This document shows positions 1-64,000 of a stretch of 64,000 nt of DNA, piece after piece. The notes under the pieces were generated by a model. The model did not search any database and was not told where the DNA came from. It saw only the letters and a list, made by a program, of their open reading frames with translations. Position numbers and translations under genes: made by a program. This DNA comes from Octopus sinensis (taxonomy: Eukaryota): positions 109,554,001-109,618,000 of the forward strand of contig NC_042998.1 of assembly GCF_006345805.1 (NCBI RefSeq), read 5' to 3'. Within the stretch, counting starts at the first letter, position 1, and each line of letters opens with the position of its first letter.

Positions 1-363
1 GATACATAAACTGCATTTGCAGAAGACATAATTAGTAAACTAATTTTACAAATATCTGTAATGACACAGGTAAGTGAAACAGTGTCCTTTATATGCAACA
101 GGGCATTTTTAACTCTAAAACGCACCCATACATATGCCATGTAAACACACCCAGTACACTGTAAAGTTGCTGGCATCCAGCTGTAGAAACCATGCCAAAA
201 CAGACATGAAGCCTGGGCAGCTCTTCAGCTGGTCAGCTCCTGTCAAACCATCCAACTCATGCCAGCATGGAAAATGGATGTTAAATGATGACTGATGACA
301 CTGTTTATTGTTTTAATATGTGATTCTTTTGACATTTTAAAAAAAGCAAATAATAACACTTAC

Positions 364-485
364 AAATTTGGCCAGCTATTTTTTCTCCAGATTGTTCCTT
401 AGAAGCACCAGTTAGAGCAGGAGCATAGGATACAATATCTTGTAAAATCTCCTGTGTTGACATGGAACAATCCTTCAAATGTTGA
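364..485 (-). CDS. ZFC3H1: ZFC3H1 exon 16 (122 nt, phase 2 to 1)
   Basis: ttttcaag|(S)QHLKDCSMSTQEILQDIVSYAPAL...AGQI|GTAAGT. Confidence 0.88.
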
Positions 486-3400
486 CTTGAAAAATGAAAA
501 ATACAAAATGGTTAGGAATGCGCTAATATACGAAACTACATGAAACACAGCCAAACAATTGTAACACAAAATCTCAAAATTGTAAATAAATTAACTGCTT
601 CTTTTCCACAAGCATTCCCACTAATTATCTTCTATATCTCCCTCTTTATGTTAGCATCAGAGCACAAATAAGCTAAGAGACAAACTGGAAATAAGAGGAA
701 TTAAGTGTAGTGTACTAGAGAGAAGACTACACTAGATATCAGATGTGTAAGGAAGTGAAAATGTCAAACGGATGGAACATATGGAAGGAAGAGGCAAAGA
801 TGACAGGGAAAAGAGGTGAAGATTGATCTCAAGTAGCTGAACCTCATGAAGGTGAAAAATGACTGCAATTTATAGCAAAACGCTATGCTGGAAATCCATC
901 AAATAGACAACATGGAAAAAATAGTAGTAAAAGCAATACTAATGGTTGTGAAAGTTAGGATGTTAAATATCTACATTTGGGTCTCTTGTACACATTAGCT
1001 CATAACACTAGCTCTTTCTTTCATCTGCCACCTATGAAACAGAAAACAATGTCTCATCATGTGAACTAAGTCTGTCCCTATTCATTCCCAGCTACCATAA
1101 TCCATTTCTCTCTCAACCATTGCTCCTTCTCCAATCATTCTATATTACCCAATATTTCATCTATTACCACTCTTTACTGACATCCATCAGGTAGCTGTTA
1201 TTACTCTCCTTCTCTACAATTAATCATTCCTCATATGTGTCTCATATATAAAAGTATTCCTAGTACTTCACATTTTCTTTTCAAGCCTCTCCAAGAAGTC
1301 AATGGAAAGATGCTCTATAGTTTCAACCAACTCACTACACTATTAACCTTTTCACAATATTTTAAATGAAAATACACTGTATTTCAATTATTTGGGGGTG
1401 GGGGGTTGATAATCTGGATGGATATAGTAAAATAATTCAGGTTTTCATTATCAATCTGTTGTTTGAAACAGTTCCTTGCATAAAATTATAATAGTTAAAA
1501 CTTTAAAACAAACACAAATTTGTACAAAAGAAACCAATAGGAACACCAGGCAGGTTAAAACAATAATAATAACATTGAAAGTTGGGAGCAAAGTGAACTT
1601 TCACATTTTGAAAAATTCCCTACCTTTTACACTGTTGGTCATTGCAGGTTCCTTGAAGATCATACTGACAGAGAATATTTTTGCAGTTCAGTTTATGAGA
1701 GAAACTCTGGCTAGAAAGGGACAAATTCTCTTTTGTACGAAGAAAAGGACTGAAACTGTTGGAAAATAAAGAAAAACAAGAGGAATAATTAAAATAGATA
1801 TAAAAAATCAATAGATAAGTCAAACTTAAATACTCATACAAGCAGAGTATTACAACAATATAATTTCTAAGGTTTGAGTTCAAACTGGCTATTTTATTTT
1901 TTCACCTACTCCTACTCTTTGTTTTCATCAGACACTAACTTAGAATGAGCTCTGCCAGATTGATCTAGAATATTTTAGCAACATTTAGGTAAACTGAGTT
2001 AATGTTGGATTAATAAAAAGAAAGCAACTCTATACCAGATATTGATTTAAACTCATGAACAGTGAACAGACACTGCAATGCAACATGCTTGTAACAACCT
2101 TGCTTCTTTGCTGTTATGTCTAACACAGCAATTGGTTGTATACTATCATCCGATCCATTAATTATGTTCATGAAGTTGCAAGCATATGAACCCTGCTACT
2201 CCATTCCTTCAGATTTTCTCGCAAATATTTAGGCATGGTGTCAGCCATATCAATCTCACTAATCTGCTGTTTTAATCTGCAGTAGCCTACTTATCTTCTC
2301 AGTGACACTAAACAACATTCTAGGTTTTACATCTGTTTTACAATACCTATCTCTCAAGCCATATTATCATTATTATTAATGAAACTTTGTCGTAACTATT
2401 TCTTTCATCATAACTAATAACATAAACTAAACAAGAACTGTATAAAAATTCAATTGATTTGGAAGTGAATGTTGACACAAGGTGCTTATCAAGAATTAAA
2501 TTAAGCATTTATGAAACAGATATTTCAATCATTCCCTTTTATAGTTGTCATTTCTAAATTTTCCTCCAATGCATCTTCAGCTTAGACAGTTATTCTTCAT
2601 ATGAGACTGAGAATTATAGGGCAAATACCAAGATTTTACATGTACTACAAACAGATATGACAAATAGATAAATGAATAAGATTATCTGTAAATACTGAAT
2701 TCTAGTGCTATCATAGTTAAATAAATAACAAATGGGGAATATCAACTGTTAAATAAATACTTACCGATATGCTCGAAAATGTAACAAGGGACTTTTATAT
2801 GGCTTATATGATCTTAAAGCTTGGGACATTTTGAGATTATTCAGGGACTGATTATCAGATTTAGGATAAGGAATCTAAAGAAAGAAAACAAAAAGTTGTA
2901 AAAAAATATGTTATAGTATTTATTTATATATATAGATCAATGGTTTTGCATGTGTGTGTATATGTATATATATATATATATATACAAGTGTGTGTGTGTG
3001 TAAGTAATGACTGAATGCCTACCACAGTTGATTTCCAATAGAATAAAATCACATGATATAGGAATTCCAGCACCCATGACAGACAATTCTCGTCTGCTGC
3101 AATCTGTGTGCTTTTATGCACCTAGCACCTATATGTAAACATTTACACAATCCATAATAAAATTAATTCTATTTCATTAGCATATTTTCAACTTTCTAGA
3201 ATGTAAGTCAAGAATGGAACTTATTCACATAATCAATTAAATATCTGAAGCAGTTTAACCCTTTTAATACCAACCCGGCCTTAGCTGGCCCAAAAATTTT
3301 TTGCTTCATAAGACCAACGCAGCTGTAGCTGGCCGAGAGTACCCATTGTTATTTAAATGTGAATTTGAACACAAATCTCGTTAGTACATTCATGAAAACA

Positions 3401-6002
3401 TATGATTTCCTTAGTAAATAGTTGAGTTATAGTATCCGACACTGTTTAACCTTTTCGTTACTATATTTCTGACCAAAATACACCCCTCATGAGTTTCAAT
3501 TAAATTCTAAAATAATCATGAATCTAGACTAGTTTCATTAAGCAACTGTAAGTTTTTTACTTAACATATTAATGTAATATTTGTCAATAGCTTTTTTCTC
3601 AAAGTGACTCTAATTACAGGTAAATCCAGGTAAATTAAGCAAAAGGTAAAAAGTATTTAAGTTTTGTTTAAACATCACCATAGAAAATGAATCATCAGCT
3701 AATATTTAATTGGGTATTCATTTTGATATAAAAGAACTGTGCACATCACTAGATTATCAGTTGAATATAATGCACAACAGAACAGGTGTACCATAAAGGT
3801 GAAATAACTGAAATACTGGAATCCACCTAAATTCACTACAAGTTTGACCAAATTAAAACGGCAAAAAAAAAAAAAAAAGGTCAAAAAATAATATACAGCC
3901 CTAGTTATGTTATGGAAGTGATAAATTCCAGACCACATCATACCCTAGGCCATGCTGACTAACATTATTTTCCCTGTATAAAAACTAAATCCACAGCTGT
4001 ACCCAGTATTTGCTTCACAAATTTTCCAAACTTTGATCCCCCATTTCGTGGGCTTTCCTGGCATGGTTTCAGTTTTGGATGAACATCTCTGCCCCAACAC
4101 TAAAACGTTGCTTATCTTACAGCTTTCAACTGTGCCACTTCACCACAATATATCAAGGCCATTCTTTTCAGTTTTCATATTGGCTTCCATTAAGAATGAC
4201 TGATTTAGATGGTTGACCAAGTAGAAATATGTCATGGTGTACCAGTGCAAGTTACAATGATTTACTGGGCTTTTAATTCACATTTTACCATAAAAGTGAG
4301 AAATCTTATTAGTTTACAAGTTGAGATTTAAGACAGAAGAAAAAGCTTGTCAAAACACATGCACAAAATGGCAGAAAATATTTTAAAGTAAAATTAAATT
4401 AAGCAACTTACAGAATCTGAAGGTGGAGTCAAATGAGAGAAATTTTCCCAAGAAACAGCTTTTGATTGTGCTGGTTCTATTAAATTTTGCATCTTTTCAT
4501 GCTAAAAATTAGAAAATTAAAATAGCAAAATCTAACAAATTTCTAATTCAAGGTTAATATTTAAGACTTTGGAAGAATTGGTTACAAAAAAATATAATTC
4601 AAACAATATTTCTGCTCTTTATATTTTTGTTAAGTCCAGCTACGTTTTAGAAGTAGATTCTTTTTAGAGCAAACTCTGGTTCTTTATTTCTACAGTATCA
4701 AATTGATACTCCAGTATGATAAACAGAATTCAGTTTCTTGGTGGAAGACAGAAACAAAGATACTATAAAACACTTGCATGAATATTCAGTGCAATACCCT
4801 ACTATTTATCAGTTTGTAATGCATATGCAGTTAAAAAAGATGGACAAATATGAATTAAACAAGTGAAACTAGAAAATACGTGTATTGTCATCATCATCTA
4901 GTGCCCATTTTCATGCTGGCATGGGTTATATGGTTTGACTGGAACTGGTAAACCAGAGAGCTGTACCAGGCTTCAGTTCGATTTTGGCTTGGTTTCTACA
5001 GCTGGACAGCCTTCCTAACGCCAACCATTCTAAGAGTGTAGTGGGTGCTTTTTACGTGTCACTGGTACTGTCAATGACTATGATTTCACTTGGCCTAACA
5101 AGCCAGCTCAAGTACAGCAAACCACCGAAGGACTTGATCATTTGATATCGCCTCCGTGGGACCCAACATCTAAAGATCATAGTTCACCACCACCTCATCC
5201 CATGTCTTCCTGGGTCTACCTCTTCCACAGAACAACAAACATCTGGAGACTGACTATACGAATCATTCTTCAAAAGTAATACATTAAATTTTATATGGAA
5301 AAGAAAAACAGTTATTATTGATCTTTAAAACAAGCATTAGATATTTACCAAAATCGTTTTAAGGTTTGCTAGCTGTGAATTTTCAGGCATTTCAAAGTTA
5401 TATTCTGTCTTATCTAATTGCTGAGGGACACGTATATCTGGTTGAATATTTTCTTTGTTCTGGATGATCTCTGGCTTCATTTTGGAGTTAAGTGAAATCA
5501 TTGAACGTCGTCGAGAATCTATTTTCTCAGCAATTTGTTGAGAGGCTGCCTCAGCTTCCTCAGTACAGTCTAATGAAATTTTCTCCAGCTGAAGGACTGA
5601 TGATTTGGTAATCTTCTTATTGGCTTGAGTCTGTAGCTTCTGCAACATTAGTGCATACTGTTGCTGCATCTGTTGAAGTTGTTGTCTTTTATGAGGAATA
5701 TCCTCAATTTTTGTTTTAAGCTGCAAAGAGATTATCTTGTGCAATAAGTAGCAACCCAATTTGAAGAATAAACATATTTATTGAATGCCAAATTAGCAAT
5801 ATAGTAAAAATGAGTATCACAACAATGTTTTATTCTTTTCAGTCATTTGACTGTAGCCATGCTAGAACAAATTGACCCCAGGACTTATTCTTTGTCAGCC
5901 TGGTACTTATTCTATTGGTCTCTTTTGCCGAACTGCTGAGTTACGGGGACATTGGTTGTCAAGCAATGGTGGAAGGACACACACAAATATATATAATATA
6001 TA

Positions 6003-6081
<79 letters not shown>

Positions 6082-9000
6082 GGCCTCTTTCAGTTTCTGT
6101 CCATGAAATCCACTCACAAGGCTTTGGTTGGCCCAAGGCCACAAGAGAAGACACTTGCCCAAGGTGCCACACAGTGGGACTGAAACCAGAACTATGTGTT
6201 TGGGGAAACAAGCTTCTTATCACACAGCCAATGATCTTAAACGAGTGTAATTTTTAGAGACTCATATTGTTACACTTATGTAACAGCTTTACAACTGGAA
6301 ATAAACCATTGAAAAAAAATTCTTAAAATGTTTTTGGAATATTAAGAAACCTAAATGTGCATAAAGAATATGCTAATCTAGGTAAGGATTAACATACTAA
6401 ATAAAATATAATTCTTCAGAATACCCAGTGCATATTGAAAGATTTTTAATATCTATACCTACACAACATTTCAATGGGTTATTTTTGAAATAAAGAATCC
6501 CGGTTCAAGTTCATCTGGAGTGATTAGAACATCAAACCTATCAAACAGCCTAGATGTAAATATTATAATACTTTGTCTTTGAAGATGAGATTAATAGTAC
6601 TCAAAAGTATAATTTAACAACACATTTCAGACATTCTAAATTGCTTCTTTAAATTCATTTTCTAATTTAAGAGATACAGTGTTAATGTTATAGCACAGAG
6701 TAGACAAACTGAACTGACTTATGATCATTAGCATTTCAACTGGAACAGCCTTCTTGTTTCCTCTGTGTGCGTGCTTGTGTATGTGTGTCGGTGGGCAGTC
6801 TACATAATACAGTGGCCTTTCAATTTAAAAAGTAATGTATATTTTGAGGGAGATCTACCTTATCTTTAGCAGGTTGATCAATGAAAGGATCCTTAACTGG
6901 TACAAGATATACTTGTGCAGATTGTGTTGGTAATAATTTTAACAAAAACAAAAGGTAATTATTTTAACAGCATTCAGACTTACCTGATTATGTGAAAGAA
7001 GGGGCAATACCCTTTTGTTTCCAGCACTATCAACAGCAATTGTACGGGGTTGGTAGCAGGCACCATAAAGACGTTTCCCAATTTGTAGGAGATTCTTTTC
7101 TAACTGTAATACCGTGGACTCATTATGAGCAAGCTGAATCTTCACAAGTTGTATCTGAAGTAAAAGATCGCAAAAATTAAATGTCAATTATTAAAGAGAT
7201 ATGATTGTTACTCCAGGTCCATTTGTATACAATTGAAGTTTCATGAACTGCATATCTGAATAGAATTCTTCATACAGCTAGATGACAATATTAGGCCAAT
7301 TAGACTAGTCATAAACATAATACCAAGTTCTTTAATACAAAACTATCTCCTTCTAGGCATTCATATTTGAACTGAAACATATCTTTTGTAATAAGAATCT
7401 TACTTTCATTGGTTTTAGTCAATGGACTGCAACTATGCTAGGTCACTTTCTTGAATGGCATTAGTAGATCCAGTACTTCTAGTAATCATTTTATTGACCA
7501 ATAGAGGAAGAAGAGCCAAGTTGCTTTGCGTACAATTTGAGCCAAAAGCAAACTACCAAATAATACAATTCTCTTTGGGAAATATTTTGCAAAACAGCCA
7601 CTTAATAATAAAAAAGTTAGGGTATTTGACAGCTTGTAAGGTGTACAATTTATAAAATACACCTGAACTTTGGTAGGCCCTTCTTCGAAAAACATTTTTA
7701 AAAAATCATTTCCCGCAAATATTCATAGCCTTCTGCACTATCAAACCAATTTAATAATCTAGTTTCCCAAAACAAACATCACTTTTTAAAATTTCTGACA
7801 TATTCAAATGTTTCACACTCAGCAAATGTTCTTGAATCTATTACATTTTTATTTCAAAACTGAATTTGATTACAAGTACAGGTAAAATATGTTATTTTAT
7901 ATCATGTAAAAAGAATACTTTCTGAAAACATTAATAACTCTGGGAAATAGCTTTGTAAGAGAGATACTTGTTAGTACATTTTATGAGACACCGCAGCAAA
8001 TAAACCACCACTTGCTAGTAACGCAAACACTGACCTGGTGTTTATAAAGCAGAGGCCAATTTTCTGGGACACTTTTTACTAAAAAAAACTGGTACACTGT
8101 ATAAGAAAACATATCTAATTTACTTAATTGTATCCTGTTAAATTTTTGATCATTTTCAAATTTGAAACATTCTGACAGTGGGTTTCATAAGAAACATGGG
8201 CTTGAAAAATAATTAAAATATAATGCTAATAAGTATTTCTTTTTGCTTTTTAATCAAAATTGTGCTATTTTCAAAATTTATAGAATGGCAACTACTTTAG
8301 TTTGAAACCTACAGTTTGAGCAACATTGCTTTGTTGAGGGGAAATAATAGCAAGGTTTGAACTTATTGCATTGTGGCCATAATTCTAGTCAACTAACCTT
8401 AAAATTATGTATCTAATTTTCATTTGGTGATTTACTCAGTTACCAAACAAGTATGGCAGAGTTGTGATGTCTAGGTATTACATAATAATACTAACATGCA
8501 TACAATAAATATATAATTTCCATAGCATATAAACTAACAAATTTATCTTAAGATATTAAAACAAGTTTTCTAGTTTGAGAATAAAATCTTTCCAAGGTGT
8601 TACATTACACACTTTCTAAACCTTTAATTTTACAATTTATATGAAGGGAGGGAGACAACATGCAAAGAAAACATTTGTAATTGTGGTCTTGTTTTGAGTT
8701 CCTTAAAGATTTTATTAAAGAAAAAATTAAACCTTAAAATCTTACCTTGTCTTTAATTTTAATATCTTGTTTACGATACATAGCAACCAAATGATCAGAG
8801 TTTTTCAGATTTTTCCTGAAAATCTCACACTTTTTTTCTGTTGATTTGATTTTGGTAAGGACTTTTGATGCTTGGGTTACTAGAGCTTTCAATTCTCTTT
8901 GGTCTTGTAACATTAGTTTTCTGAAACAAATAATACATATTCAGATAAACACGCAAAGATATGCACTGTTTCACCAGAAGAAAATGCAGTTTACAACACT

Positions 9001-11555
9001 AAAATTTCAAAACAGTAAAGAAAAATGAAAAAATTTTTAAAATCTACCTTTGAGCAACATATTTCTCTTCGAGTTCCCGAAAGCCCCTGTCTGCAGTATA
9101 CAAATCTACTTCCTGCTTATTCAGGCTGATATTTTTCTTAATGTTACTAACGTCTTTTGATTCCATACTGTTCTTCTTGGTCTGTAAAAGCAGTTTTCAG
9201 GTATAAAAGAATATTACATATGATCATTGAAAGCAAATAAATTTCTACCAACTTTATACAAATATCAGCTACATTTTTTTTATCAAAGTCTATTAAGAAT
9301 TTCAGCTATTTGGCTGATCAAAGCTAATATTTCCATTTCAACAGTAAAAGCTATTTCTACTACACTTCATAAGCAACAATTCTATGTTATACCTAATCAT
9401 TTGTTCAACTATCTCATGACCTCAGCCAGTATTGACTTGAAGCCATATAAAAATGACAATTACTATAATAGAGAAAACAGAATTGCACTACTCCAGTACT
9501 GCTCTCTCCTCATTTTACTCTAGTTATAAACTCTCATTGCCCACCAATCTAAACCTGCTTCAATTACAATCTACCACTAGAGTTGTGAACATAATAAACG
9601 AGTTTACCTATTTACCTGGCACCAATTCAATTCAAATCTCTCACCTTAACAGTAATTATAATTATTGTTTTCATTCATTTGTTTATCTATTTTTGTCACA
9701 AAATTTGGCTTACTACATTCTGTGGGTTATAGTCATGGCTATAGTTAACATTAAGAATGCAAATGTTCAAATGTTCTAAATCTCGAAAATTCCATCTCTT
9801 CATCTTGTTTTTGATCAACCATAATTCTGGAAAATTTTCACTGCTCTCCCTCTGTTTTGTTAACCACTTGCTTTGCCCATGCTGATTCCTTCTAAGGAAT
9901 AGGGCTAACACAGTGCTTGCCATTTGTGGTGTGCCTGTCCATCCCACCGGAAGTTTTTATCCTCTGACCTCTACCAGATGTCTTTCTCCTCAGCACCTCT
10001 AATGGCTTGACAAATGACCAAGACCTTTGGAGATATGTTGTGATAAAGAAGATCCAGCAAGATTGTAGGTGCAGCCTATGCCAGTGTTGCATAACTGGCC
10101 CATTTAAAAGCACCCTTCAACCGTCAGGCAATATGCTGTATATGAGAAGACGTGTTGAGTCAAGCAAAATCGTAGTTGTGGCCGATGCCGGTGCCGCCTG
10201 ACTAGCACTCATGCTAGTGGCATGTAAAAACCACCATTCGAGCATGGTCAATGCCAGTGTTACCTGTCAGGCTCCCGTGCCAGTAGCACATAAAAGCAAC
10301 CACTACACTCTCGGAGTGGTTGGCATTAGGAAGGGCATCTAGCTGTAGAAACCATGCCAGATCAGACTGAAGCCTGGCGCAGCCTCCTGGCTTGCCAATC
10401 GTCAGTCAAACTGCCTAACCCATGCCAGCATGGAAAGCGGCTGTTAAACAATGATGATGATGAAATGCATCTCCAAATCTTCACACACACCCTTCCAGAT
10501 TCGAGGTTGAAGGCAGTGATGTTTCATTTATATCTGACTATTGAAAGGTCAGTGAAAGGCATGGGGAATAAGATACAGTGGGGATGTCAAGAGAAGGGCT
10601 TCGGGGGATTTGGTATGAAACTCGTAAGAGCCCATTTTAGCAATGATAGAAGTTGGGGTGTATGTGTAGTAACATTGATTAGTGAGATTTTAGTATTTAG
10701 TTGGCTGGCCTTCTTTAAATGCATTGTAGCATAGCTGTAGTGTTGTCCTTAAATGGTGAGAGCATATCAGTAAGGGCCTGTTAATGAGAGGAATACGCTT
10801 TGGTGGTGGAAGAGGAAAATTAGTCTTTGAAATGTATTTTTAGCTATATATGTTGAGTACCCAAGAGAGAGAGGAGTGTAAATTTTGAAGGCATAAATAA
10901 GCAGCATATCATCCAAAATTAGAGGATGAAGTACTTGACTGTTTCTTTGATATAAACAAGTGATTGTGTCTGTATTGTTGAAAGAGATAGGATTGTTATG
11001 ACGCCACTGAAGAATATTTTCAAGGTTTCTGTTCACAGAAATAGTTTTAACATGAGATAACAAGATTGTATATAGATGACATTTCTGTACGGTGAGTTAA
11101 AACAAATGAAAGTTGTAATCATCTAAATAGAAATGAGAGTACATTGTTCAAGGTGACAGCAAGCAAAACGAGGTAAATTTAACAAAACTTTGAGGCAATT
11201 AGAGTTAATAAGTTGTAACCAGGGAACTGTCAATATCTATTGTGATAGTGCAATCTGCTAGGAAGATTCCTATTCAAGAAATCAAATTTAAATGATGTTA
11301 AAGGCACTGACACTACTTCTATGGAACTTCTCAGCAGTGTGAAAGCACCAGTTAGAGATACACCAGAACAGATCAGGAAAAGAGTTAATGAGGGTTTCCA
11401 TTAGCTTTCAAACAATAGGCTAATAGCAGGTGATCTCTACACAGTAAGCTGGACAATTCTAAAGTATCAAAGAACAACTTCTACACAATTACAGGGAAAC
11501 AAAAATGGAAAGTGAAGGGGAAAGAGAGGGAGAGGGATGGAGGGCGAGGGAGAGG

Positions 11556-11623
<68 letters not shown>

Positions 11624-14600
11624 AGAAATATTCACCTCAACTGATTTGCGAGCATCTTTAAGAAATTGGTCAATACCAGACAGAATGTTCTGTTTTTGAC
11701 TTTCTGCTTCTGCCTCATGTTCACTATCAGTAGAATCCTCAGCCAAGTTTATTACTACAGAAGGATGCTTCGGAATCTGCAAAGATATTGTAAATTTAAA
11801 CTTCAAAATATTTAATAAATGACAATGGAAAAAGAAATCTCTTTAGACTTTTCTCTTTCCAACAAAGAACCATGCTCGAAACATTAACAATTCTCTCCTT
11901 TCACCAAGCATCAAATTAATATATTGCTCACATTCATTTTTTCCCCTTTTTTTCCTGTTTTTAATTGTTTATTCTTTGAACTGACTAATAAAATAAACCT
12001 TTTTCCAAAGTTTAATGTGGATAACAAACATGCAGGTATGAAAGAAATCATTTCTTTCAAAGTCATACAGAGCATTTGTAGAGGGCATTTTAGGGACAAA
12101 TTAAAACATCTACCTAAAAAACAGAATATATACAAATAATGAACTTATGACCATTTATCTTTCTTTTAGGAGATAATGTCAATACTTTGTATCCACCTAA
12201 TAAAACATATATATTGTACATAACATCACCAGCCACTAGATAATAGAAAACTATAAATTTAAAGATTACATACCTTTGGAGCACAATACGGCTGTTGCTG
12301 AGGAGGCTGTTTCTTATCAGGTAAGTTTGTATCAGTGTTGTGAGGAGACTGACTCCTAGGAGAAAATGGCGATTCTTTCCCTGAAGTATCATCAACCTAT
12401 AAAATATATATACTTGTAACTTCTTTGAAATACATTTATATTGGTAGTTAATCAGATCAATTTGAAACATTCCACCACAAGTACAGATTTAGATCAGCTG
12501 AAGAGAAGATGGATGTAGAAAAATCTATCTAAATGAACCTTGGCTGACCTATGCAAGGATAGAAAAGTAGGTGTTAAAATGATGACATGCAGGTGTATGT
12601 TTGAATCTCATTCATTTCGTTCAACAACTGTTTCCCATGCTAGTATGGCTTATATGGAAGTAACTGCTGAAGTAGGATTTTTACAGCTGGAAACACATCC
12701 CGTCACCAATTCATATTTGTTTTTCAAATAAAAAGATAATATGCATATTGTATTAACTTGCTATTATGATAATAGACATGTCATATAAACTGCTAAATAT
12801 GGGTTCTGAGTGGAATTATTCTATCATTATAGTTGGAGATTTATAGCTTTCTCTATCGTTAAAGTACAAAACACTAAGATTCACTGACGATTTCCAGTCA
12901 TATTCTCTTGCTTGACAAATCCTGAGCAACACCAATATCCACTGGTCACATCAGCCCAGCACTAACTTCGTTTGGTACTTCAATGACCACAGAAGAATGA
13001 AAGACAAAGTTGCACTAAAATTAAGGGACTTGGGAATAAATATAAACACATACACACACCAGTGAACATACACCCATATACCTTTTTAATTTTGACTAAT
13101 CTGTAAATGTTAGCCAAAACAATGTATAATGAAGGGAAGTCAACTTACAATAGCCTTAGGTGGGATCTGAACACTTTCTTTGCGACGTATGGCCATTGAT
13201 TGTAGCAACTGTGCCCGTAGCAGCTTCTCCTCCTCTTCATCTTCTTCATAGTCTGGCTCAGGTGGCTTCTCCGGTGGTTTCTCATCAGGTAGTGGTGGAG
13301 GGGGTGGAAGTGGTGGTACTAGACTGTGAAACATCAACGGTTGTACATTTGGACTTAGAAGTGGATCAAGAGTGTATGGTAGTTGTGATGAGGAATCAAC
13401 ACTAGACACAAGGAGAGAGAGTTCATTGGGCTTAACTTTCTCAGACTTGTCAACAAGAGGTGGAGGTGGTGGCGGCGGTGGTGGAGGTGGCGGCGGAGGC
13501 GGAGGAGGAGGAGGTGGTATTAGAGTCACCCAATTTTTGGGATTGCTTTCAAAGTTCATATCTTGACCATTTCTGTTAGATACTGGCGGCAGTTCAGATA
13601 TAGAACTCTATATGTAAAATAAATAAAATAATGAATAAGAACTGACAAAAATTCAAGTTAGAACAGAAGGCTATATTGGGAATAAATTTACTGCACAAAG
13701 AATAGCAAAAGTAGGCTTTGGTGGTAGAAACAATTATAATTACAGCAACTATAAAGCCAAAAATGGAGTATTTACATGACTGCTCCAGATTGTAGAAATA
13801 GCAACGAAATCTCCCCCTAACCATACATTTTAAATAAGGAAAGGGTACATTAGATAATAAGCAACCAGACAAACACAAAAATATGATAGTTATGGTTAAA
13901 ATGCTTTTGACCATAAGTCTCAATCACAGATGACAGGGGATTAAACAGCAATAATTTTAACATGTAGAAGTAAACTGATGCTGGAACTACCTACTTGCTA
14001 AATTATAGTTTAAGTAGATGAATACCAAAGCACTTACACAATTAACATAATCCTGAAGCACATTCATGAAACAGTGCACAACAAGGCTTGCTCCTTGGAT
14101 TATAGCTACAATTCAATCAACAGGCTTCCACAAAGTTTCTCTCTACTGAATTACATTTACAAGGCTTGGGTCAACCCAAACTTATGACAGAACACACTTG
14201 CCCATGTGATTATAAAGCAAATTTTGTTATCTTTTTTCCATGCCAGCATCCACAAGACAGGCATACAGATGTGCACATACATTAAGTAGCATTAAAACTA
14301 TGTCTAATAATGAGGTTAACTGTTATAGTCATTTAAATTACAGCTCTAAACATGATAGACAACAGGCAAAATAAAGTTAATTTGAAAAATGAGATAATAT
14401 GAAATATACTTACAAGCAACTTATTCTTTTAAATTCTATTTCATTATTGTTGATACTATTGCTTAATAATAGATCAGCTTTCAGCTCTAACTGAGCAGAC
14501 CTATGGTCAAAAATATTCTTGCCATGATGATCATGCCTGTACATATCTGGGATTACACCGACCCAATGTATCCATTTAAGACAGTAGCTGTTGGTTTTTC

Positions 14601-17600
14601 TAGTAATCATATAGAAGCTCCCTCACTGGTTTGACAATTTTTGCTGTTGGGATGAAACCGCAACAACAACTCAAAAACACTGTCAACATTACTTTAAGAC
14701 TTACAATAAACAGAACATCATCATTTAACGTCTGTTATCCAAGCTGGCATAGGTTGGACAGTTGGACAAGAGCTGGCAAGCTAGAGAGCTGCACCAGGCT
14801 ACAGTCTGATTTGGCATGGTCTCTACAGCTGAATGCCCTTCCTAAAGCCAACCACTTTACAGAGTGTGCTGGGTCCTTTTACATGGCACTACACAAGCGC
14901 TTTTACAGGCTCCAGCATGTAAAAGTGCTTGAGATGGTTTGGTAAATAATTGCTTAGGTAAATATTTTAGTTTACTACAGAAACAATTGCTCAGTAAAAT
15001 ATTGGTTTACTAAAATAATTGCTTTGGTAAATAAATGTTTTACTTGCCATAAGGGATGGCTCTCTTTGTATATGAATGTCTTCAATTTCATTAACAGCAA
15101 CAAGACCATCATCAGAATCAATTTCCATTGCTACCTCTTCATAGTTGTCTTGGAGCACCTTACTTGTTTTACCATCGCTTTTGGTTTCATTCAGCTGGGA
15201 CAAACAGGATGGAGGCTAGATGTTCAAATAAAGATATTGAAGTGATAATGATACATTCATACTACTTAATTGAAATTTTTGTTTTTTACAAACAATATTT
15301 ACTTGCACATAATGCAAAAATTTATAAAGTCATGTCAAAATTGGAGAGAGAGAGAGAAAGGGAGAGGGAGCATTACACTCAAGAGTAGTAAAAAATGTAA
15401 ACAACCCATGAAAGTGAAGATACCAAAGGAGGAAGCCCCAAGGCAGCTAACAATGTATATATTTCATTACCTGTAGAAATGATAGCGAATACAGCCAATG
15501 GCAATTGTTAATTCTATTTATTAGTATGCTGCTGGTGTAAGGTTATACACTATTTTTTAAAAGTAGTTATTTAATTTAAAAGATTACAGTCTAAATTGTG
15601 TAAGATACATTACAGATGTATGCTGGTAGTGGAAGGAATATTCAGTACACACCATTGTAATAAAAGTACATACATGAAAAGAGATATTGCTTAATCAAAA
15701 CTAAGTCCCAGAATTTAGTTAAAATTTAAAAGTCAAAACATATATCAATGATTTTTAGCTACAAGAAAGACGGAGTAATGTTCTCATGCAAATGTAATAA
15801 GCTGCTATGGATAAGACATTGTTCACTAAGTGGTTTAAACAAAGATCAGTTATTGTTAATAAAAGTCTATATTTTCTCTCAGCGGTGGATATGTACATTT
15901 AATGAAAGAAAATGAAACACACCTTATTGTTAATTGCCAATTCCTTCTTCTTTTCACTGAGATACTTCGCTAGTCTCTCTATTTGTTCAACTGGGTCATC
16001 TACTTCAAGAATTTTATTTATCTCTCTGCGTTGGTTATTTACCAATTTTGACTTATCTTCACTGGAACTCAATCTTCTACGACACGAACGGTAAGCTGGT
16101 CGGTGCTTCAGGAATCCAAGTTTCCGTTTGATTCCGCTTTTATTACAGGATTGTTCTCTCAACACTGAAAGTAACAATTATTGTAGTATTTATGTACAGT
16201 CCTGAAATTAGCCCCATGTCTTTCACCAATATGATCTCATAATTACCAAGGAACCAGTTAAGAATTAAAGTATAGTCACTGCAGTTACCTCCCTGAAAGC
16301 ACTAAGAAACTTAAGCTTCTAAAGGTTTATTATTGTAAAAAGTAATTAAGAACTGTAATGGAGAAGTCTATAGGACACAATTACTGTTACCTTACAAGCA
16401 TCTTCAGCTCCCTCCAAAAGAAAAGTGTTCAACTGTTTGAAAAACACTCACATACGAACACACTTTACTCAATTTGACTTGACTCACTTGCCTTTCTTCA
16501 ACCCAGTACAGATACTGCATTAAACATTTCACTCAAACCTAACTCCAAAAGCTATAACGGTCTGGAAGTCTCTTTCCCTGCAAACATTGCCCTACAGAAT
16601 TTCAAACAGAATGTCAAAAAAGCCTGATAATGTCATGAGCCCTGCCCCACTTCCAACCAAATGGAGAGGATTTTCATATAAAATAATTTAATTTGCATTG
16701 GAGATTATCAAAGTAATTGTTATTCTTATTTCTAACATCCAATTACAGCAAGTTACACTTAATGTATGTACAACAAAAGGAATAATTCTATAATAAAGCA
16801 TTTCAATAACAAATATGTCACTCTTTAAGAACTTGACTAATTTTAGCACAAATATATTAATCAGAAAATCTGAAAAAATAAATTTCGTTGATGAAATTAG
16901 TAAGTATTTGAGTCTAACTTGATAAATGGCAAGGCATCAATGTATCTGACAACAGTTTTCCACTTTTAAAATTGATAAGAGTGCAGAAATATGTAAATAG
17001 ACATATAAGATATACAATTCAAGGGGCATGAATCTATCTCAATTCACAAAGCCTACAATGATCAACCAACCATATGAATCAAGACTAAATATCACAAACA
17101 GCCCTACTAGTTCTGAAATCACAACTGAAGAAGTAAAAAGAAAACCCATAAGCAATACACTTGCTTATGGGCCAAATACACTAAATGCAAGAGCCACATA
17201 TATTAAACATCAAATGCTCAAGAGATGCAAGACATTTACATATTGCATAAATATTTGGTAACAAAAATTAGATATAAATATTAACAAATGTATGTCTACA
17301 AATTTTATTATTGACTTTCAACTTCTAAATTTGTTTCAACAATCAAAAGTATACATATATTCTTTTAAAAAGTGGAAATGTTTTAATCAAATAACACCTT
17401 CCAAAATTACAGCCTTTAATATTTTTATGATTGCTACTGCTATGACTACCAAGATATTAAAGCCACGTTTGCTGCTTTTAAGTCTTGTGAGTCTCCACCT
17501 TGGCAGTGAATCTTTAACCCTTTCGATACTAACCCAGCTGAAAAACTTTTTGGTTCATAAGACCAACCCAGCTATAGCCAGCCAAGAGTACCCATTGTTA

Positions 17601-20600
17601 TTTAAATGCGAATTTAAGCACAAATCTCATTAGTACATTTGTGAAAATATGTGATTTCACTTTGTAAATAGTTGAGTTATTGTATCCGACATTGCTTGAT
17701 GTGATATCTGAACTCAGTAAATTTTGGGAGATTTTTTCCACGTCAATTTTTTTTTTTCAACTTTGAAAATGGATAGGAGTTTCATGCTACCAAGCAGTGA
17801 TTCCAAATTTAAAAGCTTTTCAACAGAAAATATGGAGTTATCGAGAAAAAGAATGAATGAGGTACAAAAGCACGTGGTGTACGAGAATGAATAGGATATT
17901 TCTGTATCTGAAACCGAAAGCGGTGATAGCAACAGTGAAGACAATTTTACATCGGAATGAAGTAAAAACTTTAAAATGTTTTTATTAGCAATTTTTCTGA
18001 GGAGATGGGGTCTATCCATAGTCTTTCTTAAGAAGTGAAACAATTTTTTTCAGTATGCTTGTTTGAAGCGATCACTGTGGAAACAAACTGTTACGCAGAA
18101 TGTAAGCAAACAGTATATGCTACGAAAGCCCACAAAATGGGGGATCAAAGTTTGGAAAATTTGTGAAGCAAATACTGGGTACTGCTGTGGATTTTGTTTT
18201 TATACAGGAAAAATAATGTTAGTCAGCATGGCCTAGGGTACGATGTGGCCTGGAATTTATCACTTCCATACCATAACCAGGGCCGTATATTATTTTTTTA
18301 CCTATATTTTTTTTAGTTTGGTCAAACTTGCAGTGGATTTAGGTGGATTCCAGTATTTCGGTTTATTTCACCTTTATGGTACACTTGTTCTGTTGTGCAT
18401 TAAATTCAACTGATAATCTAGTGATGTGTACAATTCTTTTATATCAAAATTTTGTTTCATACCCAAATGAATATTAGCTGATAATTCATTTTCTATGGTG
18501 ATGTTTAAACAAAATTTAAATATTTTTACCTTTTGCTCAGTTTGCCTGGATTTACCTGTAATTAGAGTCACTTTGAGACAAAAGTTATGCAATTGAATTA
18601 AAAACCCTTTCTTTAATTATGTTCCAAATATCACATTAAAATGTTGATAAGTAAAAAAGGTTACAGTTGTTTAATGAAACTAGTCTAGATTCATGATTAT
18701 TTTAGAATTTAATAGAAACTCATGGGGGGGGGGTGTATTTTGGTCAGAAATATAGTAACGAAAGGGTTAATACTGTGGCTGATAGGTTGTCAAAGCTGTA
18801 CAAATTGGCAAAAAAAAGTGAGGCAAGACTTCAGCTGCAACAAGACATAAAACATGTCTAGGAAATTATCAAGAAATCTTTGTAATTTAACCTTAGTATT
18901 TTTCGGGTTCTGATCTTTTATTTCAATATCAAAGAATGTGTTTACTTTACTAAGAATTGGATAAGTGTCTGAAGTTTCTTGACAAGATGTCTTTTTGGAT
19001 AACATTTCAAAAACTGAAAATCAGCTGAGTAAGATCGGAAACAATCTTATACATCCAATGGGGTACCAAGGTGAGAGTTTGTATATGTTTTATTATGTGA
19101 ATAAGGAACATCAGATCATGCATCCATTCATCACTTTCCATCCATATCACAACAGAAAGAAATATCACTGAGTTTACATTAGAGCTTTCAATCCCCAGAA
19201 TTTCTGAAATGCCAGGTCTTCCTTTTAAGTATGAGAAATAAACAACTTCAAGATCAGTTTGCGCTATATCTTCATATATAAAATACTTGGCTGCAAGCTG
19301 TTCACACTGAAGAATGTAGATGGAGAAATTCTGGAAAGCAGGCATTTCTTTTCTTTAATGCAATTAACTCTGCATTTTCTTCATTATTGCAGGTGCTCTG
19401 TCTGATGCAGCACTGATGAGTCTACACAGTGGAATATCAATATTTAAGGCTCTACCAAGCACATTTTTTAATGTCAATGGCACATATTGTTTTTGTGGCC
19501 AATGCTTTTTCTTTCACAACTGACATCAGAAGCCTGATAAACAGTAGGTTACCCTGTCTGCTGTAGATTCACCAAGAACTAAACTGAATTCCAGGAAATT
19601 CTTTAAGTCATTTTGCATTTATCTGCAACATCGATACTGATTGGAGAGAATCATTTTGTGATAACAAAGTTTGTTTGCTTGGTCACTGAAATTTATAATT
19701 ATTATTATTTCTTTTTTTTACCAGGGGAAGGGGTCAAAATTTAACAATGTAATAACTACAGGTATATTCTTCAGAAAGTTGGATTTAGCATTAAAAAAAT
19801 TCTAAATTCCATAACACAGCATAACTAGCTTTCACTGTTGTTTCAGTTTTTTGTTGAACATTATTATGGACCTGTTGGTTATTTAGTCATGTTTTATTAT
19901 AGCTGACTCGTTTTCTGATTTTGATGGATAATCACACAAAATGATTTTGCAATTTACTTCATAATGGTGCTCTTAATTACTAGCTTTGTTATAACTTTCT
20001 TTAATGGTGAATGCAAAATCTTCCCGCTTTTGTAAAATTTCTATTTTCATTTGTAAATTAATCGCTGAACTCATCTATTTTACAGCAAAGAGAAGTGGTT
20101 TCATATTTCATTATTTCATAACATTGACTTCTCTTATCTTCTGAAGTTATTTTCCAATTTATCTCATTATTTTTTGATTCTATCTTTCTTGAAAATGTTT
20201 AGTAATAATTGGGTGTGGAGTAGGCTAATACATGTACACTATTTCTTCAGGGAACTTTGCTATGAGTAACAGCATACAAACTCTGCAGTTACTACTATTT
20301 TAGCCATAGGTGAGCTCAGAACAAGCAGGCCTATGATCACAAGCATTCCAGCCATGCTGGGTGAGTGACCATGTAGATGCTGCTTCCCTGGCTACAATAG
20401 GATGCAATTGTATGTGGTTAACAAGCTGAAGCAAAAAGCAAAACTTTTACCTCTGCTGTGTGATACTGATAAATATAAATGTACAATTCAAACACTAAAA
20501 AAAAACAACTAAATTACATATTAATTTGTTTTAATATTGATCAGAGGAACCAAAACTTAAATGTTAAGACAGATCCAACTTAAACCCTGTGATATCAGTT

Positions 20601-23600
20601 TTAATACAACAAAACCAAACTCAATAAATACTGATTTATAGTGACATGAGCAAGATGAGGAGTAGACAAAGTAAACTGCTGAGACTATTGATTTCTTTAC
20701 CACATCCAAATCTTTATTCAATCTTTCACTGACCTTAGTCCACTGATAATTCACTTGTAAACCTTGCTGACTTGAAGTTTCTCTGATCCACAAACCTCTT
20801 ATCATTCTTTCCCTCAACACTTATAAATGAAGCATTACTCAAATTTAGCATTAAAATTAAAACTAAAATCAACCATGAACATTAACATTTCTGCCCACAT
20901 TTTCTTCAGTATTCCTCTTTCACAGGTTCATTTCTACTTGTATCATGACATTTTTTTTTCACCTAAATATCATTGTTAATGCACATCACATTTACACCAA
21001 GACAGTTTCTGTTCTTACACACTTTAACTGATACTGCTAAAACTCAGTTTTTCTGGCAGTGTACTTGTGCTTTGATGCTCATGTATGCTGACTTATTTTC
21101 ATTTGTTTATCTGAAGGACAAGGCCTTTGCAGATGCTCCAAGTCTGGTGAGATCAATACTTTTTAACAGTGCTCTTGAACAAATTCCAGTCAATGGCAGC
21201 AAGAAAAACGTGTTGGGAGTGTAATTCCAGAGGGCCAACATTCAGGAGAGGTAAGACTGGGAATACTAATTGCTATGCAAGTTGAGAGAGTAAGAGAAAT
21301 GAACGGGTCAAGACTACTGGAGTTAAGGTGGCACAAGACCAAACAGCAGAAATTGGAATATGTTGTTGAGCAACTTTACACCATTTAAATAACTTTTCTT
21401 TAGATAAAGTCTATGATGTTTGTCTGAATACAGACCCAAATGCATGATGAGTACCCCATTGTGTATCTCACCTTAACTTTGCAATGGGTACATTTTTTCC
21501 ACCTTTTGCTTATATTTTACATTCAGTGCTCAGTTTTTGCTACAATTTATATCTTACATCATACACAAGTATCATACAATCTGCTCTTCCCTCCATGACA
21601 CATTCTGTTACCAACAGGAGTAATATTTCCTTGAAGCTCTATTATAGCTAAAATCTATATATATATAAACGGCAAAATGACTGTGTGTGTGTGTGTGTGT
21701 ATCCTTTATGCAAATCCACAATTTTTCAGTTAGAGCTCACACTTTCTATGGTCATTCAAAACCATCCAAGGGTGGTCGTGCACATCTTTACATTTCCCCA
21801 GTCACCCCGCAAAGCCATTAAAAAATCAATAGAAGTGACATTTTTGTGAATTTTCTATCCAAAACCCAATCACAATGCCCGAAACTTGATATGCCAATTG
21901 AATGCCAGCTAATTATATGTGATTGGTCAGAGATTTGGACAGTACTCGCGTGTATGTGTGCACGCATGCAGCTGTATATGCCTGCACTAGTACTTTTATA
22001 AAAACATACCTCCACAACATATTAGATCATTGAAGTAACAAAAACTACCAACAACTTCTAGTGAGCCTTCTGAAAGATTTCATTTCTTGAGTGTGTCCAG
22101 TGCTAACCATTCTTACATGTAAAATCTTCCTCTGTCAGACTGCCTGAAATTTCACTGTGTATTTACATTGGGAGTACAGTATAGAGCTGTTAACCTACTC
22201 TCAGCATACTGAGCAGGATCACTTCCCATTTGGTAGTATTTGTGTTTTCTCTCTTTATCAAATATTTTAGAAATTCACCTTCAGGTCTCTCAATTCTAGA
22301 GCCTGTTTTCATATCAGAACTTAAGCCTAATTTTTCAATTGATTTGGATATGTAAACTAGGTCATCATCATACAGGAGATCACACAAACAGATGGTGATG
22401 AACGCCTCTTTCATAATTTGCAGAACTGTAATCAAGAGGTTCAGAACCAAGCTTTGATGGACACATCAGTATGGTAAATAAAATTCTGCAAACTTTCAAC
22501 AAAATTATATTGATCCATTTTATATATACACGATTTTACACACACACAAAGTGCAGACATGGCTGTGTGGTTGAGACGTTCTCTTCCCAATCAAGTAATT
22601 TCAAGTTCAGTTCCACTGCTTGAGCCTTTGGGTATCTTCTACAATAACCTCAGGTCAACCAAAGTTTCCTGAGAGGATTTGGTAGGCAGAAACTGTTTCC
22701 AAACAAAGTAATATTTTGCCATAGCTAGACATGCATTTACAGAAGACTGAAAATGAATAACCTCACTTGTGTGATGATGCTCACTTAAAACTATCACACA
22801 ATGCCTAGACAAGGATACATACAAAAACACACACGATAAGTTTCTTTCAGTTTCCCTCTATCAAATCCACTCACACAGCTTTGGTTGATCCAGGGCTATA
22901 GTAGAACACCTGCCCAAGGTGCCATGCAGTGGAACTGAACCCAAGAACATGGGTGTATGTTACCGTCAGGATATATAAACTCATTCATATGTCTAATGTG
23001 TTTATCAATATAGGTTGGACAGGGATTTATTTGAGGCAAGATTTTACAGCCAGATGCCCTTCCTGTTACTAAAATGTTTTTCAGGAAAGAGACTTTTTTT
23101 ATTCCACAAGGCTTTGAAAGCAGAAAGTTAGCAGGGAATGTAAGCATCAACACTCACAAAGATTTGCCACCCCATCACACACATATATAAGGGACTGCAG
23201 TAGAAGGTGACTTTATGCTAGGAGATGTATGAAAGAAGGGGGCCATAATCGAAAAGGTTTTTTTGCTGTAGAGGAGCTACATGCTTTCTCACATTATAAA
23301 AGAGTGGGTGGGGTGGAACTGGAAAGATATATATATACTGCAAAGTAAACTTTTTAACCAGACAACCATGCCAGCACTTTATATATACATATATATGGCT
23401 ATTTTTATTGTACTAATCCAAGAAATCTATGTAGTAATGGAATTTTTTTAGGTAAAATAAGTTTTGGGAACAAACCTGTTGACTCTCTTTTATATGACGA
23501 TCTATTTGAAGAGTTTGTCTTCCGACGCAAAGTCTCAGATCTTGACCGACTAACAGGCTTTGACTGAGAGGATTTTGAAACAGAGGGTTTAGGTTTGTTA

Positions 23601-26600
23601 TTTTCTGATGTTGAGGCTAAAGCAATGCGTCGCAGTTCTTCTATTTCATCATCCTCATCTTCAGCCTTCTGAAAAACAAAATATGGAAAGACAAACATGG
23701 CTAAAAAAAAATGGAAAGTAAATGAAAAAGACAATATACAAAAATTCAGTACTTATATAAAATTGACAATAACATATCACATTAAGAATGACAAATATTA
23801 AAGTTTTCTTTTATCTTTTTACTTGTTTCAGCTCAAGAGCACGGCTATTTAGTTAAATGGATAACAGTTCTGAATCATAATCTTACAATTTAAAGAAATT
23901 ATATTTCTCATTCATATGTGAGAAGAAATGAGATCAGGAATAACAGAGACAAAATCTGTAGCTGGTAGCCAAAATAGGGACTATATTTGGGATAATGAAT
24001 CTATTATTAATGTTCGAGTTATATAAAAAGAAGGGCTAAAACTACATAATCAACATTTAATTTTAAGACAGCTGAAGTAGACAAACATTTTCTATAATAC
24101 AACTTGAATACGTTTATTGCTTGCTGAAGTGACTTTGTATTTATTTAAACATTTATGATTTCATAGTATTCAGTCAACAGCCTTTCTAGAAACATATATG
24201 ACAACCATCTAATCATGCATTAAAAGGAAAATGTAAAATGAAATAGCAGAACCAATAAATAAATGTTGTCAGTATTTTCAAGAGTATCAAACAATCCAGC
24301 TTTTAATATCAATAAAATATCACAGGAAAAGAAATTTTTTAAAATTCTGTATAAAACATCATCATCATTTAATGTCTGGTTTCCGTGGAACTGTCTAGGC
24401 AGAAGACTACAATGTCTGTTTTGGCATGGCTTTTATGACTGGATGCCCTTCTTAATGCCAACCACCCAGTAGAGTGGACTGGGTGCTTTTTACATGGAAC
24501 CAGCAGTCAATATCAGTTTTGGCATGGTTTTTACAGTTGAATGTCCTTCCAAATGCCAGTAATTTTACAGTGTGGACCGGATACTTTTTTTTACATGGCA
24601 CCAACACTGGCAGGATCACCAAGTAGCTTTCAAAACAATGAACCTTTGAGAATGGAGGAAGCAACCTTGTTTCAGGTGATGAAAGGTTAGTGTGACAGAA
24701 ACAGGTGCCTTGCTGTAGAGAAGATATATGGTTACTTGGCCAGAGAGAGGCAAAGAGATCAAGAACGAGGACAGAAACAGGTATGTTGCTGTAGAGGAAA
24801 TACATGGTTACCCAGTCAGATGGAGAGAGCAAGAGTAGAAGAATATGAGAATGCAGGAGAGAGATGGTGGTGAAGTGCCAGGGCATACTCATAGCTAACA
24901 GGGATCAGAATACAAATGGTAGGGTATTGCCGAAGGTACATGAGTAAAAAGTAGAGACTTCACATGAATGCAAAGTGTTGGTGTGGGGAATGTAGTGACT
25001 GTGAAACCTGGGTAGAGGAACAACAGGATAGCAATGATATAGTGAGTACAGGATTAGAGAGGAAGAGATAAGCATAGGACATGAAAAAGAGGAAATGTGA
25101 GGAAGATATGTAGTTTGGTTTGTTGGGGTAGGGTGTACATGTGGGTGGAACACACAGCACTTCTAGAACTCAGTTTCACTTAAGTGAGCAGGTCTTTTCA
25201 AGAACCTTATACCACCAGACATCTTGGTCCATTGTCACATACAGAAATATTTTCTCATGAAAATTTAAAATAGGTACAGTGGTCAGGTTGACAATCATTT
25301 CTAGAGATTAAATATATGACAGTCCAAAATGAAAATTCATAAGCTATATTTTGGAAAAACTTGGAAAAAAAGATAAATAAAAACTTACGTGAGAATTAAC
25401 AAAAACTACTCTCTTATCATTACTTTCTGACCCAGATTTTGGTGGATTCCATCGACTTTTTGTTTTTTTATTAGACTCTGAAGATGATTCATGAGATTGA
25501 GAACCTTTGGAGCTAACAGAAATAGTTCGATAGGAGTCCCAATTCTTGTTGCCAGGAGACTGAGTAGATTTATCCTGAACAGCTAAATTCTCTTCTTCAT
25601 CAAGATTGGCTATTTGTTTTTGAATACTACGGTACTTTCTCAACAGGTCTTCATAGTCACTGTTTTCCTTGAGAGATGACATTTGATGAGCACCAACAGA
25701 AAACAGCGATCCACGACTCTCACGCATTCTCCGTTTCTTCTCCCATACTGAAATTAATTGTTAAGGGTAACAACAGACATTCATATACATATGAAATCAT
25801 AGTATATATATATATATATATATATACACAAACACACAACTGCGTGTGCTAATATAGACTGTAACATTAAGAACAATGTAAGAAAAACTAAAATTGGTAG
25901 GAGTAACAATTAAAAACCGGAGGACAGCTGATATGGATGGCAATTTAGAGATTATAAATTATCTGATAAACAATTAACTACATTGCTAATCATCTCTATA
26001 ACTTGTCTCAGTGTAACAGGTCTAACCATGTGTGTCTTCTTACTTTTTTCTCTTTTTCTTCTTATTTCTTTGTCCGCTTTCCATGCTAGCATGGGTTGGA
26101 CGGTTCAACTGGGGTCTGGGGAGCCCGAAAGCTGCACCAGTCCAGTCAGATCTGGCAGTGTTTCTACAGCTGGATGCCCTTCCTAACGCCAACCACTCCG
26201 AGAGTGTAGTGGGTGATTTTATGTGCCACCGACACAGGTGCCAGACGAGGCTGGCAAACGGCCACGCTTGGATGGTGTTTTTTATGTGCCACCGACACAG
26301 GTGCCAGACGAGGCTGGCAGACGGCCACGCTCGGATGGTGTTTTTATGTGCCACCGACACAGGTGCCAGATGAGGCTGGCAAACGGCCACGATCGGATGG
26401 TGCTTGTTACGTGCCCACAGCACGGAGGCCAGTCGATGCGGTACTGGCTACGGCCACGTTCGGATGGTTTTATTGTGTGCCACGTGCCACCGGCACTGGT
26501 ACCACAAAGATACAAATTCCATTGATGTTCATCTATTTTGATTTGTTTTGATTTGATTTTCACTTGCCTCAACAGGTCTTCACAAGTGTCACAAGAAGGA

Positions 26601-29600
26601 AGGTATGCACAGGTGGACTGACTACGTCCCAGGTAGGGGCCATGGGTTATGGCCTGACTAGTCTTGCCGGGTCTTCGGATGGTGTTTTTATGTGCCACCG
26701 ACACAGGTGCTAGATGAGGCTGGCGAACGGCCACGATCGGATGGTGTTTGTCATGTGCCCACAGCACGGAGGCCAGTCGATGCGGTACTGGCTACGGCCA
26801 CTTTCGGATGTGCCCACAGCACGGAGGCCAGTCGATGCGGTACTGGCTACGGCCACTTTCGGATGGTTTTCTCTTGTGTGCCACCGGCACTGGTACCACA
26901 AAGATACAAATTCCATTGATGTTCATCTATTTTGATTTGTTTTGATTTGATTTTGATTTGATTTTCACTTGCCTCAACAGGCCTTCACAAGTATCACAAG
27001 GAGGAAGGTATGCACAGGTGGACTGACTACGTCCCAGGTAGGGGCCATGGTTTATGGCCTGACTAGTCTTGCCGGGTCTTCGGATGGTGTTTTTATGTGC
27101 CACCGACACAGGTGCTAGATGAGGCTGGCGAACGGCCACGACCGGATGGTGTTTGTTATGTGCCCACAGCACGATGGCCAGTGATGCGGTACTGACTACG
27201 GCCATGTTCGGATGGATTCTTGTGTGCCACCGGCACTGGTACCACAAGCGGTACTGACTACTTTTTATGTGCCACCGACACAGGTGCTAGATGAGGCTGG
27301 CGAACGGCCACGACCGGATGGTGTTTGTTATGTGCCCACAGCACGATGGCCAGTGATGCGGTACTGACTACGGCCACGTTCGGATGGATTCTTGTGTGCC
27401 ACCGGCACTGGTACCACAAAGATACAAATTCCATTGATGTTCATCTATTTTGATTGATTTTCACTTGCCTCAGCAGGTCTTCACAAGTGTCACAAGAAGG
27501 AAGGTATGCACAGGTGGATCGACTACGTCCCAGGTAGGGGCCACGGGATATGGCCTGACTAGTCCTGCCGGGTCCTCTCATGCACAGCACACTTCCATAG
27601 GACTCGGTCTTCAGTCATTTCCTTGGTGAGACCTAAAGTTCGAAGGTCGTGCTTCACCACCTCGTCCCAGGTTTTCCTGGGTCTACCTCTTCCACAGGTT
27701 CCCTCAACTGCTAGGGTGTAGCACTTTTGCACACAACTATCTTCAGCCATTCTCGTCACATGACCATACCAGCGCAGCCTTCTCTCTTGCACACCACAAC
27801 TGACACTTCTTAGGTTCAACTTTTCTCTCAAAGTACTTACACTCTGACGATTATGAACACTGACATTACACATCCATCGGAGCATACTGGCTTCATTTCT
27901 TGCAAGCTTACGCATATCCTCAGCTGTCACGGCCCATGTTTCACTACCATGTAGCATGGCTGTACGTACACACGCATCATATAGTCTGCCTTTTACTCTT
28001 AGCGAGAGGCCTTTTGTCACCAGCAGGGGTAAGAGCTCTCTAAACTTTGCCCAGGCTATTCTTACTCTAGCAGTTACACTTTCAGCACACCCACCCCCGC
28101 TACTGACTTGGTCTCCTAGGTAGCGGAAGCTATCAACTACTTCTAGTTTGTCTCCCTGGAACGTGGTAGAAGTTGGTCTCTGCACATTTCCAGTGTTTAT
28201 TTCTCTTGAGCATCTGCCACAGACAAAAACTATTTTCTTAGTTAGCCTTCCTTTGACATTGCTGCACCTCTTATGTGTCCATAGCTTACACTTGGTGCAC
28301 CTTATAGAGTTTCTACCTACACCTTTTTTACAGATCGAGCAGGGCCATCTACCTGAAGTTGTTTGTGGTTGGTCCACCTTCCTACTTATTAGGACTTTGG
28401 TTTTGGCTAGGTTGATTCTAAGGCCCTTCGATTCTAATCCTTGTTTCCACACCTGAAACTTCTCCTCCAGTTCTGATAGTGACTCGGCAATTAGAGCAAG
28501 GTCATCAGCATATAGGAGCTCCCAGGGGCATCCTGTCTTAAATTCTTCCGTTATTGCCTGGAGGACTATGATAAATAGGAGGGGGCTGAGGACTGAACCT
28601 TGGTGGACCCCAACCTCTACCCGGAATTCTTCACTGTACTCGTTGCCAACCCTCACCTTACTAGCTGCGTCTCTGTACATGGCTCGCACAGCTCTCACTA
28701 ACCATTCATCTATCCCTAGTTTCCTCATTGACCACCAGATAAGGGATCGGGGGACCCTGTCAAAGGCTTTCTCTAAGTCAACAAAAGCCAGGTACAAGGG
28801 CTTACCTTTGGCTAGGTATTTCTCCTGCAGCTGTCTTACCAGGAATATAGCATCAGTAGTACTTTTCCCTGGCACGAACCCAAACTGCATATCATCTAAG
28901 CTAACTCTCTCTCTAATTAACTGGGCTATAACCCTCTCCGTAACCTTCATTACCTGATCCAACAGCTTGATGCCCCTGTAGTTATTTGTATCTAGGGCAT
29001 CGCCTTTACCTTTGTAGCAGTTGACTATTATGCTGCTACACCAGTCATTGGGTATGACTCCTTCGTGTATCACCTGGTTAACTATACGGGTGACTATGCT
29101 ATAGCCGACACTACCAGATATTTTGAGCATCTCTGCAGTAATTCCTGATGGGCCTGGGGCTTTCCCTGTCTTCATGCTTCTAATTGCCTTAGCTACCACG
29201 GAACTATCAACTCGGATAGCTGGTCCCTCTGTTGGGTCAACATTCGGCAGACTCTCTTTATCCCATTCATTTTCCTCATTCAGCAACCTTTCATAGTGGC
29301 GTCTCCAAGCTTCTCTCTTTGCATCCTCATTTAGCGCAAGTGAGCCATCCTCCATGCGAACACATTTCTCTCCTACCACATCTCGATTCTCTCTCACACA
29401 CTGTCTTGCAACACGAAATACCTCAAGTCTTTCATCCTCACGGCGCAGGACATTGGCAAATTTTCTTTTATCTGCTTCCCCTCTGGCTAGATAGACCTGT
29501 CTCCTAGCTTCCCTTCTGGCAGTCTGATACACTTCCCTGCTACCACCGTTCTTCCAGGCCTTCCAAGCCTGTTTCTTTTGTCTAATAGCCCTATCAACAA

Positions 29601-30401
29601 TATTGTTCCACCACCATGTTATTTTGCGTCTTAAGGGGACTTTGCACCAGCCACAGATCTGGTCAGCGGCTTTCAGCAGGTTGTCCCTCAGAAACGTCCA
29701 GTTGTCTTCTACCCCATGTGTAGCTATACCCCCTTCCACTTCGTCAAAGGCTTCAAGTAACATATCTCTAAATCTCTGTCCATTCGCAGGGTCTTTAAGC
29801 TTCCAGACCCTTCTTCTCCATGTTGGTCGTCTTCTAGTCGCCCTCTTAGTCCTGATCCTAAAGTCACTAACTACCAGTCTATGTTGTGGGGTGCATTCTT
29901 CGCCTGGGAAGGTTTTGGCATTTATAAGCAGCCATCTTTCCCTTTTTCTGGCGAGGATGTAGTCGATTTGGCTAGTATGCTGGCCCGATCGGTAGGTGAC
30001 CAGGTGGCTTGTTGGTTTCCTGAAGTTAGTGTTGCAGATCATAAGACTCTTCGCATCGCAGAACTCCAGCAGCCTGGTTCCCTCCTCGTTGCGGGAACCA
30101 TAACCGTAGCCTCCATGCACGCCATGGAAGCCCCCAGCATGTCGTCCAACATGCCCATTGAAATCACCAGCCACAAAGAGAAGGTCCCTGTCGTTCGTCA
30201 ATGAGGTGGTCTGCAGTAGGGTGTCATAGAAACTGTCTTTCTGTCCATCGGGTAGCCCTGGCTGAGGGGCATAGGCCGATATAATGGTTGCTAATCTATT
30301 ATGAAGCACTATTCTAATCTTAAGTATTCTGTCACTTACTCTGATTACCTCAATTACTCTATCTATCCATTTCTCAGCGATAAGTATACCCATGCCACCA
30401 A

Positions 30402-30449
<48 letters not shown>

Positions 30450-33400
30450 AAAAATGATACAGCTTAACCAGAAATTTGTAGTGAATCTGCAATGAAATCA
30501 AGGAACAGAAAAAAAACTTATTTTGGCCTACTTAACATACTATGTCAACCCACTGGTTTTACAATATAAAGTGCTTGTTTTTAAGCATTCATATTTTAAT
30601 TAAAACTGCCCTTTATAATTTTATGCAAAATGTTTTTATTAGATTCCAAACACCAACTTCAATGAATAAAATTAGTTATGTTACTAAACCCATCAGAAGT
30701 CTAGTAATTTACAAAAATATTTTAAAGAAGCATAGTGTATTTCATTAGAAATACCTTCATGGAAAGATCGATCCTGAGTTTTTAATAAAGGCAATAATAA
30801 TAATGACTATTATATTGTTGAACTTAAAGTATGTTCATAATTTTTTCTTCACAATGCTTTCAAATATGACCTGTGTGAAGGTGATCTAAATATTGTTAAT
30901 GTGGATAATTGGGTTAAGTATGTATATAAAAATATTTCATAGACTCAGCAGACGAATTATCAAATGCATAGGTTTAAATAAAACCATTTGCTCTGAAGCT
31001 GAATTATACAGAAATATGCAAATCAAGGAATAAACAGGGAAATTTAAAATTAGAAAAAAAAAATAGTGCTCTTAAAAGAGAAAAAACATATAAGGCAATG
31101 GAGATATCACTATGGTAGATTACTCTCTCCATAAAATATATAACCGAAGTGTCATCAGAAATCATAACTAGGGAGGAGAAAGATACTATTTATCAAGGGA
31201 ATGATGGGTACCAAATTTTGATTTTATTAAGACTTGAATGAGTGATGTCTAATTTATTATATTTAATTTGAGGCAAAGTATCTAATTAAACAATTATTTT
31301 TTTAAACAGCTTTAAGTGTTAGAATAACAAAGAACTTAAAATGCAGAAAAAATTTATCATACTTGATCTAAAACACTAGAGCTTGCTTTAGAGATGACAA
31401 TACTATGTTTGTTACATCACAACTCTTCCTCCAACCATTCAATTACATTTTGAATAATTGAATTCAACTATTCTTTTCTTATTAATTACATTTTTTGTTA
31501 ACATGAGATATTTTTAAGCTATGTGTGTGTATATATATATAAAGTTAATCCAAACAACAAAACACAAAAAAACACAACAACGCGAGGACATGGAACAAAT
31601 ATAGTATTATTGGACGCTCAGGAAAGAAGGATGGTTTAACGTTTTGAGCGGAGCTCTTCATCGGAAACATAGAAGGAAAGATCCAGAGAAGGGAAGACAG
31701 AGGAAACAAAAAAAATCGCCAACGGTACACACGAGGTCACATTTTATGCAAAACATGTATATACACACACACAAAACTGGTTTCTTTCAGTTTCCATCTA
31801 CCAAATTCATTGACAAGACTGGTCAGTCCAAGGCTATAGTAGGCGACACTTTCCCATGGTGCCATGCAGTGTGACTGAACCCGGAACCATGTGGTTGGGA
31901 AGCAAGCTTCTTACCACATAGCCACATCTGGTTTCAAGAGAAAATACTTTGAACAGGATTAAAGTTGACTTAGGGTTAAATAACGACAAATTGTCAATGT
32001 AGTATGAACAACAGCAATATAGAGAAGAGGTCAACAATTTGTAATTATGTATTTTTATCTCAATACACAAGATAAAAATAAAAGCAAAAAAGGCCAGTTT
32101 AATAGTGCCTTGTGAACATCAAGGGAGACAATCCTGTAAAACATATGGGGAAGTCAATTTTAAAAATCATACTTGATCTAAAACACTAGAGCTTGCTTTA
32201 GAGATGACAATACTACTTTTGTTACATCACAACTCTTCCTCCAACCATGGTAGTACTAGTCAATATTGTTTGTCAAAAAGGAGGATTAGTCACAACTGGA
32301 AAAGTCTTATCAAAAGTCTTTTATAAAATTGATAACAATGAAAGTTGTGTTCATGACAGATTGATAAGCTGAGATGGTAAGAAACTTGTGACAAAGCATT
32401 TTGATCACATTTTTGTCACTAATTCTATTAGAAAATTCACATCACAACTTAGCATCACTGTTAATCTATGAAAATCATATATTATCACGCTTATAACCTT
32501 TCAAATAAAATCATGTTTCTGAAAAGGTGGAAGGAGTCAAAATTAGAGTGGGGCAGTCAAGATATGCCTAACTTACATGTTTTTAATAGAATGTAATCTT
32601 TATATCTAGTTCATTTTGATAATGAAAAACAAAAAGGCGAAGGACAGAATGTCTAACTAAAGATTTGTCTACCAAGTTGTAAAATGCACAAAAGAAGTTA
32701 CAATTGTTTCTAACACAAGCATAAGGACTGACATTTAGGGGAAGGGAGTTAGCCGTTATCAACCTAGTATTTGACTATAACTTATTTTATTAGCCTTGGA
32801 TGGATGAAAGGCAAAGCTGACCTCAGCTGGATTTGAAACTAGGTTGTAAAGAGTCATAAGTAAATAACACATGGCATTTTGTTAGACACAATGCTGCCAG
32901 AGAAGAAATTCCTTAAAGAATTGTGTGAGAAACTCTGAAAATAATAGGACCCATATCAAAATGTTCACAAGGAGAGTGCTTTATGCCACCTCACCATATC
33001 AATCTGTAATGTATCTCTGTAAATTTAAAAGTGTTATATTTAAAGCAGAAGTTTTCTCACCAATTTTGCAAGTGAGTATTGTTTAGACTGATGATCTGAA
33101 ATATTTCAACAGTAACCAATGTAAAAAAAAATCCTGCTATTTTAATGGTAAAGAACTTATGAAAACTAGGAGTGGACAACGTCACTCCTTAAATCAGATA
33201 ACTTCCACAACACATAGAGATCAAATAACAACTAGTGATAATTTTCATGAAAATATAGAGGCCAATACTAAAGATTGTACTGAAGTAAACATCTACCAAA
33301 AATCAAACCAGTGTTATTGTAATGTTCAGGTCATAGTAATGGACAAATGGCAGCATGAAACTAGAAACTTTTCTGTTAAGTGGTTGGGATGACAGAATGT

Positions 33401-36400
33401 TGAAACAAGAAAAATCAAGTTTACTAAGTGTCTGGTAAAGTCCAATGCAATCCTAAATTTCAACTAACCTCATACAAATATAAACATATGTACATGTATG
33501 TATACAATGTAAGTACACAAACATGTATGTGAATGTATTTTTGTTCATCCATTTTTCTTTCCTGCATGGGTTATCTGAATATATTATTCAGGTGTTGTTT
33601 TATAGCCAGATGCCCTTTCAGTCACTAATCTGCACCTGTTTTCAAGGAAGAGGTCTATTCACACATCTTCAAAGCTATAAAGCAAAGGCAATTTTGCTGA
33701 TATAATAGCAACAACACCATTAGCTCACAATTTTCAAAGTGCAAGTGTAAACTCAGACATTTTATATTCTTATACAAGAGATAGATATAACAAGCTTCTT
33801 TCAGTTTCCCTCTACCAAATTCACTCTCAAGGCTTTGGTTGGCCCAACGCTATAGTAGACTTGCCTAAAGCATCAAACAGTGGGACTCAACCATATGGTA
33901 AGGAAGCTAACTTCTTAACTACACATCTATGCCTTCACTTATATGTGAGTGTGTGTACATACATACACACTATATATCATCATCATCGTTTAATGTCTGT
34001 TTTCCATGGGTTGGACGGTTCGACTGGGGTCTGGTAAGCCAGGAGGCTGCACCAGGCTCCAGTCTGATCTGGTAGTGTTTCTATAGCTGGATGCCCTTCC
34101 TAATGCCAACCACTCCATGAGTGTAGTGGGTGCTTTTTAGCTGCCACTGACACAGGAGCCAGAGGAGGCTGGCAACAGACACAATTGGTTGGTGTGTATG
34201 TATATATATGTATATTGGTCCAGGTGACACATAAAAAGGACCCAGTACACTTCAAGTGGTTGGCATCGGGAAGGGCATCACCCATAGAAACTATGCCAGA
34301 ACAATGTAGCCTAGTGGCCCCTGGCCTTACCAGCTTGCCAAACCATCGAACTCATCCCAGCATGGAAAACAGACATTAAATGAGGATATATATATATATA
34401 TATACATACATAAACATGTATTCATATATAAATACATAACCTCAACAGTCATTCCGGTTAGCTATGCACTTGGCAGAGACTAAATAGATCTGTTTGATTC
34501 TTTGGAACCCTATCACTACTAAATATAAATATACATATAAACACACATCTATAATTTAACATTTATGTTACATGCTGGAATGTATTGGACAGTATGAAGA
34601 TCCAATGGGCCCAAGATCTGCATTGCACTTAAGTGTCAGCTTTAGCATGGTTTCCATGGCTGGATGCCCTTCCTGATGCCAACCACATTACAACATATAC
34701 TAGATATATTTTACACAACCAGCACTAGTGTTGCCTTGTAGCCTACTAGATGAGGCCCAAAGGGAGCAACTTTATGCTAAGAGATGAGCAGAGATACGTA
34801 AAGAATGAGAAAAGAAGCAGATTTCTAGCTGTAGAGGAACTACATAACTACTCACATTTTAAAAGGGTGGGAAGCAATTAAAATAGTGGTGATGACATAT
34901 CAGAGTGGACCTTCAAGGTATGTGATAGGAAGGAACGAGCGGGATAGAGAGAAGCAAGGAGTAGGGACATAGGGGATGTTTAATAGTGCAGAGCAGCAGC
35001 AGAATATTGAAGATACAGTAAACAGAAGGACAAGAGAGATAAGTTGTTGGGTTGCAAGAGTGGATGGGGAAGAGTAAGACAATTCGGTGACAAGGGGGTA
35101 AGTGATCATGGAAAGTGTGTGATGTATGTGTATATATATATCTTTCAGTAATGTATATGAGAAAAACGGTACTCTTCTAACTAAAGACATTGGTGTTAGA
35201 GATACGGCCATTTCATTCTCACTGTCAAAAATGCAGTGAACCAATGTCTAGTCAGTCGACATTATTGCTCACAAGAGTGCAACATAATATAAATTAACTG
35301 AATCCACTGATACGTAATTTTTATATTGTCATAAAGTGTTCCTCAGCAACCAGTAAATCAACATGTGCGTGTTCGATAATGGAAGTAATTGATATTGATA
35401 ATATCTATTTGGGCTTTGCACTGGTACTACTTTTACAGGTTTAGAACATCTATATACATATTTTTGTAAAAGAATTGCAATATATCTTATATTATAAAAT
35501 AAAAACCATTTTATTCAATAAAGAACACTTTTGATGGAATTATGAGCAAATATTTTCCTTTTTAATAACGTTATTAGTCAAAAGAGGAGGTGGGTGGATG
35601 TAAGAAGCCTTATAATTTATGAAGTTTTTCCTAGAAAATCAATACTGCTGTTCAGGTCAGCCCTAATGGAACAGGCATCATATGAGTAATAAGCATTCTA
35701 CTCGTGACTATACATATATCTGTTACAACATTATGCAAGTTTGTTTCTTTTTAATTGGGTATTATTTTTCAGAAAAGATCAAATGGCCTCTGTATGAAAG
35801 TAATGGAGTTACACGTTATCGATGGTGACTGTCAGAGAAAGAAAAGAAGGCGTGCACAAATCAAAATGAAAGTAATAGTTCAAAATAAATCGAAAGCAGC
35901 GTGTGAGAGAAAGAGAGAGAGTAGAGGAATCAAATGTGGTTGCTCGAGGGAAGACTGTGGGAACGGACATGCGATGCGCATGGCGGATGACAGGTAAAGA
36001 TGTGCAAAGCGATCCTGCGGGCAAAGGAAAATACGGGAGGGGAGAGCGGTAAATGCTAGCTGATGTTAGGAGGGCTAACAAAGAACACCAACAAGTGGAG
36101 AGTTGTCTAAATCACGAAAGTAAAGAAAAATAAACGCGAAGCTACGTTAAATTATTTTGTCCTTATAGGGTAGACCAGTGATTAAGTTACACTCGATATC
36201 AGAATGACTAGAGACCAAACATTTAGTGCTGTTCCAACGGCTCATCCGCAATAATTCCACGACAAAAGTTAATAGTTTTACATTAATGAAAATAGTATCA
36301 GTATCATTATAATGATAATTATTATTAAGACGTTCTTCGAACAATATGATAATAATGTTTCCAGTGAGCTACAAAAATATAGAAAACGTTTAGCCTTCTA

Positions 36401-39237
36401 GAAAATAATTCTAAGATATCTAATATTAGAATAGCCTGCATTGAGTGAAAAGAAGTTATAGTTTGGGCAAAACTATAAATTCAATATCTGAGATATATAA
36501 TTTATTCTATTTGTTACTCCTATTGCTTAGCCACAGGTCAATCACGAGTGAACAGACTAAAAGCCACTACAGGATTTGGCGGGGGAGCTTATGAGCCAGC
36601 CTTTTCCTTCGAAAACAATAGTGAGATTTTCTTTAGCAGGTCAAGAAATTACTCACCGATATGAATTATAATGTAGTAGTGAACAGAATAAATATAATTT
36701 GTTTTAAAAGAGCAGAATGTTGCCATTGAGGAAAACTAGTATTTTTCAGTAAAAATAATTTTTAAAAAGGACTAGAAGAATGGAAGGAGGAGAGACTCAG
36801 TAAGACAAATAATCCCAGCAAGGGAACTAAATAGAGGTTTTTAAATATGCTAGAAATAGAAACTAAGTCTACGTCAAGCAACGACAGTGGAGACGGTACA
36901 CACTATTTTCGAATCCAATTTAATTTTAGTTACCACAGACTCATATTCGTCATAAGACATATTCCTCAGATTGTTTGAAAACAGTTCATGCATGGCTAAT
37001 TCAACAGGCTACCTTTTGGTACCATTGTATGCTGTCGTCGCTTTATAAATGAAATTACAAGCAAGCATAAAACCAAACTTAATGTTAAAAAAAAAACTAT
37101 CAATGACAAAGTTAATACCAAAGTTGGAATCTATAATACTATAAGAAAAAATAGAGACTATATTAACCATTGCTTCTAAGGATTAAAAACTTGTTCAAAC
37201 ATAAAATTTAAGTAGACAGGAAAGATTACATTGAATGAAATTTATATATAAGAATTGAAAAGTTTACTCGAAATAATCTGGTAACGATTTAGTATCTAAA
37301 TTCCTTCCAACTTTTAATTAAAACTTGAGGAAAACTACAAAATTATTTTAGTAGTAACATAAGTTACAAATGAATATTTCATTTAAATTATGGTAATATG
37401 GGAATAAACAAGAGATTGAGAATTAACTTCTCTGTTGCTGACAGTCGAAACCATAGTTCAAGCAAAAAATTGCCTTTAATATGCGGTCGATCGATCTGCA
37501 AGCAATAACAACCTAAAACCATCAAATTACACCCTACTGTCTTGGAAAGATAGGCCATAATGTAGGATTTAATTTTAAACATACAAAAAGGTAACGATTG
37601 GAACGCCTTTCAACAGAAGTCTGTTTACTTGATAAACAACAAACTTAGTTTCTAAAACAGCGAACGAGCAAGAAAAAGTCACATTACATTTAAATATCAA
37701 AATGGCAACAGCATGAAAAAGATCACATTTTATGGTTTTATTTTTAAATATGTGATTTTTTTTTCCACTTCATCTTTTCCCTTTGATTCCTACAGACCTA
37801 AGAAATGGTCAGAACTGTGGTACCAAAATGTTTACAACTTCCTTGTATTCACTAATATTCCTTAATAACAGACATTTCTAGAGAAACCTATTAAGTTACA
37901 TTAGAACAAGAGGAATTGCTTACAATATAAAAGTATTATAAAATACGAGTCCTTTTTATTTTCTGTAAAATATGTGGCAGTTTGGCCACGCAAGATACAT
38001 GTCTACTTTGCATTTATCTTTCTAGAGTCGAACTCTTCAAGAAAATGTTAAAATAATTATTATATCTATTCATACAGATATATCTTGAAAAAAAAAATAC
38101 ATATAACATGGAAAGGAGAACTGATGATTGTTATAAAAAAAAAAATTTGAATTTAAATTTTTGCTTTCACAACTCAGCTACAAATACTTATTGTGAATTA
38201 CATTTCATGTTTACTGCGTCAATACAAACTTAACCTACGAAAGGTTTCTAAAATGGTTTGTACCTAATATTAAATGACTACTGTCAATTTTTTCTTTTTT
38301 TTTTACTTTAAGATAATCAACAATGTTAACGATATAAAATTTTTTAAAGAATTTAAAAATAATCGGATATGTCGCTCGTCATATACGTTATAATGTAAAC
38401 AAACATCTTACCGTTAACTTATACAATATAGAAATGTATATAAAACATTGCAATTATCCGAGGAGAGAATGAATACAGCAATAAATGTTTAGCAGTTTAA
38501 TGTTGATTACTCAAGAATGAAAAAAAAGAGTGAAAAAAAAGGATACATTGAAAATTACTGCGAGGAGTCATAGGACCGTATCGACGATTGTCTTGCCAAG
38601 GCCCAGGAGGAAGACCATCTCTGTTACCAGGAGGCATCTGACCATGTCCTCCAGGGCCAAGGTTCTCAACACCCGGTCCACCTGGACACCTTGGAGGCGA
38701 AGGACGATAAGGGTGGTGAGACATCGGTGGCATTTGTTGAGGAATTCGTGACGGGTGATGTGGTCTTAAAGGTGGCGGAGGTGCCCAGTAACCACCACTA
38801 ACACTTGTATTAGAATTACTACCACACATGTCAGAAGACATAGGGTTGCTGTTGTCTCTACGGCCACCCGGATTCATCATACCACAAGATAACGAAGGTG
38901 GCGGGGGTGGTCGCCGTTTTTTGAAGTACCCACTTGGGCTGTCTTCACCGCTACGGTTTGGAGACAATGGGAAAGGAGCACCATTACCACAGGAAGGATC
39001 TCTCATATTGTTACCAAATTTATCAAAAATACCTCTGGAATGATTGTTAAACAATGGAGGTTTCCTACAATAATGTTTGTTGTTGTTGTTGTTGTTGTTT
39101 TCTACTGGTTTGTTCTCGTCTGTTTCACCACGGCCTTCATTACGAACTATTCCGTCTTCATCGTCATCTGAGAGTTCCCCTTCTTCTTTCGCTGAATAAT
39201 ACTTCGGGTTTTTCACAACAATTAACATGTCTTCCAT
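364..39237 (-). CDS. ZFC3H1: ZFC3H1 orthologue (zinc finger C3H1 domain protein, PAXT exosome adaptor); 16 coding exons in window, 3'-partial
   Basis: Phase-compatible exon chain. Peptides match recalled vertebrate ZFC3H1 motifs in order: KEEGELSD, YEDLLRKYRSIQ, EELRRIALAS, DNYEEVAMEIDSD, EEEEKLLRAQLLQS, IPKHPSVVINL, RRRSM, PYKSPLLHFRAYRFSPFLRTKE, CQYDLQGTCNDQQCKSQH. Confidence 0.93.
1624..1755 (-). CDS. ZFC3H1: ZFC3H1 exon 15 (132 nt, phase 2 to 2), C3H1 zinc finger
   Basis: FSPFLRTKENLSLSSQSFSHKLNCKNILCQYDLQGTCNDQQCK; C-x7-C-x4-C-x3-H is completed in exon 16. Confidence 0.92.
2765..2874 (-). CDS. ZFC3H1: ZFC3H1 exon 14 (110 nt, phase 0 to 2)
   Basis: ttctttag|IPYPKSDN...YKPYKSPLLHFRAY(R)|GTAAGT. 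Confidence 0.9.
3259..4075. mobile_element. Rearranged copy of the same piggyBac family: forward left end plus inverted right end
   Basis: 3259-3443 matches 17518-17695; ~3449-4075 is the reverse complement of ~18120-18766, including MPGKPTKWGIKVWKICEANTGY. Confidence 0.85.
4412..4501 (-). CDS. ZFC3H1: ZFC3H1 exon 13 (90 nt, phase 0 to 0)
   Basis: atttttag|HEKMQNLIEPAQSKAVSWENFSHLTPPSDS|GTAAGT; supported by splice signals and frame only. Confidence 0.72.
4885..5230 (-). mobile_element. 5'-truncated RTE 3'-end copy
   Basis: cctgggtctacctcttccacag matches 27675-27697 of the long element, joined to the family 3' terminus and (CAT)n tail. Similar short copies at ~165-300, 14717-14910, 24357-24620, 33975-34180, 34250-34390. 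Confidence 0.75.
5349..5720 (-). CDS. ZFC3H1: ZFC3H1 exon 12 (372 nt, phase 0 to 0)
   Basis: ttgcag|LKTKIEDIPHKRQQLQQMQQQYALMLQKL...SRRRSMISLN...KTIL|GTAAAT. Confidence 0.88.
6984..7154 (-). CDS. ZFC3H1: ZFC3H1 exon 11 (171 nt, phase 0 to 0)
   Basis: acttcag|IQLVKIQLAHNESTVLQLEKNLLQIGKRLYG...SHNQ|GTAAGT. Confidence 0.85.
8746..8920 (-). CDS. ZFC3H1: ZFC3H1 exon 10 (175 nt, phase 2 to 0), coiled coil
   Basis: gtttcag|KLMLQDQRELKALVTQASK...DIKIKDK|GTAAGA. Confidence 0.85.
9048..9181 (-). CDS. ZFC3H1: ZFC3H1 exon 9 (134 nt, phase 0 to 2)
   Basis: ttttacag|TKKNSMESKD...DRGFRELEEKYVAQ(R); donor AG|GTAGAT. Confidence 0.8.
9995..10465 (+). mobile_element. 5'-truncated RTE 3'-end copy
   Basis: MTNDQDLWRYVVIKKIQQD resembles the RTE ORF C-terminus; ends gcatggaaagcggctgttaaacaatgatgatgatg. 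Confidence 0.75.
10480..11090 (-). mobile_element. Old LINE RT C-terminal remnant (Jockey/CR1-group-like)
   Basis: SVNRNLENILQWRHNNPISFNNTDT resembles the xDLxxIxxWxxxNxxxFNxxKT motif; heavily degenerate. Confidence 0.4.
11636..11776 (-). CDS. ZFC3H1: ZFC3H1 exon 8 (141 nt, phase 0 to 0)
   Basis: ttgcag|IPKHPSVVINLAEDSTDSE...GIDQFLKDARKSVE|GTGAAT. Confidence 0.9.
12274..12396 (-). CDS. ZFC3H1: ZFC3H1 exon 7 (123 nt, phase 0 to 0)
   Basis: ttttatag|VDDTSGKESPFSPRSQSPHNTDTNLPDKKQPPQQQPYCAPK|GTATGT; not in the ORF track, found from splice signals and open frame. Confidence 0.75.
13149..13607 (-). CDS. ZFC3H1: ZFC3H1 exon 6 (459 nt, phase 0 to 0), ~20-residue poly-Pro
   Basis: catatag|SSISELPP...PPLPPPPPLPDEKPPEKPPEPDYEEDEEEEKLLRAQLLQSMAIRR...KAI; donor GTAAGT. 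Confidence 0.9.
15048..15215 (-). CDS. ZFC3H1: ZFC3H1 exon 5 (168 nt, phase 0 to 0, probable GC donor)
   Basis: catctag|PPSCLSQLNE...QDNYEEVAMEIDSDD...PSLM; ATG|GCAAGT is the only nearby donor in phase with exon 6. Confidence 0.8.
15923..16164 (-). CDS. ZFC3H1: ZFC3H1 exon 4 (242 nt, phase 1 to 0)
   Basis: ctttcag|(V)LREQS...NQRREINKILEVDDPVEQIERLAKYL...NNK; donor AAG|GTGTGT. Confidence 0.85.
17518..18766 (+). mobile_element. Non-autonomous (internally deleted) piggyBac element
   Basis: TTAA at 17514-17517 and 18767-18770; TIRs CCCTTTCGATAC / CCCTTTCGTTAC; transposase remnant KQYMLRKPTKWGIKVWKICEANTGY at ~18108-18183. Confidence 0.9.
18790..20250 (-). mobile_element. Degenerate hAT (Charlie/Buster, GTF2IRD2-like) transposase fossil
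   Basis: Frameshifted remnants FSLVLGEST, LISAASDRAPAIM (cf. TDGAPAM), EQLAAKY, DEWMHDLMFL (cf. WLCDLAFL). Confidence 0.65.
23476..23668 (-). CDS. ZFC3H1: ZFC3H1 exon 3 (193 nt, phase 0 to 1)
   Basis: ttttcag|KAEDEDDEIEELRRIALAS...KREST; donor AG|GTTTGT. Confidence 0.85.
25389..25747 (-). CDS. ZFC3H1: ZFC3H1 exon 2 (359 nt, phase 1 to 0)
   Basis: Acceptor CCCTTAAC-AATTAATTT-CAG; (L)WEKKRRMRES...DYEDLLRKYRSIQKQIANLDEEE...NSH; donor GTAAGT. Confidence 0.88.
25748..25767 (-). promoter_or_regulatory. U12-type branch point and 3' splice site of intron 1
   Basis: CCCTTAAC, 9 nt, then CAG; no polypyrimidine tract. Confidence 0.85.
26217..27575. repeat. Higher-order tandem array in the RTE 3' UTR (~60-bp subunits within a ~400-bp unit x3)
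   Basis: ttttatgtgccaccgacacaggtg... subunits; three copies of the gtaccacaaagatacaaattcc...gactagtc block, each including the RQD-stop codons. Confidence 0.9.
27559..30402 (-). CDS. RTE ORF: partial APE endonuclease, reverse transcriptase, PHD-like finger
   Basis: SAYAPQ, GDFNGHVG, SQIDYIL, QHRLVV (APE); QFGF, FVDLEKAFDRV, GVHQGSVLSP, YADD at 28501-28512, FRYLG (RT). The first ~33 aa of the track ORF come from flanking (TA)n sequence. Confidence 0.95.
31356..32248. repeat. 83-bp direct repeat pair (31356-31438 and 32166-32248)
   Basis: atcatacttgatctaaaacactagagc...ccaaccat twice, 2 mismatches, offset 810 bp. Confidence 0.9.
31634..31668 (-). ncRNA. Degenerate minimal hammerhead motif (core mutated)
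   Basis: GTTT CCGATGA A GAGC-TCC-GCTC AAAA CGT T AAAC: perfect stems I and II, U4C and G12A core changes. Confidence 0.45.
38538..38546 (-). promoter_or_regulatory. U12-type 5' splice site of intron 1
   Basis: GTATCCTTT matches the minor-intron donor consensus RTATCCTTT. Confidence 0.85.
38547..39237 (-). CDS. ZFC3H1: ZFC3H1 coding exon 1 (691 nt, ends phase 1)
   Basis: AAACATGG start; MEDMLIVVKNPKYYSAKEEGELSDDDEDG, then Pro/Gly-rich low complexity; donor T|GTATCCTTT. Confidence 0.88.
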
Positions 39238-39287
39238 GTTTATTTTGTGTATTTACACGAACTTTCTTCTTCTGTCTCGCCTCAACA

Positions 39288-39297
39288 CAATATGGCG
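39288..39297 (+). promoter_or_regulatory. YY1/Pho-like motif CAATATGGCG just upstream of the ZFC3H1 start codon
   Basis: Resembles AANATGGCG, in a CpG-retaining region ~50 nt from the ATG; a short motif that could be chance. Confidence 0.3.
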
Positions 39298-39990
39298 TTA
39301 CTTCTCTTTATCCGCTTTCGTTATTAAAGATTGACTAAGCTAAAGTCAACTAATAATTATCTCCCCTTCGTTCCATTAATTACCACTTGGGCCTCCCAAT
39401 CCCTTTTTCAAATCACTGTGGTAACTTATTAAAATTACAATATAATTCTCATTTACAGATTAATTTATATATATGCCATAATATATTTTGTGACGATTGA
39501 TTGACAGGATCTTTAGAGTGTTATTTAGTTTCAGCTTTCTAAGTTCACATTCTGTCGGAGTCAATTTTGCCTTTCATCCTTCCGGGTTTGATAAAATAAG
39601 AACTAATCAAGTACTAGTTCGTTATCTCCTCACCCATCAAAATATGTAGCCTTATGCCAAAATTTGAAATCGATATAATACACTATAATTCTCAGGTATA
39701 GATGCATATTGATATTATTTTTCTTATGATGTTGAAATACGGTAATTTGTGTGTAAATTACATTTTTCAACCTGTGGCATTTCGATGTTTTGCTGAGCTG
39801 AATGCTGACAAGGAACTTCATAACTTTGTTAGCGTCTTGATTCATCAATGTCTGAAATAATATTCGTGATGGTGCCAGCTCCCCAACATCGCGATCACCC
39901 TCGGTAATGCTGAGAGTGTTTCGGTATGCTTTCAAAAATTTTAGATGCGAATACGAGTATCCCTTGGTGCAATGCATATTAATTTTATGG

Positions 39991-40921
39991 CATACTCACA
40001 CAAATGTGTACCCCACTCCGACTTTGATTCCTTATAACTTTCAGAAAAATAGTTATTTCCTAATGAAATTCTCCACAAATACGCTTCAGATGATGTAGAT
40101 TCCGATTATATCGGAATTTGTTGTGAAAAAAAAAATCTTCCAAGCGGTGGGGAGAGGAGTTTCGGAGAATTCACGCGAATTGACTTTGTTACCTCATAAC
40201 TCAGAAACAGGTATATTTAATGAAATTTTCTTCAAATACCTTTTAGGATGGGCAGGTTACGATCATATCGGAATTTGAAGTGAAAAAAAGAAAAAACAGT
40301 GAGCACGCACACATACATTCTGACACATACCACAATTTTTTTTCGGAATTTCAAATTTCATTTTGTAGACACATGTAATGTGCGTCGGTATGCAGGCGTG
40401 TGAGCCCAATGATATATATAAAGAAAATGGAGACCGGGAAGTTAATAATTGTTTATTATTAACAGTAAATTAATCATCATCCCTTACAGCTGTTTCAATT
40501 AATACTCAGTAAATATTAAATTTATATGGCCAGACCATAATATCTTCAGAGGAAAATATACCCTTAGATGTTTTATATGTGTTTAGGGATTCTAATTAAT
40601 TGATATATGATTAAGCTATCAAATGATATAACTATATATATATATATAATCATAATCTACGCGATCTGAAAGGTATTTGTAGAAAATTTCATTTAAAAAA
40701 TACCTACTTTTTAAAAAAGTTATTAGGAAATAAAGTCACTTTGTGTGAATTTTCTGAAACTTCTTTCCCTACCCTCGGACAAATTTTGTCACAATAAATT
40801 CCGATATAATCGGAATCTACACCATCTGAAGCGTATTTGTAACCTAAAAAATTCATTAGAAAATATCCATTCTAGAAGTTATGAGGAAACGAAGTCGGGG
40901 GAGCACTCTTGTGTAGGTATG
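39991..40921. mobile_element. Foldback/MITE-like element with ~140-bp inverted arms and inner degenerate copies
   Basis: caaatacgcttcagatgatgtagattccgattatatcggaattt (40076-40119) is inverted at ~40796-40840; related inner pair at ~40180-40285 and ~40650-40740. Confidence 0.75.
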
Positions 40922-41655
40922 TCACTTCTATTTACCACGTTCCCGTTTTATTGTGGGTTTTTTTTTTTTACATATTGCAAATAAAAGTAATACATAAAAT
41001 TGGTATTCCTGTTAATAAATATTTGTGTTCTTTATTTTGGAGGTGGTAGCTTAGTATTTTCGTACAGCTCCTTAAGTTGTGAGTTCAAATCCAGTCGGTT
41101 TCGCTTTGATATTTGTCCCTTACAGGGTCGATAAATAAAATACCAATGAAATCATTGTTTATGTCATAATTCCTGCTCGTTTTGTTCACCTCAAACAATC
41201 GACAGAGATATAATTTTTAAAATAATGTTTTTGCCTTTTATTCATTATTATTCACTTAGAAAAATACTGGAATGATAAAAATAACAGGCCATTACAGTAA
41301 ATATCTTCGGGTAATTGGTTTCGTCTCTGTTCCCTGTTAAAATGACACGAGGAATAGCGTTACCTTTAATTCCTTCTTCTCAGACGCTAAAATAGATACC
41401 AACCATTTACTAAGGTCAATTCAAATAACTTTACTGTTCCCCTACAAATGTATGGTTTTGTGTTAGTATGAGAAATTATATTTGAAATGTCAAGATTGAA
41501 ACAGCTAACGTTTTATTCACTGTTCTATAAATAAAATATTTTTAAAAACCCACTTCATTCTGTTTCATAAATTGCATTTCCTGACACTGTTATCTATCAA
41601 ATTTACTTCCTGAATATCAAACACACACACACACACACGCACGCACACACACACA

Positions 41656-41697
<42 letters not shown>

Positions 41698-42233
41698 CGG
41701 ACTTCATTCAGTTTCCGTCTACCAAATCCAATCACAAGGTTTTGGTCAGCCCGATGCTATTAGTAGGATATTTACCCAAAGTGTCACGCAGTGGGCCTGA
41801 ACCTAGAACCATCTGGTTGGGAAGCTATAAAGAGAGAGAGAGAGGGTGGGTAGTGAGGAATTTTTACTATATTTTTTGACTCTGAGGAAAAAATATTATT
41901 TTCACGAATGTTCACTATCTTACAAAAACTATATCAGCTACACAAATGACCTCTAAATGCATTCAAAACACTATGACATATTCAGAAGAATATTTCAGAA
42001 AAATATCACCGTTCTCTTTGAGCATATAAAAGATAAGTTTAGATGGGACAAAGTAACTAAGCCAAGATAAGTTAAGTAGTCTCCAAAAGATGATGCAATA
42101 GTACAAAATAATGATGCTATACTTGCAATATAATGGTTTCAAACATGAGAAGAGAAAGTAACAGAAAATCAGAAATTACTCATTTTGTCCCGGTTACTAA
42201 TGTTATCTCCTCCACCGCCACCACAACCACCTC

Positions 42234-43038
42234 TATACATGACCGACTGAAACTGCAAGCATTTACTAATTTCCACTACCACCTTCTCAATACATGACTT
42301 TAAACTGAAACTGCAAGCGGTTCTGAACTCGGAACCTTGTAAAGCTTATTTCAGATTTATCAGTATTGTTGCTATTATTGTTTAATCTTAGATTAACGCA
42401 TATAAAACTCACCTACGGTCAAAGGTATTTCGGTCTTGGTCATCATTTTTTTAAACTATATTCCATCCTCTAAATACAGTAGTTTTGGTATGTTAGAAAT
42501 TTGATCGCTATTTCTACATGTTGAAAGTTAACTCAAATTTACGTTAATATTAGGTTAAAGCCGCCATTCAACCAGGCTTCCAGCACATGTACCCCACACC
42601 AGAGAACTATTCACAAATACTGGGTAGAGTGGCGACTATGCAAGATTTTTTAACCGTATACTCGACCTCAAAGATAATAAATAAATAAATGAACCGATCA
42701 TAATACATTGTACTACTTCTCTTCTCGTCATGAGTTCAAAATTCAAACACCTTTTGTTCCCATAATAGCTTTAAAAAAAATTTTAAGCACCCTCCACAGC
42801 ATTCCCCGAAAAATCCACCCGACTGGTTGGTATGAAGTCGTTCGTCAAAAGACATCGTCGAACCTGCAGACTTGCTATCTCCACTCTCTGTCATTTGTAC
42901 TGCTACTACTGTGGCAACTGCAGGGGCATAGCCAGCTTCTAAAGTTAATGGGAGCAAGTATATAAAAAGAAAGATGCTATAACACATACCAAACAATTTT
43001 AAACTCATTTCATTTGTTCATGTTTCAGTAACAACGTC
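42234..43038. repeat. Left arm of a long inverted duplication
   Basis: 42234-42750 is the reverse complement of 46947-47536; 42770-43038 is the reverse complement of 44816-45085; mid-90s percent identity by eye. Confidence 0.93.
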
Positions 43039-45085
43039 ATATATGAAACTTACAACTACTGATAGAAGTAAGTAAATAGTTTACCAAAAATAAGTTGTTG
43101 AAAAGGCACCGGTTTTGAAAAAACGTGCTCGATGGGTGTGGTCGCTCCCTTTATGCCCCTATTAGCTACACCACTGTGCAACTTTCTCTCGAAGCTGGTT
43201 GGTCTCATATCACCTCTATTCAGGCCTTTCCAACTCACTTGTCTTTTTTCCTCTCGTCAACCTCAGTGTTCGCTGTTTAATCCTTCAACCTCAAGACGTC
43301 AACATTTTGGAAATTCCCCCTCCATCTTCTGCAGTCGTCAATTCACAATTGTTTTCGCTGGCTTTGGAAGGCCTGTCAAGGGCATGCATACATTTCTTGT
43401 CCGAATAAACTTGGACAAAAGCATTCCAGCTCTGATCATATAATTTGTGTGTGTGTGTATGTGTGTGTCTAGGAATCTAATGTGTCATTCTATCCTACTC
43501 TTCCTTTTAACAACGATGGGGGTAGCATTCGATGGAGATTTGGATGCTACTTTTAGTAGGTCAAGCAACCATTAAAAATCTACACTAATTCGAGCTATGC
43601 AACATCTTGCCTCTATCTCACCATTCTAGGTCTGTCTGTAAAAGACTGGGTAGAGTTGATAAGTTAAGGGAAAGAGTAAAAAGCAACATCTTGTGAGAGT
43701 AAGTTAACATCTTTCGTACGTTTTGAGACACATCGACACGCAAAACATGAAAGTATAGCTCCACAGCTATTCGCGAAATTAATTTCACTTTAATTCAACT
43801 ATCTATTGAGGACCCTTGGAAGCCCAAAATAGCGGAGGGTAGTCGGTAATACTTGAACGTAGAAAACTTCTCGCACTCCTAATGACTCAAACTGGAAAAT
43901 CGGCGATGAAAAACCTCTGTATTTGAATTTTTCAATGGAAAAGACTTTTGTGCACAGTATGTAACGGTAATCGAAACAACTGAGCGTCAATATTCATTCA
44001 GGATTTGTGGAAGGTTCGTTGTTCGAAGGTGTACTTGATCTTCTGTATATGAGCGGCATTCAATCATTGTTTAAGATGGCTGTCGAGCGTGAATAGTTAT
44101 TACGAGATCGTCAGTTTTTGTGGTGGTTCCAGGTCACCGGTTTTTGTTCGAAGGTCTAGGGTCTCCCTTGGTTTTACTAAAGAGTGCTGTAAGTACAAAC
44201 ACAAATCACATACGCACTTCCATTTCTACACATATACACGCTTCCTGTTTATACAAGTCACTCCCAAACTAAACAAACACCGATCACAATATCTAAATGA
44301 CTTAAATTAAGTTAATAATGATAAAATTGATGTTGACAATAATGACGAAGATTATTTTCCGTTGCTGCCCTCGATCTTTTGCAAAAACCTGTAATGGCTA
44401 GCTTAAATCTCAAGGCGAGAGCTGCAAGCACGGGGTTGAAATGAAAGTAAGAAACAACTGACGTGACGATTATGGGTGTCGGTGCTTATACATTGCTTTT
44501 GTATTCTATAAATTTTGTAAGGCGGCGAGCTGGCAGAAATGTTAGCAGTCCGGCCGAACTGCTTAGTAGTATTTCGTCTGTCTTTATGTTCTAAGTTCAA
44601 ATTCCGCCGCGGTCGACCTATCCTTTCGTCCTCTCGATCCTTGTTCCTAGAGTAGAAAAGATTAATAACTTTTGTTCTTTTTCTTTCCTTCCCTTTTCCT
44701 CTCTTTTTTTAAACTTTTGTAATTTTCTTCTGTTCCTTTTGGTATCTTTGTGTTTACTTATTTCTTTACTTTTTCTGCTGTTTAATTTTGATACACCTCT
44801 AATTCTTCAATTTCTGACATTGTTACAGAAACATAAACAAATGAAATGAGTTTAAAAGTGTTTGGTATGTGTTATAGCATCTTTCTTTTTATATGCTTGC
44901 TCCCATTAACTTTAGAAGCTGGCTATGACCCTGCAGTTGCCACAGTAGTAGCAGTACAAATGACAGAGAGTGGAGACAGCAAGTCTGCAGGTTCGACGAT
45001 GTCTTTTGACGAACGACTTCATACCAACCAGTCGGGTGGATTTTTCGGGGAATACTGTGGAGGGTGCTTAAAAAAGAATTTTAGC

Positions 45086-45773
45086 TGTAGCGGTTAGTGA
45101 AATACATTATCTCTTTTTGAGAGACATCATACAAATAACGTCGTGGCAGATAGCAGCCATCCTTCGGAGGCTTAGGCCCTGTTGTGTCCGCTACTCTGAT
45201 TGGTTGGTTTTGGTGCAGTTTTATCTCTTGCTTTTATCTCGTCGACTTCACCGTAACGTCGTCTTTCACCACCGTCGACTTCAACAATATATACACATCA
45301 AAATCATCCAGGTTTAACTACACGTTGTTTGTGAATACTCGCCAAGGTTAACAGCTAGTCTACCTGCGAGATCTTCTGTAACCCGGCATAGGATAGAAGC
45401 CACAATCGCTACACGGCATGTGTTCAACCGGCTCTCCACTTTGCCTCAACTTATCTGTTGCAGAACTAACTATTGTGTATCTTACGAACTGGTAATTAAT
45501 ACCATTTTGTGTCTGGACACTCTTTCTATAACGCGCGCACGCGCGCACACACGCACAGACACACACTGTTGTCGCACTCACGAACACACAGACACACACG
45601 CTCTGCTACTCACGAATACGCCTGTAAATAAAGTTTTTTCTCTTGTACATTATACGGTTGTGTTTCTCTCTTTATTCCTTTTGGCACTTATTTGGCTTCT
45701 TTTGTAAGGCGACCGTGCGGCGTTCAAAAGGGAGACATTTGTCACCACCTCCTTTACATACGGTCGCTCTACA
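45086..45773 (+). mobile_element. LTR copy 1 (688 bp), followed by a primer-binding site
   Basis: TGTAG...CTACA inverted termini; TGGTGACCCC at 45776 is complementary to the 3' end of tRNA-Trp (recalled sequence). Confidence 0.7.
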
Positions 45774-45969
45774 AGTGGTGACCCCTCGTTTTCTAACATG
45801 CAGCCACAAATATATTCAGCCGGCCTTTACGCTCACTCGAACGTCTATAAATGGTGACCCAGTACCAGTTTAATTGACCAACCGTTCTAATTTCCCCTTT
45901 TCACAACAGTTATGTCCATTTTTTATTATCGTCTCTTTTGTCTTCAACAAAAGGACTGATGAAAAGCTC

Positions 45970-46923
45970 TGTAGCGGTTAGTGAAATACGTTATCCCCCT
46001 TTGAGAGACATCATACAAATAATTTCGTGGCAGAGAGCAGCCTTCCTTCGGCTGTTTAGGCCCTGTTGTGTCCGCTACTCTGATTGGTTGGTTTTGGTGC
46101 AGTTTTATCTCTTGCTTTATTTCGCGCCAATGTGTAAACCAACAAATTGCAACCTTCAGATAAGGTCCCGTGACACTGTTTTTCTAATACCTTGTTTGAA
46201 CCATATAAACCCTTTTAAAGCTAGTCACGACAAACCATTTGTGTCTTTGGTCCTAGGCCATTGACCACAGAGCATCCAGCGACAGACAGCCATGTTCCAG
46301 CGACTCAACACCAACACCACCGCAGCATTTCAGGACCTTTCTCCACCGTCGCCATCACCATTATCGACTTCGCCTTAATGCCGTCACCACCACCGTTGCC
46401 TTCATGCAATTCGCCTAGGTTTAACTTTACGCTGTTGAGAATACCCACCAAGGTTAACAGCTCAGTCTACCTGCGAGAACTTTCTGTACCAAAGTAACCC
46501 GGCACAGCATTGAAGCCACAACCGCTACACAACATGTGTTGAACTGGCATCTGCCCTGTGACCACCAACTTCATTGATACAGAACTAATACTATTGCGTT
46601 CATTACTACAAACTTGTATTTATCTCCATTTGTGCCTGGACACTCCTTCTATGCTCTGTATTGTGTTGTCTCACACTCATAACGCACACACGCACACAGA
46701 CACACTGTCGCACTCACGAACACGGACACTTGTCACACTCACGAACACGGACACTTGTAGCACTCACGAACACCCGCTCTGCTATCCACATTATCAACGC
46801 CTAAATAGAGTCTTTTCTCTTATACATTATACGGTTGTGTTTTCTCCTTATTCCGTTTGGCACTTATTTGGCTTCTTTTGTAAGGCGATCGTGCGGTGTT
46901 TAACAGGAGACATTTACGTACGG
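45970..46923 (+). mobile_element. LTR copy 2 (internal insertions, last ~10 bp missing)
   Basis: Starts TGTAGCGGTTAGTGAAATAC like copy 1 and is collinear with it; only ~196 bp separate the two. Confidence 0.65.
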
Positions 46924-47024
46924 GAAGAAAAGCGTGGAAGAAAATGTGTTTGAATTTTGAACTCATGACGAGAAGAGGAGTAGTACAATGTATTAATGAT
47001 CGGTTCATTTATTTATTTATTCAT

Positions 47025-47067
<43 letters not shown>

Positions 47068-49280
47068 TTCATTTATTTTCTTTTAGGTCGAGTATACGGT
47101 TAAAAAATCTTGCATAGTCGCCACTCTACCCAGTATTTGTGAATAGTTCTCTGGTGTGGGGTACATGTGCTGGAAGCCTGGTTGAATGGCGGCTTTAACC
47201 TAGTATTAACGTAAATTTGAGTAAACTTTCAACATGTAGAAATAGCGATCAAATTTCTAACATACCAAAACTACTGTATTTAGAGGATGGAATATAGTTA
47301 AAAAAATGATGACCAAGACCGAAATACCTTTGACCGTAGGTGAGTTTTATATGCGTTAATCTAAGATTAAACAATAATAGCAACAATACTGATAAATCTG
47401 AAATAAGCTTTTCAAAGTTCCGAGTTTAGAAACGTTTGCAGTTTCAGTTTAAAGTCATGTATTGAGAAGGTGGTAGTGGAAATTAGTAATCGGGGTAAAA
47501 TGAGTAAATGCTTGTAGTTTCAGTCTGTCATGTATATGTTTGATCGACTCCAGTATGTAACTGGTTCTTAATTTATCGACTCCGAAAGGATGAAAGGCAA
47601 AGTCGACCTCGGCGGAATTTGAACTCGTAGCGGTAGACGAAATACTGCTAAGCATTTCGCCCGGTGTGCTAACGTTTTTGCCAGCTCGCCGCATCGCTAA
47701 AACTGTATATTGAACAATAAATGTTTTATGTTAATTTAAAAGTTTGCCAGCAAAATCTTATAAAATGATAATCTTCTAAAAGATGCACATGTTAATATGT
47801 TATATGTGCAAAAAAAAAAAAAATATATATATAAGGTACCTCATTTACAGAGGTAAGAAATAAAACCAGGATCTTTTCACTTTGACCGGCAGATTTTTAA
47901 AATAATTTCTTTGTAACTAAACACTTTTAAACTTGTATCTATCGTGCTTTTCCATCTAAAGTGTAGATGGCAACAGGACGTTGACCTGTGGATGTGGAAG
48001 TAATGACGTAATAGTTAACATTCACGCGTAACGACTTGTACAACTCTCACCATTAGATTGTCTTATTTCATGCTTTGATATTTATTCTTTTCATTTTATT
48101 TTACGTGGCATCATCGTCATCGTTATTTACAAATAACATAGGGGCCCGTCACTGGTTCACTGAATTCCTTATGTTGAGAAGCACAAGGGACTGTCAGTGT
48201 AACTTGGTAGAAACTAAATACAATATTTTTTTTATTGTTACCTCGTACTCCCTGAATAGGGAGGAGCGAGCCTGTCTTCTCTCGGTAGTTGCTGTTGCGA
48301 AAGGGTTAGTATGGAAGACGAGAGTGAAAGGAATTGCAACAGGCATGTTTATCTCCAGTCGACTTTTTCGTTTTCCACATGAAACGGAAAATAAGGCTGG
48401 AGAAGAAATGCCTGTCGCAAAGTGTTTCGTAAAAGATGGAAGTATATAGCAAGTATGTTGCGAGTGAAAGAACCTGTCTAAATGAGAATATAAAAAAGAG
48501 AAAGCAAAATCTTCAGTGAGAGTATGTGGTTTGTGGGGTTGACCGCGTCCTCCGCTTCATTTTTTGTAAATCACTCATTCTCATTTAATTGTATATATTT
48601 TAATTGTTTGTTTATTCATATGTTTCGTCTCATTCGATACCCTGACCCCAATGTTTGTTTTGTCTGTTCTCGTATCGTCCCCTCTTTTCCTCAACCTCAT
48701 GGTTAATAAAGAAATTGACTGTATCATTAACTGAGAAACACCTCCTCCACACACACATGCACACAAGAACACAACCACACACACACACACAACCACACAC
48801 ACACACACATACACACACACAAGAAAAGAATTGAATAAAAAGATGTTATATTAAATAGCATACGAGATAAGTTTTGCATTCGAGAGAAAAGTAAACAAAT
48901 GCTTCATGGCAATTACAACCAACTCTGACTGAAGGGGAGAGATAATCTCGAGAATCAACAATTCTTCTGAATTGTCGTTAAGGAAAAGAGAGTATAATTA
49001 TTTGGAGAAAAGAGGACAGCTGCGAACGCGTTTTTGCTTTAATTGATGACATTAGGGCGGCATTTGTTTTCTATTGACTTCTGTAGCTGACATGAAATTT
49101 AGACAGTTTGATTTAAATTTTGAAAACTGCGTAGAACACAAATGTGTTCAACTCTTTTTACATATATCTAGCTCTTGCATCTGCTGGGGTCAAGGTAGAA
49201 CATTTGTGCTGATGACTTCTGTTGGGCAGATGCACGTACCCGCAGCTGTTCTCTTGCCCCAAGCCAATCAAAGTGTCAAT

Positions 49281-49312
<32 letters not shown>

Positions 49313-49314
49313 AG

Positions 49315-49900
49315 TTCCCTTAACTGGTGCAACCAATCTTTGGATGTTACTCAGCCATCACCGCTGGTCTCTGTTTTCTGTCATGCGTAGCAGGGTTACG
49401 GTGTTATGACCTGTCCAGTTCTTGATGTCAGATCAGGACTTTCTCGGTCTGCCCTCTTTTTCTCTCCCTCAGCTGTGCCCTGAAGGATGGTTTTGGACAG
49501 GGAGTTGTGGTGGGATATGTGACCATATCAGGTAAGCTTTCATATTTTTACCTGTGCAAGGAGTGGTTCCTGTCCGCTAGCGAATTTGTTGACTTGCTGT
49601 CTGACAAAGATTTTCCTTTTGTGTTCCGTGAACCGTTTGTGTAACAGCCTCCTAAAGCACTTGTGCTCAAATGTCTGGTTTCTTCCATATCAGCTGTAAG
49701 AGGCCAGCTCTCGCCTACATACGAAAGGGTCGAAGTCATCAGGGACTTGTATACTTTGCGTTTCGTTAGAAAACAAATGAAGTTGCTTTTCCAATTGTTC
49801 AACTTCCATATGCCGTCCAATAGCTGGAGTACGAATATATGGAAATCATGTAAGAACTATTTGATGTGCTACAGCGATGTACATGTGGAGTAAAGTAAAT
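49315..49900 (-). mobile_element. Old RTE-type LINE 3' remnant (different subfamily)
   Basis: Minus strand gives ...SKTILQGTAE...RGRPRKS-like residues and LTYVGESWPL; adjoins a (CAT)n tail at ~49283-49310. Confidence 0.7.
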
Positions 49901-50194
49901 TACGAATTAAAAACAGGCATTCATAGATCAGGTATTCAATTTGCCTTCAGTTCGAGCCAAATGCGTAGTGTTGATAAGCCACAGTAATGATGAAATATTG
50001 GTATCACCACTCTTGGTTCGATCCGAGGCGCGACAACTCGCCTGATCTATGACTTTCAGGAGTTTTAACACCAAGCGTTATTAGGGAGTTTTCCTTAAAC
50101 GATATCCTGCAGCAAATACGGCGAATAAACAAAATACATTTGTGTATGTGCGATCGATAATGCTTACATTACCAGAGCTGCTTTAAATCCGTAA

Positions 50195-50253
<59 letters not shown>

Positions 50254-50360
50254 TATAATCCCCCCCCCAAAAAAGGAAGAAAAAACACAAGAAAAAAAAA
50301 AACGTGAGGACGTGGTACGTGCAAAGTATTAAAAGACGCCCAGGGAAGGAAAGAAAAGGT

Positions 50361-50395
50361 GTTTTACATTTCGAGCAAAGCTCTTCTTCAGAAAT
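50361..50395 (-). ncRNA. Minimal type I hammerhead ribozyme motif in a dispersed ~200-bp repeat
   Basis: ATTT CTGAAGA A GAGC-TTT-GCTC GAAA TGT A AAAC: intact core, 4-bp stem II, 3-bp stem I. Confidence 0.6.
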
Positions 50396-50472
50396 AGGAG
50401 ACAGAGGAGAGTCCAAGAGAAAAAGAGAGATAGAGGAAAAAATCGCCAGCAATCTACATGTAGTTACACACG

Positions 50473-50551
<79 letters not shown>

Positions 50552-50618
50552 GCACACACACACACACACACACATACACACACACACAAACACATACACA
50601 CACGTATACATATACATA

Positions 50619-51018
50619 GGTGCTACTTTGGCGTGCGATCTACGTAGCCAACGTGATTTACAAGAGTCAAATTCTTGTTTGGTGTGTGATCTACGTAGCC
50701 AACGTAATCTACTATTTATTTATTATGGCATTTTTTACATCTTTATAAATTTATTTAAAAAAGTTTACTAATATTATGGGCGAATCGAACAAACATCAGC
50801 TAGAAAAGTAATAAATAAATAATCAAAATTCTTATACATTTCATACATTTATTATTTAAAAGAAATTAGAATGAAGCAAATTTGAAACAAGTTTACAAAT
50901 TCTTTCGTTAATACATTTATATTTAATAAGTATAACTTTTCTTGTAGATCACAATATCAAGTGTAGATCGCATACTAAAGCAGTTTGATAATACGTAGAT
51001 TGCATACCAATGTAGCAC

Positions 51019-51020
<2 letters not shown>
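50619..51020. mobile_element. ~400-bp MITE-like element inserted in microsatellite
   Basis: TIR ggtgctactttggcgtgcgatctacgta versus inverted tacgtagattgcataccaatgtagcacc; repeated gatctacgta subterminal motif. Confidence 0.7.
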
Positions 51021-51056
<36 letters not shown>

Positions 51057-51569
51057 TTATCAGTAACAATAAAGGGTGAAATTAATTAATTTGGAATAAT
51101 TATTAATTACACCAAGTAGATTTCGGCATGTAAAAGCCTCATTCGAGGAAAATTTAAGTAATACTAAGCAATTAAGGGTTTAGCAACGAATTGCCTCACC
51201 ACACACCGAATTTAGAAATAGCAGTCAAAGAGTTATACCTATTCTTTCTACTAAAAGGGAGATCTCAGTAAAAACACAGCACTTGAAAGGCAAACACAGA
51301 CAGGTAAGAGAAAATGAAATGACGGCAATCTATCATACAATTTTAAGTCACCTACGGACGTACGTTTCGAAATCAAGTTTTAGGAAAGCATAAGAATTAG
51401 ATAATTCTACCTTACCCAACTTCTTTTCTCATCAGCGTAGGATACTACAATTATGAATAATTGTATATTAAATTTTGAGATACTAGAAGGCATCATCTCA
51501 ACTCGGTGTCAGAGCGAGCTAAAGCATTACCAGTACCACGAAATTCAAAGTGTGAATGAAAGTTTGTGT

Positions 51570-51689
<120 letters not shown>

Positions 51690-51777
51690 AGAGAGAGGAA
51701 ATCGAAAAAATAACACAACAAAAGTCAAAAGGATGTACACATGGAATGTATTAGGTTGGCGCTCAGTATAAGATGGT

Positions 51778-51812
51778 GTATAACGTTTCGAGTGTGGCTC
51801 TTCGTCAGAAAG
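51778..51812 (-). ncRNA. Minimal type I hammerhead motif, stem I eroded
   Basis: CTTT CTGACGA A GAG-CCACA-CTC GAAA CGT T ATAC; ACGT palindrome at stem III. Confidence 0.5.
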
Positions 51813-52410
51813 AGGGGGAAGGAAAGGTCCGGAGAAAGAAAAAGTCCAAGAAAAACACGTGTATGGTCACATAGTAGGTAGGTGGATGCATATATTTTGT
51901 TTTTCACTTGTTCAAGTCAGTGGTCAGTGACTATGCTGAGGCACCACCTTGAATGGGTCTTTAGTCGAACTAATCGACGCCAGTACTTATTTTTTCGAAA
52001 CCTCGGTATTTGTTCTAGAGCGACGGGCTTCTTTCATTTTCCGTCTACCGAATCCACTCACACGAAGATGCCTCGTGTGGGGACTACCAATGTGGTTGGG
52101 AAGCAAACATCTTGCAACATAGTCAAGCTTCCTCTTAGCCTTGCCAATATGTATATATTCATTTCTTACTTATGAATAAGGCTTTAGATTTGCATGTTGC
52201 AAGAAATGCAGCTGATTCATACACTTTTCATCTGAATACTATTAGTTAAGTGAGGGCTGTAACCGAAGGTATTTTGACAAGTTTAAAAAAAAAATAACGA
52301 AGAGAATGTTGGCTAAATAAATGAAATGCAGGGGAGAAAACTCTAACTGAAATTCTCCCTGCGGAACCTGCTCCTTTGAAGATTATCTGACTTCTTTGTC
52401 ACTCAGAATA

Positions 52411-52447
<37 letters not shown>

Positions 52448-52789
52448 AATTGACGCATGATCATGATAAATAAAGGTACTAGAAGTTATAAAAACAACTC
52501 TCAAGTCTGGTGACATTATAACCTATTGATCGAAGGTGGCAAGCTGGTAGTATTGTTAAAGCGTCGAAGAAAAGAAGGAAAATACGTACTCAAAAAGTGT
52601 CGCCGAGGCCAATTTGGCTTTCTGGCCTTTCAGAATTATTTGATTAATATGGTCGATAAATCCCCTCCACTTAAAACAATTATGACCGAGTGGATAAATA
52701 TAATACATTCATACATACATACATACATACATACATACATACATACATACATACATACATACATACATACATACATGTTCATATCTGGT

Positions 52790-54312
52790 TATAGAACGAG
52801 GAAAGTCAGGCCCCCAAAATCCAAAACATGTGCATCAACGGGCTCTCTATCTCCCCCATTTCCACACGAGTACCTATGCATAGATGAAAATGTATCATAT
52901 GAAGTCACTGTGAATAAAGATAGAGTGACCCGAGAATATTGTACCAGACTTAGGAAAATATGGTAGTCGGAACTCTCCTCTTACAACAAAAAAATAACTC
53001 ACAATGCATTTGCAGTGCCAGTGCTGATTCCAACATTTGGGATACTTGATTGGTCTGTAGAGGAAGCAAAATCCTGACAACAACTGGGAACTTCCACAGA
53101 AACAGTGATGCTGACAGGCTCTACTTAAGAAGAAATGAAAGTGGTAGAAGCCTGAGATCAGTGCAGACGGCGTTCGAATGCCGTATGGTTTCATCCAGGC
53201 ACCACCTGCTAAACAACAGTAGCAAAAATAAATATATAAATGTAGTACCAAAAAGTGAAGTGAGCAACATTATACGAGTTGGGAGTGAGTTCCTCAAGAA
53301 GCACTCTCTTCCTGATGATCTCCTGTACAGACCCCAAAGAGCTGGGCTCTCTTACCTCAGAGATGACCTGGATAGGAAGCAGTCAGCATACAAAAAAAAA
53401 AAAAAAAGAAAAAAAGATTATGCATGGTTATGTTACCCGGAAGCCCGAAGAAAACAGTAGAATTGACACGAAGCGCAGCCTCTCTTGGACACAAGACCAC
53501 TACATCATATCACACTTTGAACGATATGCGTTTGCAATCTAGGAATAGGAGATTTCCACAAAGTACCTGGTGAACAAGAGAGACAGTGACGCTCTTGCAT
53601 TCCCAAGGTTCCACCGCATGTACAGGCTATGTCATGTTTCTGTGGAAGACATCACGCATGTGATTAGCAGCTGTCCTAAAATGTAGTCACAGTACTATCT
53701 CCCTATGCAGCACGATGTTGTTGCTACAGCAATTTACAATGCCATCCTCAAAAAAGACTGTCCTGAAACACATTTAGAAAATCCCTCTATTATGGAATAC
53801 ATCCATAAACACCAACTCAAGGAATACTGGTGGAGTATTCCCATCAAAACGTTTGTTAAGTGTAAACATAACAGGCTGAATATTGTTGTTTGGAACAGAA
53901 GGGCACATATATGTACCGTCATAGAGGTCAGCTGCCCTGTAGATATAAATATCTCTTTGAAAATCAGAGAAAAATAGGATATCTATGGACAACTGCTTCG
54001 AAACCTCCAGCTTCTATATCCTGACTATGAATTCACAGTCATTTCAATAATAGTTGGAGCACTAGGTTTTGTTAGTAAATGCATAAAGGAGAATATGGAT
54101 AAACTGGGGCATTCAGAAAGAGAAATTCATCTGCTGATTCGTATATTACATGTGCAATCTGTGAGTGGAACAGTTAAAATATGCAAGACTTTCTCAAGTT
54201 CCAAATGTAAATTTGTCTGTTAACTACATTTCAAAGATGAAGCTTTGTATCTTTATTAGAAACCAGCTCCCTATTCAGTGGAAGATTTATAATAATAATA
54301 AAAAAAATAAAA
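52790..54312 (+). mobile_element. R4/Dong-like (RLE-type) non-LTR retrotransposon 3' fragment, pseudogenised
   Basis: EYLCIDE...KDRVTREY..RLRKIW; NAFAVPVLIPTFGILDW; DADRLYLRRNESGRSL; HVISSCP; QHDVVATAIY; HNRLNIVVW...IEVSCPVD; stops and frameshifts; A-rich tail. Confidence 0.85.
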
Positions 54313-54386
54313 GATACATACATACACACATGCATACATACATACATACATACATACATACATACATACATACATACATACATACA

Positions 54387-54417
<31 letters not shown>

Positions 54418-54434
54418 GTGTGTGTGTGTATTTT

Positions 54435-54635
54435 CTTTTATTCTTTTACTTGTTTCAGTCATCTGACTGTGGCCATGCTGGAATACCACCTTAAAGATTT
54501 TTTGTCGAAGAAATCGACCCCAGGATTTATTCTATCAGTTTCTTTTACCAAGCTAAGTTACAGGGACGTAAGCACACCAGCATTGGTTGTCAAGCGATGG
54601 TAGACACACGCACGCACACACACACACACCACACA

Positions 54636-54666
<31 letters not shown>

Positions 54667-54812
54667 TGACGGCCTTCCTTCAGTTTCCGTCTACCAAATC
54701 CACTCACGAGGCTATAGTAGAAGACACTTCTCCAAGGTGTCACGCAGTAGGACTGAACCCGGGACTATGTAATTGAGAAGCAAGCTTCTTACCACACAGC
54801 CACGTCTGCGCC
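54435..54812 (-). mobile_element. tRNA-headed SINE family B, representative copy
   Basis: 5' GGCGCAGACGTGGCTGTGTGGT (A box), GGGTTCAGTCC (B box), internal (CA)/(TA) tract. Other copies at ~5830-6230, 22555-22720, 22830-22960, 31770-31930, 33800-33930, 41695-41830, 51890-52110, 55540-55865, 57590-57780, 62200-62290. Confidence 0.8.
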
Positions 54813-55691
54813 TTAGCATGTATGTATGTATGTATGTATGTATGTATGTATGTATGTATGTATGTATGTATGCCACTCAGCTGGCAAAAATATGTAGTAT
54901 TTGTATTTCAAAGGGCCGGCCTTGTCAGATTCTTTGTCAGGCTGAATCTCCCTGAGAACTACATTAAGGGAACTCATGTATGTGGAATGCCCAGACACTT
55001 GCACGAACTGGAAACCTCGTTGTCGTAACCCACGGAATGCCATTTGTTTGTGAAGCGAAAGTGAAGGGACAATCGCAAACAAACACACGCACACGCGCGC
55101 GAGCGCAAACACACACACACACACATGTACGTATATAAGTGTGCGTTTGTGCTTGTCTCTTCGCCATCACTTCACGACCGGTGTTGGCTTGTTTACATCC
55201 TCGCAATCTAGCGGTTCAGCAAAAAGTGACCCGATAAAATAAAGACCAAGCTTAATATGTAAATACTGAAGTCGATTTGTTCGACTAAACCCTTCAAGAC
55301 GGTACCTCAGCATCCTTAACATCCAGTGTCTGAAACAAGTAAATTATAAAAGAAGAAAGATTCTGAAGCTAAAAGTATCCAGCAGTTATCCTGTTATTCG
55401 CCTGGATATTAATAGTATTCTACGTCGGTGCTATATACTAACTTCTGTCTTGCATACTAACCATCAATTTTCCACCACATAGAAAAAAACAACTAATATA
55501 ATTGCTGTAATAAGCCAAGATATTTTAACTAATTGCCATCGGCTGTGTGCTAAATAGCTTGCTTACCAACCACATCGTTCCGGGTTCAGTCCCACTGCGT
55601 GACACCTCGGTCAAGTGACCTACTATAGCTTCGGACCGACCAAAGCTATGTGAGTGGATTTGGTAGAAGGAAACTGAAAGAAGCCCGTCGA

Positions 55692-55759
<68 letters not shown>

Positions 55760-56049
55760 GTTTGTTCCCCCTATCACTTGACAACCGATGCAGGTGTGTT
55801 TACGTCCTTGTAACTTAGCGGTTCAACAAAAGGCACCGATGCTCCGCAGTCAAATGACAAACAAATAAAAGAGTAAAAGAATATTCCCATTGTGACAGAA
55901 AATATGAGAACTAAAATGTAGGGGAAACAACTCCGCTAGTAACTTTTTTATATGCCCGCACATAAAATAAAAATTCTTCGTCCATTTATAATTTTTCTCT
56001 CGTATCAACAGAAAATTAAGATTTTGCTGTAACACACAATCTCACTCAG

Positions 56050-56130
<81 letters not shown>

Positions 56131-56429
56131 GATTATTTCTAGGTTTATATTTCACTTGTATACTTTTTGTTATCATTTTCTCTGTTCACGTTCATGCTGG
56201 CTTGTGTGTGTGCGTGTGATAGATGATTATAAACTAAAATTCCAATCGCTCCCTATCCACAGATCCAGGAAGTTTTGTGTGACCTTTGAGCCTGCTAGAA
56301 ATTGTATCCAAATCTGTTACATACCACACTATCGTTTTAGATGAAAAAGGAAGGACATATTGAATGATAATAGTTTCAGACATCTTAAACAGAGGTGGTT
56401 GTCACTGCTGAGATACCATTAATAATGTG

Positions 56430-56465
56430 TGCAGCAGCAGCAGCAGCAGCAACAGTAGCAGCAGC

Positions 56466-56532
<67 letters not shown>

Positions 56533-56534
56533 CC

Positions 56535-56566
<32 letters not shown>

Positions 56567-56570
56567 CAAC
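56430..56570. repeat. Compound trinucleotide microsatellite (GCA)n(CCA)n(ACA)n
   Basis: Directly visible; source of the spurious poly-A/S/Q ORFs. Confidence 0.95.
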
Positions 56571-57785
56571 AAAGACGATGACGATGCTAGGCCCCATCAA
56601 CTTTTTCAAGTTTCACTTGAAAAGGAAGATGAGGTTAGAGAGGAGAGTGCTGTCTGATAGCAAGTTTTCTGAAAGGTGGGTGAATTGTGCAAGAATGGCC
56701 AGTGTAAATGGACCAATTCTCAGGTTTCGCCTGTGATTGAAAAAAGGTTTTATAAAAGGAGAAAGGGGCTCTCTACCCACCTTTTGACCAGGCTCCCGTT
56801 GGTTTTTATGGGTTTTTTCCACCAGGAGCCTTTCGAAACGCCTCCCCCTATTGGGAGTTTTTCATTGTTAAATATTTTGTTGTTACAGGTTTTTACACGG
56901 ATTTTTACAAACGGACAAAACCCTTTGTAACCTTTTGTCACTTTATGTTTACTAATCATGTGTGTCAGCCCTTGTGGCCAATAAAAAGAATTAATTATTA
57001 TTATTAAGGCGGTGGGCTGGCAGAATCATTATCACACCGGATAAAATGTTTAGCTGCGTTGTATCTATCTTTACATTCTGTGTTCAAATATCGCCGAGGT
57101 CGACTTTACTTTCATTCTTTCGGGGTCGATGAAATAAGTACGAGTTATGCATTAGGGGGGAGGGAGTCAATATAATCTACTAGCCCCTCTCCCCAGTTTG
57201 CAGGTGTCTCACCTTCAGAAGTAAGTATTATTTTCCTTTTAATTTCGTTTCCGTTTCTTACTGAGCGTCATTCCGACATCTATTATCGAGTTTCTTTTAT
57301 CAAGGGAAGTAATCCTAACGATTACAAGTCAAAGTTATGTATCTTGTTTGACATTCTTGTTATACATAACGTCAAGAATAATTGGCAACTATAGTTCAGT
57401 TCAAGGTTAACAGTATCAATCACACGATTACATACGTGTATGGCATAGTAAGAACGTATTTTGGAACATATTTCAGAAAAGTTTTATTGATTATTTTAAC
57501 GAATCGGTATTTGTGTAATTTTTTCTGTACACTTCAGTTTATAAATACGAAGTTGCGTTCACACGGCTTTATCTTTTTCCTTTATCTTTTACATGTTTCA
57601 GTCATTGGGGAGCGGCCTCGTTAGGCATTGCCTTGAAGGGATTAGTCGAACAATTTGACCCCAGTACTTATTGTTTTTAAAGCCTGGTTCTTACTCTATC
57701 GGGTCGCTTTTTTGTCGAACTGCAAGGTTACAGAGCCGTAAACAAACCAGCACCGGTTGTCAAGCAGTGGTGGTGGACAAACATA

Positions 57786-57823
<38 letters not shown>

Positions 57824-57894
57824 TACATACACACATACATAGATACATACATACATACATACATACATACATACATACATACATACGCACGCAT

Positions 57895-57925
<31 letters not shown>

Positions 57926-58087
57926 TACATACATACATACATACATACATGCATACATACATACGCACGCATGCACGCACGCACGCACACACACACACAC
58001 ATACATACATACATACATACATACATACATACATACATACGCACGCATGCACGCACGCACGCACGCGCGCACGCACGCACGCACGCA

Positions 58088-58163
<76 letters not shown>

Positions 58164-58755
58164 CCAGGCGCAATGTGATACTATAAAGGAAAAACACAAT
58201 CGTCACTACGTGTGACTTAGGATACCGGGAGCACATACATTGCTAGAAATAAGAGTTAAAAAATTCTTAATGCTGTTGAAGGAGCGCAGAACCGCTTCGT
58301 GGATCCCCCAGATTAGAACTAGTTTCGTCTGTGACAGTAGACAGTCATGAGGCAGTTGCTTCTCCAGTCAGCATGTGTGTATATTCTGTGCGCTCCCCCT
58401 TTAGCATTAAGAGTATTTTCACTCATGCTTCTTGCAATGTAGGTACTCCTGCATCCTCACACTATCAGATGTTATACACCGTTGATCACAATGCGCTTTC
58501 CTGCATTGGTTTAGCTTTCGAATAATGCCACCCCGCTGGCTGGCGGCTGGTCATCGTTCGCTGTGTGTAGAATACCGGGATCGTGAGTTTAATACTCCAA
58601 CCATTAGACCACGAGACTTCAAACATACACGCACGTGCGCGTCTGTATATATATATATATTCATATATGTGTATATATGCATGTATATGTTGTTTGCATC
58701 TATACACACACACATGTACACACAGATTAGTACGCGCACGTCTGCGTATAAATGC

Positions 58756-58831
<76 letters not shown>

Positions 58832-58832
<1 letters not shown>

Positions 58833-58875
58833 CATATATTAACATATGCATATATATATATACATATATTAACAT

Positions 58876-58934
<59 letters not shown>

Positions 58935-58971
58935 TTAACATATGCATATATATATATACATATATTAACAT

Positions 58972-59013
<42 letters not shown>

Positions 59014-59059
59014 ACACATATATTAACATATGCATATATATATATACATATATTAACAT

Positions 59060-59105
<46 letters not shown>
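58832..59105. repeat. ~90-bp higher-order minisatellite x3 built from TA/CA units
   Basis: acatatattaacatatgcatatatatatacatatattaacatatacatatatac(AT)n repeated three times. Confidence 0.85.
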
Positions 59106-59112
<7 letters not shown>

Positions 59113-59133
59113 CACGTGATATATATATTATAT

Positions 59134-59166
<33 letters not shown>

Positions 59167-59169
59167 CAC

Positions 59170-59469
59170 GTGATCACGTGACCGACCAGACCATCAGATG
59201 TTGTTACACGTCGCTGGTCACAATGCGTTCGCATTGTTTTAGCCTTCGAATGACGCCACCCCGCTGGGTAAGCGAGCAGGCCAACAGAAGAAAGAACGGG
59301 AGAAAGAGTGGTGAAAGAGTACAGCAGGGATCACCACCCGCTGCTAGAGCGTCTTGGAGCTTTTAGGTGTATTCGCTCAATAAACACTCACAACGCCCGG
59401 TCTGGTAATCGAAACCGCGGTCCTACGACCGCGAGTCCGCTGCCCTAACCACTGGGCCATTGCGCCTCC
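59170..59469 (-). mobile_element. tRNA-headed SINE family C
   Basis: GGAGGCGCAATGGCCCAGTGGTTAGGGCAGCGG...GGTTTCGATTACC head followed by a non-tRNA body; diverged copy at ~58450-58620. Confidence 0.75.
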
Positions 59470-59476
59470 ATACACA

Positions 59477-59510
<34 letters not shown>

Positions 59511-59547
59511 ACACACACACACACACACACATACATACATACATACA

Positions 59548-59579
<32 letters not shown>

Positions 59580-59880
59580 CATATATTATCGGTCTTCCAT
59601 ACATTGTATATATAAAGGATAATTTTCTACCTATATAGTAGATTTGAGGCATTGATGTAACCATGATGTTCTGTTGATCTGAACACCCTTCTATATCTAC
59701 ATTGGTTTCTAATTGTACAATAGCACAGTGCAATGTGTAGCATGCATGCTGGCGCGAACAGGTAAAGTAATATATTATACACTGAAATTATTTTTATATG
59801 ATGATGGTTGCGAAACGGCCATCATCCTACGAGTATCAAGTTGTTAAATATATTCACCTCCTGACATTTTACGATCATTC

Positions 59881-59997
<117 letters not shown>

Positions 59998-60167
59998 TTT
60001 TTCTTTCTGTGATACACGATCCCTTTTTTTTCTTCCGATCCCTTTTGATCGAAATTTTACATTTGTTTCCTTTTTTTACTTCTTTTTCCTTTTCCATCTT
60101 GAAAAGAAAAGCTCTACATTGGTAATTGTCCCCTCTGTGTCCAGCCTTGTGTGGCCAATAAAGTTAT

Positions 60168-60271
<104 letters not shown>

Positions 60272-60959
60272 GCATATATATGCCATGTCGGTAGAAATAT
60301 GGAATGAATACGTTTAACATGTCTATGTGTTTTAAGTGTTCTTGAAATGGTTTCTGTTTTTTTTTTTAAATCTTATCTTCTTTAATGCTAGATCATCATC
60401 GCTAATGTGACATCAACATTCATCTTAACTCATACTAAAATACCAAAATGCACCAAAATTCTCCAAAGTTTCTGCCGATCAACTATAGAGAAAGCACACA
60501 TATTTCCAAATACATAACTAAGATAGCAGAAGCCGTCATCAATACAGCCAGTCATGTGACCAATCACATGTCCAGTCACGCTACGAGTCACATGATTTTC
60601 TCTCAAGTAGGACGATCTGTTGATCAATGTCTTTTGATTGCTCATGTAGATTAATCACTCGCTGGATAGCGTTGTCCATGACGTTTCTTTTCGCCAGATA
60701 TCAGCTGGTGATTCTATATTAGAGACTATCATGTGAGTCATAACGTGATTGATTTTGTCATTAGTTGTGTTGATGGTAGCGTCTGTTATTTTCATTAGGT
60801 ATCCGGAAGTGAGAATGCTTTGTAGATGATTCGTAAAAATTTAAGATGTTTATGAATCTTTCGTTCATGACTAGGATGGGGTGATCGATGACATTGAGTT
60901 CACAGAGCTTAACTAAATTTTCGTTTGTTGGTGGTCTGTCTGTGATTGTCCATATACCT

Positions 60960-61192
60960 ATTTCTTTATTACCCACAAGGGGCTAAACACAGAGGGGACA
61001 AACAAGGACAGACATAGGTATTAAGTCGATTACATCGACACCCAGTGCGTAACTGGTACTTAATTTATCGACCCCGAAAGGATGAAAGGCAAAGTCGACC
61101 TCGGCGGAATTTGAACTCACAACATAATGGCAGACGAAATACGGCTACGCATTTCGCCCGGTGTGCTAACGTTTCTGCCAGCTCGCCGCCTT
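60960..61192 (-). mobile_element. tRNA-headed SINE family A (Deu/Nin-like central domain), representative copy
   Basis: ggcggcgagctggcagaaacgttagc...gagttcaaattccgccgaggtcgactttgcctttcatcctttcggggtcgataaattaagtaccag. Other copies at ~39500-39620, 41050-41150, 44521-44640, 47540-47695, 57008-57200, 62300-62465. Confidence 0.8.
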
Positions 61193-61485
61193 ATGATTGT
61201 CAATATACCGCTTGTGCGAATTCCTGTATCTTGTGAATTGCAAATATGTATTTCATATAGGGTTTGATTCGAAATTCTGGGATTATCATCGAATGCGATA
61301 GGCATCTGAAGAGGGCCGAAAGGTTCAGCGGCCAAAAGGTTGGGATTTTAAAATCTATGATATGAAGATGAGGCCGAAGATATTAGTTCTAAATAAGGAT
61401 AATTCCTCACCTCAGGAATTCAAACAAAGTACATACTTGCAAAGTTACACGTGCGCGAACACACACACACACACACAAACACACG

Positions 61486-61559
<74 letters not shown>

Positions 61560-62517
61560 CACACACACACACAAACACACGAACACACACACACACACAC
61601 ACACACATATGCACAGACACACACACATGCGCACACACACGCACACACATATGCGCGCATGAACACATATTCACACAAACGCACGCATGCACACGTGCGC
61701 GCACACATACACCCATATGTGCGCATACACACATACCCTCCCCCTCTCTCTCTTTCTCTCTCTCCGTCTCTTTCTCTCCCACCCCCTTCTCTCTCACACA
61801 CACACAAGGTGATTTGGCAGATTCTTTCGAGTGATGGATAAAATGCCTCATGCTATTTCCCCTGAGTCTGCGCTCGCATATGACACTACGCCGAATTTCA
61901 TCAATTCGGGGTCGATAAAAAACATTTATGTCCAAGGTGGGTAGATTTGGTGGAACTGTTAGAGGGTAAGGCGAGATGTTTTTTCGGACAGTAGCACCTG
62001 CAATGACACAAGTTCCAAATTGTATCAGCCCAGATCGGTGGCCTTTCCATTGGATAAACACTGATGTCATAGGGGAGAGAAAACTTAATAAAATCTTATA
62101 AAACTTTGTTCAAAAGTGCGTATATATACCAATGCGAGGTCAATATTGACCGATAGAGCCCCCCCCCCCCACACGTTCATAATATATACATAGCCGTAGG
62201 CATGGCTGTGTGGTGTGGTAAGAAGCTTGCTTCCCAATCACACAGTTCCGGGTTCAGTTTAACTGCATAGAACTTTGGGCAAGAGTCTTTTACTATATCT
62301 GTTTCTTTATTACCCACAAGGGGCTAAACATAGAGGGGACAAACAAGGACAGACAAACGGGTCAAAGCGATTACTTTGACCCCCGTGCGTAAATGGTACT
62401 TAATTTATCGACCCCTCGGCGGAATTTGAACTCATAACGTAGCGGTAGACGAAATACTGCTAAGCGACCAAAGCATTGTGAGTGCATTTGGTAGACGGGA
62501 ACTGAAAGAAGCCCGTC

Positions 62518-62598
<81 letters not shown>

Positions 62599-62835
62599 AG
62601 ATAAGAAATGGAAAGAAAACATTAAATCAAATATCAATTACCAGATAATACTCAATCACATACTTTATTAAACCACCACATAAGAGACTGTAGGGTTAAA
62701 TATAAAAAGCAGAACAAATCAGTGTACATAAAGGAATGTACATAAAAAAGTGTACATAAAAGAGTAATGTTGTATAATAAGTAGAATTATATAAAAGAGA
62801 GAATATAATATAAGTAAATATAAATATAAGTATAA

Positions 62836-62964
62836 ATTACATCTTACAGCTGTTTCGGCCATGTCGATAAGTATGTCCCATTTTACCAATATTAGCCCTT
62901 TATGGTTGGTCAATATATAGATATTTACAAAAATATCACAAGGCCTCTTCGGAGATTATGTAAT
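62836..62964 (-). ncRNA. Type I hammerhead-like motif with long stem II insert
   Basis: ATTACATAATCT CCGAAGA GGCC...GGCC GAAA C-AGCT-G TA AGATGTAAT. Confidence 0.45.
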
Positions 62965-64000
62965 ATAACTCAGTCTACATATATACCCACATATATACCC
63001 AGTCTACATATATACCCAGCAGAAAATTCAACAAAACCTGTTACTCCGAGTTTCACGTTCCCGTTCGTCGGACAGTTTTTGCTAGAATTTTCTGCTTCTT
63101 TAAATAAAGCATATTACTCTACCACTGGTATTTGAGTACTCTTTTTTCCACCTTGTTTCACATTTATGTGTTTACTCCGGTATATATATATATATATATA
63201 TATACATACCTACACATGCACACCCTTACACTGAATGCACACACACATACACCTTTTTGCATCCAGGCAGCCCCCCCTCTTTTCTGCTTTCCGGTTTTGG
63301 CTGATGGATCCTAGGTTCCCGCGTAGCGGGGCGTTCGAGGGCCTTTGCGCTCGCGCGCCTTGGCGCGCGCTGGGGGCTTGGTCGGCCCCTTGGGCTTGCG
63401 TTGTACTGCTTGTGCGTTGTGTGCGTGAGCGCGCTTCGTGTGTGTGGGCTTGCTTCGGATGTGCGCGTGCGTATGTATGCATACATACCCACACACTCGC
63501 ATGCATCCCTACCCACATACATACACGCACACCTACTCACACACACATACACACACATACCTGCACACACACACACACATACATACATACACATACATAC
63601 CTACTTCAGACTTACACACACACAGACATACACCCATACACTCACACTCACACGCATACCACACACCACATACACACGCACACGTACACATACACACACC
63701 ACACACACACCTACATACACACATTACACTTGTATACACACACACTTACATTCATACACACACACACCTACACAGCCATACCCTCACTCAGACCACACAT
63801 CTACCTACACACACACACAAACACACACGGACACACACCCATACATACATACATCTACACACACACGCCACACACATACATACACACATACATAAACACA
63901 CACACATACACATATACACACATACGCACACACACATATACTTATACACATGCACACACACACACATACATAATACATACCCCTATAATACACACAACAC

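What the first reader, a model, noticed from the sequence alone, without database searches (positions are those of the whole stretch)
25748..38546. 12.8-kb U12-type first intron in the exosome adaptor ZFC3H1
The donor GTATCCTTT and branch point CCCTTAAC 9 nt before CAG, with no pyrimidine tract, both fit the minor spliceosome, and the flanking exons join in frame (QLWEK). Gene predictors often mis-model such introns. Minor introns splice slowly, and retained ones are known nuclear-exosome substrates. A minor intron in a PAXT subunit could therefore form a negative feedback loop in which the protein limits its own pre-mRNA (inference). I do not know whether the vertebrate gene has a U12 intron at this position.
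Basis: partly seen in the sequence, partly recalled or inferred. Interest (0 to 1): 0.7.

Follow-up and report, generated by a model that had tools for sequence, protein, structure and literature searches.

The report
Conserved minor (U12) intron in octopus ZFC3H1
The 12.8-kb gap between the first two coding exons of an octopus ZFC3H1 gene is a genuine minor-spliceosome (U12-type) intron, but ZFC3H1 is already listed as a minor-intron gene in human and mouse, so this is a correct and ordinary finding, and the proposed self-regulation loop is untested.

Summary
On the minus strand, coding exon 1 (39237-38547) ends in AAT|GTATCCTTT. The intron (38546-25748, 12,799 nt) ends in CCCTTAAC-AATTAATTT-CAG, and exon 2 starts at 25747. 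The join is in frame (SNFQ|LWEKKRR, phase 1).

The gene is an octopus ZFC3H1. Its first 414 residues are 95% identical to the Octopus bimaculoides RefSeq model, which uses the same junction. Sixteen collinear exons lie in the window, and only intron 1 has minor-type signals.

Argonauta, Solemya and Patella also have a U12-type intron at the matching place, the first two in the codon before the conserved WEK motif. Cuttlefish-type mRNA contigs carry the spliced junction. Olthof et al. 2019 already list ZFC3H1/Zfc3h1 as a minor-intron gene in human and mouse (GCT|GTATCCTTA).

The intron is long because it holds a 5'-truncated LINE, tandem repeats and SINE-like repeats. No orthologous exon lies inside it.

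- "No pyrimidine tract" is not diagnostic in this AT-rich gene.
- "Mis-modelled by predictors" does not hold in four annotated relatives.
- The exosome feedback loop remains inference; I found no paper that tests it.

Verdict: real, correctly interpreted, already a known kind. Low interest.

The parts
38547..39237 (-). ZFC3H1 coding exon 1 (ATG at 39237-39235; 691 nt, ends in phase 1)
   Evidence: ORF and translation. 92.6% tblastn identity to residues 1-228 of O. bimaculoides XP_014777510.1. The KEEGELSDDD motif is shared with Patella and Solemya.
38538..38546 (-). U12-type 5' splice site GTATCCTTT
   Evidence: Weight-matrix score 15.0 bits, 72nd percentile of 76 human U12 sites, best site on the strand.
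25748..38546 (-). Intron 1, 12,799 nt, GT-AG, U12-type, phase 1
   Evidence: Splice-aware mapping of P0003. No orthologous exon inside.
25760..25767 (-). Branch-point sequence CCCTTAAC (7 of 8 matches to TCCTTAAC); presumed branch A at 25761, 13 nt from the 3' end of the intron
   Evidence: Weight-matrix score 10.1 bits, 30th percentile of known sites. The same CCCTTAAC core occurs in listed human or mouse minor introns such as TCTN1, SRSF10 and PHB2.
25748..25750 (-). 3' splice site CAG
25389..25747 (-). Coding exon 2 (359 nt), begins TA TGG GAG (LWEKKRR), followed by a U2-type donor GTAAGT
23476..23668 (-). Coding exon 3, with a tandem CAG/AAG acceptor at 23671-23666
   Evidence: P0003 (isoform X2) lacks the K that the proximal acceptor would add.
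362..16164 (-). Coding exons 4-16, collinear with P0003 residues 411-1225. Includes the zf-C3H1 exon at 1624-1755. The gene runs off the low end of the window.
   Evidence: Pfam PF10650, E = 2.7e-5, 24.3 bits against a cut-off of 20.9.
27562..30409 (-). 5'-truncated LINE inside intron 1, in the same orientation as the gene. It lies in a 990-codon open frame (27562-30531) with reverse-transcriptase and endonuclease domains.
   Evidence: Pfam RVT_1 E = 2.2e-32; Exo_endo_phos_2 E = 1.3e-5, 25.5 bits, just under its 27.4-bit cut-off. A (TA)18 run at 30410-30445 borders it.
26217..27419 (.). Tandem-repeat array inside intron 1 (periods 63, 172 and 405)

Best explanation
This is an ancestral U12-type (GT-AG subtype) intron at the first coding-intron position of an octopus ZFC3H1 gene. 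ZFC3H1 encodes the scaffold of the PAXT nuclear-exosome adaptor.

Inferred mechanism, from established knowledge of minor splicing:
- U11 snRNA pairs with the 5' splice site GTATCCTTT.
- U12 snRNA pairs with CCCTTAAC and bulges the branch A 13 nt from the CAG.
- The minor spliceosome joins exon 1 to exon 2 in phase 1, inside the codon that precedes the conserved WE[KR] motif.

Other molluscs have a U12-type intron at the matching place, and ZFC3H1 is a catalogued minor-intron gene in human and mouse, most probably through the same intron. In this octopus the intron has grown to 12.8 kb through insertion of a LINE, tandem repeats and SINE-like repeats.

Its persistence is most simply explained by inheritance of an old minor intron. 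A regulatory role is possible but not shown.
For: Sequence signals and frame.

Gene identity:
- 95% identity (394/414) to O. bimaculoides 'zinc finger C3H1 domain-containing protein-like', with the identical junction.
- Sixteen collinear exons.
- Pfam zf-C3H1 above its cut-off.
- Weak match of the octopus orthologue P0003 to S. pombe Red1 chains in the PDB.

Intron 1 is the only one of 15 with minor-type signals.

Orthologous introns, all phase 1:
- Argonauta hians: CCT|GTATCCTTTT ... AACCTTAAC, then 12 nt ending in AG; 4,323 nt.
- Solemya velum: GAT|GTATCCTG ... ATCTTAAC, then 12 nt ending in AG; 3,780 nt.
- Patella vulgata: GAG|GTATCCTTTT ... GTCCTTAAT, then 9 nt ending in AG; 3,093 nt.

Spliced mRNA contigs from a cuttlefish-type cephalopod read CCA T|AT TGG GAA, with no intron.

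Human and mouse ZFC3H1 minor intron, from Olthof et al. 2019 (PMC6717393):
- Human: chr12:71657302-71663012, 5' splice site GCT|GTATCCTTA, branch site GTTTCCTTAATA.
- Mouse: chr10:115385808-115390649, 5' splice site GCT|GTATCCTTA, branch site GTTTCCTTAATG.

Fish and frog ZFC3H1 proteins have [SN]F-WERSH where cephalopods have NF[QP][LY]-WEKK.

Octopus sinensis and molluscs in general are reported to hold minor introns (PMC10639083).
Against: - No RNA-seq from this species was available, so use of the junction rests on the orthologue model and on relatives' transcripts.
- No minor snRNA gene lies in the window (no Rfam match), so presence of the machinery rests on the literature.
- The branch site has C where the consensus has T at its first position.
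- The Solemya sites are weak (5th and 9th percentiles).
- Identity of position with the vertebrate intron is inferred. It rests on the protein motif, on the three exon bases GCT (compatible with AGC T|TC for Ser-Phe), and on my recollection that the human intron is intron 1. No vertebrate DNA could be read here.
Confidence: 0.92

Rival explanations
1. Regulatory reading. The slow minor intron makes ZFC3H1 pre-mRNA a substrate of the nuclear exosome through PAXT, so the protein limits its own expression by negative feedback.
For: - U12 introns are about twofold more retained than their neighbours and are stabilised by RRP41 or DIS3 knock-down (PMC4066798).
- PAXT-sensitive multi-exon mRNAs are enriched in retained introns, and PAXT autoregulation through LENG8 mRNA has been suggested (PMC13391367).
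- A 5' intronic-polyadenylation isoform of human ZFC3H1 and a feedback idea have been noted (PMC12548281).
- EXOSC1, EXOSC2 and ZCCHC8 are also listed as minor-intron genes, and EXOSC5 and EXOSC9 appear in the expression table that lists them alongside.
- A U12-type intron sits at the matching place in four molluscs, and ZFC3H1 is also a minor-intron gene in mammals.
- The octopus intron carries 10 sense-strand AATAAA hexamers and a sense-oriented LINE.
Against: - No experiment or paper addresses it.
- A pan-eukaryotic survey finds minor introns no better conserved than major ones and favours neutral explanations (PMC10639083).
- About 700 human genes carry such introns, so one in ZFC3H1 is not special in itself.
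Confidence: 0.15
2. The GT-AG intron is in fact removed by the major (U2) spliceosome, and the likeness to U12 signals is incidental.
For: The termini are GT-AG. The pyrimidine content upstream of the 3' splice site (13/20) is within the range of the gene's U2 introns.
Against: - The donor mismatches the U2 consensus at -1, +4, +5 and +6 but matches the U12 consensus 9 of 9.
- The branch motif and its spacing (12 nt after the motif) recur in Argonauta and Solemya, and a similar motif with 9 nt recurs in Patella.
- The mammalian gene is classed as a minor-intron gene.
Confidence: 0.03
3. The 12.8-kb interval holds further, unannotated ZFC3H1 exons or a nested gene, so the simple exon 1-exon 2 join is only one of several forms.
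For: The interval is long and has several open frames, including one of 990 codons.
Against: - The long frame is a LINE reverse transcriptase.
- The other frames of 100 codons or more have no Pfam family above cut-off.
- No part of the Patella, Solemya or O. bimaculoides protein maps inside.
- The relatives' introns are 3-4 kb.
Confidence: 0.05

Closest known systems
Minor intron of human ZFC3H1 and mouse Zfc3h1 (MIDB; Olthof et al. 2019, PMC6717393)
   Same: - Same gene family.
- GT-AG U12 subtype with near-identical 5' splice site (GTATCCTTA against GTATCCTTT) and a TCCTTAAT-type branch site.
- The exon ends in T, compatible with phase 1 in the codon before the conserved W of WE[KR].
- Both are long introns near the 5' end of the gene (5.7 kb, 4.8 kb and 12.8 kb).
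   Different: - The octopus intron is two to three times longer and carries a LINE.
- The branch site is CCCTTAAC rather than TCCTTAAT.
- Exact positional identity was not checked on vertebrate DNA.
U12-type introns of octopus and other molluscs, catalogued genome-wide with intronIC (Larue and Roy 2023, PMC10639083)
   Same: An ordinary member of that class: consensus signals, phase 1 (the favoured phase of minor introns), shared with other animals.
   Different: I did not look in that paper's data for this intron or for a species-level list, so whether this exact intron is in their set is unknown.
Autoregulatory circuits built on inefficient or unproductive splicing: U11-48K and U11/U12-65K (PMC5473595), and the proposed LENG8/PAXT autoregulation (PMC13391367)
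   Same: An RNA-processing factor whose own transcript carries a feature that its pathway acts on.
   Different: For ZFC3H1 there is no evidence that the intron-containing RNA is a PAXT target or that its level responds to the protein.

Membership tests
U12-type (minor spliceosome) intron, GT-AG subtype | 5' splice site matching |RTATCCTTT | tested here: met
   GTATCCTTT, 9 of 9. 72nd percentile of 76 human U12 sites.
U12-type (minor spliceosome) intron, GT-AG subtype | Branch-point sequence close to TCCTTAAC near the 3' end | tested here: met
   CCCTTAAC, 7 of 8. 30th percentile of known sites. The same core occurs in listed minor introns.
U12-type (minor spliceosome) intron, GT-AG subtype | Short distance from branch A to 3' splice site (about 10-15 nt; range from my own knowledge) | tested here: met
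   13 nt here, 13 nt in Argonauta and Solemya, 10 nt in Patella.
U12-type (minor spliceosome) intron, GT-AG subtype | No marked polypyrimidine tract | tested here: inconclusive
   13 of 20 pyrimidines, against 11-17 in the gene's U2 introns.
U12-type (minor spliceosome) intron, GT-AG subtype | Orthologous intron is U12-type in other lineages | tested here: met
   Argonauta, Solemya and Patella DNA. Human and mouse from the MIDB tables; positional identity there is inferred.
U12-type (minor spliceosome) intron, GT-AG subtype | The junction is used in mature mRNA | tested here: inconclusive
   The O. bimaculoides RefSeq model has the same junction. Cuttlefish-type RNA-seq contigs are spliced there. 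No transcript data for the window's own species.
U12-type (minor spliceosome) intron, GT-AG subtype | Removal depends on U11, U12, U4atac and U6atac snRNPs, and the organism has them | not testable with these tools
   No snRNA gene in the window. The literature reports minor introns in Octopus sinensis and molluscs.
ZFC3H1 / Red1 (PAXT/MTREC scaffold) | zf-C3H1 zinc finger (Pfam PF10650) | tested here: met
   24.3 bits against a cut-off of 20.9 in the exon at 1624-1755. Red1 PDB chains match the same region of the orthologue P0003.
ZFC3H1 / Red1 (PAXT/MTREC scaffold) | Orthology to named ZFC3H1 proteins along the whole length | tested here: met
   95% identity to the O. bimaculoides protein. 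Collinear matches to Patella and Solemya. Named vertebrate relatives.
ZFC3H1 / Red1 (PAXT/MTREC scaffold) | C-terminal HAT/TPR repeats | not tested
   That part of the gene lies outside the window. It is present in the orthologue P0003.
Autoregulatory retained-intron loop | Intron-containing transcript rises when the encoded factor or the exosome is depleted | not testable with these tools
   No expression data. No paper found.

The most novel reading that the evidence does not exclude
The minor intron at this place in ZFC3H1, kept in molluscs and probably in vertebrates, is one arm of a homeostatic circuit. Slow removal leaves intron-1-containing or prematurely polyadenylated ZFC3H1 RNA in the nucleus. 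PAXT and the exosome then destroy it, so PAXT activity sets the output of its own scaffold gene. This could act together with the minor introns in ZCCHC8 and in exosome core subunit genes.
Probability: 0.13. Interest if true: 0.55.

Novelty: already known. Interest (0 to 1): 0.2.

Why it matters
As an annotation it matters little. It confirms that an octopus ZFC3H1 gene keeps a minor intron at a place where three other molluscs also have one, and ZFC3H1 is a listed minor-intron gene in mammals. If the mammalian intron is the same one, as the protein motif suggests, it predates the protostome-deuterostome split. The window also shows how such an intron can triple in length by transposon insertion while its short splice signals stay intact.

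The feedback idea would matter somewhat if true. It would link the minor spliceosome to control of nuclear RNA decay capacity, and both exosome adaptors' scaffold genes (ZFC3H1 and ZCCHC8) carry minor introns in mammals. That idea is better tested in human cell data than in this sequence.

Tried and rejected
- Protein search with the N-terminal 414 residues found nothing. A concatenated-exon query and then a profile were needed.
- PDB search with the N-terminus gave only a chance hit.
- The O. bimaculoides and Mya arenaria loci were not on record, so no second octopus genome could be compared.
- The first profile job exceeded 1,200 positions and was rerun with the Patella protein alone.
I did not try to get round that.
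- Supplements of Moyer 2020, Niemela 2014 and Olthof 2020 held nothing usable.
- A second GTATCCTT on the minus strand at 22818, inside intron 3, has no exon of the O. bimaculoides model next to it and is at chance frequency. Rejected.
- A possible U2 donor, TTGA|GTAATC, 43 nt inside the intron would break the frame (read). Rejected.
- Rfam and tRNA scans of the window were empty.

Full report
**1. Observation**

The gene lies on the minus strand.
- An open frame starts at ATG 39237 and runs to 38547. It is followed directly by GTATCCTTT (38546-38538).
- At the other end the sequence reads ...GTTACCCTTAACAATTAATTTCAG|TATGGGAGAAG. CCCTTAAC lies at 25767-25760, nine bases follow, then CAG at 25750-25748, and exon 2 starts at 25747.
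- Joining the exons gives ...TTT CAA T|TA TGG GAG AAG, which reads SNFQLWEKKRR, in frame and in phase 1. Reading through the donor meets a stop after 16 codons.

**2. More than chance**

- GTATCCTTT occurs once on this strand in 64 kb, against about 0.8 expected on both strands together.
- I built weight matrices from 76 human U12 5' splice sites and branch sites in Table S2 of Olthof et al. 2019.
- The window's 5' splice site scores 15.0 bits. That is the 72nd percentile of the known sites and the best-scoring position on the whole minus strand.
- The branch site scores 10.1 bits, the 30th percentile. Nine positions on the strand score as high or higher.
- CCTTAAC followed by YAG within 6-13 nt occurs twice on the strand.
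- By my estimate from these counts, both signals falling at the two ends of one frame-preserving gap is a roughly 1e-8 event.

**3. Which gene**

- The frame at 1623-1901 matches Pfam zf-C3H1 above its cut-off.
- A concatenated-exon query found Patella vulgata 'zinc finger C3H1 domain-containing protein' and a Solemya velum protein.
- A profile search then found Octopus bimaculoides XP_014777510.1 and an Argonauta hians protein of the same name.
- The window's first 414 residues are 95% identical (394/414) to the O. bimaculoides protein, which contains the very junction SNFQLWEKKRR.
- That protein maps to 16 collinear exons from 39237 down to 362. They cover residues 1-1225 of 1965, so the gene leaves the window at its low end.
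- The window therefore comes from an Octopus species close to, but not identical with, O. bimaculoides.
- The octopus orthologue P0003 also weakly matches Red1, the fission-yeast counterpart, in the PDB.

**4. Only intron 1 is minor-type**

Of the 15 introns in the window, 13 have GTAAGT-like donors, one is GC-AG, and only intron 1 has the U12 donor. Pyrimidine content before the acceptor is 13/20 for intron 1 and 11-17/20 for the others.

**5. Relatives**

I fetched the loci of three mollusc orthologues and located their first coding intron.

| Species | 5' splice site | Branch site and spacing | Exon 2 start | Length |
|---|---|---|---|---|
| Argonauta hians | CCT\|GTATCCTTTT | AACCTTAAC + 12 nt ending AG | TG TGG GAG | 4,323 nt |
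| Solemya velum | GAT\|GTATCCTG | ATCTTAAC + 12 nt ending AG | TA TGG GAG | 3,780 nt |
| Patella vulgata | GAG\|GTATCCTTTT | GTCCTTAAT + 9 nt ending AG | CT CCA | 3,093 nt |

- All three are phase 1.
- In the cephalopods and Solemya the split codon is the one before the conserved WEK.
- In Patella the WEK motif is absent, but the intron sits at the matching place, 24 residues before the FEDLL motif.
- All of these gene models use the U12 junction, so mis-modelling is not an issue in these annotations.
- Three RNA-seq contigs encode an uninterrupted 1,990-residue orthologue. Their 90%-identity cluster includes a Sepia (Acanthosepion) pharaonis protein. They read CCA T|AT TGG GAA, that is, spliced at the same place.

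**6. Vertebrates**

The supplementary tables of Olthof et al. 2019 (PMC6717393) list ZFC3H1/Zfc3h1 as a minor-intron gene in both species:
- Human: chr12:71657302-71663012, 5,711 nt, GCT|GTATCCTTA, branch site GTTTCCTTAATA.
- Mouse: chr10:115385808-115390649, 4,842 nt, same 5' splice site, branch site GTTTCCTTAATG.

An exhaustive HMMER search with the Patella protein returned fish and frog 'zinc finger C3H1 domain-containing' proteins. Their N-termini read ...[SN]F-WERSH..., where cephalopods read ...NF[QP][LY]-WEKK....

The three exon bases GCT before the human donor fit AGC T|TC (Ser, Phe). That would be phase 1 in the codon before the conserved Trp, as in octopus.

This identity of position is an inference. 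I could not read vertebrate DNA, and that the human intron is intron 1 rests on my memory of the gene's coordinates.

**7. What fills the intron**

- A 990-codon open frame at 27562-30531, on the gene's strand, matches reverse transcriptase (E = 2e-32). It also matches an endonuclease domain, at 25.5 bits just under Pfam's 27.4-bit cut-off.
- It begins behind a (TA)18 run, so the element is 5'-truncated but otherwise open.
- Next to it lies a tandem array at 26217-27419.
- About 1.1 kb more matches repeats found elsewhere in the window.
- The other frames of 100 codons or more have no family above cut-off. One weak PHD-like hit at 35812-36111 may be another LINE fragment.
- No orthologue residues map inside the intron.
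- The 3-4 kb introns of the relatives suggest the octopus intron grew by insertion.

**8. Mechanism**

- Shown: the signals, the frame, U12-type signals at the matching place in three other molluscs, and gene identity.
- Inferred from established knowledge of minor splicing: U11 pairs with the 5' splice site. U12 pairs with the branch site. The short branch-to-acceptor distance substitutes for a pyrimidine tract.

**9. The feedback idea**

General support exists.
- U12 introns are retained about twofold more than their neighbours and are stabilised by exosome knock-down (PMC4066798).
- PAXT-sensitive multi-exon mRNAs are enriched in retained introns, and PAXT autoregulation has been suggested through LENG8 mRNA (PMC13391367).
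- A 5' intronic-polyadenylation isoform of human ZFC3H1 has been noted, together with a feedback idea (PMC12548281).
- In the same tables ZCCHC8, EXOSC1 and EXOSC2 are listed as minor-intron genes, and EXOSC5 and EXOSC9 appear in the expression table that lists them alongside.

Against it:
- None of four literature searches found a test or proposal for this intron.
- The largest survey finds minor introns no better conserved than major ones and favours neutral explanations (PMC10639083).

I put the loop at about 0.13-0.15.

**10. Verdict**

The finding is real and the structural interpretation is right. The intron belongs to a well-known class, and ZFC3H1 is already catalogued as a minor-intron gene in mammals. 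Its presence in octopus is what inheritance predicts. Novelty: already known. Interest is low, and the only open element is the untested regulatory idea.

Noticed in passing
window 27562-30531 (-): A 990-codon open frame inside intron 1 encodes a LINE reverse transcriptase with an endonuclease-like domain and a PHD-like finger. It is in the same orientation as ZFC3H1 and is 5'-truncated at a (TA)18 run. The long intact frame suggests a young insertion.
   Followed up: partly
window 26217-27419: A tandem-repeat array (periods 63, 172 and 405; 87-99% matches) lies directly downstream of the LINE in the gene's orientation. Its GC-rich unit resembles short repeats elsewhere in the window (e.g. 34104-34376, 10217-10405).
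   Followed up: partly
window 15042-15047 (-): Intron 5 of the gene has a GC-AG donor (ATG|GCAAGT) instead of GT.
   Followed up: no
window 23666-23671 (-): Exon 3 has a tandem CAG/AAG acceptor. The O. bimaculoides isoform X2 lacks the Lys that the proximal site would add, so both sites are probably used.
   Followed up: partly
window 42263-43044 versus 44810-45073 and 46936-47489: A large inverted repeat (96-97% complementary) lies 3-8 kb upstream of the ZFC3H1 start. Its right arm is split by about 1.9 kb of inserted sequence. Nature unknown, perhaps a transposon with long terminal inverted repeats.
   Followed up: partly
window 22811-22818 (-): A second GTATCCTT on the gene's strand, inside intron 3, with no exon of the O. 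bimaculoides model next to it. It is at the frequency expected by chance.
   Followed up: yes
window about 13440-13510 and 39075-39095 (-): Coding homopolymer runs differ from O. bimaculoides. There are 22 Pro codons in exon 6, where the relative's run is interrupted by a Leu, and 7 Asn codons in exon 1 against 5. These are likely length-variable coding microsatellites.
   Followed up: no
literature (Olthof et al. 2019 supplementary tables): Besides ZFC3H1, the NEXT scaffold ZCCHC8 and the exosome core subunits EXOSC1 and EXOSC2 are listed as minor-intron genes in human and mouse. EXOSC5 and EXOSC9 appear in the expression table that lists them alongside.
   Followed up: partly
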